Source: Escherichia coli (GTDB taxonomy: Bacteria; Pseudomonadota; Gammaproteobacteria; Enterobacterales; Enterobacteriaceae). Taken from it: a stretch of 64,000 bases of DNA. Made by a program: the position numbers and the translations under genes. The stretch lies in the NCBI RefSeq assembly GCF_013122565.1, contig NZ_CP053258.1; one strand, written 5' to 3'. Each line of letters begins with the position of its first letter. Within the stretch, counting starts at the first letter, position 1. Shown piece after piece: positions 1 through 64,000 of this stretch. Under the pieces are notes generated by a model. It searched no databases. It saw nothing but the letters and a program-made list of their open reading frames with translations, and was not told the DNA's origin.

Positions 1-198
<198 letters not shown>

Positions 199-330
199 TT
201 AATTAAAACAACGTTTCATTTCTATCGTTATACGAAAAGATGATCAATTCCGCTAGCCTTAACGCGTGAATTATTGTCTTATCACAACTTATCGGCAGGC
301 GCGTTCCCGCCTTTCGGGTCAAGGCCCGCA

Positions 331-924
331 TCACTCCTTGAGAATAGTTTTTATCGCTTCCCCCGCCAGTGCAGCTGTTGCACAGAGTTGTTCGATGGAG
401 TGCCCCTCCCGTGCCTTCGCAGAAAGCCCTGACATCACGGTACTCATAAAATCAGTCACACATTGTGCGCTTTGTGGATGCCGCCTGGCGATATAGTCAT
501 AAATGGTCGTTTCTGCGGCGTGATAATATTGAAGGGCAATATCACGCGCTTGTGGATCATGACTATGAATACCTTCAAGAACCATACAGCCAGCGCAGCC
601 GCCGTTTTGGCTATATCTGCGCGCCGCTTCTTTTAATACCTCAACCAGGCACTCGCCTACCGGACGATCATCACGAAGAATATCGGCAAGCGGAATAGCT
701 TCCGTACCGACATATTCATTGAGTACACGGCTAAATAACCCAGCCTTACTGCCAAAAGCCGCGTAGAGGCTCGGGGGGTTAATACCAAGATAATCAGTAA
801 CTTCAGCAACACTGACAGCATCGAAACCTTTTTGGTGAAAAAGCACTTTTGCCGCAGAGACTGCCTGCTCAGGAGCGAAACGTCTGGGACGACCTGGAAC
901 GCGAGATTGTTTTTTAGTGACCAT
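331..924 (-). CDS. bdcR: TetR-family transcriptional regulator BdcR
   Basis: 197 aa ORF with N-terminal TetR HTH (GFDAVSVAEVTDYLGINPPSLYAAFGSK); divergent from SDR gene bdcA. Confidence 0.8.
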   Translation of the reverse strand: MVTKKQSRVPGRPRRFAPEQAVSAAKVLFHQKGFDAVSVAEVTDYLGINPPSLYAAFGSKAGLFSRVLNEYVGTEAIPLADILRDDRPVGECLVEVLKEAARRYSQNGGCAGCMVLEGIHSHDPQARDIALQYYHAAETTIYDYIARRHPQSAQCVTDFMSTVMSGLSAKAREGHSIEQLCATAALAGEAIKTILKE

Positions 925-963
925 TACAAAACTTGTTGACAGAAAGTTAAAACAGTTTTGTAA
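924..963. promoter_or_regulatory. Inverted repeat TTACAAAAC...GTTTTGTAA in bdcR/bdcA divergent promoter; candidate TetR-type operator
   Basis: Arms at 924-932 and 955-963 are exact reverse complements, placed between the divergent start codons. Confidence 0.45.
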
Positions 964-994
964 TGCATGTTACATAATAAATCAAGGAGTCCTT

Positions 995-1708
995 ATGGGC
1001 GCTTTTACAGGTAAGACAGTTCTCATCCTCGGTGGCAGTCGTGGTATCGGTGCCGCTATCGTACGTCGTTTCGTCACCGATGGGGCCAATGTACGATTCA
1101 CCTATGCGGGGTCGAAAGATGCCGCTGAACGCCTGGCACAAGAGACTGGAGCGACAGCAGTATTCACAGATAGTGCTGACAGAGACGCTGTCATTGATGT
1201 CGTTCGTAAGAGCGGCGCATTGGATATCCTGGTGGTAAATGCAGGTATTGGCGTCTTTGGCGATGCCCTGGAATTAAATGCCGACGATATTGATCGCCTT
1301 TTCAAAATCAATATTCATGCTCCTTATCATGCCTCTGTTGAAGCCGCCCGGCAGATGCCCGAAGGCGGGCGCATCTTAATCATCGGCTCCGTGAATGGCG
1401 ATCGTATGCCTGTTACAGGCATGGCTGCTTATGCCGCCAGTAAATCTGCCCTGCAAGGCATGGCGCGCGGGCTGGCCCGTGATTTTGGACCGCGTGGGAT
1501 CACCATCAACGTCGTCCAGCCAGGGCCAATTGATACCGACGCTAATCCCGCCAACGGGCCAATGCGCGATATGTTGCATGGTTTTATGGCCATCAAAAGA
1601 CATGGGCAACCGGAAGAGGTCGCTGGTATGGTCGCATGGTTAGCAGGGCCAGAAGCCAGTTTTGTTACCGGCGCGATGCATACCATTGATGGCGCGTTTG
1701 GCGCATAA
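995..1708 (+). CDS. bdcA: Short-chain dehydrogenase/reductase BdcA (c-di-GMP-binding biofilm dispersal mediator)
   Basis: 237 aa from ATG at 995 (AAGGAG RBS at 984-989); Rossmann motif GGSRGIGAAI; ORF-track start at 917 is an upstream in-frame extension. Confidence 0.8.
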   Translation: MGAFTGKTVLILGGSRGIGAAIVRRFVTDGANVRFTYAGSKDAAERLAQETGATAVFTDSADRDAVIDVVRKSGALDILVVNAGIGVFGDALELNADDIDRLFKINIHAPYHASVEAARQMPEGGRILIIGSVNGDRMPVTGMAAYAASKSALQGMARGLARDFGPRGITINVVQPGPIDTDANPANGPMRDMLHGFMAIKRHGQPEEVAGMVAWLAGPEASFVTGAMHTIDGAFGA

Positions 1709-1838
1709 CCGACTACGCTCAATTAAGCCCAGCCATTTCCCATGATGTCTGGGTTTTGTTTACTCACGTCGTCCGCTAAAAGCGGCTCCTGGTAAATATA
1801 AATCTTCTGTTCATGTCGTAAATCTTGAGGATAACCAA

Positions 1839-2234
1839 ATGGTAGAAAGAACCGCTGTTTTCCCTGCTGGCCGACATTCACTGTATGCTGAACATCGTTA
1901 TTCTGCGGCTATTCGTTCCGGCGATTTGCTGTTTGTTTCCGGGCAAGTAGGAAGTCGAGAGGACGGAACACCAGAACCCGATTTTCAGCAACAAGTCAGA
2001 CTGGCATTTGATAATTTGCATGCGACCCTGGCAGCTGCGGGATGCACTTTTGACGATATCATTGATGTTACGAGCTTTCATACCGATCCAGAAAAACAAT
2101 TTGAAGACATCATGACGGTGAAAAATGAAATATTTAGCGCGCCACCTTATCCAACCTGGACGGCGGTGGGCGTTACATGGCTGGCAGGCTTTGATTTTGA
2201 AATTAAAGTGATAGCGCGCATCCCTGAGCTGTAA
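1839..2234 (+). CDS. yjgH: RidA/YjgF-family protein YjgH
   Basis: 131 aa ORF; position between bdcA and pyrL. Confidence 0.75.
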   Translation: MVERTAVFPAGRHSLYAEHRYSAAIRSGDLLFVSGQVGSREDGTPEPDFQQQVRLAFDNLHATLAAAGCTFDDIIDVTSFHTDPEKQFEDIMTVKNEIFSAPPYPTWTAVGVTWLAGFDFEIKVIARIPEL

Positions 2235-2461
2235 GCAATAGTGCTAGCCGTTCGTTTTCACACTCCGCCCTATAAGTCGGATGAATGGAATAAAATGCAT
2301 ATCTGATTGCGTGAAAGTGAAAAAGAAAAAAGCAGGAAATGTCTGCAATTATTGATACCGAACGACAGTTCCCCTCCAGAATCACAGTAAATAAAAATGC
2401 ATATATTTTGACTTTAAATTCAAATAAACCGTTTGCGCTGACAAAATATTGCATCAAATGC

Positions 2462-2489
2462 TTGCACCGCTTCTGACGATGAGTATAAT
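2462..2489 (+). promoter_or_regulatory. Sigma70 promoter of pyrLBI (TTGCAC -35 at 2462-2467, TATAAT -10 at 2484-2489, 16 bp spacer)
   Basis: Consensus -10 and near-consensus -35 read directly, about 25 bp upstream of pyrL. Confidence 0.6.
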
Positions 2490-2514
2490 GCCGGACAATT
2501 TGCCGGGAGGATGT

Positions 2515-2649
2515 ATGGTTCAGTGTGTTCGACATTTTGTCTTACCGCGTCTGAAAAAAGACGCTGGCCTGCCGTTTTTCTTCCCGTTGATCACCCATTC
2601 CCAGCCCCTCAATCGAGGGGCTTTTTTTTGCCCAGGCGTCAGGAGATAA
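2515..2649 (+). CDS. pyrL: pyrBI operon leader peptide
   Basis: 44 aa MVQCVRHFVLPRLKKDAGLPFFFPLITHSQPLNRGAFFCPGVRR, ending 4 nt before pyrB and spanning the attenuator. Confidence 0.85.
   Translation: MVQCVRHFVLPRLKKDAGLPFFFPLITHSQPLNRGAFFCPGVRR
2604..2629 (+). terminator. pyrBI attenuator (rho-independent terminator inside pyrL)
   Basis: GCCCCTC-AATC-GAGGGGC hairpin followed by T8 at 2622-2629. Confidence 0.85.
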
Positions 2650-2652
2650 AAG

Positions 2653-3588
2653 ATGGCTAATCCGCTATATCAGAAACATATCATTTCCATAAACGACCTT
2701 AGTCGCGATGACCTTAATCTGGTGCTGGCGACAGCGGCGAAACTGAAAGCAAACCCGCAACCAGAGCTGTTGAAGCACAAAGTCATTGCCAGCTGTTTCT
2801 TCGAAGCCTCGACCCGTACCCGCCTCTCTTTCGAAACTTCCATGCACCGCCTGGGTGCCAGCGTGGTGGGCTTCTCCGACAGCGCCAATACATCACTGGG
2901 TAAAAAGGGCGAAACGCTGGCCGATACCATTTCGGTTATCAGCACTTACGTCGATGCGATAGTGATGCGTCATCCGCAGGAAGGTGCGGCGCGCCTGGCT
3001 ACCGAGTTTTCCGGCAATGTACCGGTACTGAATGCCGGTGATGGCTCCAACCAACATCCGACGCAAACCTTGCTGGACTTATTCACTATTCAGGAAACCC
3101 AAGGGCGTCTGGACAATCTCCACGTCGCAATGGTTGGTGACCTGAAATATGGCCGCACCGTTCACTCCCTGACTCAGGCGTTAGCGAAGTTCGACGGCAA
3201 CCGTTTTTACTTCATCGCGCCGGACGCGCTGGCAATGCCGCAATACATTCTGGATATGCTTGATGAAAAAGGGATCGCCTGGAGTCTGCACAGCTCTATT
3301 GAAGAAGTGATGGCGGAAGTAGACATCCTGTATATGACCCGCGTGCAAAAAGAGCGCCTGGACCCATCCGAATACGCCAACGTGAAAGCGCAGTTTGTTC
3401 TTCGCGCCAGCGATCTCCACAACGCCAAAGCCAATATGAAAGTGCTGCATCCGCTGCCGCGTGTTGATGAGATTGCGACGGATGTTGATAAAACGCCACA
3501 CGCCTGGTACTTCCAGCAGGCAGGCAACGGGATTTTCGCTCGCCAGGCGTTACTGGCACTGGTTCTGAATCGCGATCTGGTACTGTAA
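2653..3588 (+). CDS. pyrB: Aspartate carbamoyltransferase catalytic subunit
   Basis: 311 aa; ATCase motifs STRTR and HPLP; followed by pyrI. Confidence 0.97.
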
Positions 3589-3600
3589 GGGGAAATAGAG

Positions 3601-4062
3601 ATGACACACGATAATAAATTGCAGGTTGAAGCTATTAAACGCGGCACGGTAATTGACCATATCCCCGCCCAGATCGGTTTTAAGCTGTTGAGTCTGTTCA
3701 AGCTGACCGAAACGGATCAGCGCATCACCATTGGTCTGAACCTGCCTTCTGGCGAGATGGGCCGCAAAGATCTGATCAAAATCGAAAATACCTTTTTGAG
3801 TGAAGATCAGGTAGATCAACTGGCATTGTATGCGCCGCAAGCCACGGTTAACCGTATCGACAACTATGAAGTGGTGGGTAAATCGCGCCCCAGTCTGCCG
3901 GAGCGCATCGACAATGTGCTGGTCTGCCCGAACAGCAACTGTATCAGCCATGCCGAACCGGTTTCTTCCAGCTTTGCCGTGCGAAAACGCGCCAATGATA
4001 TCGCGCTCAAATGCAAATACTGTGAAAAAGAGTTTTCCCATAATGTGGTGCTGGCCAATTAA
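3601..4062 (+). CDS. pyrI: Aspartate carbamoyltransferase regulatory subunit
   Basis: 153 aa; C-terminal zinc-binding cysteines (CPNSNC...CKYCEK). Confidence 0.97.
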
Positions 4063-4134
4063 TTGCGGTTGGTAATAAAAGTCTGGCTCCCTATAATGAG
4101 CCAGACTTTTTACCGCTGTAATAAAGGAGAAATC

Positions 4135-4521
4135 ATGAGCAAAACTATCGCGACGGAAAATGCACCGGCAGCTATCGGTCCTTACGTACAGGGCGTTGAT
4201 CTGGGCAATATGATCATCACCTCCGGTCAGATCCCGGTAAATCCGAAAACGGGCGAAGTACCGGCAGACGTCGCTGCACAGGCACGTCAGTCGCTGGATA
4301 ACGTAAAAGCGATCGTCGAAGCCGCTGGCCTGAAAGTGGGCGACATCGTTAAAACTACCGTGTTTGTAAAAGATCTGAACGACTTCGCAACCGTAAACGC
4401 CACTTACGAAGCCTTCTTCACCGAACACAACGCCACCTTCCCGGCACGTTCTTGCGTTGAAGTAGCCCGTCTGCCGAAAGACGTGAAGATTGAGATCGAA
4501 GCGATCGCTGTTCGTCGCTAA
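4135..4521 (+). CDS. ridA: Enamine/imine deaminase RidA (YjgF)
   Basis: 128 aa from ATG at 4135 (MSKTIATENAPAAIGPYVQG...); ORF-track start at 4063 is an upstream extension. Confidence 0.93.
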   Translation: MSKTIATENAPAAIGPYVQGVDLGNMIITSGQIPVNPKTGEVPADVAAQARQSLDNVKAIVEAAGLKVGDIVKTTVFVKDLNDFATVNATYEAFFTEHNATFPARSCVEVARLPKDVKIEIEAIAVRR

Positions 4522-4578
4522 TCTTGATGGAAATCCGGGCTATCATGCCCGGATTAAGTCTGATGATAAACGCAAAAT

Positions 4579-4670
4579 CGCCTGATGCGCTACGCTTATC
4601 AGGCCTACGTGATTCCTGCAATTTATTGAATTTGTTGGCCGGATAAGGCATTTACGCCGCATCCGGCATG
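4579..4670. repeat. REP elements (two palindromic units) between ridA and mgtA
   Basis: GCCTGATGCGCTACGCTTATCAGGCCTAC and GCCGGATAAGGCATTTACGCCGCATCCGGC. Confidence 0.8.
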
Positions 4671-4726
4671 AACAAAGCTTACTTTGTCTGCAATCTGAAT
4701 CGGGGCTATCGTGCCCAGTTTATTCT

Positions 4727-7423
4727 TTATTGCCAGCCGTAACGTCGGCTATAGAACCCTTTCACCAACTGGGTTAATGTCATATACCCTGCCAGAATCG
4801 CAACCAGCCACGGGAAATAGCTTAACGGCAGCGCCTGCAGCTGCAGATAACTGGCCAGCGGTGAAAACGGCAATGCGATCCCGACAATCATCACGATCAC
4901 GGTCATGATCATTAACGGCCACGATGCACAGCTCTGAATAAACGGCACACGACGGGTGCGGATCATATGCACAATCAGCGTTTGTGACAGCAAGCCCACC
5001 ACAAACCATCCCGACTGGAACAGCGTTTGCGTTTCCGGCGTGTTGGCATGGAATACCCACCACATCAGGCAAAACGTCAGAATATCGAAGATCGAGCTGA
5101 TCGGTCCGAAGAAGATCATAAAGCGCCCCAGATCCGCCGGATTCCAACGCTGCGGCTTTTGAATTTGCTCGTCGTCGACGTTATCAAACGGGATCGCCAC
5201 CTGTGACACATCGTACAGCAGGTTCTGAATAAGCAAGTGTAACGGCAACATCGGCAGGAAGGGCAAGAAAGCACTCGCCACCAGCACGCTGAACACATTA
5301 CCGAAGTTAGAGCTCGCCGTCATTTTGATGTATTTCAGCATGTTGGCGAAAGTGCGACGTCCCTCAATAACCCCCTCTTCCAGCACCATCAGGCTTTTTT
5401 CCAGCAGGATGATATCAGCCGCTTCACGGGCAATATCTACCGCGCCGTCCACAGAAATGCCGATATCCGCAGCGCGTAAGGCGGGCGCATCATTAATACC
5501 ATCGCCCATAAAGCCAACCACATGCCCTTCGCGCTTCAGTAAGGTCACAATGCGTTCTTTATGCATCGGCGTCAGGCGGGCAAACAGCGTGGTGCGCTGT
5601 GCGAGATTTGCCAGTTCGTCGTCAGATAGCGTTTCAATATCACTACCAATGACCACCTCTCCCGCGTCCAGCCCCACTTCATGGCACACTTTCGCTGCAA
5701 CTAACTCACTGTCGCCAGTAAGGATTTTTACGGTAATTCCACTCGCTTTTAATGCCTTCAGTGCCGGAGCGGTTGTCTCTTTTGGCGGATCAAGGAAAGC
5801 AATATATCCTTCGAGGATCAGGTCGGATTCATCCGCCCGCTGGTAATCTCCTTCACGCGCTGGCAGGTATTTCGTCGCCACCGCAACCACGCGCAACCCC
5901 TGACGATTCAGCGTATCAGTAACCCGCTTAATCTTACGCAGCATGGTGTCATCGAGCGGTACTATCTCGCCATTGTGACGCACCTGCGAACACACATTGA
6001 GGATTTCCTGCAATGCACCTTTGCAAACCAGCTGATGGTGCTCGGTATTTTCTGCCACTACCACCGACATCCGGCGACGCTCGAAATCAAACGGAATCTC
6101 ATCAATTTTTTGCCAACGGCTGGCCAGCGAGCGCGCTGACTCTTCATCCGTACCTTCGAGCACCGCTGTATCGAGCAGGTTTTTAAGTCCGGTCTGATAA
6201 TGACTGTTCAACCACGCGCTATGCAGCACGCGTTCGCTGGTTTTACCGGAGATATCGGTATGATTCTCCAGCACAATTTTGTCCTGTGTCAGGGTGCCGG
6301 TTTTATCAGTGCACAGAATATCCATTGCGCCAAAGTTCTGAATAGCATCCAGATGTTTGACGATCACTTTCTGTTTCGACAGCTTTACTGCGCCGCGCGC
6401 CAACGTCGAGGTAACAATCATCGGCAACATTTCCGGCGTTAGGCCTACCGCGACCGAAAGCGCAAACAGCGCCGCTTCCCACCAGTCGCCTTTGGTGTAG
6501 CCATTGATTAACAGCACCACCGGTGCCATCACCAGCATAAAGCGAATCAGCAGCATACTGACGCGGCTGATCCCTTGCTGAAAGGCATTCGGCTCGCTTT
6601 CCTGCTCACTAACACGCCCCGCCAGTTGACCAAACCAGGTATTGGCACCTGTAGCAATCACCATTGCTTGTGCCGTGCCGCTCACCACGGTGGTGCCCAT
6701 AAAACACAGCGTGTCGCACTCCAGCGGATTGCTGTGCTCCGGCTGGCGAGTGGTAGCGGCTTTTTCCACGGGCAGAGACTCACCGGTTAACGACGCCTGA
6801 GCGACGAACAGATCCCGCGCCTGCAAGATACGTAAATCTGCCGGGATCATATCCCCCGCCGCCAGTTTTATAATATCGCCGGGCACCAGCTGGTCGATCG
6901 GGATCTCCAGCCAGCCATTTTCGCCTTTGTCGTTAATTACGCGCAGCACCGTCGCAGTATTGCTGACCATCGCTTTCAGGGCATCTGCCGCTTTAGTGGA
7001 ACGTGCTTCCTGAATAAAGTTCAGCAACGTTGAAATAGCGACCATTAGCGCGATAACGCCCGCGGCAAATAAATCTTCCGTGGCGTAAGAAATAGCGCCG
7101 AGAATGGTGAGTAAAATATTAAATGGGTTGCGATAGCAGACCCATAAATGTACCCACCACGGCGACGGTTGTTGTGCGGGTAATTTATTTTCACCATGTT
7201 GTTCGCGGGCAGATTCCACTTCCGCCTGATTTAACCCTTCCGGATGGGTGTCGAACGTTTTCCACAATTCTTCTTCGGGCATCACCGCCATTTTCAGGCA
7301 ATGCGCACTTAAGGACGGCGGGACCACCGTATTCACTGTCTGCTGCGCGCCAGGCAATGGATCACGATGAACCAGACGGGAAGGTAAATGGCGAATGAGC
7401 CGGGTAAAAATTTCTTTAAACAT
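4727..7423 (-). CDS. mgtA: Mg2+-importing P-type ATPase
   Basis: 898 aa; P-type ATPase motifs DKTGTLT and GDGINDAPAL; AAGGAG RBS upstream of ATG at 7423. Confidence 0.97.
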   Translation of the reverse strand: MFKEIFTRLIRHLPSRLVHRDPLPGAQQTVNTVVPPSLSAHCLKMAVMPEEELWKTFDTHPEGLNQAEVESAREQHGENKLPAQQPSPWWVHLWVCYRNPFNILLTILGAISYATEDLFAAGVIALMVAISTLLNFIQEARSTKAADALKAMVSNTATVLRVINDKGENGWLEIPIDQLVPGDIIKLAAGDMIPADLRILQARDLFVAQASLTGESLPVEKAATTRQPEHSNPLECDTLCFMGTTVVSGTAQAMVIATGANTWFGQLAGRVSEQESEPNAFQQGISRVSMLLIRFMLVMAPVVLLINGYTKGDWWEAALFALSVAVGLTPEMLPMIVTSTLARGAVKLSKQKVIVKHLDAIQNFGAMDILCTDKTGTLTQDKIVLENHTDISGKTSERVLHSAWLNSHYQTGLKNLLDTAVLEGTDEESARSLASRWQKIDEIPFDFERRRMSVVVAENTEHHQLVCKGALQEILNVCSQVRHNGEIVPLDDTMLRKIKRVTDTLNRQGLRVVAVATKYLPAREGDYQRADESDLILEGYIAFLDPPKETTAPALKALKASGITVKILTGDSELVAAKVCHEVGLDAGEVVIGSDIETLSDDELANLAQRTTLFARLTPMHKERIVTLLKREGHVVGFMGDGINDAPALRAADIGISVDGAVDIAREAADIILLEKSLMVLEEGVIEGRRTFANMLKYIKMTASSNFGNVFSVLVASAFLPFLPMLPLHLLIQNLLYDVSQVAIPFDNVDDEQIQKPQRWNPADLGRFMIFFGPISSIFDILTFCLMWWVFHANTPETQTLFQSGWFVVGLLSQTLIVHMIRTRRVPFIQSCASWPLMIMTVIVMIVGIALPFSPLASYLQLQALPLSYFPWLVAILAGYMTLTQLVKGFYSRRYGWQ

Positions 7424-7563
7424 AAGGAGTCCCTCCGCACTGTCTGAAACAGTACAGAAATGTCTTCAGGCGTGGCGAAGCCTTACCTGAAGGTAATAAA
7501 GCTGAGCAGGGACGTTAAAACGTCACGGCCTTACGCATCCGGTAACGCCGTGAAAAGACGGGC
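7424..7563 (-). promoter_or_regulatory. mgtA 5' leader (Mg2+-responsive leader RNA region between mgtL and mgtA)
   Basis: 140 nt untranslated segment between mgtL stop and mgtA start; role from established knowledge of the mgtA leader. Confidence 0.6.
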
Positions 7564-7617
7564 TTACCGGAAAAGTTTTAATCTCCGTCGAGGGAGAGGC
7601 GTGGGATCAGGTTCCAT
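7564..7617 (-). CDS. mgtL: mgtA leader peptide (proline-rich)
   Basis: Reverse complement of 7564-7617 translates as [17 protein letters not shown]. Confidence 0.85.
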
Positions 7618-7710
7618 ATAACCTCCGGTAAGTGAAAAAAGCGCCGCAAATAATAAGGAGAATCCAATAATATTCGTAGCATCTATGGCGATATAATACC
7701 TGCTGGCAAC

Positions 7711-7727
7711 TAAACCAACGATAAACC
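7711..7727 (-). promoter_or_regulatory. PhoP box (direct repeat GGTTTA-N5-GGTTTA) in mgtLA promoter
   Basis: Reverse strand reads GGTTTATCGTTGGTTTA, about 95 bp upstream of mgtL. Confidence 0.6.
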
Positions 7728-7801
7728 AGACTTTACCCATTGCTGAATGCACGGGTAAAGTTAGGCTCAAATAATTAAACAACACGTTACAGGACAACAG
7801 G

Positions 7802-8749
7802 ATGCAAAATCGGCTGACCATCAAAGACATCGCGCGCTTAAGCGGCGTGGGGAAATCTACAGTTTCCCGGGTGCTGAATAACGAAAGCGGCGTGAGCCAG
7901 CGCACCCGCGAGCGTGTTGAAGCAGTGATGAATCAGCATGGATTTTCCCCTTCCCGCTCTGCGCGCGCTATGCGTGGGCAAAGCGATAAAGTGGTCGCCA
8001 TCATTGTTACCCGTCTGGATTCGTTGTCAGAAAATCTCGCCGTTCAAACCATGCTGCCAGCGTTTTATGAACAAGGTTACGACCCAATCATGATGGAAAG
8101 TCAGTTTTCCCCGCAATTAGTTGCCGAACATTTGGGGGTGCTGAAACGGCGTAATATCGACGGCGTAGTGCTGTTCGGTTTTACCGGCATAACAGAAGAA
8201 ATGTTAGCCCACTGGCAGTCATCGCTGGTTCTGCTGGCGCGTGACGCAAAAGGCTTTGCTTCGGTCTGTTATGACGACGAAGGGGCAATCAAGATCCTGA
8301 TGCAACGGCTGTATGACCAGGGGCATCGTAATATCAGTTATCTCGGCGTGCCGCACAGTGACGTGACAACCGGTAAGCGACGTCACGAAGCCTACCTGGC
8401 GTTCTGCAAAGCGCATAAACTGCATCCCGTTGCCGCCCTGCCAGGGCTTGCTATGAAGCAAGGCTATGAGAACGTAGCAAAAGTGATTACGCCTGAAACT
8501 ACCGCCTTACTGTGCGCAACCGACACGCTAGCACTTGGTGCAAGTAAATACCTGCAAGAGCAACGCATCGACACCTTGCAACTGGCGAGCGTCGGTAATA
8601 CGCCGTTAATGAAATTCCTCCATCCGGAGATCGTCACCGTAGATCCCGGTTACGCCGAAGCTGGCCGCCAGGCGGCCTGCCAGTTGATCGCACAGGTAAC
8701 CGGACGCAGCGAACCGCAACAAATCATCATCCCCGCCACCCTGTCCTGA
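7802..8749 (+). CDS. treR: Trehalose operon repressor (LacI family)
   Basis: 315 aa; N-terminal LacI-type HTH (TIKDIARLSGVGKSTVSRVLNNE). Confidence 0.93.
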   Translation: MQNRLTIKDIARLSGVGKSTVSRVLNNESGVSQRTRERVEAVMNQHGFSPSRSARAMRGQSDKVVAIIVTRLDSLSENLAVQTMLPAFYEQGYDPIMMESQFSPQLVAEHLGVLKRRNIDGVVLFGFTGITEEMLAHWQSSLVLLARDAKGFASVCYDDEGAIKILMQRLYDQGHRNISYLGVPHSDVTTGKRRHEAYLAFCKAHKLHPVAALPGLAMKQGYENVAKVITPETTALLCATDTLALGASKYLQEQRIDTLQLASVGNTPLMKFLHPEIVTVDPGYAEAGRQAACQLIAQVTGRSEPQQIIIPATLS

Positions 8750-8867
8750 TCGTTTCCTGAACGATAAATTGTGATCTTCGCTGCGCTTCGGGAACGTTCC
8801 CGTTTTTAAATTTTTCCGCGCAATATATTCTGCAGCCAACCAAAAATGTCATCTGCCATGGGGCTTT

Positions 8868-10289
8868 ATGATGAGCAAAATAAACCAAACGGATATCGAT
8901 CGGTTGATTGAACTGGTCGGCGGGCGCGGCAATATTGCGACGGTGAGCCACTGTATTACTCGCCTGCGCTTTGTCCTCAACCAACCGGCCAATGCCAGAC
9001 CGAAAGAAATTGAGCAACTCCCCATGGTGAAAGGCTGTTTCACCAATGCCGGGCAATTTCAGGTGGTGATTGGCACCAACGTGGGTGATTACTATCAAGC
9101 ACTGATAGCGTCAACCGGACAGGCGCAGGTTGATAAAGAGCAGGTAAAAAAAGCCGCCCGGCAGAATATGAAATGGCATGAGCAGTTGATCTCTCATTTC
9201 GCGGAGATCTTCTTCCCGTTGCTGCCCGCGTTGATCAGCGGCGGTTTGATCCTCGGTTTTCGCAATGTGATCGGCGATTTGCCCATGAGCAACGGTCAAA
9301 CGCTGGCGCAAATGTACCCTTCCCTGCAAACGATCTACGATTTTCTGTGGTTGATCGGTGAAGCGATCTTCTTCTACCTGCCGGTCGGTATTTGCTGGTC
9401 AGCGGTGAAAAAAATGGGCGGCACGCCGATCCTTGGTATCGTGCTTGGCGTGACACTGGTTTCTCCCCAGCTGATGAACGCTTATCTGCTCGGGCAGCAG
9501 CTGCCGGAAGTGTGGGACTTTGGCATGTTCAGCATCGCCAAAGTGGGCTATCAGGCACAGGTGATCCCGGCACTGTTAGCCGGGCTAGCACTGGGCGTTA
9601 TTGAAACTCGCCTTAAACGCATCGTGCCAGATTACCTCTATCTGGTGGTGGTGCCCGTCTGTTCGCTGATCCTCGCGGTGTTCCTCGCCCATGCGCTGAT
9701 TGGTCCATTTGGTCGCATGATTGGTGATGGCGTTGCCTTTGCGGTACGTCACCTGATGACCGGTAGCTTTGCTCCGATTGGTGCGGCATTGTTTGGCTTC
9801 CTGTACGCGCCGCTGGTGATCACCGGCGTACACCAGACCACCCTTGCTATTGATTTGCAGATGATTCAAAGCATGGGTGGCACGCCAGTGTGGCCGCTGA
9901 TTGCGCTGTCGAATATCGCTCAGGGCTCCGCCGTGATAGGCATTATCATTTCCAGCCGCAAGCACAATGAACGCGAGATCTCCGTGCCTGCCGCTATCTC
10001 CGCCTGGCTTGGGGTCACTGAGCCTGCAATGTACGGCATCAACCTGAAATATCGCTTCCCGATGCTGTGCGCGATGATTGGTTCTGGTCTGGCAGGATTG
10101 CTATGCGGCCTGAACGGCGTTATGGCGAATGGTATCGGCGTAGGGGGCCTGCCGGGAATTCTCTCGATTCAACCGAGCTACTGGCAGGTATTTGCGCTGG
10201 CAATGGCTATCGCCATCATCATCCCGATTGTACTCACCTCGTTTATCTACCAGCGGAAATACCGCCTGGGCACGCTGGACATTGTTTAA
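8868..10289 (+). CDS. treB: PTS trehalose-specific EIIBC component
   Basis: 473 aa; EIIB motif VSHCITRLRF, then polytopic membrane domain. Confidence 0.93.
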   Translation: MMSKINQTDIDRLIELVGGRGNIATVSHCITRLRFVLNQPANARPKEIEQLPMVKGCFTNAGQFQVVIGTNVGDYYQALIASTGQAQVDKEQVKKAARQNMKWHEQLISHFAEIFFPLLPALISGGLILGFRNVIGDLPMSNGQTLAQMYPSLQTIYDFLWLIGEAIFFYLPVGICWSAVKKMGGTPILGIVLGVTLVSPQLMNAYLLGQQLPEVWDFGMFSIAKVGYQAQVIPALLAGLALGVIETRLKRIVPDYLYLVVVPVCSLILAVFLAHALIGPFGRMIGDGVAFAVRHLMTGSFAPIGAALFGFLYAPLVITGVHQTTLAIDLQMIQSMGGTPVWPLIALSNIAQGSAVIGIIISSRKHNEREISVPAAISAWLGVTEPAMYGINLKYRFPMLCAMIGSGLAGLLCGLNGVMANGIGVGGLPGILSIQPSYWQVFALAMAIAIIIPIVLTSFIYQRKYRLGTLDIV

Positions 10290-10338
10290 TTTTCTTCGGG
10301 GCGCAATTGCGCCCCCTCGCATTTGCAGGAATAACGTA

Positions 10339-11994
10339 ATGACTAATCTTCCCCACTGGTGGCAAAACGGCGTTATCTACCAGATTTATCCAAAGAGTTT
10401 TCAGGACACCACGGGTAGCGGCACCGGCGATTTACGTGGCGTTATCCAACGCCTGGACTATCTGCATAAACTGGGCGTTGATGCCATCTGGCTAACCCCC
10501 TTTTATGTCTCTCCCCAGGTCGATAACGGTTACGACGTAGCGAACTATACGGCGATTGATCCCACCTACGGCACGCTGGACGATTTTGACGAACTGGTGA
10601 CGCAGGCAAAATCGCGCGGAATTCGTATCATTCTCGATATGGTGTTTAACCATACCTCTACCCAACATGCCTGGTTTCGCGAGGCGCTGAACAAAGAAAG
10701 CCCTTACCGCCAGTTTTATATCTGGCGCGATGGCGAACCAGAAACGCCACCGAACAACTGGCGTTCAAAATTTGGCGGTAGTGCGTGGCGCTGGCATGCG
10801 GAAAGCGAACAGTACTATTTGCATCTCTTTGCACCAGAACAGGCGGATCTCAACTGGGAGAATCCAGCGGTACGCGCAGAGCTGAAAAAAGTCTGTGAGT
10901 TCTGGGCCGATCGTGGGGTCGACGGGTTGCGCCTGGATGTGGTGAATCTGATCTCCAAAGACCCGCGTTTCCCTGAAGACCTGGACGGCGACGGGCGTCG
11001 CTTCTACACCGACGGGCCACGAGCACACGAGTTTTTGCACGAGATGAACCGCGATGTGTTTACGCCACGCGGGTTAATGACCGTAGGTGAAATGTCCTCC
11101 ACCAGCCTTGAGCATTGCCAGCGATACGCGGCTCTGACAGGCAGTGAATTGTCGATGACCTTTAATTTTCATCACCTGAAGGTCGATTATCCCGGTGGTG
11201 AAAAATGGACGCTGGCTAAACCTGACTTTGTGGCGTTGAAAACATTGTTCCGCCACTGGCAACAAGGAATGCACAACGTGGCATGGAATGCCTTGTTCTG
11301 GTGTAACCACGATCAGCCGCGCATTGTTTCTCGCTTTGGTGATGAAGGTGAATACCGCGTGCCTGCGGCAAAAATGCTGGCGATGGTGCTGCATGGCATG
11401 CAGGGAACGCCGTATATCTACCAGGGCGAAGAGATTGGCATGACCAACCCGCATTTCACGCGCATTACTGACTATCGCGACGTAGAGAGCCTCAATATGT
11501 TTGCCGAGCTGCGCAACGATGGTCGTGATGCCGACGAGTTATTGGCAATCCTCGCCAGTAAATCCCGTGACAACAGTCGCACGCCCATGCAATGGAGCAA
11601 CGGCGATAATGCCGGGTTTACGGCTGGCGAACCATGGATTAGCATGGGCGATAACTATCAACAAATCAACGTAGAAGCCGCGCTGGCCGATGAGTCCTCG
11701 GTGTTTTACACCTACCAAAAGTTAATCGCACTACGTAAGCAAGAAGCCGTTCTGACATGGGGCAATTACCAGGATCTGCTGCCAAACAGCCCTGTATTGT
11801 GGTGCTATCGCCGTGAATGGAAGGGGCAAACCTTGCTGGTCATTGCCAACCTTAGCCGTGAGATCCAACCCTGGCAGCCAGAGCAAATGCGCGGCAACTG
11901 GCAGCTTGTGATGCATAACTACGAAGAAGCCTCACCACAACCCTGTGCCATGACTTTACGGCCTTTTGAGGCTGTCTGGTGGTTACAGAAGTAA
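10339..11994 (+). CDS. treC: Trehalose-6-phosphate hydrolase (GH13)
   Basis: 551 aa from ATG at 10339 (MTNLPHWWQNGVIYQIYPKSF); ORF-track start at 10192 overlaps treB and is an extension. Confidence 0.93.
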   Translation: MTNLPHWWQNGVIYQIYPKSFQDTTGSGTGDLRGVIQRLDYLHKLGVDAIWLTPFYVSPQVDNGYDVANYTAIDPTYGTLDDFDELVTQAKSRGIRIILDMVFNHTSTQHAWFREALNKESPYRQFYIWRDGEPETPPNNWRSKFGGSAWRWHAESEQYYLHLFAPEQADLNWENPAVRAELKKVCEFWADRGVDGLRLDVVNLISKDPRFPEDLDGDGRRFYTDGPRAHEFLHEMNRDVFTPRGLMTVGEMSSTSLEHCQRYAALTGSELSMTFNFHHLKVDYPGGEKWTLAKPDFVALKTLFRHWQQGMHNVAWNALFWCNHDQPRIVSRFGDEGEYRVPAAKMLAMVLHGMQGTPYIYQGEEIGMTNPHFTRITDYRDVESLNMFAELRNDGRDADELLAILASKSRDNSRTPMQWSNGDNAGFTAGEPWISMGDNYQQINVEAALADESSVFYTYQKLIALRKQEAVLTWGNYQDLLPNSPVLWCYRREWKGQTLLVIANLSREIQPWQPEQMRGNWQLVMHNYEEASPQPCAMTLRPFEAVWWLQK

Positions 11995-12138
11995 ATCTTC
12001 ACTAAGCCCCGGTAATGCCTGTCATTCCGGGGTTTTGTCTGTCAGCATGTTGTTTTTGTTGATTTTTCAACCAGCAAATTCATTAAAAAATTTACATATC
12101 GCTGTAGCGCCCGTCATCCGTACGCTCTGCTTTTTACT

Positions 12139-12152
12139 TTGAGCTACATCAA
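12139..12152 (+). promoter_or_regulatory. Candidate FNR site (TTGAGCTACATCAA) upstream of nrdD
   Basis: One mismatch to TTGAT-N4-ATCAA; nrdDG is FNR-activated in E. coli. Confidence 0.5.
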
Positions 12153-12178
12153 AAAAAGTTCAAACATCCTTGATGCAA

Positions 12179-12230
12179 AGCACTATATATAGACTTTAAA
12201 ATGCGTCCCAACCCAATATGTTGTATTAAT
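12179..12230 (+). promoter_or_regulatory. Candidate tandem NrdR boxes upstream of nrdD
   Basis: CACTATATATAG and CCCAATATGTTGTATT with centres about 32 bp apart, overlapping the putative promoter. Confidence 0.45.
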
Positions 12231-12387
12231 CGACTATAATTGCTACTACAGCTCCCCACGAAAAAGGTGCGGCGTTGTGGATAAGCGGATGGCGATTGCG
12301 GAAAGCACCGGAAAACGAAACGAAAAAACCGGAAAACGCCTTTCACAATTTCTGTGGATAACCTGTTCTTAAAAATATGGAGCGATC

Positions 12388-14526
12388 ATGACACCGCATG
12401 TGATGAAACGAGACGGCTGCAAAGTGCCGTTTAAATCAGAGCGCATCAAAGAAGCAATTCTGCGTGCAGCTAAAGCAGCGGAAGTCGATGATGCCGATTA
12501 TTGCGCCACTGTTGCCGCGGTTGTCAGCGAGCAGATGCATGGCCGCAACCAGGTGGATATCAACGAGATCCAGACCGCAGTTGAAAACCAGCTGATGTCG
12601 GGTCCATACAAACAACTGGCTCGTGCTTACATCGAGTACCGTCACGATCGCGACATTGAACGTGAAAAACGCGGTCGCCTGAACCAGGAGATCCGTGGTC
12701 TGGTCGAGCAGACCAACGCCTCGTTACTCAACGAAAACGCCAACAAAGACAGCAAGGTGATTCCAACCCAGCGCGACCTGCTGGCCGGGATCGTGGCTAA
12801 ACACTATGCACGTCAGCACCTGCTGCCGCGTGACGTGGTGCAGGCACATGAGCGTGGCGATATTCACTATCACGATCTCGATTACTCGCCGTTCTTCCCG
12901 ATGTTCAACTGCATGTTGATCGACCTGAAAGGCATGCTGACCCAGGGCTTTAAAATGGGGAACGCCGAGATTGAACCGCCGAAGTCGATCTCTACGGCAA
13001 CCGCGGTAACTGCGCAGATTATTGCTCAGGTTGCCAGCCATATTTATGGCGGCACCACCATTAACCGTATCGATGAAGTGCTGGCACCGTTTGTCACCGC
13101 CAGCTACAACAAACATCGCAAGACCGCAGAAGAGTGGAACATCCCGGACGCCGAAGGCTACGCTAACTCTCGTACCATTAAAGAGTGCTACGATGCCTTC
13201 CAGTCGCTGGAGTACGAAGTAAACACTCTGCACACCGCCAACGGTCAGACGCCGTTTGTAACCTTTGGTTTTGGTCTGGGCACCAGCTGGGAGTCGCGCC
13301 TGATTCAGGAATCTATCCTGCGTAACCGTATCGCAGGCCTCGGTAAAAACCGTAAAACTGCGGTGTTTCCGAAACTGGTGTTTGCGATTCGCGATGGCCT
13401 GAACCATAAAAAAGGCGATCCGAACTACGACATCAAACAGCTGGCGCTGGAGTGCGCAAGCAAGCGCATGTATCCGGATATCCTGAACTACGATCAGGTA
13501 GTGAAAGTCACCGGTTCGTTTAAAACTCCGATGGGCTGCCGCAGCTTCCTCGGCGTGTGGGAAAATGAAAACGGCGAGCAGATCCACGATGGTCGTAACA
13601 ACCTCGGCGTGATCAGCCTGAACCTGCCGCGTATTGCTCTGGAAGCAAAAGGCGATGAAGCCACCTTCTGGAAGCTGCTGGATGAACGTCTGGTGCTGGC
13701 ACGTAAGGCGCTGATGACCCGTATCGCTCGTCTCGAAGGCGTGAAAGCGCGCGTGGCCCCGATCCTCTATATGGAAGGTGCTTGTGGCGTGCGTCTGAAT
13801 GCTGACGATGATGTTTCTGAAATCTTCAAAAACGGTCGTGCGTCTATTTCGCTGGGTTACATCGGCATCCACGAAACCATTAACGCGCTGTTCGGCGGCG
13901 AGCATGTTTACGACAACGAGCAGCTTCGCGCGAAAGGTATCGCCATTGTTGAACGTCTGCGTCAGGCAGTGGATCAGTGGAAAGAAGAAACGGGTTATGG
14001 TTTCAGTCTCTACAGCACGCCGAGTGAAAACCTGTGCGACCGCTTCTGCCGTCTCGATACTGCTGAGTTTGGCGTGGTGCCGGGCGTGACCGATAAAGGT
14101 TACTACACCAACAGTTTCCACCTCGATGTGGAGAAGAAGGTGAACCCGTACGACAAGATCGACTTTGAAGCGCCTTACCCGCCGCTGGCGAACGGTGGTT
14201 TCATTTGCTACGGCGAGTATCCAAACATTCAGCACAACCTGAAGGCGCTGGAAGATGTCTGGGATTACAGCTATCAGCATGTACCGTATTACGGCACCAA
14301 TACGCCGATCGATGAGTGCTACGAGTGTGGCTTTACCGGTGAGTTCGAGTGCACCAGCAAAGGCTTCACTTGCCCGAAATGTGGTAACCATGACGCCTCC
14401 CGTGTGTCGGTAACTCGCCGCGTGTGCGGATATTTAGGTAGCCCGGATGCACGTCCGTTTAACGCTGGTAAGCAGGAAGAAGTTAAGCGCCGCGTTAAAC
14501 ATTTGGGGAATGGGCAGATAGGTTAA
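12388..14526 (+). CDS. nrdD: Anaerobic ribonucleoside-triphosphate reductase (class III)
   Basis: 712 aa; N-terminal ATP-cone, C-terminal glycyl-radical region and CxxC zinc ribbon (CTSKGFTCPKCG). Confidence 0.97.
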   Translation: MTPHVMKRDGCKVPFKSERIKEAILRAAKAAEVDDADYCATVAAVVSEQMHGRNQVDINEIQTAVENQLMSGPYKQLARAYIEYRHDRDIEREKRGRLNQEIRGLVEQTNASLLNENANKDSKVIPTQRDLLAGIVAKHYARQHLLPRDVVQAHERGDIHYHDLDYSPFFPMFNCMLIDLKGMLTQGFKMGNAEIEPPKSISTATAVTAQIIAQVASHIYGGTTINRIDEVLAPFVTASYNKHRKTAEEWNIPDAEGYANSRTIKECYDAFQSLEYEVNTLHTANGQTPFVTFGFGLGTSWESRLIQESILRNRIAGLGKNRKTAVFPKLVFAIRDGLNHKKGDPNYDIKQLALECASKRMYPDILNYDQVVKVTGSFKTPMGCRSFLGVWENENGEQIHDGRNNLGVISLNLPRIALEAKGDEATFWKLLDERLVLARKALMTRIARLEGVKARVAPILYMEGACGVRLNADDDVSEIFKNGRASISLGYIGIHETINALFGGEHVYDNEQLRAKGIAIVERLRQAVDQWKEETGYGFSLYSTPSENLCDRFCRLDTAEFGVVPGVTDKGYYTNSFHLDVEKKVNPYDKIDFEAPYPPLANGGFICYGEYPNIQHNLKALEDVWDYSYQHVPYYGTNTPIDECYECGFTGEFECTSKGFTCPKCGNHDASRVSVTRRVCGYLGSPDARPFNAGKQEEVKRRVKHLGNGQIG

Positions 14527-14547
14527 TCTTCACTCTGCGCTAAGCAA

Positions 14548-14680
<133 letters not shown>

Positions 14681-14683
14681 ATA

Positions 14684-15148
14684 ATGAATTATCATCAGTA
14701 CTATCCTGTCGACATCGTCAACGGCCCCGGCACTCGCTGCACCCTGTTTGTCTCCGGGTGTGTTCATGAATGCCCCGGTTGCTATAACAAAAGCACATGG
14801 CGGGTAAATTCTGGTCAGCCATTTACCAAAGCAATGGAAGACCAGATCATTAACGATCTGAATGACACTCGTATCAAACGCCAGGGTATTTCCCTCTCCG
14901 GCGGCGATCCGCTGCATCCGCAAAACGTGCCGGATATTCTGAAACTGGTACAACGCATCCGCGCCGAGTGTCCGGGTAAAGACATCTGGGTGTGGACAGG
15001 CTATAAACTCGACGAACTCAACGCTGCGCAAATGCAGGTTGTTGATTTGATTAACGTGCTGGTCGACGGCAAATTTGTGCAGGATTTAAAAGACCCTTCC
15101 CTGATCTGGCGCGGCAGCAGCAATCAGGTGGTGCATCATTTGCGTTAA
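14684..15148 (+). CDS. nrdG: Anaerobic ribonucleotide reductase activating enzyme (radical SAM)
   Basis: 154 aa; radical-SAM cysteine motif CxxxCxxC (CVHECPGC). Confidence 0.95.
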   Translation: MNYHQYYPVDIVNGPGTRCTLFVSGCVHECPGCYNKSTWRVNSGQPFTKAMEDQIINDLNDTRIKRQGISLSGGDPLHPQNVPDILKLVQRIRAECPGKDIWVWTGYKLDELNAAQMQVVDLINVLVDGKFVQDLKDPSLIWRGSSNQVVHHLR

Positions 15149-15439
15149 TCACTCATCCAGTCGTTTAGTCGCGTCTTCATAAACGGCTGAGTTCTCTCTC
15201 TTACCAATAGATATCACCAACACGAGCAACTCTTTATCGTTAACCTGATAAACCAGGCGATATCCCAGTGTGCGCAGCTTAATTTTGTAGCAGTCCGGTA
15301 AATCCCGCAGTTTAGCCGATGGATTGCGCGGCCTTTTTAGCAAATCCTCAAGCTTTTTTTTAAATTGTTCCCGGACTGTCACGCCCAGTTTTTGCCACTC
15401 TTTCAGCGCCCGCGGATCAAAAGCCAGCTCATAGTTCAT
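15149..15439 (-). CDS. RelE/ParE-superfamily type II toxin (RelE-like)
   Basis: 96 aa from ATG at 15439 (MNYELAFDPRALKEWQKLG...YKIKLR..GYRLVYQV...LVLVISIGKRE), resembling RelE; overlaps upstream antitoxin gene by 11 nt; ORF-track start at 15517 is a non-ATG extension. Confidence 0.8.
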   Translation of the reverse strand: MNYELAFDPRALKEWQKLGVTVREQFKKKLEDLLKRPRNPSAKLRDLPDCYKIKLRTLGYRLVYQVNDKELLVLVISIGKRENSAVYEDATKRLDE

Positions 15440-15671
15440 CCAGTCGGACCTTAATGGCCTCTTGTGGGTTGGCCAGTCGTTCCCTGACAGTGCGTAACAA
15501 GGCTTCTTCACTATCACTGACAGTGAGCGTTTTTACCGGCATTCGTCCATTTTCCGCAACGTACTGAAACAGCAGCCGCACTGCTTCAGTAGGCGTGATA
15601 TTTAATTTTTCCAGCACCGCATAAGCCTCATTTTTCAGTTTGTCATCCAGGCGGACGTTAAGTGTGGCCAT
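15429..15671 (-). CDS. RelB/DinJ-family antitoxin
   Basis: 80 aa MATLNVRLDDKLKNEAYAVLEKLNITPTEAVRLL..., resembling RelB; GGAGG RBS upstream; immediately 5' of and overlapping the toxin gene. Confidence 0.8.
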   Translation of the reverse strand: MATLNVRLDDKLKNEAYAVLEKLNITPTEAVRLLFQYVAENGRMPVKTLTVSDSEEALLRTVRERLANPQEAIKVRLDEL

Positions 15672-15695
15672 TATGCCTCCGGTAATTATGAAAAG

Positions 15696-15730
15696 TGTAA
15701 TGCATTATAGCATTACATATGCATTACATT
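15696..15730 (-). promoter_or_regulatory. Putative autoregulatory operator of the RelBE-like module
   Basis: Perfect palindrome TAATGCATTA (15698-15707) plus repeats of GCATTACA at 15710 and 15721, 25-60 bp upstream of antitoxin ATG. Confidence 0.5.
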
Positions 15731-15819
15731 CATTTCTGGAAAACGCCTCGCAAAAATGGCGTCGACACGCAGAAATATGCCGTAGTGAAGAGAGATTTGG
15801 CGGTGATTTTACGAGGGGT

Positions 15820-15854
15820 AAGAAAGCGTTGGGCGGTAACGTTTCACCGCCCAA
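15820..15854 (-). terminator. Putative cybC terminator
   Basis: TTGGGCGG...CCGCCCAA stem (15829-15854) just downstream of cybC stop, T-rich tail on reverse strand. Confidence 0.4.
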
Positions 15855-15861
15855 TAAGGAA

Positions 15862-16251
<390 letters not shown>

Positions 16252-16430
16252 TCACTTCCTTTTTTATTTACACTTCATCCTTCACACTGCCTCATCGACG
16301 GCTACGCTCATTCGACCGGGTCACGTACTACGAGTACGCTCCCCGGCTCTCATTCACTTTCCGTCTCGATGCAGCGCGAATGATTTTGTGTAATTTTTTA
16401 GTTTATGGCGCGGCAGGTCGCGCCAGTTTT

Positions 16431-17783
16431 TTACTGCCCGGCGATTTTCATCTCCGGCAACAGCACAGAACCACACTGTATATTACTGCGTGTTTCAATA
16501 TCGTTACCGACGGTGACAATATTGCGCCACATATCTTTTAAATTACCTGCGATGGTGATTTCGCTCACCGGATACTGAATTTCGCCATTCTCTACCCAGA
16601 AGCCCGCTGCACCACGGGAATAATCACCGGTAATGGCACTCACGCCCTGACCCATCAGCTCCGTCACCACCAGCCCGGTGCCCATCTCTTTAAGCATTTG
16701 TTCGAAGCTTAGCCCTTGTCCGGCAATCCGCCAGTTGTGAATACCGCCCGCATGTCCGGTGCTTTTCAGCCCCAGTTTCCGCGCCGAGTAGCTGGTCAGC
16801 AACCACTGCGTCAGGATGCCATCTTTAATAATATCGCGACGCTCGGTGCGCACACCTTCGCTGTCGAAAGGCGTCGACGCCAGCCCTTTCAGCAGATGCG
16901 GATGCTCTTCAATGGTCAGCCAGTCCGGCAGAATTTGTTTACCCAGCGAATCCAGCAGGAAGGTGGATTTACGGTAAACCGATCCACCCGCTATCGCCCC
17001 AACCAGATGCCCAAAGAGCCCGGTTGCCACTTCATTGACAAAAATGACCGGCGCTTTCATGGTGGAGAGTTTACGCGGTGACAGGCGCGATAAAGTGCGG
17101 CGAGCACAGTCGGCCCCGACCCACTCTGGCGTTTGCAGATCGCTCATTGCACGACCAATGGTGTAGGCGTAATCACGCTCCATATCGCCATTTTCTTCAG
17201 CAATTACACAGCTGGAGAGCGAATGACGCGTAGAGCAGTAACCCTGCAACATGCCGTGGCTGTTGCCAAAAACTTTGACACCGTAGTGGCTGTTAAAGCT
17301 GCCGCCTTCGGTATTAGTAATACGTTTGTCCGCCTGCAATGCCGCCTGTTCTGCGCGGGCCGCCAGTTCAATGGCTTCATCCGGGGAAACTTCCGCGGGG
17401 TGGAACAAGTCGAGATCTGGTGCGTCAAAGGCCAGCAGCTCTTTGTCTGCCACGCCGGCACAGGGATCTGGCGAGGTATAACGGGCAATATCCAGCGCCG
17501 CCTGTACAGTACGGGCAATGGCCTGCGGGCTTAAATCGGTGGATGATGCGCTACCTTTGCGGTTCTGGTGATAAACAGTGATCCCCAGCGCGCCATCGCT
17601 ATTGAATTCAACATTCTCCACTTCACCATAACGCGTGCTTACGCTAATGCCGGTGGTCTTGCTGACGGCAACTTCCGCACCGTCCGATTTGCCTGAGGCC
17701 AACTCCAGCGCAGTGGAAACTGCTTCTTCCAGAATCTTGCGCTGCGCTTCAACTTGAGAGATTACTTTCATTGCAAGTGCCAT
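16431..17783 (-). CDS. pmbA: Metalloprotease PmbA (TldE)
   Basis: 450 aa, [16 protein letters not shown]...; divergent from yjgA. Confidence 0.93.
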
Positions 17784-17876
17784 AATGTAGAGAGTTTCTC
17801 TGAAGTCTAACAGAGAACCGTTTTTCAGTGCGCATCTTAACTGGTAACATTAGCCTCTTTTTTTAAGGAGCCTGAG

Positions 17877-18428
17877 ATGACTAAGCAGCCCGAAGACTGG
17901 CTCGACGACGTTCCCGGTGATGACATCGAAGACGAAGACGATGAAATTATCTGGGTCAGTAAAAGTGAAATTAAACGCGATGCCGAGGAGCTAAAACGCC
18001 TTGGCGCGGAAATTGTTGATCTGGGGAAAAACGCGCTGGATAAGATCCCGTTAGATGCGGATCTGCGCGCGGCTATTGAGCTCGCCCAGCGTATTAAGAT
18101 GGAAGGTCGCCGCCGCCAGTTGCAGCTCATCGGTAAGATGCTGCGCCAGCGCGATGTTGAACCGATCCGTCAGGCGCTGGATAAGCTGAAAAACCGTCAC
18201 AACCAGCAGGTGGTACTGTTCCATAAACTGGAAAACCTGCGCGATCGTCTGATCGATCAAGGTGATGACGCCATCGCTGAAGTATTGAATCTGTGGCCCG
18301 ATGCCGATCGTCAGCAACTGCGTACTCTGATCCGCAACGCGAAGAAAGAGAAAGAAGGGAATAAGCCGCCGAAATCCGCACGCCAGATTTTCCAGTATCT
18401 GCGCGAGTTAGCGGAGAACGAAGGGTAA
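17877..18428 (+). CDS. yjgA: Ribosome-associated protein YjgA (DarP), DUF615
   Basis: 183 aa acidic/basic protein; conserved position between pmbA and mpl. Confidence 0.85.
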
Positions 18429-18454
18429 TTTTCGTTGTTGATGTGAGTATGGTT

Positions 18455-18505
18455 TGCCGGATGCGGCGTAAACGCCTTATCCGGCAATGCTTTATCAGGC
18501 TGAAG
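18455..18505. repeat. REP element
   Basis: GCCGGATGCGGCGTAAACGCCTTATCCGGC unit. Confidence 0.8.
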
Positions 18506-18510
18506 CCGAA

Positions 18511-19884
18511 TTACTGCGCAGCTTCCGCCTTCTTCGCCAGACCATCCAGCAGTTTCTGATGGATCCCACCAAAACCGCCGTTGCTCATCACCAGAATATG
18601 GTCGCCAGGCTGAGCGGTTTTCACCACCATATCTGCCAGCGTATCCACATCGCCACTCCAGTGTGCAGGCTGAACGCAGGCTTCTGCCACTTCTGCCACC
18701 TGCCACGGAATATGCGCCGGTTGCAGCAGGAAGACTTCATCGGCACGACCTAATGAAGGTGCCAAATCGTCTTTGCAGATCCCCATTTTCATGGTATTCG
18801 AGCGCGGTTCCAGCACAGCAATAATGCGCGCCGTACCACCAACTTTGCCACGCAGCGCCGCAAGCGTTGCCAGAATCGCCGTCGGGTGATGGGCAAAATC
18901 GTCATATACCGTGACGCCATTGGCTTCACCACGCAGTTCCAGACGGCGACGAGCGTTAATAAACGAACCCAGCGCGTTAGCGGCATCTGCCGGCGCTACA
19001 CCAACATGGCGAGCCGCCGCAATCGCCATCAGGCCATTGTGCATATTATGTTCGCCTACCAGCGACCATTTCACTTCGCCCACTTTTTCGCCATCCAGCA
19101 AGACTTCCCATTCAGAAGCGTCAGTGGTCAGCTTTTTCGCCTGCCAGTGACCTTGCTCGCCCACCAGCTCCTGCTCGCTCCAGCAGCCCATCGCCATGGT
19201 CTGTTTCAGGTTGATGTCGTTTTCCGGCCAGATAATACGGCCCTGCCCCGGAACGATACGCACCAGATGGTGGAACTGTTTCTGGATCGCTTTCAGGTCG
19301 TCAAAGATATCGGCGTGATCGAACTCAAGGTTGTTGAGGATCAGCGTACGCGGGCAGTAATGAACAAATTTAGAACGTTTGTCGAAGAAGGCGCAGTCAT
19401 ACTCATCCGCTTCGATAACAAAGAAGTCGCTTTCGCCCAGACGCGCCGAAACCTCAAAGTTCCCCGGCACACCGCCGATCACAAATCCCGGTTTGTAACC
19501 GCACTGTTCCAGAATCCAGGTCGCCATTCCCGCCGTGGTGGTTTTGCCGTGTGTACCAGCAACGGCCAGCACCCAGCGGTCGCGCAGCACAAAATCGTGC
19601 AGCCACTGTGGACCTGACATATAAGGGATGTTTTTTTCCAGTACCGCTTCCACACACGGATTTCCACGGGTCATGGCGTTGCCAATAATCACCAGATCCG
19701 GCTGCGGCTCGAGCTGGCTGGCATCGTAACCCTGAATCAGCTCAATGCCTTGCTTCTCAAGTAAGGTGCTCATCGGCGGATACACATTGGCGTCCGAACC
19801 CGTTACTTCATGGCCTAACTGGCGCGCCAGCATCGCCAGACCGCCCATAAACGTGCCACAAATTCCTAAAATATGAATGCGCAT
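18511..19884 (-). CDS. mpl: UDP-N-acetylmuramate:L-alanyl-gamma-D-glutamyl-meso-DAP ligase
   Basis: 457 aa Mur ligase (MRIHILGICGTFMGGLA...; GTHGKTTT P-loop). Confidence 0.95.
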   Translation of the reverse strand: MRIHILGICGTFMGGLAMLARQLGHEVTGSDANVYPPMSTLLEKQGIELIQGYDASQLEPQPDLVIIGNAMTRGNPCVEAVLEKNIPYMSGPQWLHDFVLRDRWVLAVAGTHGKTTTAGMATWILEQCGYKPGFVIGGVPGNFEVSARLGESDFFVIEADEYDCAFFDKRSKFVHYCPRTLILNNLEFDHADIFDDLKAIQKQFHHLVRIVPGQGRIIWPENDINLKQTMAMGCWSEQELVGEQGHWQAKKLTTDASEWEVLLDGEKVGEVKWSLVGEHNMHNGLMAIAAARHVGVAPADAANALGSFINARRRLELRGEANGVTVYDDFAHHPTAILATLAALRGKVGGTARIIAVLEPRSNTMKMGICKDDLAPSLGRADEVFLLQPAHIPWQVAEVAEACVQPAHWSGDVDTLADMVVKTAQPGDHILVMSNGGFGGIHQKLLDGLAKKAEAAQ

Positions 19885-20059
19885 ACGTCACTATCCTTTT
19901 TTAATCTGCCGCTCATTTTACGCATATGTCGGGCAAGTGAGAAACGCATTTCAGGATAATCCGTAATTTGCTGGCGCGATTCACCTGAGCGCAACATTCC
20001 GATTATTTGTTAAGATTGTTACGGTCGCTTTACTCCATAAACATTGCAGGGAAAGTTTT

Positions 20060-21058
20060 ATGAAAACGTTAGGTGAATTTATTGTCGAAAAGCAGCACGA
20101 GTTTTCTCATGCTACCGGTGAGCTCACTGCTTTGCTGTCGGCAATAAAACTGGGCGCCAAGATTATCCATCGCGATATCAACAAAGCAGGACTGGTTGAT
20201 ATCCTGGGTGCCAGCGGTGCTGAGAACGTGCAGGGCGAGGTTCAGCAGAAACTCGACTTGTTCGCTAATGAAAAACTGAAAGCCGCACTGAAAGCACGCG
20301 ATATCGTTGCGGGCATTGCCTCTGAAGAAGAAGATGAGATTGTCGTCTTTGAAGGCTGTGAACACGCAAAATACGTGGTGCTGATGGACCCCCTGGATGG
20401 CTCGTCCAACATCGATGTTAACGTCTCTGTCGGTACCATTTTCTCCATCTACCGCCGCGTTACGCCTGTCGGCACGCCGGTAACGGAAGAAGATTTCCTC
20501 CAGCCTGGTAACAAACAGGTTGCGGCAGGTTACGTGGTATACGGCTCCTCTACCATGCTGGTTTACACCACCGGATGCGGTGTTCACGCCTTTACTTACG
20601 ATCCTTCGCTCGGCGTTTTCTGCCTGTGCCAGGAACGGATGCGCTTCCCGGAGAAAGGCAAAACCTACTCCATCAACGAAGGAAACTACATTAAGTTTCC
20701 GAACGGGGTGAAGAAGTACATTAAATTCTGCCAGGAAGAAGATAAATCCACCAACCGCCCGTATACCTCACGTTATATCGGTTCACTGGTCGCGGATTTC
20801 CACCGTAACCTGCTGAAAGGCGGTATTTATCTCTACCCAAGCACCGCCAGCCACCCGGACGGTAAACTGCGTTTACTGTATGAGTGCAACCCGATGGCAT
20901 TCCTGGCGGAACAAGCGGGCGGTAAAGCGAGCGATGGCAAAGAGCGTATTCTGGATATCATCCCGGAAACCCTGCACCAGCGCCGTTCATTCTTTGTCGG
21001 CAACGACCATATGGTTGAAGATGTCGAACGCTTTATCCGTGAGTTCCCGGACGCGTAA
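20060..21058 (+). CDS. fbp: Fructose-1,6-bisphosphatase class I
   Basis: 332 aa, [15 protein letters not shown]... Confidence 0.97.
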
Positions 21059-21065
21059 TCTCCTG

Positions 21066-21092
21066 CGCCTCTCCACACGGAGAGGCGTTTTT
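21066..21092 (+). terminator. fbp rho-independent terminator
   Basis: CGCCTCTCC-ACAC-GGAGAGGCG then TTTTT. Confidence 0.8.
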
Positions 21093-22086
21093 ATTGCTGC
21101 GCAATGTTGACTCTTGTCACAGGCGAACTCTGACGATTCTCCCACAGCACCGTTAATCCACGCTGTAATGCTATAAAAATAAACAACAAAATACCGATGG
21201 CGATTTTCGTCCACCATGAGCTCAGCGTGCCATCAAAGTTTATGTAAGTCTGAATCAGTCCCTGAATCGCCACGCCAAAAAGCGTCCCTAATACCGTTCC
21301 AACGCCACCGCTCAAAAGCGTACCGCCAATCACCACCGACGCGATAGCGTCCAGTTCCACACCTACGCCCGCCAGCGCATATCCAGCCTGGGTATAAATC
21401 GAGAAGACTATCCCCGCCAGCGTTGCCAGTCCGGTGGAAAGCATATAAATGCGAATAGTGGTGCTGCGAGTGGAAATCCCCATCAGGTTCGCCGACGTTG
21501 CGTTGCCGCCAATGGCGTATACCTGATTACCAAAACGGGTACGATGCGCGAGGAATATGCCGATAACCACCACCGCCAGCATCAGCAGTCCCATCGCACT
21601 TAAGCGACCGCCGCCGGGGATTTTCCACGCAAGGCTTGAGAGCGTGTCATAAATGGGATGGTTTATCGGGATCGACTCTTCCGAAACGAGATAGCTGACG
21701 CCGCGCAAAAAGAACATTCCCGCAAGCGTAATGATAAATGCCGGGATCTTCAGGGCGTCGATCAGAAGCCCCATAAATGCGCCGAAGGCACAGCCCATCA
21801 CCAGCACCAGTGGAAACGCCAGCAGCGGCGAGAGGCCAAAATCGCCAATCACTTTTGCCAGAAACACGCCGGTAAAGGCGATCACCGAACCGACGGAGAG
21901 ATCGATCCCACCGGAGAGGATCACAAAGGTCATGCCAACGGCGATTATCCCAAGAAAGGCATTATCGGTCAGAATATTGCAGATCACTCTTGTGGAAGCA
22001 AAACCGGGAAACTGGGTCAGGCAGTAAAGATAACCCAACACAAAGACGCCGATGGTGATCATCAGTGGCAAATTACGTTTTATCAC
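21091..22086 (-). CDS. yjfF: ABC transporter permease (galactofuranose system)
   Basis: 331 aa polytopic membrane protein with GTG start; overlaps ytfT end by 14 nt. Confidence 0.88.
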   Translation of the reverse strand: MIKRNLPLMITIGVFVLGYLYCLTQFPGFASTRVICNILTDNAFLGIIAVGMTFVILSGGIDLSVGSVIAFTGVFLAKVIGDFGLSPLLAFPLVLVMGCAFGAFMGLLIDALKIPAFIITLAGMFFLRGVSYLVSEESIPINHPIYDTLSSLAWKIPGGGRLSAMGLLMLAVVVIGIFLAHRTRFGNQVYAIGGNATSANLMGISTRSTTIRIYMLSTGLATLAGIVFSIYTQAGYALAGVGVELDAIASVVIGGTLLSGGVGTVLGTLFGVAIQGLIQTYINFDGTLSSWWTKIAIGILLFIFIALQRGLTVLWENRQSSPVTRVNIAQQ

Positions 22087-23098
22087 GGTTACGTACTCCT
22101 TTAATCAGACTGATAAAGCGTTGCGACTGAACAATCAGCACACAAAGCACCACCACCGCTTTTACGACCTGGTTCATCTCCGGCGGAAAGCCAGAAAGTA
22201 AAATTCCGGTATTCATTCCCTGAATAATCAGCGCCCCCACCACCGAAAGTAGCAGGTTAAAGCGCCCGCCCATCAGCGAACCACCGCCAATCACCACCGC
22301 GAGAATGGCGTCCAGCTCCAGCCATAACCCGGCGTTGTTGGCATCGGCACCGCGAATATCCGCCGCCACGATAATGCCCGCAATCGCCGCACATAGCCCG
22401 CTCAACACGTAGGTGAGCATGACGATGATTCGCGTGTTTACCCCGGCATTTTTTGCCGCCCGAATGTTGATACCAACGGCTTCGATAAACATCCCCAGTG
22501 CCGTTTTGCGGGTCAACAGCCAGAACAGGAGAAGCGTCAGCACCGCAATAATGACTGGCGTTGGCAGGAACAACAGCGATCCACTGCCAAACCATGAGAG
22601 ATCCGGTGAGTTAAACGTGACGATCTGTCCGGAGGTGATCAGTTGCGCCACGCCGCGCCCGGCGACCATCAGGATCAGGGTGGCGACAAACGGCTGAATT
22701 TTGAGGATCGCTACCAGTATGCCGTTCCACAATCCCGCCAGGATGCCAGTGCCCAGGGCGCTTAACAAAACAATCGGCAGGCTGAATCCCGCGACCGTCA
22801 TCGCAGCCGTTGTGGCTCCGGCGATAGCCATCACCGCCCCCACAGAGAGATCAATCCCACCGGTGGCGATCACCAGCGTCATGCCAATCGCCAGTAACGC
22901 CACGGGAGCTGCACGGTTAAGAATGTCGATAGGGCTACCGAACAAACGCCCATCCTGAAGCACCACCTGCCAGAAATGCGGGGCCACCAGGCTGTCGACC
23001 AGCAGCACCAGCAATAGCGCTACCAGCTGCGGCATCCCCGTCGGCCAGCGAAAGCGCCTTTTTGGCGGCGTGGTGTCCGGGAGAGATTGAGGCATCAC
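22073..23098 (-). CDS. ytfT: ABC transporter permease (galactofuranose system)
   Basis: about 341 aa from GTG at 23098 (VMPQSLPDTTPPKRRF...); ORF-track start at 23119 is TTG. Confidence 0.85.
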   Translation of the reverse strand: MMPQSLPDTTPPKRRFRWPTGMPQLVALLLVLLVDSLVAPHFWQVVLQDGRLFGSPIDILNRAAPVALLAIGMTLVIATGGIDLSVGAVMAIAGATTAAMTVAGFSLPIVLLSALGTGILAGLWNGILVAILKIQPFVATLILMVAGRGVAQLITSGQIVTFNSPDLSWFGSGSLLFLPTPVIIAVLTLLLFWLLTRKTALGMFIEAVGINIRAAKNAGVNTRIIVMLTYVLSGLCAAIAGIIVAADIRGADANNAGLWLELDAILAVVIGGGSLMGGRFNLLLSVVGALIIQGMNTGILLSGFPPEMNQVVKAVVVLCVLIVQSQRFISLIKGVRNRDKT

Positions 23099-23108
23099 AC
23101 TGTTCTCC

Positions 23109-24611
23109 TTACGCCGCAATGGCGTTCATGATCGCCGGAACGGAAAGCTCTGCCAGCGGGATCTCCGCTACCTGTTTGCGATCGCGCATGATGATCACCC
23201 GGTCGGCATAGCCCACCAGCTCTTCCAGCTCGGAGGAGATCACCAGCAGCGCCAGCCCATCGGCGCACAGCGTTTCAATCAGCCGGATGATCTCGGCGTG
23301 GGCACCAACATCAATGCCGCGGGTTGGCTCGTCGAGGATCAGAAATTGCGGTCGGGTCAGTAGCCAACGTGAAAGCAACACTTTTTGCTGATTGCCGCCA
23401 GAGAGAAATTCAATCGGTTGTTCAGTTGAAGGTGTGCGAATGCCAAGCTGGCGGATAAAGCGTTCGGCAATCTCTTGCTGTTCTTTGCGGGAAATGGGAC
23501 GTAGCCAGCCGCGCTGGGCCTGGAGAGCGAGGATGATATTTTCCCGCACCGAGGCGGCAGCGATGATGCCATCGGTTTTCCTGTCTTCCGGGCAGAAGCC
23601 AATGCCCAGTACCGAAGCCTGATGTGGCGATCGCAGGTTTTGCGGTTTGCCTTTGATCAACGCCGTGCCGCTGTCAGCAGGTTTGATACCGAAGATCACT
23701 TCGGCGGTTTCGGTACGTCCTGATCCCAGCAATCCAGCCAGACCGACGATCTCGCCGGGGCGTACTTCGAGATCAAACGGTGCGATCGTTCCTTTTTTGC
23801 CGTAATTTTTGAACGCGGCAACGGGTTTGTCGCTCAACAATGTTCGCCCGGCACGCTGTAGCGCGTGGGTATCCAGCTCGCGCCCCAGCATCATTTTTAC
23901 CAGTTCGATCTGCGGTAGCTCGCACGTTTCCCGACAGCCTACGAAACTGCCGTTGCGTAAGACGGTGATCCGATCGCTGACCTGATAGACCTGATCGAGA
24001 AAGTGAGTGACAAAAATCAGGCTGACGCCGCGATCGCGCAACTGACGCATCAGGTCAAACAGTAACTCCACTTCCTGGGTGTCGAGACTGGCGGTGGGTT
24101 CATCGAGGATCAGCACTTTGGCAGAGAGATCGATAGCCCGGCAAATAGCGACGATTTGCTGCATCGCGACTGAAAAGCGGTTGAGCGGTTCGCGCACGTC
24201 GAGGGAGAAACCGTAAGATGCCATCAGTTCGGTGGCGCGCTTTTCCATCTCTTTGCGGCGTAGAAGGCCGAAGCGTTTGGGTTCGCGGCCTATAAATAGA
24301 TTATCAGCGACCGACATATTGGGTAGCAGGTTGACTTCCTGATAGACGGTGCCAATGCCGAGTTGTTGCGCGTGGGCGGTATTTTTCGGTGAGATAGCCT
24401 GGCCTTCCAGCCAGATGGTGCCGCGATCGGCGTGGTATACACCAGTTAATGCTTTGATTAGCGTTGATTTTCCCGCCCCGTTTTCACCGAGCAGCGCCAT
24501 GATTTCGCCACGGCGCAGGCTGAAATCAACGTTGTCTAACGCTTTGACGCCGGGGAAAAATTTACTTAATCCTTCGGTGCGGAGGATCTCCTGGTGTTGG
24601 TCGGTCGTCAT
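23109..24611 (-). CDS. ytfR: ABC transporter ATP-binding protein, duplicated ATPase (galactofuranose system)
   Basis: 500 aa with two Walker A motifs (GENGAGKST; second cassette present). Confidence 0.9.
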   Translation of the reverse strand: MTTDQHQEILRTEGLSKFFPGVKALDNVDFSLRRGEIMALLGENGAGKSTLIKALTGVYHADRGTIWLEGQAISPKNTAHAQQLGIGTVYQEVNLLPNMSVADNLFIGREPKRFGLLRRKEMEKRATELMASYGFSLDVREPLNRFSVAMQQIVAICRAIDLSAKVLILDEPTASLDTQEVELLFDLMRQLRDRGVSLIFVTHFLDQVYQVSDRITVLRNGSFVGCRETCELPQIELVKMMLGRELDTHALQRAGRTLLSDKPVAAFKNYGKKGTIAPFDLEVRPGEIVGLAGLLGSGRTETAEVIFGIKPADSGTALIKGKPQNLRSPHQASVLGIGFCPEDRKTDGIIAAASVRENIILALQAQRGWLRPISRKEQQEIAERFIRQLGIRTPSTEQPIEFLSGGNQQKVLLSRWLLTRPQFLILDEPTRGIDVGAHAEIIRLIETLCADGLALLVISSELEELVGYADRVIIMRDRKQVAEIPLAELSVPAIMNAIAA

Positions 24612-24640
24612 GGCTTCCCCCGGTGTAAAGCGTGCTCCCA

Positions 24641-24745
24641 GTAGGCATGATAAGACGCGGTAAGCGTCGCATCAGGCTTCAGTGCACCATCGCCGGATGC
24701 GGCGCGAGCGCCTTATCCGGCCTACGAATCGGCATCAGGCATAGC
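24641..24745. repeat. REP/BIME cluster
   Basis: GCCTGATGCGACGCTTACCGCGTCTTATCATGCCTAC-type and GCCGGATAAGGCGCTCGCGCCGCATCCGGC units. Confidence 0.8.
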
Positions 24746-24750
24746 AACCC

Positions 24751-25707
24751 TCAATACCCCATATTTTTCTTCTTCTCTAACTCTTCTTTTGCGGTATCAG
24801 GCAGATAAAGGGTGGATTTGGTTAACGTCAGCTTTTCAGGCATGGTGCCGTCTTTTTTGTATTTCTCCAGCGCGTCAAAAGCGGGTCCCGCCATGTTCGG
24901 CGTCAGTTCAACACTGGCGTTCGCTTCGCCATCCATCATCGCTTTGTAGATGTCCGGTACACCGTCAATGGAACCCGTGAGGATATCTTTGCCCGGTTTC
25001 AGGCCCGCTTCTTTAATTGCCTGAATTGCACCAATCACCATGTCGTCGTTATGGGCGTAAACCATGCAGATGTTTTTGCCGTTGTTTTCCGCTTTGATAA
25101 AGCTCTCCATGACTTCTTTGCCTTTACTGCGGGTGAAGTCACCTGACTGCGAGCGGATAATTTTGATATTTGGCGCATTCTTAATGGCTTCGGCAAAGCC
25201 TTTCTTACGGTCGATGGCGACGCTGGCCCCAACAGTGCCCTGCAGCTCCACCACGTTGCATGGTTTGCCATTCACTTCTTTTACCAGCCAGTCACCAATC
25301 AACTTGCCTTCGAGGATGTTGTCGGCAGTGACGGTGGTCATATAGAGAGATTTGTCTTTCACATCAATGGAACGATCGAGCAAGAAGACCGGGATTTCGG
25401 CATCTTTCGCCTCTTTTAATACCGGTTCCCAACCAGTCGCAACCACCGGAGCGATAAAGATCGCATCCACCCCTTGCGCGACGAAGGAACGTACCGCTTT
25501 AATCTGGTTTTCCTGCTTTTGCTGACCATCGGCAATTTTCAACGTAATTCCGCGTTTTTCGGCCTCACTTTTCGCCACATTGGTTTCTGCGGCGCGCCAG
25601 CCGGATTCCGATCCGACCTGCGAAAATCCTACGGTTAATGGAGCGGCCAACGCCATAGACGATATGGCTGCCGAGACTGCAGAGACTACAAGTAAGCGTT
25701 TCCACAT
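24751..25707 (-). CDS. ytfQ: Periplasmic galactofuranose-binding protein
   Basis: 318 aa with signal peptide; sugar-binding-protein fold; first gene of ytfQRT-yjfF operon. Confidence 0.9.
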   Translation of the reverse strand: MWKRLLVVSAVSAAISSMALAAPLTVGFSQVGSESGWRAAETNVAKSEAEKRGITLKIADGQQKQENQIKAVRSFVAQGVDAIFIAPVVATGWEPVLKEAKDAEIPVFLLDRSIDVKDKSLYMTTVTADNILEGKLIGDWLVKEVNGKPCNVVELQGTVGASVAIDRKKGFAEAIKNAPNIKIIRSQSGDFTRSKGKEVMESFIKAENNGKNICMVYAHNDDMVIGAIQAIKEAGLKPGKDILTGSIDGVPDIYKAMMDGEANASVELTPNMAGPAFDALEKYKKDGTMPEKLTLTKSTLYLPDTAKEELEKKKNMGY

Positions 25708-26016
25708 AGGGTTGTCCTCGTCGGAGTAATTATTATTGGTGAAAAGATGTTCGCGAAAAAACTATAGACAATTCGTTATGTAACGGATTGCGTTACATCA
25801 CACTTCAAAAAAGTAAATAAAACGTTAATCACAAGTTTGTAATCGCTTTCATCTCACTATGAAAAATGCGGCTACGGTTATGGATTTTCCTGCTCTGTAT
25901 ACCGTCTTAAAACTGGTGAAAAAGGAAAATGAAGACGAAAACAAGCGAAGACATTCGGCGCGAGTTGGCTATAATACTCGGCACTTGTTTGCCACATATT
26001 TTTAAAGGAAACAGAC

Positions 26017-26547
26017 ATGAGCTTACTCAACGTCCCTGCGGGTAAAGATCTGCCGGAAGACATCTACGTTGTTATTGAGATCCCGGCTAACGCAGATCCG
26101 ATCAAATACGAAATCGACAAAGAGAGCGGCGCACTGTTCGTTGACCGCTTCATGTCCACCGCGATGTTCTATCCGTGCAACTACGGTTACATCAACCACA
26201 CCCTGTCTCTGGACGGTGACCCGGTTGACGTACTGGTCCCGACTCCGTACCCGCTGCAGCCGGGTTCTGTGATCCGTTGCCGTCCGGTTGGCGTTCTGAA
26301 AATGACCGACGAAGCCGGTGAAGATGCGAAACTGGTTGCGGTTCCGCACAGCAAGCTGAGCAAAGAATACGATCACATTAAAGACGTTAACGATCTGCCA
26401 GAGCTGCTGAAAGCGCAGATCGCTCACTTCTTCGAGCACTACAAAGACCTCGAAAAAGGCAAGTGGGTGAAAGTTGAAGGTTGGGAAAACGCAGAAGCCG
26501 CTAAAGCTGAAATCGTTGCCTCCTTCGAGCGCGCAAAGAATAAATAA
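26017..26547 (+). CDS. ppa: Inorganic pyrophosphatase
   Basis: 176 aa, [34 protein letters not shown]... Confidence 0.97.
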
Positions 26548-26559
26548 GTTCTTATAGCG

Positions 26560-26603
26560 CAATAACCCTGAACGCCAGGCTTCGGTTAGTAAGGGTTTTT
26601 TTA
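26560..26603 (+). terminator. Putative ppa terminator
   Basis: AACCCT...AGGGTT pairing followed by T7 at 26596-26602; stem imperfect. Confidence 0.4.
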
Positions 26604-26623
26604 TGCCCGCGATAAATAAACAC

Positions 26624-26974
26624 TTATTCCACCACCGCCTGCAAGCGTAATAACGCCTCTTCCACCACCTCATCCGCAGCCAGACCAATACGCTTTGCCA
26701 GCCGGGCGTGTAGATCCATCATCCGCACCTGATTCACCAGCACCACGCCGTGCACATCGCCTTCTTCGCAATGTAAAGGAACGCTAAATCCGGCATAACG
26801 GGCAAAATTTCCGCCCTGCGTAATGGGGGCCAGCAGCGTCATTCCCAGTTGATTAAAGGCTTGAACGGAGAGCACAAGCGCAGGTCGACCAGCACCTTGC
26901 TGTTCATGGCCGCTTGCTGGATCAAAGCCAACCAGCACAATGTCTCCCCGTTCAAATTCACTTTTCTTTACCAT
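26624..26974 (-). CDS. chpB: MazF/PemK-family endoribonuclease toxin ChpB
   Basis: 116 aa, MVKKSEFERGDIVLVGFDPASGHEQ...; overlaps chpS stop by 7 nt. Confidence 0.9.
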   Translation of the reverse strand: MVKKSEFERGDIVLVGFDPASGHEQQGAGRPALVLSVQAFNQLGMTLLAPITQGGNFARYAGFSVPLHCEEGDVHGVVLVNQVRMMDLHARLAKRIGLAADEVVEEALLRLQAVVE

Positions 26975-27219
26975 ATTTCGTCACCCGCAGGGGTAGATTT
27001 ACCCCAGACATCCTGCTCGCTAAGTTCCGCGGCGTTCATGTCACACTGTGCCAGCAGTTCATCAAGCGAGTAGCGCCTGGAGATGGGTGTCAGAATCAGT
27101 TGATTGTTGCTCACTTGCGCCTCCACGCTCTGCCCCGGCCGTAAGTTAAGTTCTTTCATCACAACATTAGGAATGACCATACCTGAACTGTTCCCCCATC
27201 TTTTTATGGTAATACGCAT
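26968..27219 (-). CDS. chpS: Antitoxin ChpS (MazE/AbrB-like)
   Basis: 83 aa from ATG at 27219 (MRITIKRWGNSSGMVIPN...); AGGAGGTG RBS upstream. Confidence 0.9.
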   Translation of the reverse strand: MRITIKRWGNSSGMVIPNVVMKELNLRPGQSVEAQVSNNQLILTPISRRYSLDELLAQCDMNAAELSEQDVWGKSTPAGDEIW

Positions 27220-27390
27220 CTGCACCTCCTTAAGTTATACAAAGTATAACTCACGGTGCTACAGGAAACGTTTTACCCCTGCATATCTGTGAACGCCAGC
27301 AGAGTTTTTTATGCGATTGCAGATATGGAAAGCGGCTCGGAGAGAAAAGCAAAAGATGGGAAAGTTACAAAAAAATCGCGAGATACATCG

Positions 27391-27420
27391 CATAAAACAA
27401 CGCCACCCGAAGGTGGCGTG
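27391..27420 (-). terminator. ytfP terminator
   Basis: CGCCACC-CGAA-GGTGGCG stem; reverse strand continues TTGTTTTATG. Confidence 0.65.
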
Positions 27421-27429
27421 CTTTTATTA

Positions 27430-27771
27430 TTACTTATCCCTGTCTAACCAGTCGCCGCTTTCAATTAGCTTTAATCCATCGACGGGTCGTTGATAAACGT
27501 ACATCCATGCACTCCCGTACGGCGTCTGGATCAACTGGCGCGCGTATTCACCGCCCCTGGTGCGCAAGGCATCAAGTTCGGCCAGCGTGGCGTTGTCAAT
27601 ACGATAAACTTCACCGTGTACTGTTCCGTTCCCCGGAACTGCGCCTGGATAGTGGCCCAGGCTATACAACTGGTAGTTATCGATACTGAAATCGCCCAGT
27701 AACTGGGCATTGGTCATCCAGTGACTGTTGCCTTGTTTGTGGCGTAAACTGCCGTAGACAAATATTCGCAT
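27430..27771 (-). CDS. ytfP: Gamma-glutamylcyclotransferase-like protein YtfP
   Basis: 113 aa, MRIFVYGSLRHKQGNSHWM... Confidence 0.85.
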   Translation of the reverse strand: MRIFVYGSLRHKQGNSHWMTNAQLLGDFSIDNYQLYSLGHYPGAVPGNGTVHGEVYRIDNATLAELDALRTRGGEYARQLIQTPYGSAWMYVYQRPVDGLKLIESGDWLDRDK

Positions 27772-27773
27772 TG

Positions 27774-33325
<5,552 letters not shown>

Positions 33326-33488
33326 TTAAACGGCTTAACAAAAATCCAGTAATATGGATTAAAAAGCAGACTAAACCCCAAATATTTCTTATGTTTTACT
33401 TTAGACCTATTCACGGTGGTTATTGTGTGCAAATACGCCTCTTGTTACAACCTTAACCCCAATGACCGATTTTCGGGAGAGCGACACC

Positions 33489-34127
33489 ATGAGTTTATTT
33501 GATAAAAAGCATCTGGTTTCCCCCGCCGATGCCCTGCCTGGACGTAACACCCCGATGCCCGTAGCCACGCTGCATGCAGTCAACGGTCACTCAATGACCA
33601 ATGTACCTGACGGAATGGAGATTGCCATTTTTGCGATGGGTTGTTTCTGGGGTGTGGAGCGTCTGTTCTGGCAGTTACCCGGCGTTTACAGCACCGCCGC
33701 AGGCTATACCGGTGGCTATACGCCAAATCCGACTTATCGGGAAGTGTGCTCCGGTGATACGGGTCATGCCGAAGCGGTACGCATTGTTTACGATCCTGCC
33801 GTCATCAGCTATGAGCAGTTGCTACAGGTATTTTGGGAGAATCACGATCCCGCCCAGGGAATGCGTCAGGGCAATGACCACGGCACGCAGTATCGTTCAG
33901 CGATTTATCCGCTGACCCCAGAACAGGATGCCGCAGCTCGCGCCAGTCTGGAACGTTTTCAGGCAGCGATGCTTGCCGCCGATGACGATCGTCGCATCAC
34001 CACGGAAATTGCTAACGCCACACCGTTTTATTATGCCGAAGATGACCACCAGCAATATCTGCATAAAAACCCGTATGGTTACTGTGGAATTGGCGGAATT
34101 GGCGTCTGTCTGCCACCGGAAGCATAG
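33489..34127 (+). CDS. msrA: Peptide methionine-S-sulfoxide reductase
   Basis: 212 aa from ATG at 33489 ([10 protein letters not shown]...); active-site GCFWG. Confidence 0.95.
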
Positions 34128-34172
34128 CGTTACGGGTACAAATGTAGTTTGTTGATAAAGTGCGTTTTGTTT

Positions 34173-34275
34173 ATGCCGGATGCGGCGTAAACGCCTTAAC
34201 AGGCCTACAAAATCGTCCAAATTCAATATATTGTGGGGACTGCGTAGGCCTGATCGGCATAGCGCATCGGGCAGT
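34173..34275. repeat. REP/BIME cluster
   Basis: GCCGGATGCGGCGTAAACGCCTTA... unit plus GTAGGCCTGATCGGCATAGCGCATCGGGC unit; spacer CAAATTCAATATATTG shared with the 46086 cluster. Confidence 0.8.
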
Positions 34276-34449
34276 TTTGCATTTATCAGCAGCCTGAATT
34301 TTAACCCTCTGGCGGCTTTACAGTACCTTACGCTATACTAGCCACTGAAAATGCCGGTTCACTTTCTTCGAATCGGCTTTCAATGTGTATTTCACACAAA
34401 TTAATCAACTTCCCCTTCCGAGGATCTGGCCTGAAAGGTCGGATAAGAT

Positions 34450-35793
34450 ATGTTAAACAGTATTTTAGTCATACTCTGCTTGATCGCTGTAAGTGCGTTC
34501 TTCTCGATGTCCGAGATCTCGCTTGCCGCCTCACGCAAAATCAAACTTAAACTGCTGGCTGATGAAGGCAATATAAATGCCCAACGCGTTCTGAATATGC
34601 AGGAAAATCCCGGCATGTTCTTTACCGTGGTCCAAATCGGTCTGAACGCAGTGGCGATTCTCGGCGGTATCGTCGGTGATGCGGCATTTTCTCCAGCTTT
34701 TCACAGCCTGTTCTCCCGCTATATGTCGGCAGAGCTCTCTGAGCAACTGAGCTTTATTCTCTCTTTCTCGTTAGTGACTGGCATGTTTATCCTGTTTGCG
34801 GATTTAACCCCGAAACGCATCGGTATGATTGCGCCAGAAGCTGTGGCTTTGCGTATCATCAACCCGATGCGCTTCTGCCTGTACGTTTGCACCCCGCTGG
34901 TGTGGTTCTTCAACGGCCTGGCGAACATGATCTTCCGTATTTTCAAACTGCCAATGGTACGTAAAGATGACATCACTTCTGATGACATCTACGCGGTAGT
35001 GGAAGCCGGTGCGCTGGCGGGCGTGTTACGTAAACAGGAACACGAGCTGATTGAAAACGTCTTTGAGCTGGAATCCCGTACCGTTCCGTCGTCAATGACA
35101 CCGCGTGAAAACGTGATTTGGTTTGATCTCCACGAAGATGAGCAAAGTCTGAAGAATAAGGTGGCGGAACATCCGCACTCTAAGTTCCTCGTCTGTAATG
35201 AAGATATTGACCACATCATCGGCTATGTCGATTCTAAAGACCTGCTGAACCGCGTGCTGGCTAACCAAAGCCTGGCACTGAACAGCGGCGTACAAATTCG
35301 CAATACGCTGATTGTGCCGGATACGTTAACCCTTTCTGAAGCGTTGGAAAGTTTTAAAACCGCAGGTGAAGACTTCGCGGTGATCATGAACGAGTACGCG
35401 CTGGTAGTGGGGATCATCACCCTCAACGACGTGATGACCACGCTGATGGGCGATCTGGTCGGTCAGGGGCTGGAAGAGCAGATTGTCGCCCGTGATGAGA
35501 ACTCATGGCTGATTGACGGCGGCACCCCGATTGACGACGTCATGCGCGTGCTGGATATTGACGAGTTCCCGCAGTCGGGCAACTACGAAACCATCGGCGG
35601 CTTTATGATGTTTATGCTGCGTAAGATCCCGAAACGCACCGATTCGGTGAAATTCGCCGGCTACAAATTTGAAGTGGTGGATATCGATAACTACCGCATC
35701 GACCAGCTGCTGGTAACCCGGATCGACAGCAAGGCCACCGCCCTTTCGCCAAAACTGCCTGACGCTAAAGATAAAGAAGAAAGCGTCGCGTAA
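34450..35793 (+). CDS. ytfL: UPF0053/CNNM-family inner membrane protein with CBS and CorC/HlyC domains
   Basis: 447 aa; N-terminal TM helices then CBS pair and transporter-associated domain. Confidence 0.88.
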   Translation: MLNSILVILCLIAVSAFFSMSEISLAASRKIKLKLLADEGNINAQRVLNMQENPGMFFTVVQIGLNAVAILGGIVGDAAFSPAFHSLFSRYMSAELSEQLSFILSFSLVTGMFILFADLTPKRIGMIAPEAVALRIINPMRFCLYVCTPLVWFFNGLANMIFRIFKLPMVRKDDITSDDIYAVVEAGALAGVLRKQEHELIENVFELESRTVPSSMTPRENVIWFDLHEDEQSLKNKVAEHPHSKFLVCNEDIDHIIGYVDSKDLLNRVLANQSLALNSGVQIRNTLIVPDTLTLSEALESFKTAGEDFAVIMNEYALVVGIITLNDVMTTLMGDLVGQGLEEQIVARDENSWLIDGGTPIDDVMRVLDIDEFPQSGNYETIGGFMMFMLRKIPKRTDSVKFAGYKFEVVDIDNYRIDQLLVTRIDSKATALSPKLPDAKDKEESVA

Positions 35794-35854
35794 CCCCCAG
35801 AAACATCAACGGCTCCTGAATCAGGAGCCGTCTTATTACTGCATAGCACTTTGG

Positions 35855-36061
35855 TTAAGCCATCTCTGTTTGCAGACGCATAACCTGACGGTTAACTTCG
35901 GACATCACTGACAAATGCAGCTTATCCTTCACTTTTGGGATAAGAATCTTACCCTTATCAAATTCAAAAGCGCCAACGTCCTTGATGTATAACCGTCCAC
36001 GGAACAGGATCTTTACGTACTTCGCCACCTGAAGTGGGTTGTACCGTTGGAAAATTTTCAT
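35855..36061 (-). CDS. ytfK: Small protein YtfK (DUF1107)
   Basis: 68 aa from ATG at 36061 ([38 protein letters not shown]...). Confidence 0.85.
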
Positions 36062-36385
36062 TGTTATCTCCTGCTGAGTATTACGCCTGTGCGGTGCCAC
36101 AATCGGCCCAACTATTATGAGGCGCAAATTTTAATGCTTAGTGACTATAGACTATCCGGGCAATGTTTCCACCGCGTATAACTTTTTTTACCTAAAGGTT
36201 ACAATTATTCAGAATTATCTTTTTACCGAAGCGCGGTCTTCAGTATAAGCATTCATTTTTCATATGATTTGTGCGCTTGACCGCAAACTGGCATCACACT
36301 TGCGGGAAATTCGATAAATAGCACATATGATTAAAACTCAGACCCAAGTGGTCGGATCACCTGCATATCATAAGAAGGAAACACC

Positions 36386-36940
36386 ATGACCCTACGCAAG
36401 ATTCTGGTACTCACCTGCCTGCTGTTGCCGATGATGGCTTCCGCACATCAGTTCGAAACCGGTCAGCGAGTGCCGCCGATTGGCATTACCGATCGTGGCG
36501 AGTTGGTGCTTGATAAAGATCAGTTTAGCTACAAAACCTGGAACAGCGCGCAGTTAGTGGGAAAAGTGCGAGTACTGCAACATATTGCTGGTCGCACCTC
36601 TGCAAAAGAGAAAAACGCGACGCTGATTGAAGCGATTAAATCAGCGAAGTTACCGCACGATCGTTACCAGACCACCACCATTGTTAACACCGACGACGCG
36701 ATTCCGGGTTCCGGCATGTTTGTGCGCAGCAGTCTGGAGAGTAATAAAAAGCTTTATCCCTGGTCGCAGTTTATTGTCGATAGCAATGGCATCGCGCGCG
36801 GTGCCTGGCAGCTGGATGAAGAAAGTTCCGCTGTAGTGGTGCTGGATAAGGATGGTCGCGTGCAATGGGCCAAAGACGGGGCGCTCACTCAGGAAGAGGT
36901 GCAGCAAGTGATGGACCTGCTGCAAAAGTTGCTCAAATAA
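36386..36940 (+). CDS. ytfJ: Periplasmic protein YtfJ
   Basis: 184 aa with signal peptide MTLRKILVLTCLLLPMMASA. Confidence 0.85.
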   Translation: MTLRKILVLTCLLLPMMASAHQFETGQRVPPIGITDRGELVLDKDQFSYKTWNSAQLVGKVRVLQHIAGRTSAKEKNATLIEAIKSAKLPHDRYQTTTIVNTDDAIPGSGMFVRSSLESNKKLYPWSQFIVDSNGIARGAWQLDEESSAVVVLDKDGRVQWAKDGALTQEEVQQVMDLLQKLLK

Positions 36941-37002
36941 TGGCAACAACATAGATTCTGCAAAAATAATATTCCCCTGTCGATACCTATGGGATAGGGG
37001 AA

Positions 37003-37701
37003 TTAAGTGTATGAGTTCTTACGCCGAACTAATACTGGTAACGCTAGTTGCTCTTTTTTAAACGCCTCAATGGTAGATTTATATTTCTCGCAAATCTCCT
37101 CTTCGGTAATATCACTATCTACCGCCAGATTCGCACTTACTATCGCATCCACTTGTTCGGCTAATTCCACTTGTTGGCAACCTGCATTAACCAGAAAATT
37201 ATAAATAAGAGAGTAATCTTCATCCTCCAAAACAACAAAGGAACCATTACGAAAACGTTCATCCCCTCCATAGATTGTAAGCACAGAGCCCAAAGATTCT
37301 ATGACTATGGCAAAATTATCATCAATTATTTTTTCGTAAATATACCATCCATCGCATTCTTTAATTCCACCTCCTGGTATTTGGAGTTCAAATTTACCCC
37401 GTTTTAATTTGCTTACTATATCCTCCAATAAGGCATAACCTAAAGACACGTCACCAAACGCCTGGCGAATATAACCTTTAATCCTTTTCGGTATGTCAGA
37501 CTGTTTTTTCTGTAAAATATCCCAGGCATACAATCTTCTGTTTTGTTCTAACGGAAACTCGCGGTTTTTGAAATCCATGAATGAGTTATACTCATTTATT
37601 GTTATGGGAATTTCTTCGTATTCAAACCCACTGCCTCGCAATGTCATTGTATATTCGGCACCGTTATCTTTAAGGCTGAAACTGATAAGAAACTTATCCA
37701 T
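37003..37701 (-). CDS. ytfI: AT-rich hypothetical protein at the ytfI position
   Basis: 232 aa from first ATG (MDKFLISFSLKDNGAEY...); ORF extends to a TTG at 37785; strongly AT-biased codons; symbol assigned by position only. Confidence 0.5.
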   Translation of the reverse strand: MDKFLISFSLKDNGAEYTMTLRGSGFEYEEIPITINEYNSFMDFKNREFPLEQNRRLYAWDILQKKQSDIPKRIKGYIRQAFGDVSLGYALLEDIVSKLKRGKFELQIPGGGIKECDGWYIYEKIIDDNFAIVIESLGSVLTIYGGDERFRNGSFVVLEDEDYSLIYNFLVNAGCQQVELAEQVDAIVSANLAVDSDITEEEICEKYKSTIEAFKKEQLALPVLVRRKNSYT

Positions 37702-38152
37702 GGCGTTAACAGTTTCATTTTTTGATGAAAGTACCTGATAACTATTTTTATCAATCTGAGTTGCGCAACGAAAGAACTCCCTCAAAGTTAAGAGGCTATC
37801 ATAATTCTAAACCCAATCTTTTTCCCTAAATGCATGCTGAATATTATTAAAAAAATTGTTTGAATGTGTTTTTGTATGCGATGATTTTACAAATAACTCC
37901 ACCGCACCAATAAAATTATTGTGTCTGATCCTGGGTAACATATGGCTACCTTATTTTATTTGGTTATTTTATGTCGCCATTAAATATCTCATTATAGAAG
38001 TAAACTATCAAAAAACGCTCATTATTAAAATGTTACTTATTAGCAATTGAATTTTTGCACTTTAAATACAATCTCTTTTTATTTATAACTTTTTAGGTTG
38101 GGAGAAATCAGCATGGCAGAATCAGGAAATACACTGTTTCTGCCATCTGAAT

Positions 38153-38893
38153 TTAGTAAATAGACACTCTGAACCCCGGATTCAGGAACGACTCGCGCGG
38201 AGTGTAATCCAGCGGTTTACCCTGCCAGTCGTGAACGTGCGCTCCGGCAGCTGCAGCCACAGCATGACCGGCGGCGGTGTCCCAAATATTCGTTGGTCCG
38301 AAGCGCGGGTACAGCTGCGCCTGTCCTTCCGCCACCAGGCAGAATTTCAGCGAAGAGCCGATGGACGTGGTCTGATGTTCGCCAAGCTGTTGCAGATACT
38401 CTTTCAGCTCCGCATCTGCATGGGAACGGCTGATAACCACCAGCGGCGGGCGCGCATCGCGGACCTGAATCTGCTTGCGCACACCGCACTCTTCTTTCCA
38501 GGCTTTGCCTTCTGCCGCGCTGTACATTACGTTCATTACCGGCGCATACACCACACCTAAAATCGGTTTGCCGTGGTCGATGAGCGCAATGTTAACGGTG
38601 AATTCGCCATTACGTTTAATAAACTCTTTAGTACCATCCAGCGGGTCTACCAGCCAGTAACGCTGCCAGTGCTGACGGACTTCCCAACCGGGAGGATCTT
38701 CTTCAGAAAGGACCGGAATATCCGGTGTCAGCGTACGTAAACCGTCCATGATAACGGTGTGTGCGGCAATATCCGCTGCCGTTACCGGAGAATTGTCCGC
38801 TTTGCTGACGACGTCCATCGGTTTCGTCCCGTCGTAGACCTGCATAATGGCATCGCCTGCATTCCGTGCAAGCTGGCATACTTGATCTAACAT
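38153..38893 (-). CDS. cysQ: 3'(2'),5'-bisphosphate nucleotidase
   Basis: 246 aa inositol-monophosphatase family ([20 protein letters not shown]...). Confidence 0.95.
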
Positions 38894-39082
38894 TTCTCCA
38901 CCTCGTCTCTGTGAGCGGTGTTAACTTATTGTTTTACTTATACCCTATCGTTAATGAATGCGCCAACTGTGATAGTGTCATCATTTTCAAAGCGTAAAAT
39001 TGTGGCATTCTTCACTGTTCTATAAGTAAGACGTTTATTCTCCCTTTTCTTTCGTATTCCCGATGATAAAAGGATGTCCCTG

Positions 39083-41026
39083 ATGATTAAGTTTAGCGCA
39101 ACGCTCCTGGCCACGCTGATTGCCGCCAGTGTGAATGCAGCGACGGTCGATCTGCGTATCATGGAAACCACTGATCTGCATAGCAACATGATGGATTTCG
39201 ATTATTACAAAGACACCGCCACGGAAAAATTCGGACTGGTACGTACGGCAAGCCTGATTAACGATGCCCGCAATGAAGTGAAAAACAGCGTACTGGTCGA
39301 TAACGGCGATTTGATTCAGGGGAGTCCGCTGGCCGATTACATGTCGGCGAAAGGATTAAAAGCAGGTGATATTCACCCGGTCTATAAGGCATTAAATACG
39401 CTGGACTATACCGTCGGCACGCTTGGCAACCATGAGTTTAACTACGGTCTGGATTACCTGAAAAATGCGCTGGCAGGAGCGAAATTTCCTTATGTAAATG
39501 CCAACGTCATTGACGCCAGAACCAAACAGCCAATGTTTACACCGTATTTAATTAAAGATACCGAAGTGGTCGATAAGGACGGAAAAAAACAGACGCTGAA
39601 GATTGGCTATATTGGCGTCGTGCCGCCGCAAATCATGGGCTGGGATAAAGCTAATTTATCCGGGAAAGTGACGGTAAATGATATTACCGAAACCGTGCGC
39701 AAATACGTGCCTGAAATGCGCGAGAAAGGTGCCGATGTTATTGTCGTTCTGGCGCATTCCGGGCTGTCTGCCGATCCGTATAAAGTGATGGCGGAAAACT
39801 CAGTTTATTACCTCAGTGAAATTCCGGGCGTTAACGCCATTATGTTTGGTCATGCTCACGCCGTTTTCCCAGGTAAAGATTTTGCTGATATCGAAGGGGC
39901 TGATATCGCGAAAGGCACGCTGAATGGTGTTCCGGCGGTAATGCCAGGCATGTGGGGCGATCATCTTGGTGTAGTCGACTTACAACTCAGTAATGACAGC
40001 GGTAAATGGCAGGTGACGCAGGCGAAAGCGGAAGCACGACCGATTTACGACATCGCTAATAAAAAATCCCTCGCGGCGGAAGACAGCAAGCTGGTAGAAA
40101 CACTCAAAGCCGATCACGATGCCACACGCCAGTTCGTCAGCAAGCCAATCGGTAAATCTGCCGACAATATGTATAGCTATCTGGCGCTGGTGCAGGACGA
40201 TCCGACCGTGCAGGTGGTGAACAACGCGCAAAAAGCGTATGTCGAGCATTACATTCAGGGCGATCCGGATCTGGCAAAACTGCCGGTGCTTTCAGCTGCC
40301 GCACCGTTTAAAGTTGGTGGTCGCAAAAATGACCCGGCAAGCTATGTGGAAGTGGAAAAAGGCCAGTTGACCTTCCGTAATGCCGCCGATCTTTATCTCT
40401 ATCCCAATACGCTGATTGTGGTGAAAGCCAACGGTAAAGAGGTGAAAGAGTGGCTGGAGTGCTCCGCCGGACAGTTTAACCAGATTGATCCTAACAGCAC
40501 GAAACCACAGTCACTCATCAACTGGGATAGTTTCCGCACCTATAACTTTGATGTGATTGATGGTGTGAATTATCAGATTGATGTTACCCAGCCTGCCCGT
40601 TATGACGGCGAGTGCCAGATGGTTAATGCCAATGCGGAAAGGATTAAGAACCTGACCTTTAATGGCAAGCCGATTGATCCGAACGCCATGTTCCTCGTTG
40701 CCACCAATAACTATCGCGCTTACGGCGGCAAATTTGCTGGTACGGGCGACAGCCATATCGCTTTTGCTTCACCGGATGAGAACCGCTCGGTGCTGGCAGC
40801 TTGGATTGCTGATGAGTCGAAACGTGCGGGGGAAATTCACCCGGCAGCAGATAACAACTGGCGTTTAGCACCGATTGCCGGCGATAAGAAACTGGATATC
40901 CGTTTCGAAACCTCTCCGTCAGATAAAGCCGCAGCGTTTATTAAAGAGAAAGGGCAATATCCGATGAATAAAGTCGCGACCGATGATATCGGGTTTGCGA
41001 TTTATCAGGTGGATTTGAGTAAGTAA
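39083..41026 (+). CDS. cpdB: 2',3'-cyclic-nucleotide 2'-phosphodiesterase/3'-nucleotidase
   Basis: 647 aa from ATG at 39083 ([33 protein letters not shown]...). Confidence 0.95.
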
Positions 41027-41039
41027 AACACTTCTTTTT

Positions 41040-41235
41040 CGGCCTATAAATCATCAACCGCATCCGGCACTTTTGGCGGATGCGCTGCTGGCGCATCTTA
41101 TCCGCCCTACAAGCCATGAACCGTTGACCATATAAGCGCAGCGCATCCGGCTCTTCCTGGCGGAGGCGATGCTGACGCATCTTATCCGCCCTACAAGCCA
41201 TGAACCATAGACCGGATAAGCGCAGCGCATCCGGC
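41040..41235. repeat. REP/BIME cluster with an ~80-bp direct duplication
   Basis: GCGCATCTTATCCGCCCTACAAGCCATGAACC occurs at about 41090 and 41170, interleaved with inverted GCGCAGCGCATCCGGC units. Confidence 0.8.
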
Positions 41236-41237
41236 AG

Positions 41238-41390
41238 TTATGCCGCACGTTCATCCCGCACCGCTAACACCTCGGGCAAATTCAACTCAATCCAGTCCGC
41301 CAGTGCAGCAACCTTTTCGCTCACCTGCTCGCCCAGCGGCGTGAGGCTGTATTCCACATGCGGCGGCGTTACTGGCGTTGTCCGGCCAAT
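41238..41390 (-). pseudogene. ytfH: 3' remnant of HxlR-family regulator gene ytfH (N-terminal two-thirds absent)
   Basis: Reverse frame gives ...PPHVEYSLTPLGEQVSEKVAALADWIELNLPEVLAVRDERAA*, an HxlR-type C-terminus; in-frame TAA directly upstream and no start codon. Confidence 0.6.
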
Positions 41391-41500
41391 GTTAATAACT
41401 AGTTAATTAAAGTGGCATCCTCCCGCATCCTCTCTGATAATGACGGGATGCCGGGAGCAATCATGTCTGCTTCCTGAACTTTCTTCTGACAGATCAATGG

Positions 41501-42502
41501 ATGCCAGTAATGATTAGCGGCGTGCTGTACGCCCTGTTAGCAGGGTTGATGTGGGGGCTTATCTTTGTCGGGCCGTTGATCGTGCCGGAATACCCGGCGA
41601 TGTTGCAGTCGATGGGGCGTTATCTGGCGTTAGGGTTAATTGCGCTACCCATTGCCTGGCTGGGACGCGTGCGTCTGCGTCAGTTGGCGCGTCGCGACTG
41701 GCTTACCGCCTTGATGCTCACCATGATGGGCAACCTTATCTATTACTTCTGCCTTGCCAGTGCCATTCAACGTACTGGCGCGCCTGTTTCCACGATGATT
41801 ATCGGCACCCTGCCGGTGGTCATTCCTGTCTTTGCCAATCTGCTTTATAGCCAGCGCGACGGCAAACTCGCATGGGGAAAACTCGCCCCGGCACTGGTTT
41901 GTATTGGCATCGGCCTGGCGTGTGTGAATGTTGCTGAGTTAAACCACGGACTCCCCGATTTTGACTGGGCACGTTATACCTCTGGCATCGTGCTGGCGTT
42001 AGTTTCCGTGGTCTGCTGGGCGTGGTATGCCCTGCGCAACGCCCGCTGGCTGCGGGAAAATCCCGACAAACATCCGATGATGTGGGCAACGGCGCAGGCG
42101 CTGGTCACGCTGCCGGTTTCTCTCATCGGCTATCTCGTCGCTTGTTACTGGCTGAATACGCAAACGCCGGATTTCACGCTTCCTTTTGGCCCGCGTCCGT
42201 TGGTTTTTATCAGCCTGATGGTCGCAATCGCTATTCTCTGCTCGTGGGTGGGCGCGCTTTGCTGGAATATCGCCAGCCAGCGTTTGCCTACGGTGATCCT
42301 CGGCCCGTTAATCGTGTTTGAGACGCTGGCGGGTTTGCTGTACACCTTTTTGCTACGCCAGCAATTGCCATCGCTGTTAACGTTTAGCGGCATTGCGCTG
42401 TTAGTGATTGGCGTGGTGATTGCGGTTCGGGCGAAGCCGGAGAAACCGTTGAGTGTCACTATTACCGACGTTAACAAACCCACTGCCACGAAAGGGTTAT
42501 AG
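41501..42502 (+). CDS. ytfF: EamA/DMT-family inner membrane transporter
   Basis: 333 aa polytopic membrane protein (start could be 41510); conserved position before ytfE. Confidence 0.8.
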   Translation: MPVMISGVLYALLAGLMWGLIFVGPLIVPEYPAMLQSMGRYLALGLIALPIAWLGRVRLRQLARRDWLTALMLTMMGNLIYYFCLASAIQRTGAPVSTMIIGTLPVVIPVFANLLYSQRDGKLAWGKLAPALVCIGIGLACVNVAELNHGLPDFDWARYTSGIVLALVSVVCWAWYALRNARWLRENPDKHPMMWATAQALVTLPVSLIGYLVACYWLNTQTPDFTLPFGPRPLVFISLMVAIAILCSWVGALCWNIASQRLPTVILGPLIVFETLAGLLYTFLLRQQLPSLLTFSGIALLVIGVVIAVRAKPEKPLSVTITDVNKPTATKGL

Positions 42503-42561
42503 CTTTACCTAAAAGATGCATTTAATATGCATCTTATATTTTTCACCATGAGGTATCCGCT

Positions 42562-43224
42562 ATGGCTTATCGCGACCAATCTTTAGGGGAACTGGCACTC
42601 GCTATTCCTCGCGCTTCGGCACTGTTTCGTCAATATGATATGGATTACTGCTGCGGCGGTAAGCAAACGCTGGCGCGCGCGGCAGCACGTAAGGAGCTGG
42701 ATGTTGAGGTCATTGAAGCCAAACTGGCAAAGCTTGCAGAACAACCGATTGAGAAAGACTGGCGTAGCGCCCCGCTGGCGGAAATCATCGACCATATCAT
42801 CGTGCGCTACCACGATCGTCACCGCGAACAACTGCCAGAGTTGATCCTGCAAGCTTCTAAAGTCGAGCGCGTTCACGCCGACAAACCGAGCGTGCCAAAA
42901 GGGCTGACAAAATACCTGACCATGCTGCATGAAGAGCTTTCCAGCCACATGATGAAAGAAGAGCAGATCCTCTTCCCGATGATCAAACAAGGCATGGGCA
43001 GCCAGGCGATGGGGCCAATCAGCGTAATGGAAAGCGAGCACGATGAAGCGGGCGAACTGCTGGAAGTGATTAAACACACCACCAATAACGTCACACCGCC
43101 GCCGGAAGCCTGCACCACCTGGAAAGCGATGTATAACGGTATTAATGAATTGATTGATGACCTGATGGAGCACATCAGCCTGGAAAACAATGTGCTGTTC
43201 CCACGCGCGCTGGCTGGTGAGTGA
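42562..43224 (+). CDS. ytfE: Iron-sulfur cluster repair di-iron protein (RIC)
   Basis: 220 aa, [33 protein letters not shown]... Confidence 0.95.
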
Positions 43225-43276
43225 TTCGTTCGATCAACGATCCTGACATGTACGGGATCGTTGATTGTTAAGAGGT

Positions 43277-44770
43277 TCAGTCTTTCAATGGACGTAATTC
43301 ATTGTTGTAACTGGTGTAACTGCCTTCAACGGTAAGTAGATTGCCGTTTTCATCAAGATGCGCCGCATTGAGTTGTCGAGTTTCATTACGCCGCTTCGCA
43401 TCACGAACCAGCCCATCGCCTACGTAATAAATATAGTGGTCATCATGAGCAAAGGTATCTGATAATTGACCATTGGCGTATTTAAACCACGTCCATTGGC
43501 CTTTAAGCTCAAATTTCTCAACCGTGTCTTTATCAATAAAATACGTATAGCGATCGTCATGTGCCAAATAATTTAATGTTGTGCCATCGGGGCTTTTATA
43601 CCACTGCCATTGCCCATTGATATCAAAAATAGTCACATCATCCCTTGCAAGGAAATAAACTTTATTCCCTACAACATTAGCACCTTCCTGTAATTCTTGT
43701 TGCGGGTCTGGTAAATGAATGACCGAAAGCGTTTTTTCGACCGCAGAAATATACTTCACCAGATAGAGCGAATCTTTATATTGCGCCACATTCTTCGTCA
43801 GCGGGCGAAAATATTCCGGATCAACATCAGGAATGGTCGCAACCCGGCAGTCATTGGCACGCCAGGAAGCATCACGCGTCATCCAGGTTACTTTATCCCG
43901 CTGTAGGTCAAATGTATTCCGGCAATCTTTACCGAACGAATAACGTTTCTCCCCGTCCTTATCGCGATAAATCAGCAGGGAACCGGCTATCCAGCGCACA
44001 ATATGAAAGGTGTCCGGATCGGCGTCGATGGCATCTCCGTTCACAAAGACCTGCGATTTTGTCCGCCAGATTGTATCCCAGGGTGCGGGATGCCCCCAAC
44101 TTTCACAACTGTTTGGCAAATAAAGAATATTCCGTTGGGCCCAGGGTTTAATATCAAGAATAGAATATCCTTGGGTACTACCCAACCAGCGTCCCTGAAA
44201 GTAAAGATTGCGACGATCTTTCAGCACATCCGCGGAATCAACTGAATTCATCCTCCCCCCCACCTGTTGCAGCGAATCCATATCGACCTGCTTTTCGCCG
44301 TGATTATCATCCGTGCGTTCGCCGTCAAAATAGAGGCTGTCTTTATCGGCAGCAAAACGCCCCCATGCGCGGAATGTTGCGGCATCGACTTTCGGTGTTC
44401 CCGGCGGGTTCTGAACTATTTTCCCTGCCCATAAAATATGGCGACCATCGGTCAACCAGTCGAAACGCCAACTGCTGTTAGTTCTGATATTAGTGCCAGC
44501 ATCTACCTGAACAAAATCATTATTGATATCATCAGGAGAATCATATTTATCATCAGTGCCGTTGGGTACGCGGCGAAGTTGCTTAAACTTCACCTGCGAT
44601 AAATGAATATCCGGAAAATAGAGTCCGTAACCATCACTATCTTCAACGATATATTTTGTGCCTTGCCCCCACGGCTGGTAGTAAAACGCAGCATAAGGCA
44701 CACCAGAGCAAGCTATTGAAGCGGTTGAAAATAAAGCCAGTGCGAGACAAACAGGTTTAATTGGCAACAT
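43277..44770 (-). CDS. Secreted repeat protein, DKNYY-like, paralog 1
   Basis: 497 aa; signal peptide; recurring D-x-x-x-L/V-Y-F/Y units (DKDSLYF, DRRNLYF, DDRYTYF, DDHYIYYV); shares a core block with the adjacent gene. Confidence 0.6.
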   Translation of the reverse strand: MLPIKPVCLALALFSTASIACSGVPYAAFYYQPWGQGTKYIVEDSDGYGLYFPDIHLSQVKFKQLRRVPNGTDDKYDSPDDINNDFVQVDAGTNIRTNSSWRFDWLTDGRHILWAGKIVQNPPGTPKVDAATFRAWGRFAADKDSLYFDGERTDDNHGEKQVDMDSLQQVGGRMNSVDSADVLKDRRNLYFQGRWLGSTQGYSILDIKPWAQRNILYLPNSCESWGHPAPWDTIWRTKSQVFVNGDAIDADPDTFHIVRWIAGSLLIYRDKDGEKRYSFGKDCRNTFDLQRDKVTWMTRDASWRANDCRVATIPDVDPEYFRPLTKNVAQYKDSLYLVKYISAVEKTLSVIHLPDPQQELQEGANVVGNKVYFLARDDVTIFDINGQWQWYKSPDGTTLNYLAHDDRYTYFIDKDTVEKFELKGQWTWFKYANGQLSDTFAHDDHYIYYVGDGLVRDAKRRNETRQLNAAHLDENGNLLTVEGSYTSYNNELRPLKD

Positions 44771-44802
44771 AGCGTCATCCTGAAGCTGTTAGCGTGAAGA
44801 GG

Positions 44803-45960
44803 TTATTTAAATAAGGGTTTAAGACCGCTCGGGGGTTGCTTCACCGATGACCAACCTCCCTTACCTAAGTTATAACGCAGCCATTTACCTTGTTGGACGT
44901 GCTCTTTCCCAACTCCAGTCGCTTGTTGAGTGTAAAGCTGCCCGTCTGTTGATATAAACGTGTTAGTTAATCCCCAACTACCACCTGCTTCAAGTGAGTC
45001 GGTGAGATCCTCTGGCTTGAGATTAATCAACTCCCCTTCGCCCAGGGCGTTGGTTGTGACTTTATAAATTTGGTTCTTATATAAACCGGTATTGCGAACA
45101 AACAGATAAAAATATTCCGGATCAACTCGCGGCAGCGTTTCATAAATACACTCACTGCCCGCTGGAGTGGCTTCATGTTTGAGCCAGGACACGTTATTCA
45201 GACCAATATTAAAAGGTGCACAGCGATAGCTGGTATCCTCCAGCTCATAGTCACGCTCACCGCTTTTATCGCGATAAACTAAGCGTTCGCCAGGCATCCA
45301 GCGGATTATCTGAAAGGTTTTACGATCGGCGGGCAGCGGCTTGCCATTAACAATCACCTGCGAATTTGTCAGCACAACAAATTGCAGGGCGGAATCATGC
45401 CGCACGATTTGAAACCCGTCAGCGCTTCCCAACCAGTGCCCCTTATGCCAAAGACTATTTTTATCACGCAGTAAATTCCAGATGTCCGTCTCTTCAAGCG
45501 TTGACATATCCACCTGCTTATCACCGCTATTATCATCGGTACGCTGACCGTCAAAATAGATACTGCGTTTATCAGCAGCGAAAGCGCCGAATGCCTGAAA
45601 ACTGGCAGCGTCGACTTTAGGTTTACCGGGGGGGTTTTTCAGGACTTTGCCAGACCAAAGGACAGAGCGTCCATCAGTGAGCCAGGCATGCTGGCAATCC
45701 CCCTCGTCATCACAATCGAACTTATCGGGATTAAAATCTGACAGTAACCGGCAATCTTGTTTATTGGTTAAATTGGCAATGCGCCAGAGGCGGGAAAAGT
45801 TAACGTCCAGCAGTTCGGAGAGGATCTCATCTTTTTGCCCCTTCTCTTCGGCAACGTAAACCGTGCCTTTCTCCTGCTGGCGGTAATAAAAATCCGCGCC
45901 CCAGGAAGGTGAAATGGAGAGCGGTAATGCGGTGATTAATAACCAACTTCGCGTAACCAT
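44803..45960 (-). CDS. Secreted repeat protein, DKNYY-like, paralog 2
   Basis: 385 aa from ATG at 45960 (MVTRSWLLITALPLSISPSWG-ADFYY...); ORF-track start at 45984 is TTG; core block shared with paralog 1. Confidence 0.6.
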   Translation of the reverse strand: MVTRSWLLITALPLSISPSWGADFYYRQQEKGTVYVAEEKGQKDEILSELLDVNFSRLWRIANLTNKQDCRLLSDFNPDKFDCDDEGDCQHAWLTDGRSVLWSGKVLKNPPGKPKVDAASFQAFGAFAADKRSIYFDGQRTDDNSGDKQVDMSTLEETDIWNLLRDKNSLWHKGHWLGSADGFQIVRHDSALQFVVLTNSQVIVNGKPLPADRKTFQIIRWMPGERLVYRDKSGERDYELEDTSYRCAPFNIGLNNVSWLKHEATPAGSECIYETLPRVDPEYFYLFVRNTGLYKNQIYKVTTNALGEGELINLKPEDLTDSLEAGGSWGLTNTFISTDGQLYTQQATGVGKEHVQQGKWLRYNLGKGGWSSVKQPPSGLKPLFK

Positions 45961-46085
45961 AGTGATCTCTGAAATGAGTGGCAAAGATCCACAGTAAGTC
46001 CGCGCCTGGGGGGATGTCGATGACGGTAAGTTTTTTTAGGAATGTATAAAGACAAAGGAGATTGCTGACAAAGTGAGCTTTGTTC

Positions 46086-46200
<115 letters not shown>

Positions 46201-46226
46201 AGACACCCGCAGGTGCCTTAGCGGCA

Positions 46227-47630
46227 TTACTTCGCCATGCGTTTTTTACCAATAAACAACCAGCCCAGCCCCAACGCGATAAACCACAGCGGGGTGACCA
46301 GCAGCGCCTGGCGGGTATCATCTTCCAGCGTCAGCAGCACGATCACAAACACAAAGAACGCCATGCATACCCAGCACATCAGCTTGCCGAGCGGCATCTT
46401 GTAGATCGACTTCTCATGCAGATGAGGACGCTGTTTGCGATACACCAGGTACGAGCAAAGGATAATCGTCCAGACGAACATAAACAGAATCGCGGAAACG
46501 GTTGTAATCATCGTGAACGCGCCAATCACGCTAGGATTCACATACAACATCACCACGCCGCCGAGCAGACAGATACACGAGAAGGTCAATCCTTTCGCGG
46601 GTACTGCGCGCTTAGAAAGTTTAGCGAACGCTTTCGGCGCAACACCTTCCTGCGCCAGACCAAACAGCATACGGCTGGTAGAGAAGACACCGCTGTTAGC
46701 GGAAGACGCCGCAGAGGTCAGCACCACAAAGTTGATCACGCTGGCAGCCGCAGGCAAACCTACCAACACAAACAGTTCAACAAACGGGCTTTTCTCCGGG
46801 ACTACCGAACTCCACGGCGTCACGGACATAATCACAATCAGCGCGAAGACGTAGAACATAATGATACGGATCGGAATGGAGTTAATCGCGCGTGGCAGTG
46901 ATTTCTCTGGATCTTTGGTTTCCGCAGCTGTTGTACCTACCAGCTCAATCCCCACGAAAGCGAAAACCGCTATCTGGAATCCGGCAAAGAAGCCACTTAA
47001 ACCTTTCGGGAACCAGCCGCCGTCATTCCACAAATGCGCGAATGACGCTTCCACACCAGTCGGTGACTGAAAGTGCATCGCCACCATGACCAGGCCGACG
47101 ACAATCAGCGACACAATGGCGACGATTTTGATCATCGCAAACCAGAACTCCATCTCACCGAACATTTTCACGGTGGCGAGGTTAAGCGTCAGCAGCAGCA
47201 CTATCACCGCCAGCGAGGCGACCCAGTCGGAGAGATCGGGGAACCAGAACTGAGCATAAGCCGTGATCGCCACCACGTCTGCCATACCGGTTACAACCCA
47301 GCAGAACCAGTAAGTCCAGCCGGTGAAATATCCTGCCCACGGCCCGAGTAAATCGGAAGCGAAGTCACTAAAAGATTTGTATTCCAGATTCGAAAGCAGC
47401 AATTCCCCCATTGCCCGCATCACGAAAAAGAGCATAAAACCAATGATCATATAAACGAAAATGATCGACGGCCCGGCAAGGCTAATCGTTTTGCCAGACC
47501 CCATAAACAACCCCGTACCAATGGCACCGCCAATGGCAATAAGCTGAATATGTCGGTTTGTGAGATTGCGCCGTAGCGACTGTTCAGCCGGAGCCTGATC
47601 ATCGGCAACGACTTTTACCTGATCTACCAT
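46227..47630 (-). CDS. cycA: D-serine/D-alanine/glycine:H+ symporter (APC family)
   Basis: 467 aa, MVDQVKVVADDQAPAEQSLRRNLTNRHIQLIAIGGAIGTGLFMGSG... Confidence 0.95.
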   Translation of the reverse strand: MVDQVKVVADDQAPAEQSLRRNLTNRHIQLIAIGGAIGTGLFMGSGKTISLAGPSIIFVYMIIGFMLFFVMRAMGELLLSNLEYKSFSDFASDLLGPWAGYFTGWTYWFCWVVTGMADVVAITAYAQFWFPDLSDWVASLAVIVLLLTLNLATVKMFGEMEFWFAMIKIVAIVSLIVVGLVMVAMHFQSPTGVEASFAHLWNDGGWFPKGLSGFFAGFQIAVFAFVGIELVGTTAAETKDPEKSLPRAINSIPIRIIMFYVFALIVIMSVTPWSSVVPEKSPFVELFVLVGLPAAASVINFVVLTSAASSANSGVFSTSRMLFGLAQEGVAPKAFAKLSKRAVPAKGLTFSCICLLGGVVMLYVNPSVIGAFTMITTVSAILFMFVWTIILCSYLVYRKQRPHLHEKSIYKMPLGKLMCWVCMAFFVFVIVLLTLEDDTRQALLVTPLWFIALGLGWLFIGKKRMAK

Positions 47631-47938
47631 GTTTTTTTCTTCCTGTACCTGTCTGTGTTGTTCAGGCTCTACGGCCTTTAGTCAGTCTATGATACGACGA
47701 ATCTGTATCGGGACTCATCGATATTAGGTAACAATACGCGGGATGAATACTAAGATTTAGATCTAATGTTAATTTTATGTTTAAAGTGAGTGTCATATCA
47801 CGGTGATAACGCGAAACAGCTCACAAAAATACACGCTTACGGGGTCTTTGCAACACAAAATAGCGCCGTTTGGCAAACTGAAGGGTTTATTGCTGAATGC
47901 CTGCTCCCCTCTGGTTCGAGGGGAACAGAATGCGCTGC

Positions 47939-48559
47939 TTAGAGGATTTCCAGCAGTTCGACTTCAAACACCAGGGTGCTGAACGGAGGGATGGATGCGC
48001 CTGCACCGCGCTCGCCATATGCCAGTTCCTGCGGGATAGTCAGTTCCCATTTAGAACCTACCGGCATCAGAGTCAGTGCTTCAATCCAGCCAGGGATCAC
48101 GCCATTAACCGGAAATTCAGCGGGTTCACCACGAGCAACGGAGCTGTCAAACACGGTGCCGTCGATCAGTTTACCGGTGTAATGAACACGAACGCGGTCG
48201 GTACGTGCCGGAATTGCGCCTTCACCCTGGTTGATCACGCGGAATTGCAGGCCAGATTCGGTGCTATTCACACCTTCTTTTTTGGCGTTTTCTTCCAGGT
48301 ATTTCACACCTTCAGCAGCCATCGCCTGGAAACGCTGACGACGAACGGCATCGGCGCGCTCGTGGATTTCACGCAGCGCGCGATGCACCACATCAACCGG
48401 AACAGCCGGATGTTTGCCTTCCAGCGCATCGGCAATACCTGCAACCAGTGCTTCTGGCAGCAGCCCTTCCAGGCCAGATTCACTCAGTTGTTGCCCTACC
48501 TGCAAACCAATGCCGTAGCTTGCTTGCGCTTCGATGGTGTCAAAAGTTGGGGTGGTCAT
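47939..48559 (-). CDS. fklB: FKBP-type peptidyl-prolyl cis-trans isomerase
   Basis: 206 aa from ATG at 48559 ([22 protein letters not shown]...). Confidence 0.95.
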
Positions 48560-48777
48560 CGTATTTCCTTTCTTAGGGTATAAAAGTAGCGGGCAGCATA
48601 TCAGCCACACTTCTTTGGGTAAAACTTTGTCGCAGGAATGATGACAAATCCCGGGGAAAAAGAAACAATAGCAATATCCCGTATGAATATAATAAAGGCG
48701 GGTTTACCACGGACATCATAGCGTTAGCTTATTCATAGGCTATGATTGAGGAACAAGACGCGGAGCAGGAGGAAACC

Positions 48778-49416
48778 ATGCCCGGGCGCTTTGAACTAAA
48801 ACCAACCCTGGAGAAAGTCTGGCACGCGCCGGACAATTTTCGCTTCATGGACCCGCTGCCGCCGATGCATCGTCGGGGGATCATTATTGCCGCCATTGTA
48901 TTGGTGGTCGGATTTCTGCTTCCATCTGATGATACGCCCAACGCGCCGGTGGTGACGCGTGAAGCGCAGTTAGATATTCAGTCGCAATCACAACCGCCGA
49001 CAGAAGAACAGCTGCGGGCGCAATTAGTCACACCACAAAATGATCCTGATCAGGTGGCTCCGGTCGCTCCAGAACCTATACAGGAAGGCCAGCCAGAAGA
49101 ACAGCCGCAAACTACCCAAACGCAACCATTCCAGCCAGATAGCGGAATTGATAATCAATGGCGCTCTTACCGTGTCGAACCCGGTAAAACGATGGCGCAG
49201 CTGTTCCGCGACCACGGACTGCCCGCTACCGATGTCTATGCAATGGCGCAGGTAGAAGGCGCGGGTAAGCCGCTGAGTAATTTGCAAAACGGGCAGATGG
49301 TGAAAATCCGCCAGAACGCCAGCGGCGTGGTGACGGGCTTAACCATTGATACGGGGAATAATCAACAGGTCCTGTTTACCCGTCAGCCGGATGGCAGTTT
49401 TATTCGCGCGCGGTAG
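48778..49416 (+). CDS. ytfB: OapA-domain cell division protein YtfB
   Basis: 212 aa from ATG at 48778 (MPGRFELKPTLEKVWHAPDNFRF...); one TM segment. Confidence 0.85.
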   Translation: MPGRFELKPTLEKVWHAPDNFRFMDPLPPMHRRGIIIAAIVLVVGFLLPSDDTPNAPVVTREAQLDIQSQSQPPTEEQLRAQLVTPQNDPDQVAPVAPEPIQEGQPEEQPQTTQTQPFQPDSGIDNQWRSYRVEPGKTMAQLFRDHGLPATDVYAMAQVEGAGKPLSNLQNGQMVKIRQNASGVVTGLTIDTGNNQQVLFTRQPDGSFIRAR

Positions 49417-49428
49417 ATGAATCAACAT

Positions 49429-50064
49429 TCACATGCATGGGGTCACAAGGAGCCAGCTTAAAAGCGTCTCCTTGATAACCTTATGTCTGTTCTCCAAAGC
49501 CTCAGGAGATATCATACTGATGTGATAAACCAACCCTAAAGTATGTTGGTTAAGAATATAATATCCAGCAAGAGCGGCAAGGCTAATGTTTACCTGTAAT
49601 GGATCTATATCTTGCTTAAAGATATTTTGTTTTTTTCCTTCATCAAGCAACCTTTCCATAATCTCTAAATGCGAGTGGTTAATTTCGGGCAAACGAGTTG
49701 ATTTCTTGTAGTGCTCCCCTCGACTTTGGTTTTCGGAATGAATTATCTTTAAAAACCAAGGATTCTTCACATAATAATCCCACGTAAAATCAATAAATTT
49801 TTCAATGGATTGCAATGGGTTTAGTCCAGTAAAGTCCAGATCTCTTTCTTTTTGCCGGATGTCATTACACGTATATTCAAGGACTTCAATAAACAAATTC
49901 TCTTTATTACCAAAATGATGATAAACAGTCTGCTTACTACAACCGGCTGCTTTAACAATATTATCGACCCTGGCACCTTCATAGCCATACTCTGCAAATT
50001 CATTGATAGCGCACAGTAATAATTTTTCTTTCAAAATTTGCACTTTACTAGTATCAAAATACAT
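49429..50064 (-). CDS. TetR-family transcriptional regulator, full length (ytfA position)
   Basis: 211 aa from ATG at 50064 ([58 protein letters not shown]...); divergent from the downstream operon. Confidence 0.75.
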
Positions 50065-50430
50065 CTTCACCCCTCACACTAATCTTGCCAACCTATTATA
50101 TACTCTTTTACCGCGTGACCACGCACATTTTTCATACAAAAATCATCATTATCTTACAGAGCATTAAACCTACTTACATTGTTTCGTTACTGTGAAACAG
50201 ACAGAAAATTTTTCCTTGATGCATATTTGTTAAAAATGGAATATGGCTTTAATTAATTATATTCATATAATGAATATTTAACTATAAATAATTAATTCCA
50301 TTTATTTTCAAAGAGTTATAATTTTAAATATGATCTCCCTCACGAATCAACCAACTAGATGGTTGGTTCAAATAAAATCTATAGGCATCTTTGTCTCCAT
50401 GATGAATCCTGTATTTAAAGAGGTCCAAAA

Positions 50431-51222
50431 ATGAAATCAAAAAAACCCGTTGCTATTATTACCGGTGCTGCCCGTGGTATCGGTAAAGGTTGTGCTATTG
50501 AACTAGCTCGCGCTGGATTTAATCTTCTAATAAATGATCGACCAGATAAAGACAGCATCGAAAAACTTAAAGCAACTCAAAAACTATGTATCGCTGAAGG
50601 TGTTGAAGTCATAACGTTTCCAGCCAACATTGGCGATTTAACGTTACATGAAAAGATGCTCGACGCGGCGCAAAATCAGTGGGAGCGTTTGGACTGCCTG
50701 CTCAATAACGCCGGAATTTCGGTGAAAAAGCGTGGTGATATTCTCGACCTGGAGCCAGACAGTTTCGACGATAACATTGCCATCAATACCCGCGCACCTT
50801 TCTTCCTCGCCCAGGCTTTCAGCAAGCGCCTGTTGGCGCAACCCAAACCAGAAGCTGAACTACCGCATCGCTCAATTATTTTTGTCAGCTCAATTAACGC
50901 CATCATGCTGGCGATGAATCGAGGTGAGTACACCATTGCCAAAACAGCTGTATCTGCCGCTGCCCGCCTGTTTGCCGCACGTCTTTGTGAAGAGCAAATT
51001 GGCGTTTATGAAATCCGCCCAGGTTTAATCAAAACCGATATGACTATTCCAGCAACAGCTTATTACGACGAACTGATCGCTAAGGGGTTAGTGCCATGGG
51101 GTCGTTGGGGTTTTCCACAGGACATCGCCTCCACTGTCCGTGCAATGGCGGAAGGCAAACTGATTTACACCTGTGGTCAGGCGGTCGCCATCGACGGCGG
51201 CTTAAGTATGCCACGCTTCTGA
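50431..51222 (+). CDS. Short-chain dehydrogenase/reductase (SDR)
   Basis: 263 aa; TGAARGIG Rossmann motif and Y-x3-K catalytic pair. Confidence 0.8.
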   Translation: MKSKKPVAIITGAARGIGKGCAIELARAGFNLLINDRPDKDSIEKLKATQKLCIAEGVEVITFPANIGDLTLHEKMLDAAQNQWERLDCLLNNAGISVKKRGDILDLEPDSFDDNIAINTRAPFFLAQAFSKRLLAQPKPEAELPHRSIIFVSSINAIMLAMNRGEYTIAKTAVSAAARLFAARLCEEQIGVYEIRPGLIKTDMTIPATAYYDELIAKGLVPWGRWGFPQDIASTVRAMAEGKLIYTCGQAVAIDGGLSMPRF

Positions 51223-51231
51223 GGCTGAACC

Positions 51232-52074
51232 ATGAGAGATCTGTTACATCGCCCGGATTTATTCAGCATCAATACCGCGACGCTGGGCTATAAAATGCCT
51301 CTGCCCGCCCTTATTGATGCTTGTGCCGCACGCGGCATCGGTGCGATTGCCCCCTGGCGCAGAGAGTTGCAGAGCGAAGATCTTCAGCAAATCGTCCGCC
51401 AGCTTGCCGCCAATAACATGAGCGTTTCTGGTTTATGCCGTAGCACCTACTACACCGCGCCGACGCTGGCAGAGCGCAAGCTGGCGATTGATGATAACCG
51501 CCGGGCGCTGGACGACGCAGCGATGCTGAACGCCGCCTGTTATATGCAGGTGGTTGGCGGTCTGCCAACGGGCACTAAAGATCTGTATGAAGCGCGGGAG
51601 CAAGTGAAAGAAGGGGTTCGCCAGTTGCTGTCACATTCGAAAGATGTCGGCGTGCCGATTGCACTGGAGCCACTGCACCCGATGACTGCTGCCGATCGCT
51701 CTTGCCTCTGCTCGCTACGTCAGGCGCTGGACTGGTGTGATGAACTCGATCCCGATGGTGAGTTTGGCCTCGGCGTGGCGGTCGATGTCTACCACGTCTG
51801 GTGGGATCCGGATCTCACCAGTCAGATCCTGCGCGCTGGAAAACGGATCCTCGCGTTTCATGTTTCCGACTGGCTGGTGCCGACGACCGATCTGGTCAAT
51901 GATCGGGGAATGCCGGGAGATGGCGTCATCAATATTCCGTCAATTCGTCGGCTGGTTGAAAACGCCGGATTTAATGGTTCTATCGAATTAGAAATATTTT
52001 CTTCATTCTGGTGGGAAAAGAATATCAACCAAATACTGGATAAAAGTATTAACGGACTTTCTTATTATTGTTAA
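51232..52074 (+). CDS. Sugar-phosphate isomerase/epimerase (xylose-isomerase-like TIM barrel)
   Basis: 280 aa; family assigned from overall sequence character; 9 nt after the SDR stop. Confidence 0.7.
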   Translation: MRDLLHRPDLFSINTATLGYKMPLPALIDACAARGIGAIAPWRRELQSEDLQQIVRQLAANNMSVSGLCRSTYYTAPTLAERKLAIDDNRRALDDAAMLNAACYMQVVGGLPTGTKDLYEAREQVKEGVRQLLSHSKDVGVPIALEPLHPMTAADRSCLCSLRQALDWCDELDPDGEFGLGVAVDVYHVWWDPDLTSQILRAGKRILAFHVSDWLVPTTDLVNDRGMPGDGVINIPSIRRLVENAGFNGSIELEIFSSFWWEKNINQILDKSINGLSYYC

Positions 52075-52223
52075 ACATCACACTATATTTTTCTCTCGAA
52101 ATTAGTTGATTGTTTAAATTTGCATGTTTTAGAAAGTTATGAGTGAAGTAATAAATCAATAAATTAAATATCTTACAGAGCATTGCGAGTGTTAGGTATT
52201 TATAATCAAATAGGGATTGGCAT

Positions 52224-53765
52224 ATGAGCAAGATTAATACTGCAGAAATACTGGTCGCAGGTATTAAAGATGGCGCAACAATCGCCATTAGCGGTAATGG
52301 CGGTGGAATGGTTGAAGCCGATCATCTACTACAAGCTCTGGAAACACGGTTTCTGGAAACCGGGCATCCATGTAACCTTACGCTTATACACTCATTAGGT
52401 GTAGGAGACCGTGAACACAAAGGCAGTAACCGTTTTGCTCATAAAGGAATGTTAAAGCGTGTTATTGCAGGACATTTCACATGGTCACCAAGAATGCAGG
52501 CTCTGGTTAAGAATAATGAGGTCGAGGCTTATTGCTTTCCTAGCGGAGTTATTCAGACATTATTACGTGAAATAGGCGCTGGACGTCCAGGACTGTTCAC
52601 CCATGTCGGGGTAGGAACTTTTATTGATCCGCGTAATGGAGGAGGGAAATCTAATTCACGAACGACAGAGGATCTGGTAGAGCTAATTGAAATTGATGGA
52701 GAAACAAAGCTACGCTATCGCCCATTTAAAGTTGATTACGCAATTGTGCGCGGTACTTATGCGGATTCACGCGGTAATATTAGCCTGGAAGAAGAAGCCG
52801 TCGATCTGGATTGCAATTCTATAGCTCTAGCTGCCCATAATAGCGGTGGTAAAGTCTTTGTGCAGGTACGTGACATTCTTGAAACAGGTGCGATTGAACC
52901 CAGACGAGTAAAAATACCCGGAATCTTAGTCGATGGCGTCGTGGAATATAGAGATCAACAACAAACATATCTTGGTGGTTACGATCTTACTATCAGCGGC
53001 CAGCATCGTCGTCTTTGTTCTCAAAACTCTATTGAACTGGTTTCAAACCCAATACGTCGATTAATTGCACGCCGTGCAGCACGCGAGTTAGTTGCTGGCG
53101 CATCCACAAACTTTGGCTTTGGCATGCCAGGAGGGATCCCAGGTATTGCTCTGCGTGAAGGAGTCCCTTTTGATACCCTTTGGCTCAGCGTGGAACAAGG
53201 TGTGCATAATGGCATGATGCTGGATGATGCTCTGTTTGGCTGTGCTCGCAATGCTGATGCGATAATTCCTTCTCTTGAGCAGTTTGATTTTTATAGTGGT
53301 GGTGGTGCCGATATAACTTTTCTCGGTATGGGGGAAATGGATCAGTATGGAAACGTGAATGTTTCCCATCTCAACAATAACCTTATCGGACCAGGCGGTT
53401 TTATCGAAATTGCACAGAATGCCCATAAAGTGGTGTTCTGCGGCACGTTTGATGCCAAGGGTAGCAAAATAAACGTCACAAATGCGGGCCTGGAAATCAT
53501 TCAATCCGGCCAGGTAGCAAAACTTGTTTCACAAGTAGAAGAGATAACTTTCAGCGGAGAATATGCGCAACAACGTAAACAGGATGTGTTGTACATTACC
53601 GAGCGCGCTGTATTCCAGTTAACGCCACAGGGTGTGGAACTAATTGAGGTTGCCCCTGGCGTGGACATTGACCACGACATTCTGCCGTATATGGCCTTCC
53701 GTCCAATTATCAAGCACCCACGCCTGATGGAAAGTAGTCTGTTTACGCCGATGGAGGATGCATGA
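52224..53765 (+). CDS. Family I CoA-transferase (fused alpha/beta, YdiF/Pct-like)
   Basis: 513 aa; glycine-rich motifs (ISGNGGGM, GPGGFIEIAQNA); stop overlaps next gene start. Confidence 0.7.
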   Translation: MSKINTAEILVAGIKDGATIAISGNGGGMVEADHLLQALETRFLETGHPCNLTLIHSLGVGDREHKGSNRFAHKGMLKRVIAGHFTWSPRMQALVKNNEVEAYCFPSGVIQTLLREIGAGRPGLFTHVGVGTFIDPRNGGGKSNSRTTEDLVELIEIDGETKLRYRPFKVDYAIVRGTYADSRGNISLEEEAVDLDCNSIALAAHNSGGKVFVQVRDILETGAIEPRRVKIPGILVDGVVEYRDQQQTYLGGYDLTISGQHRRLCSQNSIELVSNPIRRLIARRAARELVAGASTNFGFGMPGGIPGIALREGVPFDTLWLSVEQGVHNGMMLDDALFGCARNADAIIPSLEQFDFYSGGGADITFLGMGEMDQYGNVNVSHLNNNLIGPGGFIEIAQNAHKVVFCGTFDAKGSKINVTNAGLEIIQSGQVAKLVSQVEEITFSGEYAQQRKQDVLYITERAVFQLTPQGVELIEVAPGVDIDHDILPYMAFRPIIKHPRLMESSLFTPMEDA

Positions 53766-55834
53766 GTCAGCTTGATGACACCATCCTTGATGCGCTGACA
53801 CACGTCACTTTCCCAAAGGGGTTTGTGTCAGCAGAGCCAACACCAATTGTCACCGTTGAGGATGTTGATTACCCGATCTGGCACGTTGATGCGCTGGTCG
53901 TTGGTAGCGGCGCAGCAGGATTACGTGCGGCAGTTGAACTTAAACGCCGCCAGCAAAATGTGCTGATCGCTACCGCCGGGTTATATATGGGGACGTCGGC
54001 ATGTTCTGGTTCCGATAAACAGACACTGTTTACCGCCGCTACCGCGGGCAACGGCGACAACTTCACCAAACTGGCAGAGGCACTGGCGAGCGGTGGGGCG
54101 ATGGATCACGACACCGCTTATGTCGAAGCGGTAGGTTCTCTGCACACTCTAGGCGGGTTGCAATATCTTGGTCTGGAATTACCGGAAGATCGCTATGGCG
54201 CGATTCTTCGTTATCAAACCGACCATGACGAAGCTGGGCGTGCAACCTCGTGTGGGCCGCGTACCTCAAGGTTAATGGTGAAAGTGCTGTTGGAAGAAGT
54301 ACAGCGCCTCGCCATTCCAGTGTTGACCAGTGCAACAGTGATTAAACTGCTGCATCAGCGTGACGAAAACGGCGAAGACCGCGTGGCAGGGGCAATCCTC
54401 GCGACCGGTCATCGCGCCCATAACCCATGGGGGCTGGCAATTGTGACTGCGCCCAATGTGGTACTGGCAACGGGCGGACCGGGCGAGCTTTATCGCGACA
54501 GTGTTTATCCACATAAATGCTTCGGCTCGCTGGGGCTGGCGCTGGAGGAAGGTCTGACGCTAACCAATCTGACCGAAAGCCAGTTTGGTATAGGCACACC
54601 GCGCAGCACGTTTCCGTGGAATTTGTCCGGCACCTATGTGCAGGTGATCCCGTATATCTATTCCGTGGATGCTGAGGGTAACGAGTATAACTTCCTCGCG
54701 GATTACTATCGCACCACCCAAGAGCTGGCTTCAAACATCTTCCGTAAAGGCTATCAGTGGCCGTTCCACGCCACGCGGGTAATGGATTTTGGCTCCAGCT
54801 TGTTAGATATGGCGGTGGCGCAAGAACAGCAACATGGTCGTCTGGTGTTTATGGATTTCAATCGTAATCCTGAAGCGGTGCCTGGTGATCTACCCTTCTC
54901 ATTAGATCGACTGGACGACGACGTTCGCGCGTATCTGGAAAATAACGACGCTCTGGCACCATCGCCCATCGAACGGCTGCAACGAATGAATCCGCTGTCT
55001 ATCTCGCTGTATAAGATGCACGGTTACGATCTCACCACGCAGCCATTGCAGTTTGCCATGAATAATCAGCACATGAATGGCGGCATTGAAGTGGATATCT
55101 GGGGACAAACATCCCTGCCCGGTTGTTTTGCAGTGGGAGAAGTAGCCGGTACTCACGGCGTTACCCGACCTGGCGGCGCGGCGCTGAATGCCGGACAGGT
55201 TTTTGCCGTGCGTCTGGCGCGCTTTATTGGTTGCACACAAAAGCGGTCTGTTGAGGAGGATGTCGCGCAGCTGGTAGCCTCATCTCTGCATATAGTCAGA
55301 GAAGTTATCGCTCAGGCACTGGCAAACGAGAACGGAATGGCGCTGGTAACGGTGAAAGAAAAAATCCAGGCGCGAATGTCTGATTACGCTGGATTTATTT
55401 GTCATGCCGATAAAGTTCGTCACGCCACCCGTGACGCCCTGCTGTTAAGTGAGTTTGTACAACAACACGGTTTGACCATCAAACATGTTGGCGAAATTGC
55501 CGAACTATTTATGTGGCGGCATATGGCACTGACTTCTGCCGCCATATTGACACAATTGACGCATTATATTGACGCAGGTGGCGGCAGTCGTGGGGCGCGG
55601 ATAATTATTGATCACTATGGGGAAGGTCTACCACAAACTCGACAGGGTGCAAAAGAAAAATGGCGTTTTAGATTGGAGTCTGAAAATGAAAGAGAATCAC
55701 GAGCAACGATTCAGCTTAACAATGGAGAATTTATAATAAATAAAAACAAGATACGTCAAATAATCAATTTCAAAAATAATTATTTTGAAAAAAATTGGCC
55801 GGAGTTTCTCCTTGGAGAAATCTATATAAAATAA
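53762..55834 (+). CDS. FAD-dependent oxidoreductase (fumarate reductase/succinate dehydrogenase flavoprotein-like)
   Basis: 690 aa; N-terminal dinucleotide-binding motif VVGSGAAGLRAA; ATGA overlap with CoA-transferase gene; AT-rich 3' end. Confidence 0.65.
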   Translation: MSQLDDTILDALTHVTFPKGFVSAEPTPIVTVEDVDYPIWHVDALVVGSGAAGLRAAVELKRRQQNVLIATAGLYMGTSACSGSDKQTLFTAATAGNGDNFTKLAEALASGGAMDHDTAYVEAVGSLHTLGGLQYLGLELPEDRYGAILRYQTDHDEAGRATSCGPRTSRLMVKVLLEEVQRLAIPVLTSATVIKLLHQRDENGEDRVAGAILATGHRAHNPWGLAIVTAPNVVLATGGPGELYRDSVYPHKCFGSLGLALEEGLTLTNLTESQFGIGTPRSTFPWNLSGTYVQVIPYIYSVDAEGNEYNFLADYYRTTQELASNIFRKGYQWPFHATRVMDFGSSLLDMAVAQEQQHGRLVFMDFNRNPEAVPGDLPFSLDRLDDDVRAYLENNDALAPSPIERLQRMNPLSISLYKMHGYDLTTQPLQFAMNNQHMNGGIEVDIWGQTSLPGCFAVGEVAGTHGVTRPGGAALNAGQVFAVRLARFIGCTQKRSVEEDVAQLVASSLHIVREVIAQALANENGMALVTVKEKIQARMSDYAGFICHADKVRHATRDALLLSEFVQQHGLTIKHVGEIAELFMWRHMALTSAAILTQLTHYIDAGGGSRGARIIIDHYGEGLPQTRQGAKEKWRFRLESENERESRATIQLNNGEFIINKNKIRQIINFKNNYFEKNWPEFLLGEIYIK

Positions 55835-55937
55835 ACGCCTTTTAAATCGGTAGCTATTAAATAAATATTTTATGATTTGCAAAATTCACGCTTTTACATT
55901 GTGAGTATTTTCTATTGATAATATCAAAGGTTTAATC

Positions 55938-57218
55938 ATGAAAAAAATCAAGCACTATAGGTGGCATATTATCGTCTTAATATGTTTCATCACTGTAATT
56001 AATTATTTGGACAGAACAGCATTAGGCGTGGCCGCGCCCACAATAATGCAAACGATGGGGATAACTAAAGAGCAATATTCATGGGTTGTCAGTGCATTCC
56101 AGTTAGCATATACAATTGGACAACCTGTAATGGGATTCTTTATTGACCTTATCGGTCTGAAATTTAGCTTTTTCATTTGCATTATAATCTGGGGACTTGC
56201 CACTATGGGGCACGCATTAGCGGGATCCTGGCAAGGTTTGGCCTTTATGCGTGGCCTGATGGGAGTAAGTGAAGCCTCCGTCTTTCCCGCAGGGATAAAG
56301 ACTGTATCGACGTGGTTTCCTGCTAAAGAACGCGGTATTGCTGCGGGATTCTTCAACACGGGTACATCTCTTGGTGCCATGCTTGCTCCACCGCTTATTG
56401 CCTGGTGCATAATGTTCCATAGTTGGCAATTCGCATTTCTGGTTTCTGGCTGTCTGGCATTATTTGCGGCAGTGATGTGGTTTATCTTTTATAAAGACCC
56501 CAAAGATGCCAAAGGACTTTCTGAAGAGGAAAGACACTATATAGAGTCTGGGCAAGAAAAACATCTTGATTCTAATAAAAGTAAAAAAGCAACCATTCTT
56601 CATGTTATTAAAAAACGCAATTTCTGGGGTATTGGCATTACCCGTTTCCTGGCAGAACCAGCTTGGGGAACAATCAACTTTTGGGTACCTATATTTTTCG
56701 TTGAAACATTGCATTTCAGCTTAAAAGATATAGCAATGTTTATCTGGCTCCCGTTTTTATTAGGTGACTTGGGTTGTTTATCTAGTGGTTTTATCGCTAA
56801 GTTTTTTCACGATCGCGGGGTTAGCCTTCTTAATGCACGAAGAATTACATTTACATTCGCTGCAACAACGATGATGTCGATTGGTTTGGTTAGCATCGTC
56901 ACTAATCCGTACATTGCTGTATTACTAATTAGTATCGGTGCATTCTCACATCAATGCCTATCTACTGTTGTTGCCACTATGGGGGCCGATCTTTTTGAAA
57001 AAGAAGAAGTCGCAACAGTAGTTGGATTATCGGGAGGGTGTGGATATACAGGGCAACTGATATTTAATATATTCATTGGTGTATTCGTTGCTGCAATTGG
57101 CTTCTCGACATTCTTTGTGATACTTGCCTTCCTGGATATTATTGGTGCCATTATTTTATGGTCTGTAATTAGACCACCGAAACTTGTTGAACAAACAAAT
57201 TTAGTAACACAATCGTAG
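55938..57218 (+). CDS. MFS transporter
   Basis: 426 aa, about 12 TM segments, AT-rich codon usage. Confidence 0.8.
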   Translation: MKKIKHYRWHIIVLICFITVINYLDRTALGVAAPTIMQTMGITKEQYSWVVSAFQLAYTIGQPVMGFFIDLIGLKFSFFICIIIWGLATMGHALAGSWQGLAFMRGLMGVSEASVFPAGIKTVSTWFPAKERGIAAGFFNTGTSLGAMLAPPLIAWCIMFHSWQFAFLVSGCLALFAAVMWFIFYKDPKDAKGLSEEERHYIESGQEKHLDSNKSKKATILHVIKKRNFWGIGITRFLAEPAWGTINFWVPIFFVETLHFSLKDIAMFIWLPFLLGDLGCLSSGFIAKFFHDRGVSLLNARRITFTFAATTMMSIGLVSIVTNPYIAVLLISIGAFSHQCLSTVVATMGADLFEKEEVATVVGLSGGCGYTGQLIFNIFIGVFVAAIGFSTFFVILAFLDIIGAIILWSVIRPPKLVEQTNLVTQS

Positions 57219-57269
57219 TTTTTATTTTTACCTATAGAATTTTAATCGAAAAAAAATAAAGGAAAGATT

Positions 57270-57749
57270 ATGTCTCAAACAGAAATTATTCTTCCTTCAG
57301 GAAGAGAACTTACTCCAGGTGAATATGGTTATGCCAATCTGGAACCTGGCGATCACTACCAGACTCCCGGTCTTAACGTAACAGAGTCACAGATTGTTGC
57401 TTTTGCGGGGATAAGCGGTGATTTTTTCGATGTTCATATGGATGATGAATTTGCAAGGGAAAAAGGATTTCCAGGACGCATTGCCCACGGTCTGTTAGGT
57501 TTAGCATTGACGGACGGCCTGAAGAATCGTTCTATTGTACGTTTACGTGCAGTTGCTACATTAAACTGGAACTGGTCATTCTGTGCACCATTATTGCCTG
57601 GAGATCATATTCACGCCGTTATTACTGTTGTTAAAAAACGCCCCACCAAACGTGAAGACCGAGGCATTGTGACTTTTGCTTTACAATTGTTTAATCAACA
57701 TGGAAAGATAATACAGCGAGGCGAAACTCTGCTGATGATGATGCAATAA
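57270..57749 (+). CDS. MaoC-like (R)-specific enoyl-CoA hydratase/dehydratase
   Basis: 159 aa hot-dog-fold-type sequence; GGAAAG RBS. Confidence 0.7.
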   Translation: MSQTEIILPSGRELTPGEYGYANLEPGDHYQTPGLNVTESQIVAFAGISGDFFDVHMDDEFAREKGFPGRIAHGLLGLALTDGLKNRSIVRLRAVATLNWNWSFCAPLLPGDHIHAVITVVKKRPTKREDRGIVTFALQLFNQHGKIIQRGETLLMMMQ

Positions 57750-57868
57750 TCTGAGTTTGAAATACGTACCAACGAGTATGCTGGTACGTATTTCTTCGCA
57801 AACGCACTGTTTATGCTCTCTCCCTCATAATGACTGTTTCATCTAACTAATATTTCTAAATAACTGTC

Positions 57869-59137
57869 CTAAATTGACGACCTGAATGCCTCTGCCATTA
57901 ACTCTTGCTCACGATCAGGTAATCTAAGACGCTCGGCAATAGTTTGCCACTGACTGACAATCCCTCTAAAATTAGCAATAATGTCATCAGCTTCCGTCAA
58001 ACTAAGTCGAAAATACTCTGCAACTTCTCTAGCTAATTCCAAATCAAGTGCATTATCATTTTCCGTAATATTAAGCTTTAAACCGTCAGATCTGGAAACA
58101 GGATTCAAATCATATGCTTCAGAAAGCCGCCAACCTTTTCCCGGTATCAAGATATATCCATGATTACGTAAATGATCATCGGTATTAGAAACAAGAATAT
58201 TAAAAACAATTCTGGACCAGAGTTCTTTAAGGTCAGTATTGGTCTGCGCTCCGTGCCTGATAAGAACATCTGCTAATTCCAGATAACTTACACCTGTAGA
58301 GGCATCTTCACCATCCTGATGTCTGGTTAGTGTCATAGCCGAAGCAAAATGCAGACGCCTTCCCGCATTAGTGCGGTCAAAACGACGAACCATAAAACAA
58401 TGGTAATTGCTGGCAAATTTATGCGCCTGAGCAGGTGCAACATTCAGTCCACAGCCAACAGCAAGCGCATTAACGACCATTTCCCATCCACCAACATCAT
58501 ACTCATCTTTTGCACTGGGAAATTTAGCGATGTAAAGATGTCCGGCTTCATCAACCACACTGGCTTTTGGACGTGCACCCCCTAATGATCCCCCCGGAGC
58601 GATTAGCATTCTTAACCATTTTTGCCCCATGAGTTCTTTATTATCAGGATCTTCTTCAATTGCCCGGCTAGCCCTTTCCAGACTCGCTATTTCGGTAAAT
58701 GGTGGGGCTGCAACATTAATGCGGTTATCAAGAAACTCTCCAGCGTCTTCACGTTTGTATCGAAGAGCCCCAACCCGATAAAGATCATGAACACCTAATA
58801 GATAGTCAGACTCATAAAGGTGGGAGTCTTTATCAAATAACCCATCTCGAATATCCCTCTCAAAACGACGCTTCATTAGCATACGCCCCCAACGATCCGG
58901 GCAGGAATCACTAAACGCACCAAATTTATCCTTTGGAGGAATTGGGTACTGTGCTCCCTCATACAACATTATTTCAGGATCTAACTGAATGAAATTAAGT
59001 GCACGATCTGCAAGCGCCTTTTTATCGTACTCAAACTCAAATATCTCACGCGCCCGAGTGCGACGACTGTGTAAATAACCAATACGCGCAGGACCATCCA
59101 GGCCTTCCCAATCCGCATACACTCCGATTAATGCCAT
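57869..59137 (-). CDS. HipA-family serine/threonine kinase (type II toxin-like)
   Basis: 422 aa; HipA-like motifs GGSLGGARPKASV (P-loop-like) and DDHLRNHG (catalytic); AAGGAAAT RBS; 13 nt after HTH gene stop. Confidence 0.8.
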   Translation of the reverse strand: MALIGVYADWEGLDGPARIGYLHSRRTRAREIFEFEYDKKALADRALNFIQLDPEIMLYEGAQYPIPPKDKFGAFSDSCPDRWGRMLMKRRFERDIRDGLFDKDSHLYESDYLLGVHDLYRVGALRYKREDAGEFLDNRINVAAPPFTEIASLERASRAIEEDPDNKELMGQKWLRMLIAPGGSLGGARPKASVVDEAGHLYIAKFPSAKDEYDVGGWEMVVNALAVGCGLNVAPAQAHKFASNYHCFMVRRFDRTNAGRRLHFASAMTLTRHQDGEDASTGVSYLELADVLIRHGAQTNTDLKELWSRIVFNILVSNTDDHLRNHGYILIPGKGWRLSEAYDLNPVSRSDGLKLNITENDNALDLELAREVAEYFRLSLTEADDIIANFRGIVSQWQTIAERLRLPDREQELMAEAFRSSI

Positions 59138-59150
59138 AATTAATTTCCTT

Positions 59151-59642
59151 TTATCGGTTTTTTATCGGTTTTTTTATCGGTTGTAATAGTGCAGCAAGAG
59201 AGGTTGACGTTTCCCCTGGAATAGTTGGCGTTGAGTCTTTTGCCAGTGCTGTTAAATCCGTGGTGAGATGACCTTCTTTCTCGCGTTTCGTCTGAAATGA
59301 GGCTGTCTGAATCCCTTCTTCATTCTTAACTGATGAACGAGAAAGCCCTCTTTTTTTAATCAAACGGGAATCCTGGAGCTGATGCCCTAAGGCGTCTTCA
59401 GCTGCAAGCTTATTTAAATCCGTTTCCAGGCCCAAAACCTGCATCACAGACAAATATGCCCCTATCGTGACCCCTGCACTTCCTGCCTCCAGAGAACGCA
59501 ATGTGATTGGCGACATCCCTGCACGCTCAGCAACTTGCTTTGCGGTTAGCTTACGTCGTAAACGAGCAAGTTTCAGACGCTCACCAAATTCACTAAGCAT
59601 CTGATTCGTATAAGGGAGTAACGGTGCTGTTTTTTTACCCAT
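59151..59642 (-). CDS. XRE-family HTH protein with long low-complexity C-terminal tail (HipB-like antitoxin candidate)
   Basis: 163 aa; HTH in [39 protein letters not shown]; about 80-aa S/T/K-rich tail ending [10 protein letters not shown]; start may instead be the internal ATG at 59600. Confidence 0.7.
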
Positions 59643-59664
59643 AGTGATAATATTTTATCTTTTT

Positions 59665-59681
59665 ATGGCTATGATAGCCAT
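59665..59681. promoter_or_regulatory. 17-bp perfect palindrome ATGGCTATgATAGCCAT upstream of the HTH gene; candidate operator
   Basis: Read directly; flanked by ATAATATT direct repeats; 25-40 bp upstream of the ATG at 59642. Confidence 0.45.
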
Positions 59682-60003
59682 AATATTAGCATTTATTAGA
59701 TTGAACGCACCTGCAAAGCGTTCAGAATTATGGAAGAGATAATATCTTATCTTTTTATATATAAAAACAATAAAATAACAGCACATTAATATATAACTTA
59801 TTGTTTTTATTATCTTACAAGGGAGACACTCGCTGTATTGATGCTTTTGTCGTGTTTTATGTGTAAAAAACATGACACGAACTACCAGCGGCGAGACTGG
59901 GGGCTGGGGGCCTGGTATGGGTACTGCGAACTTTTTATAAAAGGAATAGCAAGAGATTTATGGAGGGAACGTCTATTTCTGCGGTTTTTATCACTTAAAA
60001 GCA

Positions 60004-60030
60004 AAACGCCGACCAATGGTCGGCGTTTTT
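60004..60030 (-). terminator. rplI operon terminator (bidirectional-looking hairpin)
   Basis: AAAACGCCGACC-AAT-GGTCGGCGTTTTT with T/A runs on both sides, just downstream of rplI stop. Confidence 0.7.
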
Positions 60031-60050
60031 ACGTCTCGTTGAATAACGAA

Positions 60051-60512
<462 letters not shown>

Positions 60513-60541
60513 TCAAAGTCGTATTAATGGACCGTGACCGA

Positions 60542-61088
<547 letters not shown>

Positions 61089-61094
61089 CAGAAA

Positions 61095-61508
<414 letters not shown>

Positions 61509-61816
61509 TTATTCAGCCTCCTGTCTGGGTCAGCCGAATCCCGGGGAGGCAAGGAACGTGTTAAAGGTCGGCTGAAAAATGACGCGTTATAGTACTGACA
61601 TACCCCGCTAAACTCAAGGGCAGAGCCGAAATAAATCTCCCCTTTCGCAAATAACCTCTAAACCGCTGATTTGGAGTTCATCACACTTCATCATGGTGTT
61701 TTTTCGAACAACTGCATCAGAAATGGTCACCATCAACTTCTTTATCATTGATTAAAATTAAATCAGAAGATCATCACAGAGGAGAGCACACAAAGTCAGC
61801 CGTCGAGGAGGTATCT

Positions 61817-62092
61817 ATGTTCAGTCGAGTTTTAGCCCTTCTGGCTGTGCTTTTGCTAAGTGCAAATACATGGGCAGCCATTGAAATTAATAACCACCAG
61901 GCTAGAAATATGGACGATGTGCAAAGCTTAGGCGTGATTTATATCAATCATAATTTCGCCACTGAAAGTGAAGCACGTCAGGCATTAAATGAAGAAACAG
62001 ATGCGCAGGGCGCAACGTACTACCACGTAATTCTGATGCGGGAACCGGGGAGTAACGGCAATATGCACGCCAGCGCGGATATTTATCGCTAG
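61817..62092 (+). CDS. yjfY: Small periplasmic DUF1471 protein YjfY
   Basis: 91 aa from ATG at 61817 with signal peptide MFSRVLALLAVLLLSANTWA. Confidence 0.8.
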   Translation: MFSRVLALLAVLLLSANTWAAIEINNHQARNMDDVQSLGVIYINHNFATESEARQALNEETDAQGATYYHVILMREPGSNGNMHASADIYR

Positions 62093-62220
62093 CACCAGGT
62101 ATAACCAACGAAACATTGCCATAGTTTGCTTTGCCCCCTTCGCAGGGGGCTTTTTTTGAAAAACGGCTGCGGAATTAGACCAGTTATCTCCCGAGGAAGG
62201 AAATTTCCGCAGCGCGTGTT

Positions 62221-62907
62221 TTACTTCTGCCCGTAATAAGCGTTAGGACCGTGTTTACGCATGAAGTGTTTATTCATCAGGAAGCTGTCGATGTGATTGA
62301 GTTGTGGGTTAATACTGCGCGCAATCCACGCCATTTTCGCCACTTCTTCCATCACCACCGCGTTATGCACCGCATCGTGGGCATCTTTCCCCCAGGCGAA
62401 CGGTCCGTGCTGATACACCACAATTCCCGGCGTATGCAGCGGCTCGGCGTTGCCCAGCGTTTCGATAATCACTTTGCCAGTGTTCAGTTCATACTCGCCC
62501 TGCACCTCTTCTTCGCTTAACCCGCGCGTACACGGGATGTCGCCAAAGAAGTAGTCGGCGTGCGTGGTGCCTAACGCCGGGATCGCCAGCCCCGCCTGCG
62601 CCCATGCGGTGGCATGAGTGGAGTGGGTATGGACAATGCCGCCAAGCGACGAGTAACGACGGTAGAGTTCAAGATGCGTTGCGATGTCGGAAGACGGACG
62701 ATATTCCCCTTCCACTACCTTGCCGCTCATATCAACTACCACCATATCGTCTGCTTTCATGGTTTCATAGGCGACACCGCTGGGCTTGATCACCACCAGC
62801 CCGCGTTCGCGGTCAATGGCACTAACGTTACCCCAGGTAAAGGTCACCAGCCCATAGCGCGGCAGATCCATGTTGGCTTCAAACACCTGCTGTTTCAGGT
62901 TTTGCAT
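62221..62907 (-). CDS. ulaF: L-ribulose-5-phosphate 4-epimerase
   Basis: 228 aa class II aldolase/epimerase family; start overlaps ulaE stop by 1 nt. Confidence 0.93.
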
Positions 62908-63761
62908 TATGCCGCCTCCACCATGCCTGCTTTAACCATGCGCGCTTTCACCCAATCGCGCGCTTTCGCCACTTCTGCCGCCGGGTCTTCCGCCGTTTCG
63001 CTCCACATCTCAATCAGGTACGGCCCGCAATAGCCACTCTGTTTGAGCGTTTCGAAGCAACGTTCGAAATCCACTACGCCTTCACCAAACGGCACGTTTT
63101 TAAAGACGCCCGGTTTAGTGTCTTTCACATGCACCGCAACGATATGCCCGATTCCGGCCTGCAATTCCATCTGCACGTCGTTATCCCACGCCGACAGGTT
63201 GCCAATGTCCGGATAAAGCTGGAACCACGGATTGTTGAGATAGTGCGCGTAGCCCAGCGCCTTGCTGATGGAGTTCATCAACGGGTAATCCATGATCTCC
63301 ATCGCCAGCGTCACCTGCGCGCGGCTTGCCATCTCAACGCTCTCTTTCAGCCCGTCACGGAAACGACGACGCGTTTCGTTATTGGCTTCCTGATAGTAAA
63401 CGTCATAACCCGCCAGTTGGATCACGCGAATGCCGACATCCTGGGCGAACTGGATAGCTTTACGCATAATCTCCAGCCCCTGCGCCCGCACTGCGTCATC
63501 TTCGCTGCCCAGCGGGAAACGACGATGGGCAGAAAGGCACATGGACGGCACACGCACGCCGGTTTCAACAATCGCGTTGACCAGCGCCAGACGCTGCTCG
63601 CGACTCCAGTCGAGGCGCGAAAGGCGCTCGTCCGTTTCATCTACCGACATCTCGACAAAATCGAAACCTAACGTTTTTGCCAGTTGCAGCCGTTCCAGCC
63701 AGCACTCCCCGGCGGGGAGCGCTTTTTCATAGATACCAAGCGGGATTTGTTTGGACAACAT
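62907..63761 (-). CDS. ulaE: L-ribulose-5-phosphate 3-epimerase
   Basis: 284 aa TIM-barrel epimerase, [38 protein letters not shown]... Confidence 0.93.
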
Positions 63762-63770
63762 ATCCGCTCC

Positions 63771-64000
63771 TTAGCCCCACAGTTCGGCGATGGAACGTTT
63801 GAACTGACGTGCGGCTTCCACCGGAGAAGCGGCATCACGGATACTACGGCCCGCGATAAAGACGTGAATCGGAATGCCTTTGAACAGCGGCAGATCTTCC
63901 AGCGCCAGGCCACCAGTGACGGTTACTTTGAAGCCCATATCGGAAAGACGTTTGATCGCGGTAATGTCCGCTTCGCCCCACGCTACGCCTGCGGCCTGTG
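63771..64000 (-). CDS. ulaD: 3-keto-L-gulonate-6-phosphate decarboxylase, C-terminal part (gene continues past window end)
   Basis: Reverse-strand open frame ending ...RSIAELWG* at 63771; position upstream of ulaE. Confidence 0.8.

Follow-up and report, generated by a model that had tools for sequence, protein, structure and literature searches.

What the genes in the ytfB-rplI interval of this Escherichia coli genome do, and whether they make up a single pathway, is the question that this locus raises. In the window (the whole stretch of 64,000 nucleotides that was analysed), the interval carries seven open reading frames, all intact and at the positions given in the first-pass annotation, and the six structural genes all lie on the plus strand (Table 1). 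No substrate assignment for the enzymes of the cluster was found in NCBIfam, the PDB or the searchable literature, and the cluster indeed does not match the cai, paa, ydiF/ydiO or itaconate genes. We tentatively propose an operon under repressor control that breaks down an imported carboxylic acid, probably a hydroxylated one.

Table 1. Features of the ytfB-rplI cluster in the window, with the basis of each assignment.
Feature	Position	Strand	Basis
TetR-family repressor, 211 aa from ATG	49429-50064	-	ORF; alternative GTG start at 50070
Promoter-like site TTTTCA-N18-TATGAT for the structural genes (inferred)	50305-50334	+	Consensus scan, alignment
Candidate TetR operator palindrome, 22 bp, halves ATCAACCAACT and AGATGGTTGGT	50346-50367		Inverted-repeat search
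Classical SDR oxidoreductase, 263 aa	50431-51222	+	NCBIfam PRK12745, motifs
Xylose-isomerase-like TIM-barrel metalloenzyme, 280 aa	51232-52074	+	PF01261
AT-rich spacer, 149 nt	52075-52223		Position of the crotonase (ECH) gene in other lineages
Fused family I CoA-transferase, YdiF type, 513 aa	52224-53765	+	PDB 2ahu match
FrdA/SdhA-fold flavoprotein, family without functional name, 690 aa	53762-55834	+	PF00890, Foldseek
MFS transporter, nearest the anion:cation symporter (D-galactonate transporter) family	55938-57218	+	TIGR00893 best match
MaoC-type (R)-specific enoyl-CoA hydratase, 159 aa	57270-57749	+	Sub-cutoff NCBIfam, PDB, motif

The seven genes are functional and under strong purifying selection rather than chance reading frames, because dN/dS is 0.015-0.083 for all of them against the two nearest relatives (dS 0.14-0.70), with values of 0.04-0.05 for TetR, 0.03-0.07 for the SDR, 0.015-0.02 for the MFS and 0.04 for MaoC. 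The family assignments made at first sight also hold. PF00890 was the sole domain detected in the flavoprotein and PF01261 places the TIM barrel, the CoA-transferase matches E. coli YdiF (PDB 2ahu) over its full length at E 1.7e-119, and the SDR, MFS, MaoC and TetR assignments come from NCBIfam hits and from Pfam on the 94-99% identical proteins of loci L090-L092.

In the scheme that we infer, which extends to the substrate class, every chemical step and the direction of the flavoprotein reaction, an anion would enter through the ACS-type MFS and a conserved core would act near a carbonyl. The SDR may oxidise a secondary alcohol, the TIM barrel, a metal-dependent enzyme, may isomerise or dehydrate next to the ketone so formed, and the FrdA-fold flavoprotein, with non-covalent FAD, may reduce or form the resulting C=C double bond. 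The CoA-transferase would turn the acid, or an acid product, into its thioester, and MaoC would add water to, or remove it from, a 2-enoyl-CoA whose product could pass to general thiolysis; this pair may be a module that particular lineages have added to the core. TetR would sit on the palindrome just downstream of the promoter, from which the substrate or an intermediate would release it.

The SDR carries TGAARGIG, NNAG and the catalytic triad S153/Y167/K171; it scores 403 bits, over the cutoff, with PRK12745, a model that gives a name only, and its nearest PDB entries (4da9 and 4one) come from structural genomics. The TIM barrel is 48-49% identical to SMc04130 of S. meliloti (3ju2/3qc0) and 40% to 7vpf, all annotated merely as 'putative sugar isomerase', and E146, H149, D185, H188, H210, D213, E252 and E254 are invariant. 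The predicted catalytic residues are kept in both, as in the CoA-transferase and MaoC, which speaks for a catabolic operon.

The flavoprotein had been called fumarate-reductase-like, a description that fits its fold and fails for its active site. Its AlphaFold model (pLDDT 90.9) finds FrdA/SdhA as best Foldseek matches (TM 0.65-0.8), with L-aspartate oxidase NadB also among the best structural matches; it has the same FAD-binding motifs and shares one arginine for the substrate (Arg469, NadB Arg386) with them. However, identity is 14-19%, Ser79 stands at the position of the covalent-FAD histidine, Gly276 at that of the QFH histidine and Gln436 at the second histidine position, and no gene for an Fe-S subunit was found among the operon ORFs. 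In FAD_binding_2, non-covalent FAD and altered substrate-binding histidines it resembles the NADH:fumarate reductase (FRD) of Klebsiella pneumoniae, the acrylate reductase (ARD) of Vibrio harveyi and the urocanate and methacrylate reductases. Characterised soluble enoate reductases partner an OYE-like domain with FAD_binding_2 (bioRxiv 10.1101/2022.01.20.477176), and, as in FRD and ARD, OYE-like NADH modules are fused to relatives of the window protein or encoded next to them: one relative is naturally fused to such a domain, and an OYE-like neighbour occurs at 19 of 74 loci of the family. Unlike those enzymes, the window protein shows the complex II/NadB architecture of four domains, including a helical one at the C-terminus, is not of the flavocytochrome c3 type and lacks an FMN_bind or OYE domain, and the operon lacks such a partner gene. 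An electron partner for the flavoprotein is missing from the operon, which counts against our reading. The family is large, with 413 clusters (50% identity) at E<=1e-30, and the source names are generic for all 120 closest homologues listed.

A genuine CoA-dependent component is supported. Glu324 of the transferase aligns with the catalytic Glu333 of YdiF, and MaoC keeps the motif SGDFFDVH with Asp51 and His56. The transferase resembles YdiF and the Pct-type enzymes of Clostridium propionicum in being a single chain of ~510-530 aa with the catalytic Glu and a full-length YdiF alignment, but it lies in another operon, without ydiO/ydiQRST or fadK; in NCBIfam the single equivalog related to it, staphylococcal FadX, gives 388 bits against a cutoff of 750. 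MaoC matches the PaaZ C-terminal domain and RipB/Ich in NCBIfam, all below cutoff, and the PaaZ hydratase domain and PhaJ in the PDB. It is absent from the clusters of strain 536, Klebsiella and Salmonella, and is 27-30% identical to the MaoC of Rhodocyclaceae, whose clusters contain both hydratases, crotonase and MaoC. A crotonase (ECH) gene lies between the TIM-barrel and CoA-transferase genes in 536, K. oxytoca, Salmonella and Rhodocyclaceae; the order SDR-TIM-ECH-CoAT-FAD is common to Klebsiella, Salmonella and Rhodocyclaceae and extends to Sodalis, where ECH is apparently disrupted. No crotonase remnant was found in the window by tblastn; in this haplotype, an unrelated MaoC has taken the place of the crotonase used by most Enterobacteriaceae.

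The first-pass annotation saw in these genes a linear CoA-dependent pathway like cai, which we consider rather unlikely. The transferase would activate the acid, the flavoprotein would act on the thioester as enoyl-CoA reductase or acyl-CoA dehydrogenase, MaoC would hydrate or dehydrate the product and the SDR would be a 3-hydroxyacyl-CoA dehydrogenase. In favour of this, the CoA-transferase and flavoprotein genes do share 4 nt (ATGA; ...GGAGGATGCATGAGT...), and this overlap, with a GGAGGA Shine-Dalgarno inside the end of the transferase gene, is conserved in Escherichia, Klebsiella and Salmonella, which favours a tighter functional link between the two than a peripheral module would have and counts against our own reading; in Sodalis and Rhodocyclaceae, too, the two genes are neighbours. 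A FabG-like SDR and an (R)-hydratase match in stereochemistry and make a consistent pair, and the operon has no acyl-CoA dehydrogenase, so the flavoprotein could take that role. The cai system likewise combines a transporter, a CoA-transferase, a hydratase/dehydratase and a double-bond flavoprotein. However, every protein family differs, since cai uses a family III transferase (CaiB), an acyl-CoA dehydrogenase (CaiA), a crotonase (CaiD) and a BCCT carnitine transporter (CaiT); the window operon has no fix/ETF genes, and neither an SDR nor a TIM barrel is known from cai.

The wider neighbourhoods weigh against the linear pathway, which also leaves the TIM barrel without a role. A CoA-transferase occurs within 10 kb at merely 4 of 74 non-Escherichia loci with a member of the flavoprotein family. 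Brenneria keeps TetR, SDR, TIM barrel and flavoprotein without CoA genes, as do Pseudescherichia, Phytobacter and Mangrovibacter, in which a Gfo/Idh/MocA dehydrogenase replaces them. Two CoA-rich clusters, L013 and L064, have AcrC-like acyl-CoA dehydrogenases (one with ETF) besides the flavoprotein. Most family members lack any CoA-transferase, and a simple enoyl-CoA reductase or dehydrogenase of a linear pathway is an unlikely role for this protein; of the original logic, the CoA component, TetR control and anion uptake stand. The stable core is TetR, SDR, TIM barrel and flavoprotein. Lentisphaeria and Opitutia have SDR, TIM barrel, flavoprotein and a Gfo gene, and TetR was not found nearby in their clusters. 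In the flavoprotein tree, clusters of the CoA type are intermingled with those of the non-CoA type, and the CoA genes are therefore a swappable module around the core; the tree was built by simple neighbour joining and carries no support values, which counts against our reading. The persistence of the core without them and the OYE-linked complex II fold count in favour of the catabolic operon that we propose.

Alternatively, the core might break down a sugar- or cyclitol-like compound, neutral or acidic, such as a hydroaromatic acid (quinate, shikimate) or a sugar acid that is deoxygenated (a deoxy acid) or unsaturated, with the CoA-transferase and hydratase only salvaging a short-chain by-product, for example a 3-hydroxy or 2-enoic C3-C4 acid. 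We regard this as unlikely, although the family neighbours are carbohydrate-type: besides SDR, TIM-barrel and OYE-like genes they include Gfo/Idh/MocA, KdgK-like (KDG-kinase-like) and Eda-like genes, LacI and a sugar ABC transporter, and the top NCBIfam match of the Gfo protein is levoglucosan dehydrogenase (290 bits, cutoff 650), with inositol dehydrogenases also nearest. In L064, CoA enzymes stand beside an IlvD-type aldonate dehydratase and a DapA-type aldolase, transferases of the YdiF type favour short-chain acids, Brenneria has a PcaK-like aromatic-acid transporter, and IolI, YcjR, ketose 3-epimerases and QuiC1 are among the remote structural relatives of the TIM barrel. The sister clusters, with Gfo/Idh/MocA and the same TIM-barrel and SDR families, resemble the levoglucosan (LgdA/LgdB), inositol (IolG/IolE/IolI) and 3-keto-glycoside (YcjS/YcjR) systems. 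However, these oxidise-then-eliminate or isomerise pathways have no FrdA-like flavoprotein or CoA enzymes, and the Escherichia operon has no Gfo gene, kinase or aldolase. Every resemblance to a characterised enzyme of sugar or cyclitol metabolism is below the family cutoff or at 13-22% identity, and the quinate/shikimate idea has analogy as its sole basis. Members of the flavoprotein family in sugar-type contexts are 35-58% identical and may differ in substrate, so the transfer of context is uncertain, which also counts against our own reading.

Control by TetR, as first annotated, is supported by a conserved operator-like palindrome adjoining the promoter-like site. The consensus-scan score of this site alone is not above chance, and its TTCA and TGAT cores are kept in a five-genome alignment. 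Just 3' of it, the palindrome core CAACCAACTAGATGGTTG is identical in the window, EC23HZZ201, 536, K. oxytoca and Salmonella, within an intergenic region of 72% mean column identity, and is unique within the 64 kb, where 0 matches are expected by chance. The palindrome, conserved in Escherichia, Klebsiella and Salmonella, is likely the TetR operator, and it adds, like the intact genes, to the case for the catabolic operon. Weaker resemblances (4-7 mismatches in 22, chance level not assessed) occur 5' of the SDR gene in Sodalis, with a perfect ACCAACTAGTTGGT core, in Rhodocyclaceae and in the Gfo-type enterics; none was found upstream of this gene in Brenneria. Pfam finds TetR_N and TetR_C_29 in 97-99% identical homologues (L090-L092), NCBIfam gives only sub-threshold TetR hits, with weak ones to AcrR and MtrR, and the nearest PDB entry, 3npi, is an uncharacterised protein. 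The gaps of 149 nt and 103 nt within the structural genes could hold internal promoters, which would count against a single operon.

Uptake of an organic anion is supported by the transporters. The MFS, 76% identical to that of 536, has its best NCBIfam match to TIGR00893 (320 bits, cutoff 395), Rhodocyclaceae clusters have a TRAP transporter, and the ACS-type, TRAP and PcaK-like transporters of homologous clusters all carry carboxylates. The bile-acid bai/baiJKL genes similarly combine MFS, SDR, CoA-transferase and FAD_binding_2/OYE flavoproteins near a ring ketone, but there is no sequence relationship past superfamily and the bai transferase is of family III; the TRAP and ACS transporters and the soil habitat of the hosts point to a small, hydrophilic acid. 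MFS efflux pumps are often under TetR regulators, and the AcrR and MtrR matches would suit a detoxification unit that exports a toxic compound and modifies it, but this is very improbable, given 12-TMS anion:cation symporters (importers) as nearest relatives, far lower scores with DHA-type efflux models, TRAP uptake in homologous clusters and five catabolic-type enzymes co-conserved with the MFS.

The cluster had further been taken for strain-variable accessory content. It is variable, but a recent insertion does not fit: K. oxytoca and Salmonella enterica hold it at the identical site, and for this reason the cluster is ancestral at the ytfB-rplI locus. The crotonase-containing, MaoC-less version is found in 3098 of 5426 complete E. 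coli genomes, whereas the window haplotype is rare (one complete genome). A better description is an ancestral locus that K-12-like lineages have lost; in agreement with the first-pass annotation, a K-12-like O16:H48 genome shows just a 5'-truncated TetR pseudogene and yjfZ there. Loss or truncation in many E. coli lineages (such as K-12, O157 and Shigella, with truncated 207-aa TIM fragments), and the missing crotonase, might suggest a decaying remnant without current function in the lineage of the window, but this is the least credible reading and already disfavoured by the seven full-length genes, their low dN/dS and the same haplotype found intact at loci L001, L090 and L092. The mosaic composition was confirmed, low-GC genes (TetR 0.36, flavoprotein 3' end 0.38, MFS 0.41, MaoC 0.425, CoA-transferase 0.46) standing beside higher-GC ones (TIM barrel and flavoprotein 5' part, both 0.54); the CoA-transferase allele of 536 has a GC of 0.54.

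The genes between ytfB and rplI form a real, conserved, regulated and catabolic operon, in which known enzyme superfamilies occur in an undescribed combination. All seven ORFs in 49429-57749 are intact. Compared with the two closest relatives, every one of them had a dN/dS of 0.015-0.083 at a dS of 0.14-0.70, and thus all seven are functional genes; decay of the cluster in the window is ruled out by these ratios. As the first-pass annotation had stated, the CoA-transferase and flavoprotein genes overlap by ATGA, and a GGAGGA Shine-Dalgarno sequence lies within the transferase gene. The remaining gaps in the operon are 9, 149, 103 and 51 nt. The internal terminator count was not above chance, with no convincing candidate, and an Rfam scan of 49000-60500 returned no RNA elements and no riboswitch. 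The protein families proposed earlier were upheld by Pfam (in some cases on near-identical proteins), NCBIfam and PDB sequence searches. No NCBIfam equivalog was above its cutoff for any operon protein but the SDR (PRK12745, name only).

Genes of the operon, as found by ORF scan, and candidate regulatory sites in the divergent intergenic region
Feature	Position	Strand	Length
TetR regulator	49429-50064	-	211 aa
Promoter-like site	50305-50334		
Palindrome (putative operator)	50346-50367		
SDR	50431-51222	+	263 aa
Xylose-isomerase-like TIM barrel	51232-52074	+	280 aa
Fused family I CoA-transferase (predicted)	52224-53765	+	513 aa
Flavoprotein	53762-55834	+	690 aa
MFS transporter	55938-57218	+	426 aa
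MaoC hydratase	57270-57749	+	159 aa

The regulator carries TetR_N and TetR_C_29, is divergent from the other six genes and shares with them a 360-nt intergenic region that holds a palindrome, ATCAACCAACT/AGATGGTTGGT. This lies 12 nt downstream of a promoter-like TTTTCA-N18-TATGAT, a match that alone is not significant. The 18-nt core of the palindrome is identical in the window, the E. coli strains EC23HZZ201 and 536, Klebsiella oxytoca and Salmonella enterica, while the surrounding region has a mean column identity of 72%. The palindrome has a single copy in the 64-kb window, against a chance expectation of none. A perfect ACCAACTAGTTGGT core was found upstream of the SDR gene of Sodalis. Weaker and possibly fortuitous resemblances (4-7 mismatches in 22 positions) were seen upstream of SDR in Sodalis, in Rhodocyclaceae and in enteric clusters with a Gfo/Idh/MocA dehydrogenase instead of the CoA genes (Gfo-type); upstream of SDR in the Brenneria cluster there was none. 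The palindrome is what would be expected of a TetR operator that blocks transcription initiation or early elongation, and we regard it as a putative operator.

The flavoprotein had been called fumarate-reductase-like, and this is right for its fold and wrong for its active site and partner subunit. The sole domain detected by Pfam was PF00890 (FAD_binding_2; 9.5e-28). Its AlphaFold model (pLDDT 90.9) has the four-domain FrdA/SdhA fold, with FrdA/SdhA as the best Foldseek matches (TM 0.65-0.8, 14-19% identity). The active site was read from HMMER alignments to mycobacterial Sdh and NadB and from the family alignment. The position of the histidine that binds FAD covalently (8-alpha-N3-histidyl; 'KAHT' in mycobacterial Sdh) is Ser79, which is invariant in the family. 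The dicarboxylate-binding set is largely replaced: the QFH position reads QFG with an invariant Gly276, the second catalytic histidine (HxxGG) aligns to Gln436, next to His437, and Arg469, matching Arg386 of NadB, is the sole such residue kept among the alignable positions (the capping-domain Arg is unalignable, with Arg360 and Arg405 as candidates). No gene for an Fe-S subunit (FrdB/SdhB) or membrane anchor was found among the ORFs of 47500-59500 or in homologous clusters. These active-site changes, with no Fe-S subunit encoded nearby, rule out that the protein is an aspartate oxidase, a succinate dehydrogenase or a fumarate reductase. Within the superfamily it is predicted to bind FAD non-covalently, and its substrate site has been remodelled.

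The flavoprotein family is large, with 413 clusters at 50% identity reaching E<=1e-30 across many phyla. No functional name could be found for it, and the closest homologues listed (76-95% identity) are all generically named. A homologous record of 1084 aa (P0150) has an OYE-like NADH:flavin oxidoreductase domain (PF00724) fused to a member of the family, which is a Rosetta-stone link, and in Planctomycetes the family has OYE, 4Fe-4S and NAD(P)H-binding proteins as neighbours. Characterised soluble enoate reductases, such as the fumarate reductase of K. pneumoniae and the acrylate reductase of V. harveyi, likewise combine FAD_binding_2 with an OYE-like NADH module, and which substrate they accept depends on how these same histidines are substituted (bioRxiv 10.1101/2022.01.20.477176). 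By analogy, the OYE-like fusion and neighbours favour a role in which the flavoprotein would reduce or form a C=C bond adjoining a carboxyl or carbonyl group. The Escherichia operon contains no gene for its electron partner.

Residues 7-508 of the CoA-transferase align to 18-518 of YdiF as one fused alpha/beta chain, PF01144 (CoA_trans) was found on its near-identical homologues, and Glu324 (VEQG) aligns with Glu333 (VETG), the catalytic, thioester-forming residue of YdiF. By domain and catalytic Glu, it is a predicted family I transferase of the YdiF/Pct subgroup. The coupled genes appear to join in some genomes: P0023 (CoA_trans and FAD_binding_2) and P0032 are single proteins of 1078 or 1043 aa in E. 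coli records, and P0032 covers 88% of the flavoprotein, yet CoA_trans alone is listed for it. They are in effect natural fusions, which probably arose when the stop codon was lost, or the frame changed, where the two genes overlap. The MaoC hydratase has the motif SGDFFDVH with Asp51-x4-His56, PDB matches to PaaZ and PhaJ, and the hot-dog MaoC_dehydratas domain (PF01575) on homologues at least 97% identical; the SDR has the TGxxxGxG, NNAG and Ser-Tyr-Lys motifs. The TIM barrel (PF01261, 2.6e-37; model TM 0.89 to 3ju2) shares 48-49% identity with SMc04130 of S. meliloti and 40% with 7vpf of Paenibacillus, both just a 'putative sugar isomerase', and its remote relatives are ketose 3-epimerases, IolI, YcjR and QuiC1. 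Its E146, D185, H210 and E254 are invariant, and the Glu, Asp and His residues would fit a metal site, their assignment as ligands being inferred. For the TIM barrel, SDR and TetR, the nearest PDB structures are uncharacterised structural-genomics entries.

The operon shares its pathway logic with cai and bai, its transferase type with YdiF and the fold of its flavoprotein with complex II. In cai, however, the transferase is of family III (CaiB), and CaiA is an acyl-CoA dehydrogenase, CaiD a crotonase and CaiT a BCCT transporter. None of these is in the operon, whose transferase belongs to family I, whose flavoprotein is of the FAD_binding_2 type and whose transporter is an MFS protein. The citramalyl-CoA lyase (Ccl, HpcH family) of the itaconate Ict-Ich-Ccl pathway is absent from the cluster ORFs, and the MaoC protein scored 47 bits against the RipB/Ich model, which has a cutoff of 340. 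Gene content thus rules out the cai, paa, ydiF/ydiO and itaconate pathways, each lacking its defining features here, in line with the initial view that no named E. coli pathway matches. Our protein and literature searches found no already characterised pathway with an assigned substrate, and no substrate is given for the operon in any database or searchable paper. Literature on SMc04130, 7VPF, 3JU2/3QC0, ytfB/rplI/TetR and ytfA/yjfZ had nothing on the cluster; one paper lists ytfA, and this only among TetR genes of variable presence.

Relatives outside Escherichia show which genes travel together. In Rhodocyclaceae (a MAG and Uliginosibacterium), a TetR gene (TetR_C_29) is divergent from MaoC, SDR, TIM barrel, ECH (crotonase), CoA-transferase and flavoprotein genes with TRAP DctQMP, and the enzymes are 53-60% identical to those of the window. 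Because these bacteria hold both crotonase and MaoC, both hydratase types belong to the full gene set. The identity between the MaoC proteins is only 27-30%, which rules out orthology, and therefore the MaoC of the window was recruited independently. Sodalis ligni keeps the gene order of the enteric clusters; its ECH is apparently disrupted, and MFS is followed by a flavodoxin gene. Pseudescherichia, Phytobacter and Mangrovibacter have TetR divergent from SDR, Gfo, TIM barrel, MFS and flavoprotein genes; Brenneria has TetR divergent from SDR, TIM barrel, flavoprotein and a PcaK-like MFS. In NCBIfam the Gfo protein matches levoglucosan dehydrogenase best, with 290 bits where the cutoff is 650, and the levoglucosan papers describe no FrdA-like flavoprotein. 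In a neighbour-joining tree of the flavoprotein, the enteric CoA-type is sister to Brenneria and the Rhodocyclaceae CoA-type to the enteric Gfo-type. Therefore, from the gene contexts and the tree, TetR, SDR, TIM barrel and flavoprotein make up a stable core, and the CoA or Gfo genes are exchangeable. The transporter types seen in the operon, in Rhodocyclaceae and in Brenneria (ACS-type MFS, TRAP and a PcaK-like aromatic-acid MFS, respectively) are all carriers of carboxylates.

We also surveyed the neighbours of the flavoprotein family at 74 non-Escherichia loci, with one genome per species. The most frequent were SDR (27 loci), Gfo/Idh/MocA oxidoreductase (24), sugar ABC transporter ATPase (21), OYE-like flavoprotein (19), GMC oxidoreductase (two types, 18 each) and LacI (18), followed by KdgK-like kinase (15), Eda-like aldolase (11) and TIM barrel (10); CoA-transferase was a neighbour at 4 loci. 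In Rhizobiaceae and Rhodobacteraceae (loci L016-L062), family members at 52-56% identity lie in a conserved block of a sugar ABC transporter, two GMC oxidoreductases, a Dabb protein, LacI, Gfo/Idh/MocA, the flavoprotein, a KdgK-like kinase and sometimes Eda, which looks like another uncharacterised carbohydrate pathway.

Family assignments and conserved residues would allow the following scheme. The substrate or an intermediate may free TetR from its operator, and a carboxylate would be imported by the MFS protein. The SDR would make a ketone, beside which the TIM barrel might isomerise or dehydrate, and the flavoprotein might then reduce or form a conjugated double bond; this is the inferred part. 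Finally, the transferase would give a CoA thioester, and MaoC would hydrate or dehydrate a 2-enoyl-CoA. We hold this scheme tentatively, at somewhat less than an even chance. The linear CoA-dependent pathway first proposed, in which the flavoprotein works on the thioester, seems unlikely. Two CoA-rich clusters pair the flavoprotein with separate AcrC-like acyl-CoA dehydrogenases, one with ETF and the other with an IlvD-type aldonate dehydratase and a DapA-type aldolase, and this argues against the flavoprotein being simply the acyl-CoA dehydrogenase of the pathway. It is rather improbable that the operon serves a sugar, cyclitol or hydroaromatic pathway whose CoA enzymes merely salvage a short acid by-product. 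Candidate substrate classes are speculative: short acids with a hydroxy group or double bond (hydroxy or enoic), sugar acids that are unsaturated or deoxy, and hydroaromatic acids (quinate, shikimate).

A broader and doubtful idea is that flavoprotein, SDR and TIM barrel are an unrecognised 'oxidise, eliminate/isomerise, reduce' cassette, widespread from Planctomycetes to Enterobacteriaceae, that would dehydroxylate acids derived from rings or sugars with the help of redox steps. In the gut, Escherichia, Klebsiella and Salmonella would use it to consume a hydroxy-acid from diet or host, or to dispose of electrons on it; this might, for example, be a hydroaromatic acid of the quinate/shikimate type or an unsaturated or deoxy sugar acid. 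If so, the flavoprotein would stand for a new class of substrate among the complex II flavoproteins.

Pathogenic lineages of E. coli commonly have the operon. At least 80% of the 536-type cluster is carried by 3098 of the 5426 complete genomes (57%), extraintestinal pathogenic strains such as 536 included. In the 536 type, TetR is divergent from SDR, TIM barrel, crotonase (ECH), CoA-transferase, flavoprotein and MFS, without MaoC. Klebsiella oxytoca and Salmonella enterica have this order at the identical ytfB-rplI site, and therefore the cluster is ancestral at the locus. The earlier description of strain-variable accessory content is thus right as to variability, but the block is no recent accessory insertion. 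In K-12-like strains the cluster was lost, as had been noted, leaving a 5'-truncated TetR pseudogene and yjfZ. The architecture of the window was found in one of the 5426 genomes (EC23HZZ201) and, intact, in L090 and L092, which are draft assemblies; L091 has its TIM-barrel gene as two separate ORFs. In the window, the crotonase position is an AT-rich spacer of 149 nt, and MaoC sits after MFS. No crotonase remnant was detected by tblastn in this gap or the whole cluster, nor any MaoC remnant in the 536, Klebsiella, Salmonella, Sodalis and Brenneria clusters. The window is a rare, hydratase-swapped haplotype of the operon.

Core genes flanking the cluster (40000-49400 and flanks) reach only about 94.9% identity with the best-matching E. 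coli genomes, which places the window in a divergent lineage of Escherichia. The cluster is 89.7% identical to EC23HZZ201 and 79-85% to 536, and by these values it exists as deeply diverged haplotypes. Compared with 536, dS is about 0.4 in the TIM-barrel and flavoprotein genes and saturated in the TetR, CoA-transferase and MFS genes. The divergent segments are AT-rich (GC 0.36-0.46 vs 0.54), which bears out the mosaic composition noted before. The haplotype is mosaic, and its saturated AT-rich segments beside genes with a dS of about 0.4 point to recombination with an AT-richer donor.

Because laboratory K-12 is without the operon, it was missed by classical genetics. The identity of its inducer and substrate would add a metabolic capability that distinguishes gut E. 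coli lineages. It would also show what a large orphan group within the succinate dehydrogenase/fumarate reductase superfamily does, and explain the exchange of crotonase and MaoC, two unrelated hydratases in one operon. The conserved candidate operator and promoter make a ligand screen by reporter feasible at once.

Some minor features were seen at and around the locus. A 228-aa ORF at 47897-48583 (+), antisense to fklB (47939-48610, -), is almost certainly a spurious shadow ORF. The minus strand between MaoC and rplI (57869-59642) encodes an intact HipA-family toxin of 422 aa together with an HTH/HipB-like antitoxin of 163 aa; L090-L092 are without this pair, and the HipA gene is frameshifted in 536 and in fragments in EC23HZZ201. 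Truncated TIM-barrel versions of 207 aa occur in many E. coli and Shigella records (P0311-P0323 and others) and suggest that in some lineages the cluster has repeatedly decayed into pseudogenes. In a subset of 536-type clusters (E. coli genomes H33-H35), the match ends at 6678 of 8280, and the 3' end of the flavoprotein gene and MFS (~55500-57200) are replaced or missing. In several E. coli strains without the cluster (H37-H39; site ~49430-49830), an IS200/IS605 element that carries tnpA and an InsQ/TnpB RNA-guided endonuclease lies within the TetR remnant and interrupts it.

Follow-up and report, generated by a model that had tools for sequence, protein, structure and literature searches.

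The 366-bp gap that separates a ytfA-type TetR-family regulator gene from a divergent six-gene operon in Escherichia coli is a conventional TetR and CRP divergent control region with a lineage-specific AT-rich insert. We consider it quite probable that the working parts of this regulatory region sit at its two ends, and that the middle of the gap is an addition particular to certain lineages. The gap was analysed as part of a stretch of 64,000 nucleotides of E. coli DNA, referred to below as the window, and around 50 orthologous loci were compared in all.

The region belongs to an accessory E. coli island located between ytfB and rplI, and the adjoining cycA-fklB-ytfB stretch matches E. coli HS and further strains at 98.7–99.1% identity. 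On one side of the gap lies the gene for the regulator (49429–50064, minus strand), a protein of 211 aa recognised from Pfam matches and orthologues, with both of its domains present at full length (TetR_N, PF00440, 2.3e-14; TetR_C_29, PF17938, 6.7e-30). Orthologues with 97–57% identity are found in E. coli, Salmonella, Entomohabitans, Lelliottia and Leminorella, and the recognition helix, C42-H50, is nearly invariant across them. Homology with annotated 211-aa orthologues places its start at the ATG at 50064, not at the GTG at 50070, and the gap therefore extends from 50065 to 50430. On the other side, open reading frames and domain matches delineate the target operon (50431–57749, plus strand), whose six genes encode, in order, an SDR, a xylose-isomerase-like TIM barrel, a CoA-transferase, a FAD_binding_2 flavoprotein of 690 aa, an MFS transporter and a MaoC dehydratase. 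The original prediction had described a control region between a divergent TetR gene and an operon, and this is confirmed by the domains and the gene order; the two lie next to each other and divergent in the window, as they do at more than 20 orthologous loci. The term ‘catabolic’ seems a reasonable one for the operon, given its CoA enzymes, its transporter and its CRP control. Nothing was found in the literature on the function of the operon, and the flavoprotein and TIM barrel have only uncharacterised or remote relatives in the PDB.

The operon as such is common and the window's form of it rare. Of 5426 complete E. coli genomes, 3144 (about 58%) have matches to the SDR and TIM-barrel genes, and the window's long-form variant of the island occurs in nine of the 5426, at 88–90% identity. 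The ytfA pseudogene of K-12 is a 5′-truncated remnant consisting of the C-terminal 128 codons or so (positions 4695–5096 of locus L019); the helix-turn-helix, the operator, the CRP site and the operon have all been deleted, and yjfZ adjoins the remnant. E. coli O157 Sakai lacks the island, with yjfZ and IS609 at the same position. The operon in the window ends with the MFS and MaoC genes, where the common E. coli form has a TRAP transporter, which marks it as a mosaic. Between the TIM-barrel and CoA-transferase genes there is an intergenic gap of 149 bp (52075–52223, 27% GC) at the place where most orthologous operons have an enoyl-CoA hydratase gene, and no remnant of that gene is detectable within it. 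Further along, the lowest-GC 360-bp segment of the whole sequence (26.7%, from 55651) falls within an AT-rich tract, 55601–56210, that runs from the last part of the flavoprotein gene across a gap of 103 bp (25% GC) into the beginning of the MFS gene; this tract may be the junction where the MFS/MaoC module was added. Two further features of the surroundings were observed. One is a gene pair between the island and rplI (57869–59642, minus strand), in which a HipA-like kinase toxin (422 aa, HipA_C) is followed by an HTH_31 regulator (163 aa); the toxin appears to be split into two short hypothetical ORFs in E. coli EC23HZZ201. Between ytfE and cycA (43277–45984, minus strand) there are ORFs of 497 and 393 aa that have no Pfam match and are not present in the orthologous long-gap locus L001, which is the window's closest E. 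coli relative.

The base composition of the gap is unusual. The 360 bp from 50071 to 50430 have a GC content of 29.2%, against 50.2% for the whole window, and only 0.55% of 360-bp segments are as AT-rich; the most AT-rich 140 bp of all 64 kb start at 50195 (17% GC). A wider tract of low GC content (49461–50660; 1.2 kb, 34% GC) takes in tetR itself (36% GC) and reaches 200 bp into the SDR gene. The AT-richness is uneven across the gap, with an extreme part at about 50195–50335 (17–19% GC) and 30–36% GC at both ends. The original prediction of an extremely AT-rich control region of 360 bp thus holds for its composition, and has to be amended in that the richness is not uniform and the gap is 366 bp long. 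The long A/T runs and repeated TTAATT and ATAAAT motifs that it also described did not survive a comparison with expectation: TTAATT is present in three copies against 0.8 expected by composition (P about 0.05), ATAAAT is present once against 0.8 expected and so is not repeated, and A/T runs reach 16 nt at most, where 15 is expected. These counts and runs are close to what composition predicts, and are therefore by-products of it and not elements in their own right.

Comparison with orthologous gaps shows which part of this DNA most relatives lack. The first 15 tetR/SDR gaps collected came from four E. coli lineages, E. whittamii, E. albertii, Klebsiella spallanzanii, Salmonella, Lelliottia, Leminorella and Entomohabitans, and also take in three more distant loci at which the TetR identity is 59–61%. 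Twelve of the 15 are 204–233 bp long with 30–42% GC, and the window and E. coli EC23HZZ201 are the only two with 366 bp, at 29–30% GC; the Entomohabitans gap, of 423 bp, carries a GC-rich insert at the same place. A metagenome scan gave 31 distinct gaps, of which 30 are 196–213 bp long with 36–42% GC and one is the 366-bp form, and two further metagenomic relatives (L022 and L024) have long AT-rich forms. By local alignment, window positions 50065–50112 are homologous to the tetR-proximal 50 bp or so of the short gaps, and the sequence from about 50283–50306 to 50430 is homologous to their SDR-proximal 130 bp or so. Since only these two ends are homologous, the extra DNA is the segment from about 50113 to 50300, which is missing from gaps of 196–233 bp, that is from 12 of the 15 first-collected and 30 of the 31 distinct metagenomic ones. 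The suggestion that the region is longer than a simple divergent switch needs is thereby upheld.

A 22-bp palindrome, ATCAACCAACTAGATGGTTGGT, at 50346–50367 is predicted, on the basis of its conservation, to be the operator to which the neighbouring TetR binds. None of the 15 orthologous gaps lacks it, its position is always 63–70 bp ahead of the SDR start codon, and its core, AACCAAC...TGGTTG, persists where TetR identity has fallen to 59% and where the genomic context is unrelated (Leminorella and loci L015–L017). The information content is 1.75 bits per column within the palindrome and 0.7–0.85 in its flanks. Within the 64-kb window the palindrome is unique (0.06 expected), and no further operators were found elsewhere in the island. 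An exact 20-mer from it occurs at 95 metagenomic loci, 78 of them between complete TetR and SDR starts and six more cut by the end of a contig, so that 84 of the 95 adjoin a ytfA-type TetR gene, an SDR gene or both; three others lie within unrelated coding genes and were set aside as chance matches. The identical 20-mer is also found on contigs of 68% GC (L033, at 1793–1812, and L070), 56 bp upstream of a gene for a 185-aa TetR protein that is just below the TetR_C_29 cut-off and shares 24% identity with the window's TetR overall and about 54% in the helix-turn-helix. Further metagenomic contigs of 67–68% GC (L101, L103 and L119) contain the same 20-bp palindrome. The occurrence of this operator beside a TetR of 24% identity in bacteria of 68% GC suggests an unusually deeply conserved TetR-operator pair that spans phyla.

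The retention of the palindrome together with the regulator, and the near invariance of the recognition helix, argue that it is the cognate operator of this TetR subfamily, and binding of the ytfA-type TetR to it is likely. It could be supposed that the palindrome serves some other regulator, a reading prompted by its ends, which read ATCAA...TTGAT in the short orthologues. The palindrome nevertheless travels with the TetR gene across genera and genomic contexts, recurs beside a remote TetR_C_29-like TetR in high-GC bacteria, and is found nowhere else in the 64-kb window, so we regard another owner as highly improbable. We know of no characterised TetR operator that matches the half-site CAACCAwCT. 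No second operator was found near the tetR promoter, and a single operator some 250 bp from the predicted tetR promoter leaves autoregulation unexplained. A mirror-image minus-strand promoter using the left half of the operator (TTGATT-18-TAAAAT) was considered and discarded, as it is not retained in the orthologues.

Abutting the palindrome is a CRP-like site, TATGATCTCCCTCACG, at 50329–50344 (centre 50336.5), which matches eight of the ten core positions and was missing from the original prediction. Orthologues have TGTGA-N6-TC(A/G)CA at the same place, and of the 31 distinct metagenomic gaps, 30 match it at nine of the ten core positions. The orthologous site is occupied in another strain: in enterotoxigenic E. 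coli (ETEC) H10407, CRP ChIP-seq gave a peak, four-fold above threshold and with the site TGTGATCACTATCGCA, that was placed between an ‘ETEC-specific’ gene and ytfA (Haycocks et al., PMC4287617, Tables 1 and S3). We located this peak in the orthologous gap, of the short variant, where the site likewise abuts the palindrome. The CRP site is therefore known from published ChIP-seq data, and its link to an operator is new. The copy in the window is degraded (TATGA...TCACG), and 21 sites of this quality occur in the window against 25 expected, so that taken alone it is no better than chance and its significance rests on orthology. In the long variant L024 the left CRP half-site has been lost. The degraded site, together with the weaker −35 of the window (TTGGTT), means that the long variants may depend less on CRP. 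One further conserved block, TTTCA-N5-GTTA (50305–50318), lies upstream of the CRP site; its CA and T columns are invariant in 15 orthologues.

The predicted operon promoter (50363–50391, plus strand) follows directly, with a −35 of TTGGTT at 50363–50368, a 17-bp spacer, a −10 of CATCTT at 50386–50391 and a start near 50398. Its −35 sits inside the right half of the operator and reads TTGATC in the orthologues, where CAnnnT is always found 17 bp further on; the G, the C, the A and the last T are invariant across 16 orthologues. A −10 hexamer has two critical bases, and the invariant A and T of CAnnnT are consistent with them. If transcription starts near 50398, CRP would be centred at about −61.5, a class-I geometry, and the operator would cover the −35, extending from about −52 to −31. 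A class-II arrangement with a start near 50378 is possible in the orthologues, and there too the operator would lie inside the core promoter. The claim that the operon is repressed by TetR is accordingly well supported: every orthologue keeps the palindrome alongside the regulator, and the core promoter predicted from conservation is overlapped by it. Downstream, a Shine-Dalgarno sequence, AAGAGG (50418–50423, plus strand), lies 7 nt before the SDR ATG at 50431, with its GAGG kept in the orthologues, and no significant RNA structure was detected in the 5′ leader of the operon (z = +0.9).

A different start for the operon, near 50329, would follow from the perfect TATAAT at 50317–50322, in which case the CRP-like site and the palindrome would lie downstream and act as roadblocks. 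This hexamer matches the consensus at six of six positions, the GGTTA preceding it is conserved, and a consensus scan gives candidate promoters in the same area. It has no usable −35, however, and the number of promoter-like matches in the region, four, is that found in shuffled sequences (4.0). The orthologues read TATCAA, TATTAA, TGAATA or TTAAAA, all missing the critical final T, whereas the downstream CAnnnT has its invariant A and T, 17 bp past TTGATC, in all of them. A start near 50329 would furthermore centre CRP at +7, which is atypical, and we consider it quite unlikely that the operon is transcribed from there. The promoter with a start near 50398 is the one adopted here.

At the opposite end of the gap, the leader and predicted promoter of tetR (50065–50112, minus strand) are homologous to the ends of the short gaps. 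The predicted signals, on the minus strand, are a Shine-Dalgarno sequence GAGGGG at 50070–50075, a −10 of TATAAT at 50095–50100 and a start near 50088. The −10 reads TATAAT in the long variants and TATGAT in the short ones, and the block in the tetR leader is kept as CTATTATATAC in the long variants and as CTATCATAAC in the short ones. A second block, TTTTTCATACAAAAA (50128–50142), is kept in all long-gap variants including Entomohabitans and, counted from the predicted start of tetR, occupies about −40 to −54; in its position and its pattern of T-run and A-run it resembles an UP element, and it may act as one.

The spacer between these two ends, 50113–50300, occurs as a single copy, at this locus only, in the nine long-form genomes among the 5426 from E. 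coli, and has no plasmid match; an origin as a mobile element or MITE was rejected on these grounds. No Rfam family scored above its gathering score in 49800–50700 at a permissive threshold, and a match to csRNA (27 bits against a gathering score of 57) was dismissed as chance. No credible or conserved small ORF was found in the gap. A 27-nt inverted repeat at 50243–50301 and other AT-rich repeats are not kept in L001, and were discounted as artefacts of composition. The spacer may be functionless filler, the decayed residue of an old insertion or of a recombination junction that has pushed the two promoters apart. Such an origin would fit DNA that is lineage-specific and single-copy and contains no recognisable element, and Entomohabitans has a different, GC-rich insert at the same place. 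The divergence from L001 is also in its favour. The identity between the window and L001 is 98% in the tetR leader, 92% at 50113–50199, 74% at 50200–50300 and 95% in the operator, and at third codon positions it is 89% for tetR and 69% for the SDR gene. Set against the third codon positions, the value of 74% indicates that the core of the spacer drifts at a near-neutral rate. The fall from 92–98% on the tetR side to 74–88% on the operon side also locates what appears to be a recombination junction near 50200, inside the intergenic region, another point that agrees with filler.

Three observations do not sit well with a complete lack of function. The conserved block at 50128–50142 falls within the extra DNA. 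The AT-richness has been kept in three long-variant lineages (the window, L001/L022 and L024) while the sequence has not, and this could mean that composition itself is under selection, as it would be for H-NS binding or curvature, instead of purely drifting. Lastly, an exact 16-mer in the spacer, TATCTTACAGAGCATT (50150–50165, plus strand), has a second copy at 52169–52184, in the 149-bp gap described above, which is the other island-specific AT-rich non-coding gap. This sharing is beyond chance, as none of 1500 Markov shuffles had a shared word of 16 or more (the maximum was 13). The 16-mer is itself poorly kept, with 11 of 16 positions of the second copy retained in L001 and no retention in L024, and the flanks of the two copies are unrelated. 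Weighing these points, we take filler seriously as an account of the spacer, at somewhat short of an even chance.

The original prediction also raised the possibility that the operon is silenced by H-NS. In its strongest form, silencing would be the principal layer of control, with the spacer and the AT-rich tetR gene nucleating a filament over both promoters in addition to repression by TetR. The region has low GC content over several hundred base pairs and lies in an accessory locus, as expected of H-NS-silenced DNA: the 1.2-kb tract of 34% GC holds the most AT-rich 140 bp of the window, and the island is present in some E. coli genomes and not in others. The persistence of AT-richness in the long variants despite the drift of their sequence points the same way, and their weaker CRP sites would fit a rewired mode of control. 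In ETEC, H-NS occupancy tracks low GC content (PMC4287617), and the yjfZ/ytfA spacer of K-12 is flagged in genomic SELEX as a target of H-NS (PMC3946193). The latter cannot serve as direct evidence here, because homology with K-12 ends at window position 49811 and the K-12 spacer is not homologous to the gap.

Other evidence runs counter to silencing of this kind. We searched for the 10-bp high-affinity H-NS nucleation motif, which we take to be TCGATAAATT-like, and found no match with up to two mismatches in 50065–50430 (1.1 expected from shuffles); such matches cluster in and just beyond the tetR coding region, with up to four per 366-bp tile over 49651–50116. The insert at the same place in Entomohabitans is GC-rich. 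The spacer is, moreover, missing from nearly all orthologues, so silencing through it is not a conserved part of the system. Binding of H-NS to the region is plausible from its composition, and actual occupancy we would call close to an even matter. A physiologically important role for silencing is appreciably less probable, though far from negligible, and its standing as the principal layer of control is a tentative proposition that we are inclined to doubt. Any effect of H-NS would be a property of the rare variant, and the conserved switch does not need the spacer.

We therefore return to a divergent region whose working parts are at its ends. At the operon end (50329–50430), a weak sigma-70 promoter would start transcription near 50398, probably helped by CRP bound at 50329–50344, at about −61.5. 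The ytfA-type TetR, bound at 50346–50367, would cover the −35 and shut the operon off. The closest characterised TetR relatives sense acyl-CoA, and the inducer is thus probably a CoA-thioester intermediate or a substrate of the pathway. The tetR end (50065–50112) would provide the regulator's own leader and −10, with 50128–50142 perhaps acting as an UP element. The middle, from about 50113 to 50300, would consist of around 190 very AT-rich base pairs that drift almost neutrally and that by composition make a good target for H-NS.

This arrangement has clear parallels in well-known systems. As in TetR-tetO/tetA, QacR-IR1/qacA, AcrR/acrAB and RutR/rutA-G, a divergent regulator with a TetR_N helix-turn-helix is paired with a palindrome in the shared gap, over the target promoter, and by analogy with these modules relief by a small-molecule ligand would be expected. 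Unlike at tetO, there is one operator, some 250 bp away from where the regulator's own promoter is predicted, and classical autoregulation is not evident. The best-scoring solved or curated relatives of the regulator include FadR of Bacillus and Thermus and KstR2 (3vpr, 5gpa, 3whb and 4w97; NCBIfam FadR-Bac), and automated annotation names some of the orthologues KstR2. The target set, with its CoA-transferase, hydratase/dehydratase, SDR and flavoprotein, resembles those of the Bacillus/Thermus FadR and mycobacterial KstR2 systems. The NCBIfam scores are, however, far below the family cut-offs, the substrate as far as can be told is neither fatty acids nor steroid rings, and to our knowledge the operator is unlike FadR or KstR2 boxes.

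With regard to activation, the closest parallel is the class I lac P1 promoter, where CRP binds at −61.5: here too a site of the TGTGA-N6-TCACA type lies about 61.5 bp ahead of the predicted start of a weak promoter. The difference is in the position of the operator, which falls between the CRP site and the −10, over the −35, whereas lacO1 is downstream. The locus also shares with the H-NS-silenced bgl, proU, LEE and ETEC eltAB/estA loci a low-GC accessory island and a tract of more than 1 kb over the promoter region. It differs from them in that the AT-rich spacer is not conserved at the locus and the assumed high-affinity motif does not occur in the gap.

In conclusion, the AT-rich spacer that first drew attention to this region may be considered a minor evolutionary curiosity, and H-NS on AT-rich accessory DNA would not be a surprise. 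It is conceivable, though in our view unlikely, that the insert rewired the operon in a rare lineage, with H-NS taking the place of CRP, whose site decayed together with the −35. If this were true, one TetR-controlled operon would exist in two forms, CRP-activated where the gap is short and H-NS-silenced where it is long. The wider interest of the locus is in its ends, where we have delineated a probable operator, a link to CRP and a predicted promoter for an accessory operon that is uncharacterised yet common in E. coli and Salmonella. This map should ease the search for the inducer, and hence for the substrate of the pathway.

Follow-up and report, generated by a model that had tools for sequence, protein, structure and literature searches.

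The window analysed here is a stretch of 64,000 nucleotides of Escherichia coli DNA (contig NZ_CP053258.1), in which two genes stand one behind the other on the minus strand. The leading gene (59151..59642) codes for a 163-residue HipB-like protein with an Xre-type helix-turn-helix (HTH) domain, presumed to be an antitoxin and autorepressor, and the following gene (57869..59137) codes for a 422-residue Ser/Thr kinase of the HipA family, presumed to be a toxin. The stop codon of the HTH gene (59151–59153) is separated from the ATG of the kinase gene (59135–59137) by 13 nt, and a Shine-Dalgarno-like AAGGAA can be read directly from the sequence 7 nt ahead of this ATG (59145..59150). The features described below are likewise on the minus strand, apart from a palindrome and a hairpin, to which no strand is assigned. 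A preliminary description, made from the sequence alone, had already pointed out the HipA motifs of the kinase, the HTH gene 13 nt upstream in the order of hipBA, and the position just past the rplI terminator, and all of these hold.

The intrinsic terminator of rplI was located by a terminator scan at 60003..60029, and the accessory region begins just downstream of it. In E. coli genomes that are free of the cassette, alignment with the window ends at about 59997, directly after the terminator, and the cassette is present or absent at this fixed junction. This side of the terminator is a variable slot in the E. coli chromosome, occupied here by the cassette of Xre-HTH and HipA_C kinase genes. 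The cassette is accessory, being carried by 1,040 of 5,426 complete E. coli genomes (about 19%), in which RefSeq labels the kinase “HipA family toxin”. It is missing from K-12, as the preliminary description had stated; yjfZ/ytfA occupy the same position there. At the other end, 75 nt beyond the kinase stop codon and between convergent genes, the inverted repeat search found a perfect 13-bp hairpin (57759..57794; RNA fold z-score −5.5), which is a possible terminator. A search of Rfam gave only sub-threshold matches, both of them on the rplI terminator.

The kinase consists of an N-terminal subdomain followed by a core that matches Pfam HipA_C over residues 184–397 (1.4e-46). The two motifs quoted in the preliminary description are present, GGSLGGARPKASV at residues 182–194 and DDHLRNHG at residues 320–327. 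On a proper alignment, residues S184, K205, D320, H322, N325 and D343 correspond to S150, K181, D309, H311, N314 and D332 of HipA, and the catalytic set is complete; all six residues are invariant within the kinase clade. S184 is a serine at the position of the HipA autophosphorylation site (S150). There are about 180 residues ahead of the Gly-rich loop, and although Pfam Couple_hipA matches only weakly (E 0.44), the AlphaFold2 model aligns with full-length HipA from K-12 and Shewanella (3dnv, 3tpt, 4pu5) over 454–478 columns with TM scores of 0.63–0.71 in Foldseek (0.67–0.71 for the K-12 structures), compared to only 257 columns with HipT. On the evidence of the model, the kinase polypeptide includes N-terminal subdomain 1, which is not the case for HipT, HipG, HipI, HipJ and HipM. 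Within the clade, the kinases of gamma- and beta-proteobacteria are 72–82% identical, and identity remains above 50% across phyla. A search of PHROGs found no specific match to the kinase, and a literature search found no experiment on the kinase of any member of the clade.

The HTH domain of the partner (residues 18–75, codons 59418..59591) was placed by Pfam HTH_31 (9.6e-11) and HTH_3, and its helices are predicted by AlphaFold2 with block-mean pLDDT values of about 70–90. A structural counterpart is 9U9G from Pseudomonas fluorescens 2P24 (released 2026-04-01), which its depositors named “antitoxin HipB” and which belongs to the same family: residues 1–98 match it with E 1.9e-29, with 62–63% identity in the ordered domain and an rmsd of 1.3–2.0 Å relative to the model. 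The 9U9G protein is likewise long (153 residues), and only 77–85 of the 153 residues are ordered; its tail differs in sequence from the one here outside a terminal motif. The entry contains the HTH protein alone, and we found neither a paper on the P. fluorescens 2P24 system nor a structure of the protein in complex with kinase or DNA.

The pairing of the two genes is strict, as the same HTH family is found directly upstream of the kinase and on the same strand in 79 of 80 sampled species, drawn from several phyla. The gap between the genes ranges from −4 to +38 nt over the sampled loci, with a 4-nt overlap being frequent. In other copies, from E. coli, Enterobacter and Serratia, the two genes are 2 nt apart or overlap. 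Alignment with loci from E. coli (L001), Enterobacter (L087) and Serratia (L007) shows that the 3′ end of the HTH gene in the window contains three tandem CCGATAAAA(A) units (59151..59180), of which one 11-nt unit is extra, as a result of tandem duplication. The extra unit shifts the stop codon, and so the 13-nt gap is peculiar to the window.

The C-terminal part of the HTH protein had been described as an S/T/K-rich tail of about 80 residues. The tail is present (residues 94–163, codons 59154..59363; 13% K, 13% T, 10% S and 11% L), but is closer to 70 residues in length. It is predicted to be disordered except for the last 17 or so residues, with pLDDT values below 50 for residues 94–141 in a model of the HTH protein fused to the kinase and for residues 98–146 in a model of the HTH protein alone, and the sequence and length of this stretch vary among homologues. 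The view that the partner is unusually long is correct only in relation to K-12 HipB, which has 88 residues; among proteobacterial members of the clade, partners of 149–230 residues are the rule. In Bacteroidota and other non-proteobacterial phyla the partners have about 106 residues and no tail, implying that the tail cannot be a universal neutralizing element.

The end of the tail carries a conserved motif, TSxxLAxLLKP (residues 143–159, codons 59166..59216), with little or no variation at T145, L149, L152, L153 and P155. It occurs in 29 of the 36 long partners and in none of the 44 short ones. The motif is predicted from its conservation and pLDDT to be a kinase-contact peptide: its pLDDT rises from 47/51 in the HTH protein alone to 84/73 in the fusion with the kinase, where the complex was modelled as a single chain with a 40-residue linker and 32 paired sequences, and the HTH-alone control came from a different alignment.

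Upstream of the HTH gene, the preliminary description reported a perfect 17-bp palindrome at the site expected for an operator. The palindrome, ATGGCTAT-N-ATAGCCAT at 59665–59681, is indeed there and occurs once in the window, where 0.26 matches with up to three mismatches would be expected by chance. Its perfect arms in fact extend to 10 nt on either side of a central base (TTATGGCTAT C ATAGCCATAA, 59663..59683), and it forms the core of a 51-bp imperfect dyad (59648–59698). It is not, however, what has been conserved: E. coli L001 has the identical palindrome, but the right arm is missing in Serratia L007. From the sequence comparison, the central palindrome is an Escherichia-specific core, and the conserved part is the outer arms of the larger dyad. 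These form inverted boxes flanking the palindrome, conserved across genera and phyla, of which the proximal one touches the start codon.

The proximal operator-like box, O1 (GATAAAATATTATCACT, 59643..59659), runs right up to the HTH ATG and contains an internal dyad, GATAA-N4-TTATC. It is identical in Serratia, and equivalent boxes adjoin the start codon across phyla. The distal box, O2 (AATGCTAATATTATGGC, 59677..59693), is inverted relative to O1, as seen in the inverted repeats I13 and I2 (the latter with arms of 25 nt); its GCTAATATT is kept in loci of Enterobacterales, Pseudomonas, Burkholderia and Achromobacter. Taken in the window alone, the match between O1 and O2 is only 11 of 14 positions (p about 0.07). 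Over the sampled loci, a repeat of the proximal box was found at p ≤ 0.05 relative to shuffled sequences in 48 of 80, where about 4 would be expected, and in 41 of these 48 the pair is inverted; the partner is 24–40 bp from the proximal box. A third box of 24 nt, O3 (59735..59758), is a direct repeat (D1) of O1 and its flank, 92% identical and 92 nt further upstream, and direct copies of the box far upstream are also found in the Pseudomonas loci L044 and L058. A promoter scan of the region ahead of the HTH gene yielded no sigma-70 consensus promoter, and no operators of the K-12 type (TATCC-N8-GGATA) are present in 59643–59997.

The HipBA toxin-antitoxin family has been defined by Gerdes et al. 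(2021; PMC8262856), and comparison with its known members places the cassette within this family. It shares with K-12 HipBA the order of HTH gene then kinase gene, an Xre-HTH partner, and several dyad elements in the promoter region, and the kinase shares with HipA the two-part fold of N-subdomain and core, the catalytic residues and the S150-equivalent serine. The preliminary description had taken the locus to be distinct from hipBA and from yjjJ (hipH), and this is borne out. Identity between the kinase and K-12 HipA reaches only about 23%, and sequence-profile similarity is limited to core residues 219–394; the partner scores 18.4 bits against the K-12 HipB profile (NCBIfam NF007271, cut-off 79) and differs from HipB by its conserved N-terminal segment, one additional helix, the disordered tail and another C-terminal motif; and K-12 hipBA lies at another chromosomal site and has the operators that this region lacks. 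HipH/YjjJ of K-12 is the best NCBIfam match for the kinase, though a weak one (NF007297, 44.3 bits with a cut-off of 401), and is again about 23% identical. HipH is also monocistronic, with the HTH domain fused to the N-terminus of the kinase (PMC8262856), whereas the HTH protein is here encoded by a separate gene.

By sequence, the closest solved relative of the kinase core is in HipBST of E. coli O127 and Legionella (E about 4e-8), in which an Xre-HTH gene also comes first. HipBST has three genes, however, one of which encodes the N-subdomain as a separate protein, HipS, and this is the antitoxin. Identity with HipBST was rejected, as the cassette has only two genes and a 422-residue kinase with an N-subdomain of its own. 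HipAD (DefensePredictor DS-6) was rejected because its partner is unrelated, being a DUF3037/DUF1829 protein (PMC13092281) where only HTH_31/HTH_3 is found here. On identity and profile scores, the kinase clearly falls outside clades I, III and X of the Hip tree. In the part of Table S1 of Gerdes et al. that was compared, where the entries carry clade I (HipA_Ec) labels, no clade-specific motif of the kinase occurs. The cassette is a pair of the HipBA kind, composed of a presumed kinase toxin and a presumed repressor antitoxin, from a widespread branch of the family, and nothing suggests a new kind of system. The branch is large, with matches in at least 586 species genomes and more than 8,000 protein clusters. 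Copies on plasmids exist, and the flanking genes change in each genus examined, often with other toxin-antitoxin, restriction or mobile genes close by.

HipA-type kinases are classic persistence toxins. The locus is probably a stand-alone type II toxin-antitoxin cassette of the HipBA type, in which, by analogy, the kinase would be toxic and the HTH protein would neutralize it. Speaking for this are the intact active site and HipA-like fold, the obligate pairing, the cassette-like distribution, the name given to 9U9G, the operator-like boxes and, indirectly, the rise in pLDDT of the tail motif; speaking against it are the missing sigma-70 consensus promoter, the modest O1–O2 match within the window, and the high conservation of the kinase. 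The HTH protein, probably as a dimer, would bind to O1, O2 and O3 and, in Escherichia, to the central palindrome. Since the boxes would cover the promoter and reach the start codon, such binding would repress the operon. The HTH protein would also keep the kinase inactive, and in proteobacterial members part of this hold may be the TSxxLAxLLKP peptide, on a disordered tether of about 50 residues, docked on the kinase. The disordered tail may in addition ease degradation of the antitoxin. Loss of the antitoxin would free the kinase to phosphorylate an essential protein, bringing growth to a halt; going by precedent, this target would be one of the aminoacyl-tRNA synthetases or some other translation factor. 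The kinase may then turn itself off by autophosphorylation of S184.

The same parts could serve in abortive infection, with phage infection as the natural trigger, so that the unstable HTH protein is removed, for instance by a phage protein or through host shut-off, and the kinase aborts the infection. Gerdes et al. proposed activation by phage for other Hip families (PMC8262856), and another HipA-family kinase pair, HipAD/DS-6, is a validated phage defence in E. coli strains (PMC13092281), although its partner is unrelated to the HTH protein here. The setting points both ways, in that the cassettes of Enterobacter, Salmonella and P. aeruginosa occupy variable slots beside SymE, HNH/Mrr restriction, AbiEii, ParE, integrase or ICE genes, whereas those of E. 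coli, Yersinia and Pluralibacter are flanked by ordinary metabolic genes. PADLOC gave no meaningful match to the kinase (E 0.0049, 14 bits), and we consider a role in phage defence rather unlikely. This reading overlaps with the toxin-antitoxin reading, and is not an alternative that excludes it.

Another suggestion is that the HTH protein is a transcriptional regulator only, like HipB of HipBST, and that the kinase is controlled in cis by its N-subdomain and autophosphorylation. The nearest solved relatives by sequence are HipT kinases, whose HipB is not an antitoxin (PMC8262856), and the HTH domain gains no confidence in the fused model, where the residue blocks 81–100 go from pLDDT 75/56 in the HTH protein alone to 55/44. 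Against this, the C-terminal motif of the partner does gain confidence, and solely with the kinase present; there is no third gene; the kinase has an N-subdomain like that of HipA and aligns with HipA over its full length; the depositors of 9U9G named their homologue an antitoxin; and the adjacency of the genes is strict, with a frequent 4-nt overlap. A purely regulatory HTH protein is improbable. The conservation of the kinase is far above what is usual for toxin-antitoxin toxins, and it is because of this that a housekeeping-like regulatory role is conceivable, to which the conservation could point. In that case the kinase would be non-toxic and serve in signalling, accompanied by a repressor of its own, and the pair would be conserved for regulation through a dispensable phosphorylation target. 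HipH/YjjJ, a HipA homologue, is reported to have many substrates and only mild effects. Nevertheless, a patchy, cassette-like spread, plasmid copies and changing neighbours are traits of addiction modules rather than of core regulators, and the presence of the cassette in just 19% of complete E. coli genomes fits poorly with such a role, making a signalling pair very improbable.

Within the toxin-antitoxin reading, a more specific proposal can be made tentatively for the proteobacterial branch, and we regard it as possible but on balance doubtful: that the tethered TSxxLAxLLKP peptide controls the kinase by docking, and that the operon is expressed from a leaderless or nearly leaderless mRNA, with a promoter that is buried in the operators and abuts the start codon. 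Given the near-invariant Thr145, the docked peptide is possibly a pseudosubstrate. Such control by the tail peptide would differ from that by K-12 HipB, which acts via its folded HTH domain. If true, docking of a tethered peptide and a leaderless operon would be mechanistic variants that are not known from HipBA systems, and the peptide offers a simple handle on how the kinase is restrained. To our knowledge, known targets are limited to the K-12-like clade, HipT and HipH. Finding the target and trigger of this kinase clade would fill a real gap. The clade is very large, and about 19% of the complete genomes of E. coli carry a member. A literature search found no paper on the E. coli locus.

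Directly upstream of the cassette, Enterobacter carries a second gene for tryptophanyl-tRNA synthetase (trpS2), and TrpS was considered as a kinase target with a linked resistant copy. This was rejected. No second TrpS gene was found within 6 kb in any of 80 other loci, nor in the window, and the translated Enterobacter trpS2 has the KMSKS serine intact. Moreover, trpS2 is a resident gene, which is beside tnaAB in Klebsiella, while the trpS2–symE slot of E. hormaechei holds other cargo. For these reasons, it is concluded that the adjacency of trpS2 and the cassette in Enterobacter is coincidental.

The two genes lie on the minus strand. The first encodes a 163-aa Xre-type HTH protein (the partner, 59151-59642); 13 nt further on begins the gene for a 422-aa kinase (57869-59137), and the sequence AAGGAA is found on the same strand 7 nt before the kinase ATG. 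Both products have Pfam matches. The HTH-then-kinase pair and its spacing, as proposed in the preliminary description, are borne out, as is its position by the rplI terminator (60003-60029). The Pfam family HipA_C covers kinase residues 184-397 (E 1.4e-46), and the match to the HipA N-terminal family is weak. In an alignment with K-12 HipA and HipH, HipA residues S150, K181, D309, H311, N314, and D332 correspond to kinase S184, K205, D320, H322, N325, and D343 respectively, which are invariant across the clade. The functional residues of K-12 HipA are thus all identical in the kinase, although the overall identity is only about 23%, the same as to HipH.

Among the NCBI curated models, the kinase matches only HipH, with 44 bits where the cut-off is 401, and the partner reaches 18 bits with the HipB model (cut-off 79). 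These low scores confirm the distance of the pair from HipA, HipH and HipB, and the suggestion that the locus is distinct from K-12 hipBA and HipH was sound. By sequence, the only solved relatives of the kinase are HipT kinases (E about 4e-8). Its AlphaFold2 model aligns with K-12 and Shewanella HipA over the whole length (454-478 columns, TM 0.63-0.71), whereas with HipT it aligns over 257 columns only. The full-length alignment implies that the kinase has the whole HipA architecture, including a built-in N-terminal subdomain. It is concluded that the kinase is HipA-type and comes from a separate deep clade. With an intact HipA-fold kinase and an HTH-family gene directly upstream, the original identification as a HipBA-type cassette was right.

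Of 5,426 complete E. coli genomes, 1,040 carry the cassette at this site; in RefSeq the two products are labelled "type II toxin-antitoxin system HipA family toxin" and an HTH protein. In genomes without it, similarity ends at about 59997, directly past the rplI terminator. In K-12 the position is occupied by yjfZ/ytfA, in agreement with the statement in the preliminary description that the locus is missing from the K-12 map here. The rplI-yjfY flank (60051-62100) is 99.6% identical to E. coli, which marks the window as E. coli DNA, whereas the cassette and spacer (57869-59997) share no more than 94.8% identity with any copy in the 1,040 genomes. The allele in the window is therefore divergent, and probably arrived by recombination or separate acquisition. 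Kinase identity is 72-82% in Enterobacterales, Pseudomonas, Burkholderia, Stenotrophomonas and Alcaligenes, and 51-55% in Bacteroidota, Myxococcota, Ignavibacteria and others. At least 586 loci were confirmed in a species-representative genome set, and plasmid-borne copies exist.

A same-family HTH gene is located directly upstream of the kinase gene, on the same strand and separated from it by -4 to +38 nt, in 79 of 80 related loci; the 80th is cut at its edge. The neighbours of the cassette change from genus to genus. E. coli, Yersinia and Pluralibacter have metabolic genes there; Enterobacter, Salmonella and P. aeruginosa have SymE, HNH/Mrr, AbiEii, ParE, integrase and ICE genes. Constant pairing with varying neighbours is the behaviour of a mobile two-gene addiction or defence module.

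An alignment of homologues divides the partner into five parts: a conserved N-terminal segment of 10 residues, the HTH domain (residues 18-75), a conserved helix LGRQLQD extending to about residue 93, some 50 residues that vary freely in sequence and length, and a conserved C-terminal motif x-T-[ST]-x-x-L-A-x-L-L-K-P followed by basic residues. Long partners (149-230 aa) occur in 36 of the 80 loci, all proteobacterial or similar. The other 44 are short (97-138 aa, median 106) and end just past the conserved helix. The motif is found in 29 of the 36 long partners and in none of the short ones. The long tail singled out in the preliminary description is therefore real but not peculiar to this locus: it is a regular feature of the proteobacterial branch, and dispensable to the family as a whole. 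A 153-aa family member from Pseudomonas fluorescens 2P24 has been deposited as "antitoxin HipB" (PDB 9U9G, released April 2026), in which only 77-85 residues of the protein are ordered; no paper describing it was found in a literature search.

AlphaFold2 was used to predict the structure of a partner-linker-kinase fusion from 32 paired sequences (mean pLDDT 76, pTM 0.71). As a control the partner was predicted alone, from its own alignment, which differs from that of the fusion. The variable stretch is below pLDDT 50 in both cases (residues 94-141 fused, 98-146 alone). Residues 141-150 have a pLDDT of 84 when fused and 47 alone, and residues 151-160 have 73 and 51. In the fusion, residues 144-145 form a β-bridge and residues 146-150 a short helix. 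The simplest reading of this indirect evidence, a comparison of a linker fusion with a control built on a different alignment, is a predicted docking of the C-terminal motif on the kinase.

At its 3' end, the HTH gene contains three tandem CCGATAAAA(A) units (59151-59180). One 11-nt unit is extra compared to E. coli (ST80), Enterobacter and Serratia loci. It shifts the frame of the last two HTH codons, so that they encode NR in place of GN, and lengthens the spacing to the kinase ATG from 2 nt to 13 nt, which may weaken translational coupling.

The region preceding the HTH start codon was lined up across all loci, and has a shared design. The first box ends 0-8 nt short of the ATG, and a second related box lies in inverted orientation 24-40 bp away, centre to centre. 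Compared with shuffled controls, 48 of 80 loci are significant at p ≤ 0.05 (30 at p ≤ 0.01), where about four are expected by chance, and the pair is inverted in 41 of the 48. In the window the predicted boxes are O1 (59643-59659, GATAAAATATTATCACT), O2 (59677-59693, AATGCTAATATTATGGC) and O3 (59735-59758), a 24-nt direct copy of O1 with 92% identity. The cores GCTAATATT and AATATTA(G/T)C recur in Serratia, Pseudomonas, Burkholderia and Achromobacter. The palindrome noticed earlier at 59665-59681 is present, with perfect arms that in fact reach 10 nt (59663-59683), and occupies the middle of an imperfect 51-bp dyad (59648-59698), of which O1 and O2 are the outer arms. Another E. coli has the identical palindrome, but Serratia lacks the right arm. 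The palindrome is thus a lineage-specific elaboration of a conserved predicted operator region, and its position fits the operator role suggested for it.

Upstream of the HTH gene, searches found neither K-12-type HipB operators nor a Shine-Dalgarno sequence or sigma-70 consensus promoter. Across phyla, most loci have a predicted operator box directly before the HTH start codon and no Shine-Dalgarno sequence. Since the window has an AATATT/TATTAT -10-like element 5-12 nt before the ATG, the sequence suggests that the HTH mRNA is possibly leaderless or nearly so. Bacteroidota loci have a TAnnTTTG element between the two boxes.

Four parts are established: the kinase is intact and has the HipA fold, its HTH partner is obligate, dyad boxes are repeated across the promoter and start codon, and the disordered tail has a conserved end. 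In the mechanism we propose, the HTH protein would repress the operon via the boxes and hold the kinase inactive, in proteobacteria with the help of its C-terminal peptide, for which the disordered linker would be the tether. Once an unstable partner is lost, the kinase would be free to phosphorylate an essential target and stop growth, and autophosphorylation at S184 would then switch it off. HipA phosphorylates GltX and HipT phosphorylates TrpS; by analogy, the target could be an aminoacyl-tRNA synthetase. Candidate natural triggers are stress, plasmid or island loss, and phage infection, the last being kept as an option by the defence-island contexts of the cassette in some genera.

A possible pointer to the target was considered and rejected. 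In Enterobacter loci L087-L090, trpS2 (3265-4269), a second tryptophanyl-tRNA synthetase gene scoring above the TIGR00233 cut-off, is the immediate upstream neighbour of the cassette. The arrangement is absent from all other loci checked, and trpS2 is a resident gene, whose downstream slot (trpS2 ... symE) holds other cargo in E. hormaechei. The adjacency is therefore coincidental.

The locus is a HipBA-type cassette of a large, conserved and already annotated clade; a literature search found no published functional test of any member. The predicted tethered C-terminal peptide, the predicted operator abutting the start codon and the unusual conservation of the kinase may be new details. All three are refinements inside the familiar HipBA framework.

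The AT-rich spacer of about 350 bp between the rplI terminator and the operator region (59700-59997 in general) contains several further inverted repeats, including a 13-nt perfect pair 24 nt apart (59761-59773 and 59798-59810), and a 72-codon ORF (59655-59873) that is probably spurious. Sub-threshold Rfam matches over the terminator hairpin (59975-60084; AgrB, 32 bits with a threshold of 40, and rnk leader, 26 bits with a threshold of 55) most likely reflect a stem-loop matched by chance. On the other side of the cassette, a gene for a 159-aa MaoC-like/(R)-specific enoyl-CoA hydratase of hotdog fold (57270-57749) lies between the MFS transporter and kinase genes. It falls outside the match in the best 15 E. 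coli genomes, where similarity starts at about 57849; in the ST80 locus, about 140 nt separate the end of the MFS gene from the kinase gene. Between the convergent kinase and MaoC-like genes of the window is a perfect hairpin of 13 bp (57759-57794; loop of 10 nt, RNA fold z-score -5.5), which may be a shared terminator, though it has no clear T-run.

Follow-up and report, generated by a model that had tools for sequence, protein, structure and literature searches.

Whether a short tandem repeat placed at the junction between an antitoxin gene and the toxin gene behind it can work as a switch on the balance between both products is the question raised by an array in a 64,000-nt stretch of Escherichia coli DNA, to which we refer as the window. 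An earlier note had described a triple repeat at the 3' end of an HTH gene and in the spacer before a HipA-like start, and had proposed that slipped-strand changes in unit number would alter the antitoxin tail and the spacing to the kinase ribosome-binding site, as a phase-variation-like switch. Its descriptive statements on the array were all correct when checked against the sequence, TRF and the ORFs. Read on the minus strand from 59180 to 59147, the array is CCGATAAAAAAA CCGATAAAAAA CCGATAAAAGG, three head-to-tail units, and it occupies 59147..59182 when the sequence, TRF, a repeat search and the comparison with two-unit alleles are taken together. Unit 1 (59180-59169, CCGATAAAAAAA) encodes P155 I156 K157 K158; unit 2, the extra one (59168-59158, CCGATAAAAAA), encodes P159 I160 K161 and two bases of N162; and unit 3 (59157-59147, CCGATAAAAGG) completes N162 and continues with R163, the TAA stop and the first bases of the Shine-Dalgarno (SD) sequence. 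The array thus carries the last nine residues of the hipB-like gene, PIKKPIKNR, together with its stop and the SD of a 422-aa kinase gene.

The array was detected by TRF at 59149-59182 with a period of 11/12, 3.0 copies and a score of 59-61, being the best short-period array in the window, and the repeat search returned three perfect 11-nt copies at spacings of 11 and 12. When 200 dinucleotide-preserving shuffles of the window were run, the best TRF score for periods 7-20 had a mean of 42 and a maximum of 58, so that none of the 200 reached 59 and the repeat exceeds what is expected by chance. Its three units measure 11-12 nt each, and its longest homopolymer is an A7 run.

The array closes a hipB-like antitoxin gene (59151..59642, minus strand, 163 aa, WP_171459940.1), assigned from the ORF, Pfam, NCBIfam, alignments and AF2 models. 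The protein has an XRE-type HTH at residues 18-75 approximately (Pfam HTH_31, 3.7e-11), a variable linker of low confidence at around 96-140, and a conserved C-terminal motif, TSxSLAALLxP, at 145-155, which is followed by the basic tail IKKPIKNR; its TAA stop (59153-59151) falls inside the third unit. Behind it lies an intact hipA-like Ser/Thr kinase toxin gene (57869..59137, minus strand, 422 aa, WP_171459939.1; ORF and Pfam), whose ATG is at 59137. The kinase matches HipA_C (8.1e-47) over positions 2-213 of the 213 in the profile, and both its Gly-rich loop APGGSLGGARPKAS (GGSLGGARPKA) and its catalytic motif DDHLRNHG (DDHxRNHG) are invariant in a paired alignment of 21 sequences. With these Pfam matches, the HTH and HipA-like assignments made earlier hold. 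Sequence and allele comparison define between both genes a spacer of 13 nt from the hipB stop to the hipA ATG (59138..59150, minus strand), with the SD AAGGA at 59150-59146. The pair therefore shows the traits of a HipBA-type module, namely a kinase domain of the HipA-like type whose catalytic motifs are intact and a co-oriented upstream HTH gene coupled to the toxin gene, here with a gap of 13 nt.

The pair falls outside the K-12 HipB and HipA equivalogs. The score with the NCBIfam HipB equivalog NF007271 was 18.4 bits (cut-off 79), the NCBIfam HipB, Y4mF and YjjJ models produced sub-threshold matches only, the kinase reached 44 bits with the YjjJ equivalog (cut-off 401), and the match of the HTH protein to the couple_hipB subfamily (4.8e-8) was below the cut-off of that model. 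By these sub-threshold NCBIfam scores, the window pair is a hipBA-like module distinct from that of K-12 and belongs to a separate long-HipB subfamily. PADLOC returned generic HTH matches for HipB and no match for the kinase, and the PDB sequence matches of the kinase were only to HipT-type kinases (1e-5 to 1e-8). The supplementary files examined from PMC8262856 gave no E. coli or WP accession match by which the kinase could be assigned to one of its Hip clades.

The window pair shares with E. coli K-12 HipBA an XRE-type HTH gene placed directly before the HipA_C Ser/Thr kinase gene to which it is translationally coupled, as well as a palindrome preceding hipB. By contrast, K-12 HipB has 88 aa and the window HipB 163 aa, with a long variable linker and the conserved C-terminal motif, and the window kinase is distant from K-12 HipA. 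The same long-HipB family includes a protein of solved structure, PDB 9u9g (153 aa, "XRE family transcriptional regulator, HipB"). It aligns with residues 1-98 of the window HipB at 1.9e-29, and the family profile recovers it at 6e-42 over positions 1-127; it comes, however, from another organism, and the alignment does not extend into the C-terminal tail. A literature search on 9u9g or on long HipB proteins found nothing. In the E. coli relatives, RefSeq names the two products "helix-turn-helix domain-containing protein" and "type II toxin-antitoxin system HipA family toxin".

The gene pair lies between an MFS transporter/MaoC gene pair and rplI-rpsR-priB-rpsF. A perfect palindrome with 9-nt arms, TATGGCTAT-G-ATAGCCATA (59664..59682), forms the core of an inverted repeat (I1); it is found 22 nt upstream of the hipB ATG, within a longer imperfect inverted repeat (59648-59698), and constitutes a plausible candidate for a HipB operator. 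Scans for promoters and terminators around the operon gave results at or below those of shuffled sequence. WP_171459940.1 and WP_171459939.1 are each recorded in E. coli on one chromosome only, of 4.82 Mb. Among the complete RefSeq E. coli genomes, none exceeds 98.2% identity with a core region of the window, and for the locus itself the ceiling is about 95%, so that the window comes from a deep-branching E. coli lineage.

The consequences of the third unit were examined in an in silico series of alleles comprising one to four units and runs of A6 or A7. Only two endings came out of the series, namely ..KGN*, from whose stop 2 nt lead to the hipA ATG (TAATTATG), and ..KNR*, for which this distance is 13 nt. 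None of the modelled alleles gives an off state, which speaks against the proposed switch of toxin and antitoxin. Each unit holds an out-of-frame TAA (CCGA-TAA), so that a shifted frame stops at once. In the common allele the bases of the spacer are the hipB codons K G N stop, leaving only 2 nt from stop to ATG; in the window, HipB still has 163 aa, and only its last two residues are changed, from GN to NR. Because the SD AAGGA lies in the last and invariant unit, the distance from SD to ATG never changes across the modelled alleles, at odds with the altered spacing to the kinase ribosome-binding site that had been expected, and the sole spacing change is that from stop to ATG, from 2 to 13 nt.

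This distance was compared with that of other species, for which 80 of 153 related stretches were kept and 63 of the 80 had both genes intact. The gap between the hipB stop and the hipA start was -4 in 45 loci, -1 in 3, +2 in 9 and 3-9 in the remaining 6, and a gap of 10 nt or more was found in none of the 63 species. Against this preference of the family for tight coupling, the 13-nt gap of the window stands out as an outlier, which might not be neutral. When the junction RNA was folded, the predicted accessibility of the SD decreased from 0.86 to 0.63 with the third unit, a modest and not decisive change. A low-frequency tuning of the module, in which the gain or loss of a unit or of an A would move the stop between 2 and 13 nt and swap KGN and KNR, shifting coupling or HipB stability, seems to us very improbable. 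If true, it would alter the share of cells with HipA left unneutralised, a form of heritable variation in persistence. Apart from this, as the stop and start overlap or lie within 2 nt almost universally, the 13-nt allele is a useful natural variant for probing how much coupling weighs in the toxin:antitoxin balance.

The number of units was then compared among isolates. The locus is present in 1045 of 5426 complete E. coli genomes, and junction searches found two units in all 1045. A three-unit query against these genomes gave a best full-length match of 90.1% identity, which corresponds to an 11-nt gap, with 1020 records in the band of 80-90% identity, whereas a two-unit query aligned in 1045/1045 over at least 80% of its length at 90% identity or more. 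Among 30 sampled rows of the latter, 29 were full-length without a gap (the span in the record being equal to that of the query) and one, Ec55, was partial. These identity bands are blind to 1-nt differences in the A runs, for which the A7 length was checked only in the sampled rows and in the loci retrieved; unit 1 of one genome, EC23HZZ201, carries a run of A6 and not of A7. In metagenomes, 28 contigs were recovered, of which 26 carry the canonical two-unit allele, one an A6 run and one an extra C, and a variable-gap pattern able to catch alleles of two, three and four units detected no three-unit allele (0/28).

Three units were found in two forms. The allele of the window, with A7+A6, was seen only in its own genome and in one sequencing run, and the only other three-unit allele found, WP_086214721.1 (167 aa, 5 contigs of another lineage), has an in-frame 12-nt duplication; the in-frame A7+A7 form, ending ..PIKKPIKKPIKGN, is carried by P0125, L005 and L006. 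Natural alleles thus comprise two units with an A7 or A6 run and three units with A7+A7 or A7+A6. Over 1774 nt, L005 differs by 1 nt from two-unit alleles (DEF2, L101 and L110), whereas the window differs by at least 71 nt from all of these, L005 included. From these distances, the expansion from two to three units took place at least twice independently, although rarely. Apart from whole units, 1-nt indels in A or C runs recur in different backgrounds (L001, L096 and L111).

The part of the earlier proposal dealing with slipped-strand changes of unit number therefore finds a basis in natural two- and three-unit and A6/A7 alleles and in at least two expansions, but the phase-variation-like switch built on it does not. 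In a contingency switch, frequent and reversible changes in unit number would toggle tail length, coupling and toxin:antitoxin stoichiometry. The alleles do differ in unit number, in the length of the A run and in the distance from stop to ATG, and the expansions, at least two, and the recurrent A/C-run indels in different backgrounds also count in its favour. Nevertheless, two units were found in every one of the complete genomes and in 28/28 metagenome contigs; an invariant repeat number, which the earlier note had itself named as the outcome speaking against its proposal, is essentially what holds between isolates. In addition, there are merely two or three units of 11-12 nt, no modelled allele has an off state or an altered distance from SD to ATG, and the two-unit sequence is constrained across genera as a coding motif. 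In contingency loci such as those of Haemophilus and Neisseria, short units are reiterated in long tracts, sibling isolates differ from one another, and a gene is turned on or off. The window array resembles them in the gain or loss of tandem units and in the change of homopolymer length in or beside a coding region, but it has two or three long units, is nearly invariant across more than 1000 genomes and leads to no on/off outcome. Known contingency loci have tract lengths well above three 11-12-nt units or A6/A7 runs. Judged against this background threshold, the tract here is not a long hypermutable one; its repeat number does not vary among close isolates, and neither expression nor frame is switched on and off. 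Given more than 1000 genomes with no variation in unit number, a short tract and the lack of an off state, phase variation is unsupported, and we regard it as highly unlikely.

Errors in the length of A runs are common in long-read assemblies, and an A7+A7 allele exists in other isolates, so the A6 of unit 2 could be thought of as an assembly error hiding a true in-frame A7+A7 allele (..PIKKPIKKPIKGN, as in WP_086214721.1). The assembly of the public run SRR11451224 (Logan; L007), independent of that of the window although possibly derived from the same isolate, gives the identical A7+A6 sequence with 0 differences over 1774 nt, and there is little chance that the run was miscalled. The third unit is real whether unit 2 has A6 or A7.

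What has been conserved at this position is the peptide. The two-unit state encodes ..LAALLKPIKKPIKGN, and the tail ..[TS]SxSLAALLKP[IL]KKP[IL]KGN is kept in Salmonella, Serratia, Pectobacterium and Brenneria. Salmonella and Serratia keep the same peptide with other codons (CCA ATA AAG AAA CCC ATA AAA GGT AAC in the former, CCA TTG AAG AAA CCA ATA AAA GGC AAT in the latter). In an alignment of 26 sequences L149, L152, L153 and P155 are invariant, and more distant members have a K/R-rich tail after the conserved motif. Homologous pairs occur in Enterobacterales, Pseudomonas, Burkholderia, Achromobacter and others, the scan having yielded the 153 related stretches, and no tandem duplicate at the DNA level was found at the position of the tail in any of the 63 species-representative loci. 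Because the peptide is kept with different codons and the DNA duplicate is missing in the 63 species, selection acts on the peptide tail and not on the DNA repeat, and the near-perfect DNA repeat with its A7 run is peculiar to Escherichia, where it offers a substrate for slippage.

All these data are best explained, with good probability, by a lineage-specific slipped-strand duplication in an ancient and internally repetitive coding tail, nearly neutral and with at most a mild effect on coupling. The ancestor would have had two similar 11-12-nt units, encoding the conserved, internally repetitive basic tail P-I-K-K-P-I-K-G-N, and in Escherichia the codons of both units would have become nearly identical, A7 run included, making them a modest substrate for replication slippage. 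In the lineage of the window one unit would then have been inserted, either by a direct 11-nt duplication or by an in-frame 12-nt duplication followed by the loss of one A. Thanks to the out-of-frame TAA in each unit, the shifted frame would have terminated at once, keeping the protein at 163 aa and leaving its stop 13 nt before the hipA ATG instead of 2, upstream of an unchanged SD. The expected effect would be near-neutral, with at most a mild change in the translational coupling of hipB and hipA, and the allele would be fixed and specific to its lineage, not a reversible switch. Slippage as the mechanism and near-neutrality are what we infer here, in contrast to the anatomy, the allele distribution, the conservation of the peptide and the independent expansions, which come from the comparisons themselves. 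The repeat polymorphism is thus an ordinary indel in an already known kind of operon, a HipBA-like type II toxin-antitoxin module; it matters little, and its value is mainly to keep such an indel from being taken for a regulatory switch.

A different role could be thought of for the A7 run, as programmed -1 frameshifting or transcriptional slippage on an in-frame A_AAA_AAA would yield a HipB-HipA fusion from the two-unit allele. The bases ATA AAA AAA are in phase as X_XXY_YYZ, the -1 frame of the two-unit allele (ACC GAT AAA AGG AAA TTA ATT ATG) runs into hipA without a stop, and most members of the family have hipA offset by -1 from the frame of hipB. The resulting order of domains, HTH-kinase, would be that of YjjJ/HipH, described as a monocistronic Hip kinase family (PMC8262856), but the genes of the window are separate, and the fusion, hypothetical for the two-unit allele, is impossible in that of the window, whose third unit would abolish it, the -1 frame there ending at TAATTATG. 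Against such a mechanism, the heptamer is present in Escherichia but an in-frame A_AAA_AAN was found in only 7 of the 63 other species, a synonymous AAG breaks it in Salmonella and Serratia, and the frame relation is a trivial outcome of ATGA overlaps. As a conserved feature the fusion was rejected, given that the heptamer is absent in most genera and the overlaps explain the frame, and we consider the mechanism extremely improbable. That the units work at the DNA level, as an operator or as iteron-like binding sites, is hardly credible, for although they carry TATC/GATA, direct repeats of which weakly resemble the half-sites of some HTH operators, their third-codon positions vary across genera with the peptide kept, none of the 63 other species has a DNA repeat, and the perfect palindrome upstream of hipB is what occupies the expected operator position.

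In AF2 models, the pLDDT of motif residues 141-150 was 51 when HipB was modelled alone and reached 78 in a HipB-linker-HipA construct with a paired alignment, so that the motif appears ordered only when HipA is present. The residues from 157 onwards fall in a segment below 50 in the fusion model, and the last blocks had 57 and 45 with HipB alone; the fusion model is only moderate (pTM 0.60), and its artificial linker could depress the confidence of the tail. These models suggest that the conserved motif is a likely toxin-docking element on HipA and that the basic tail behind it is probably disordered. An analogous case is K-12 HipB, whose C-terminal tail is also unstructured and acts there as a Lon degradation signal (PMC3376134). 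For the long-HipB/HipA subfamily, which carries the TSxSLAALLxP motif and the basic tail, the motif is worth testing as a docking element.

Several observations concern the decay of the module in E. coli. A second A7 run lies inside hipB (59351..59357, minus strand; codons I94 K95 K96 R97), and a 1-nt deletion in it produces in other E. coli a truncated HipB of 117 aa, a common variant (P0122 on 71 contigs and P0123 on 47). In the four fetched loci with this 117-aa protein (L118-L121) hipA is also split into two ORFs, 4/4, the locus there being a decayed toxin-antitoxin module. All the hipB frameshift alleles examined (L001, L096 and L118-L121) adjoin a broken hipA, and the A runs of hipB are recurrent frameshift sites in E. 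coli lineages in which hipA has already decayed. As indirect evidence for a toxic kinase neutralised by the HTH protein the association is weak, since hipA is broken next to an intact hipB as well in about a third of such loci. A confinement of the A6-tail alleles to broken hipA was considered and discarded, as two cases against a background of about one-third are not significant. Truncated forms of hipA (195, 168, 84 or 81 aa) with hipB intact were seen in around a third of the sampled E. coli loci, the truncated-hipA loci being L003, L089, L091, L094, L096, L099, L102, L104 and L114, and the copy of CFT073 is annotated as frameshifted, the hipA of the window being intact. Two further +1-nt changes in the two-unit allele lead to HipB-HipA read-through products, one in a metagenome contig (L111, 1564-1602) in which a C has been added behind the A7 run (AAAAAAACCCGTT), and the other in a 201-aa database protein (P0009) that reads through from HipB into the N-terminus of HipA; either of them could be a sequencing error.

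The surroundings of the locus vary as well. The IS elements ISVsa5, ISEc35, IS1 and ISKpn26 were found in or beside the hipBA locus in several E. coli genomes (H80-H85). A MaoC-like dehydratase gene (57270-57749) lies between the MFS gene and hipA in the window and in EC23HZZ201, and the loci of DEF2, UTI89, CFT073 and L005 are without it, so that the flank of the toxin-antitoxin locus is itself polymorphic. Elsewhere in the window, an unrelated 84-nt tandem repeat at 41059-41236 (2.1 copies, 88% match, TRF score 284) looks like an intergenic element of the REP/BIME type.
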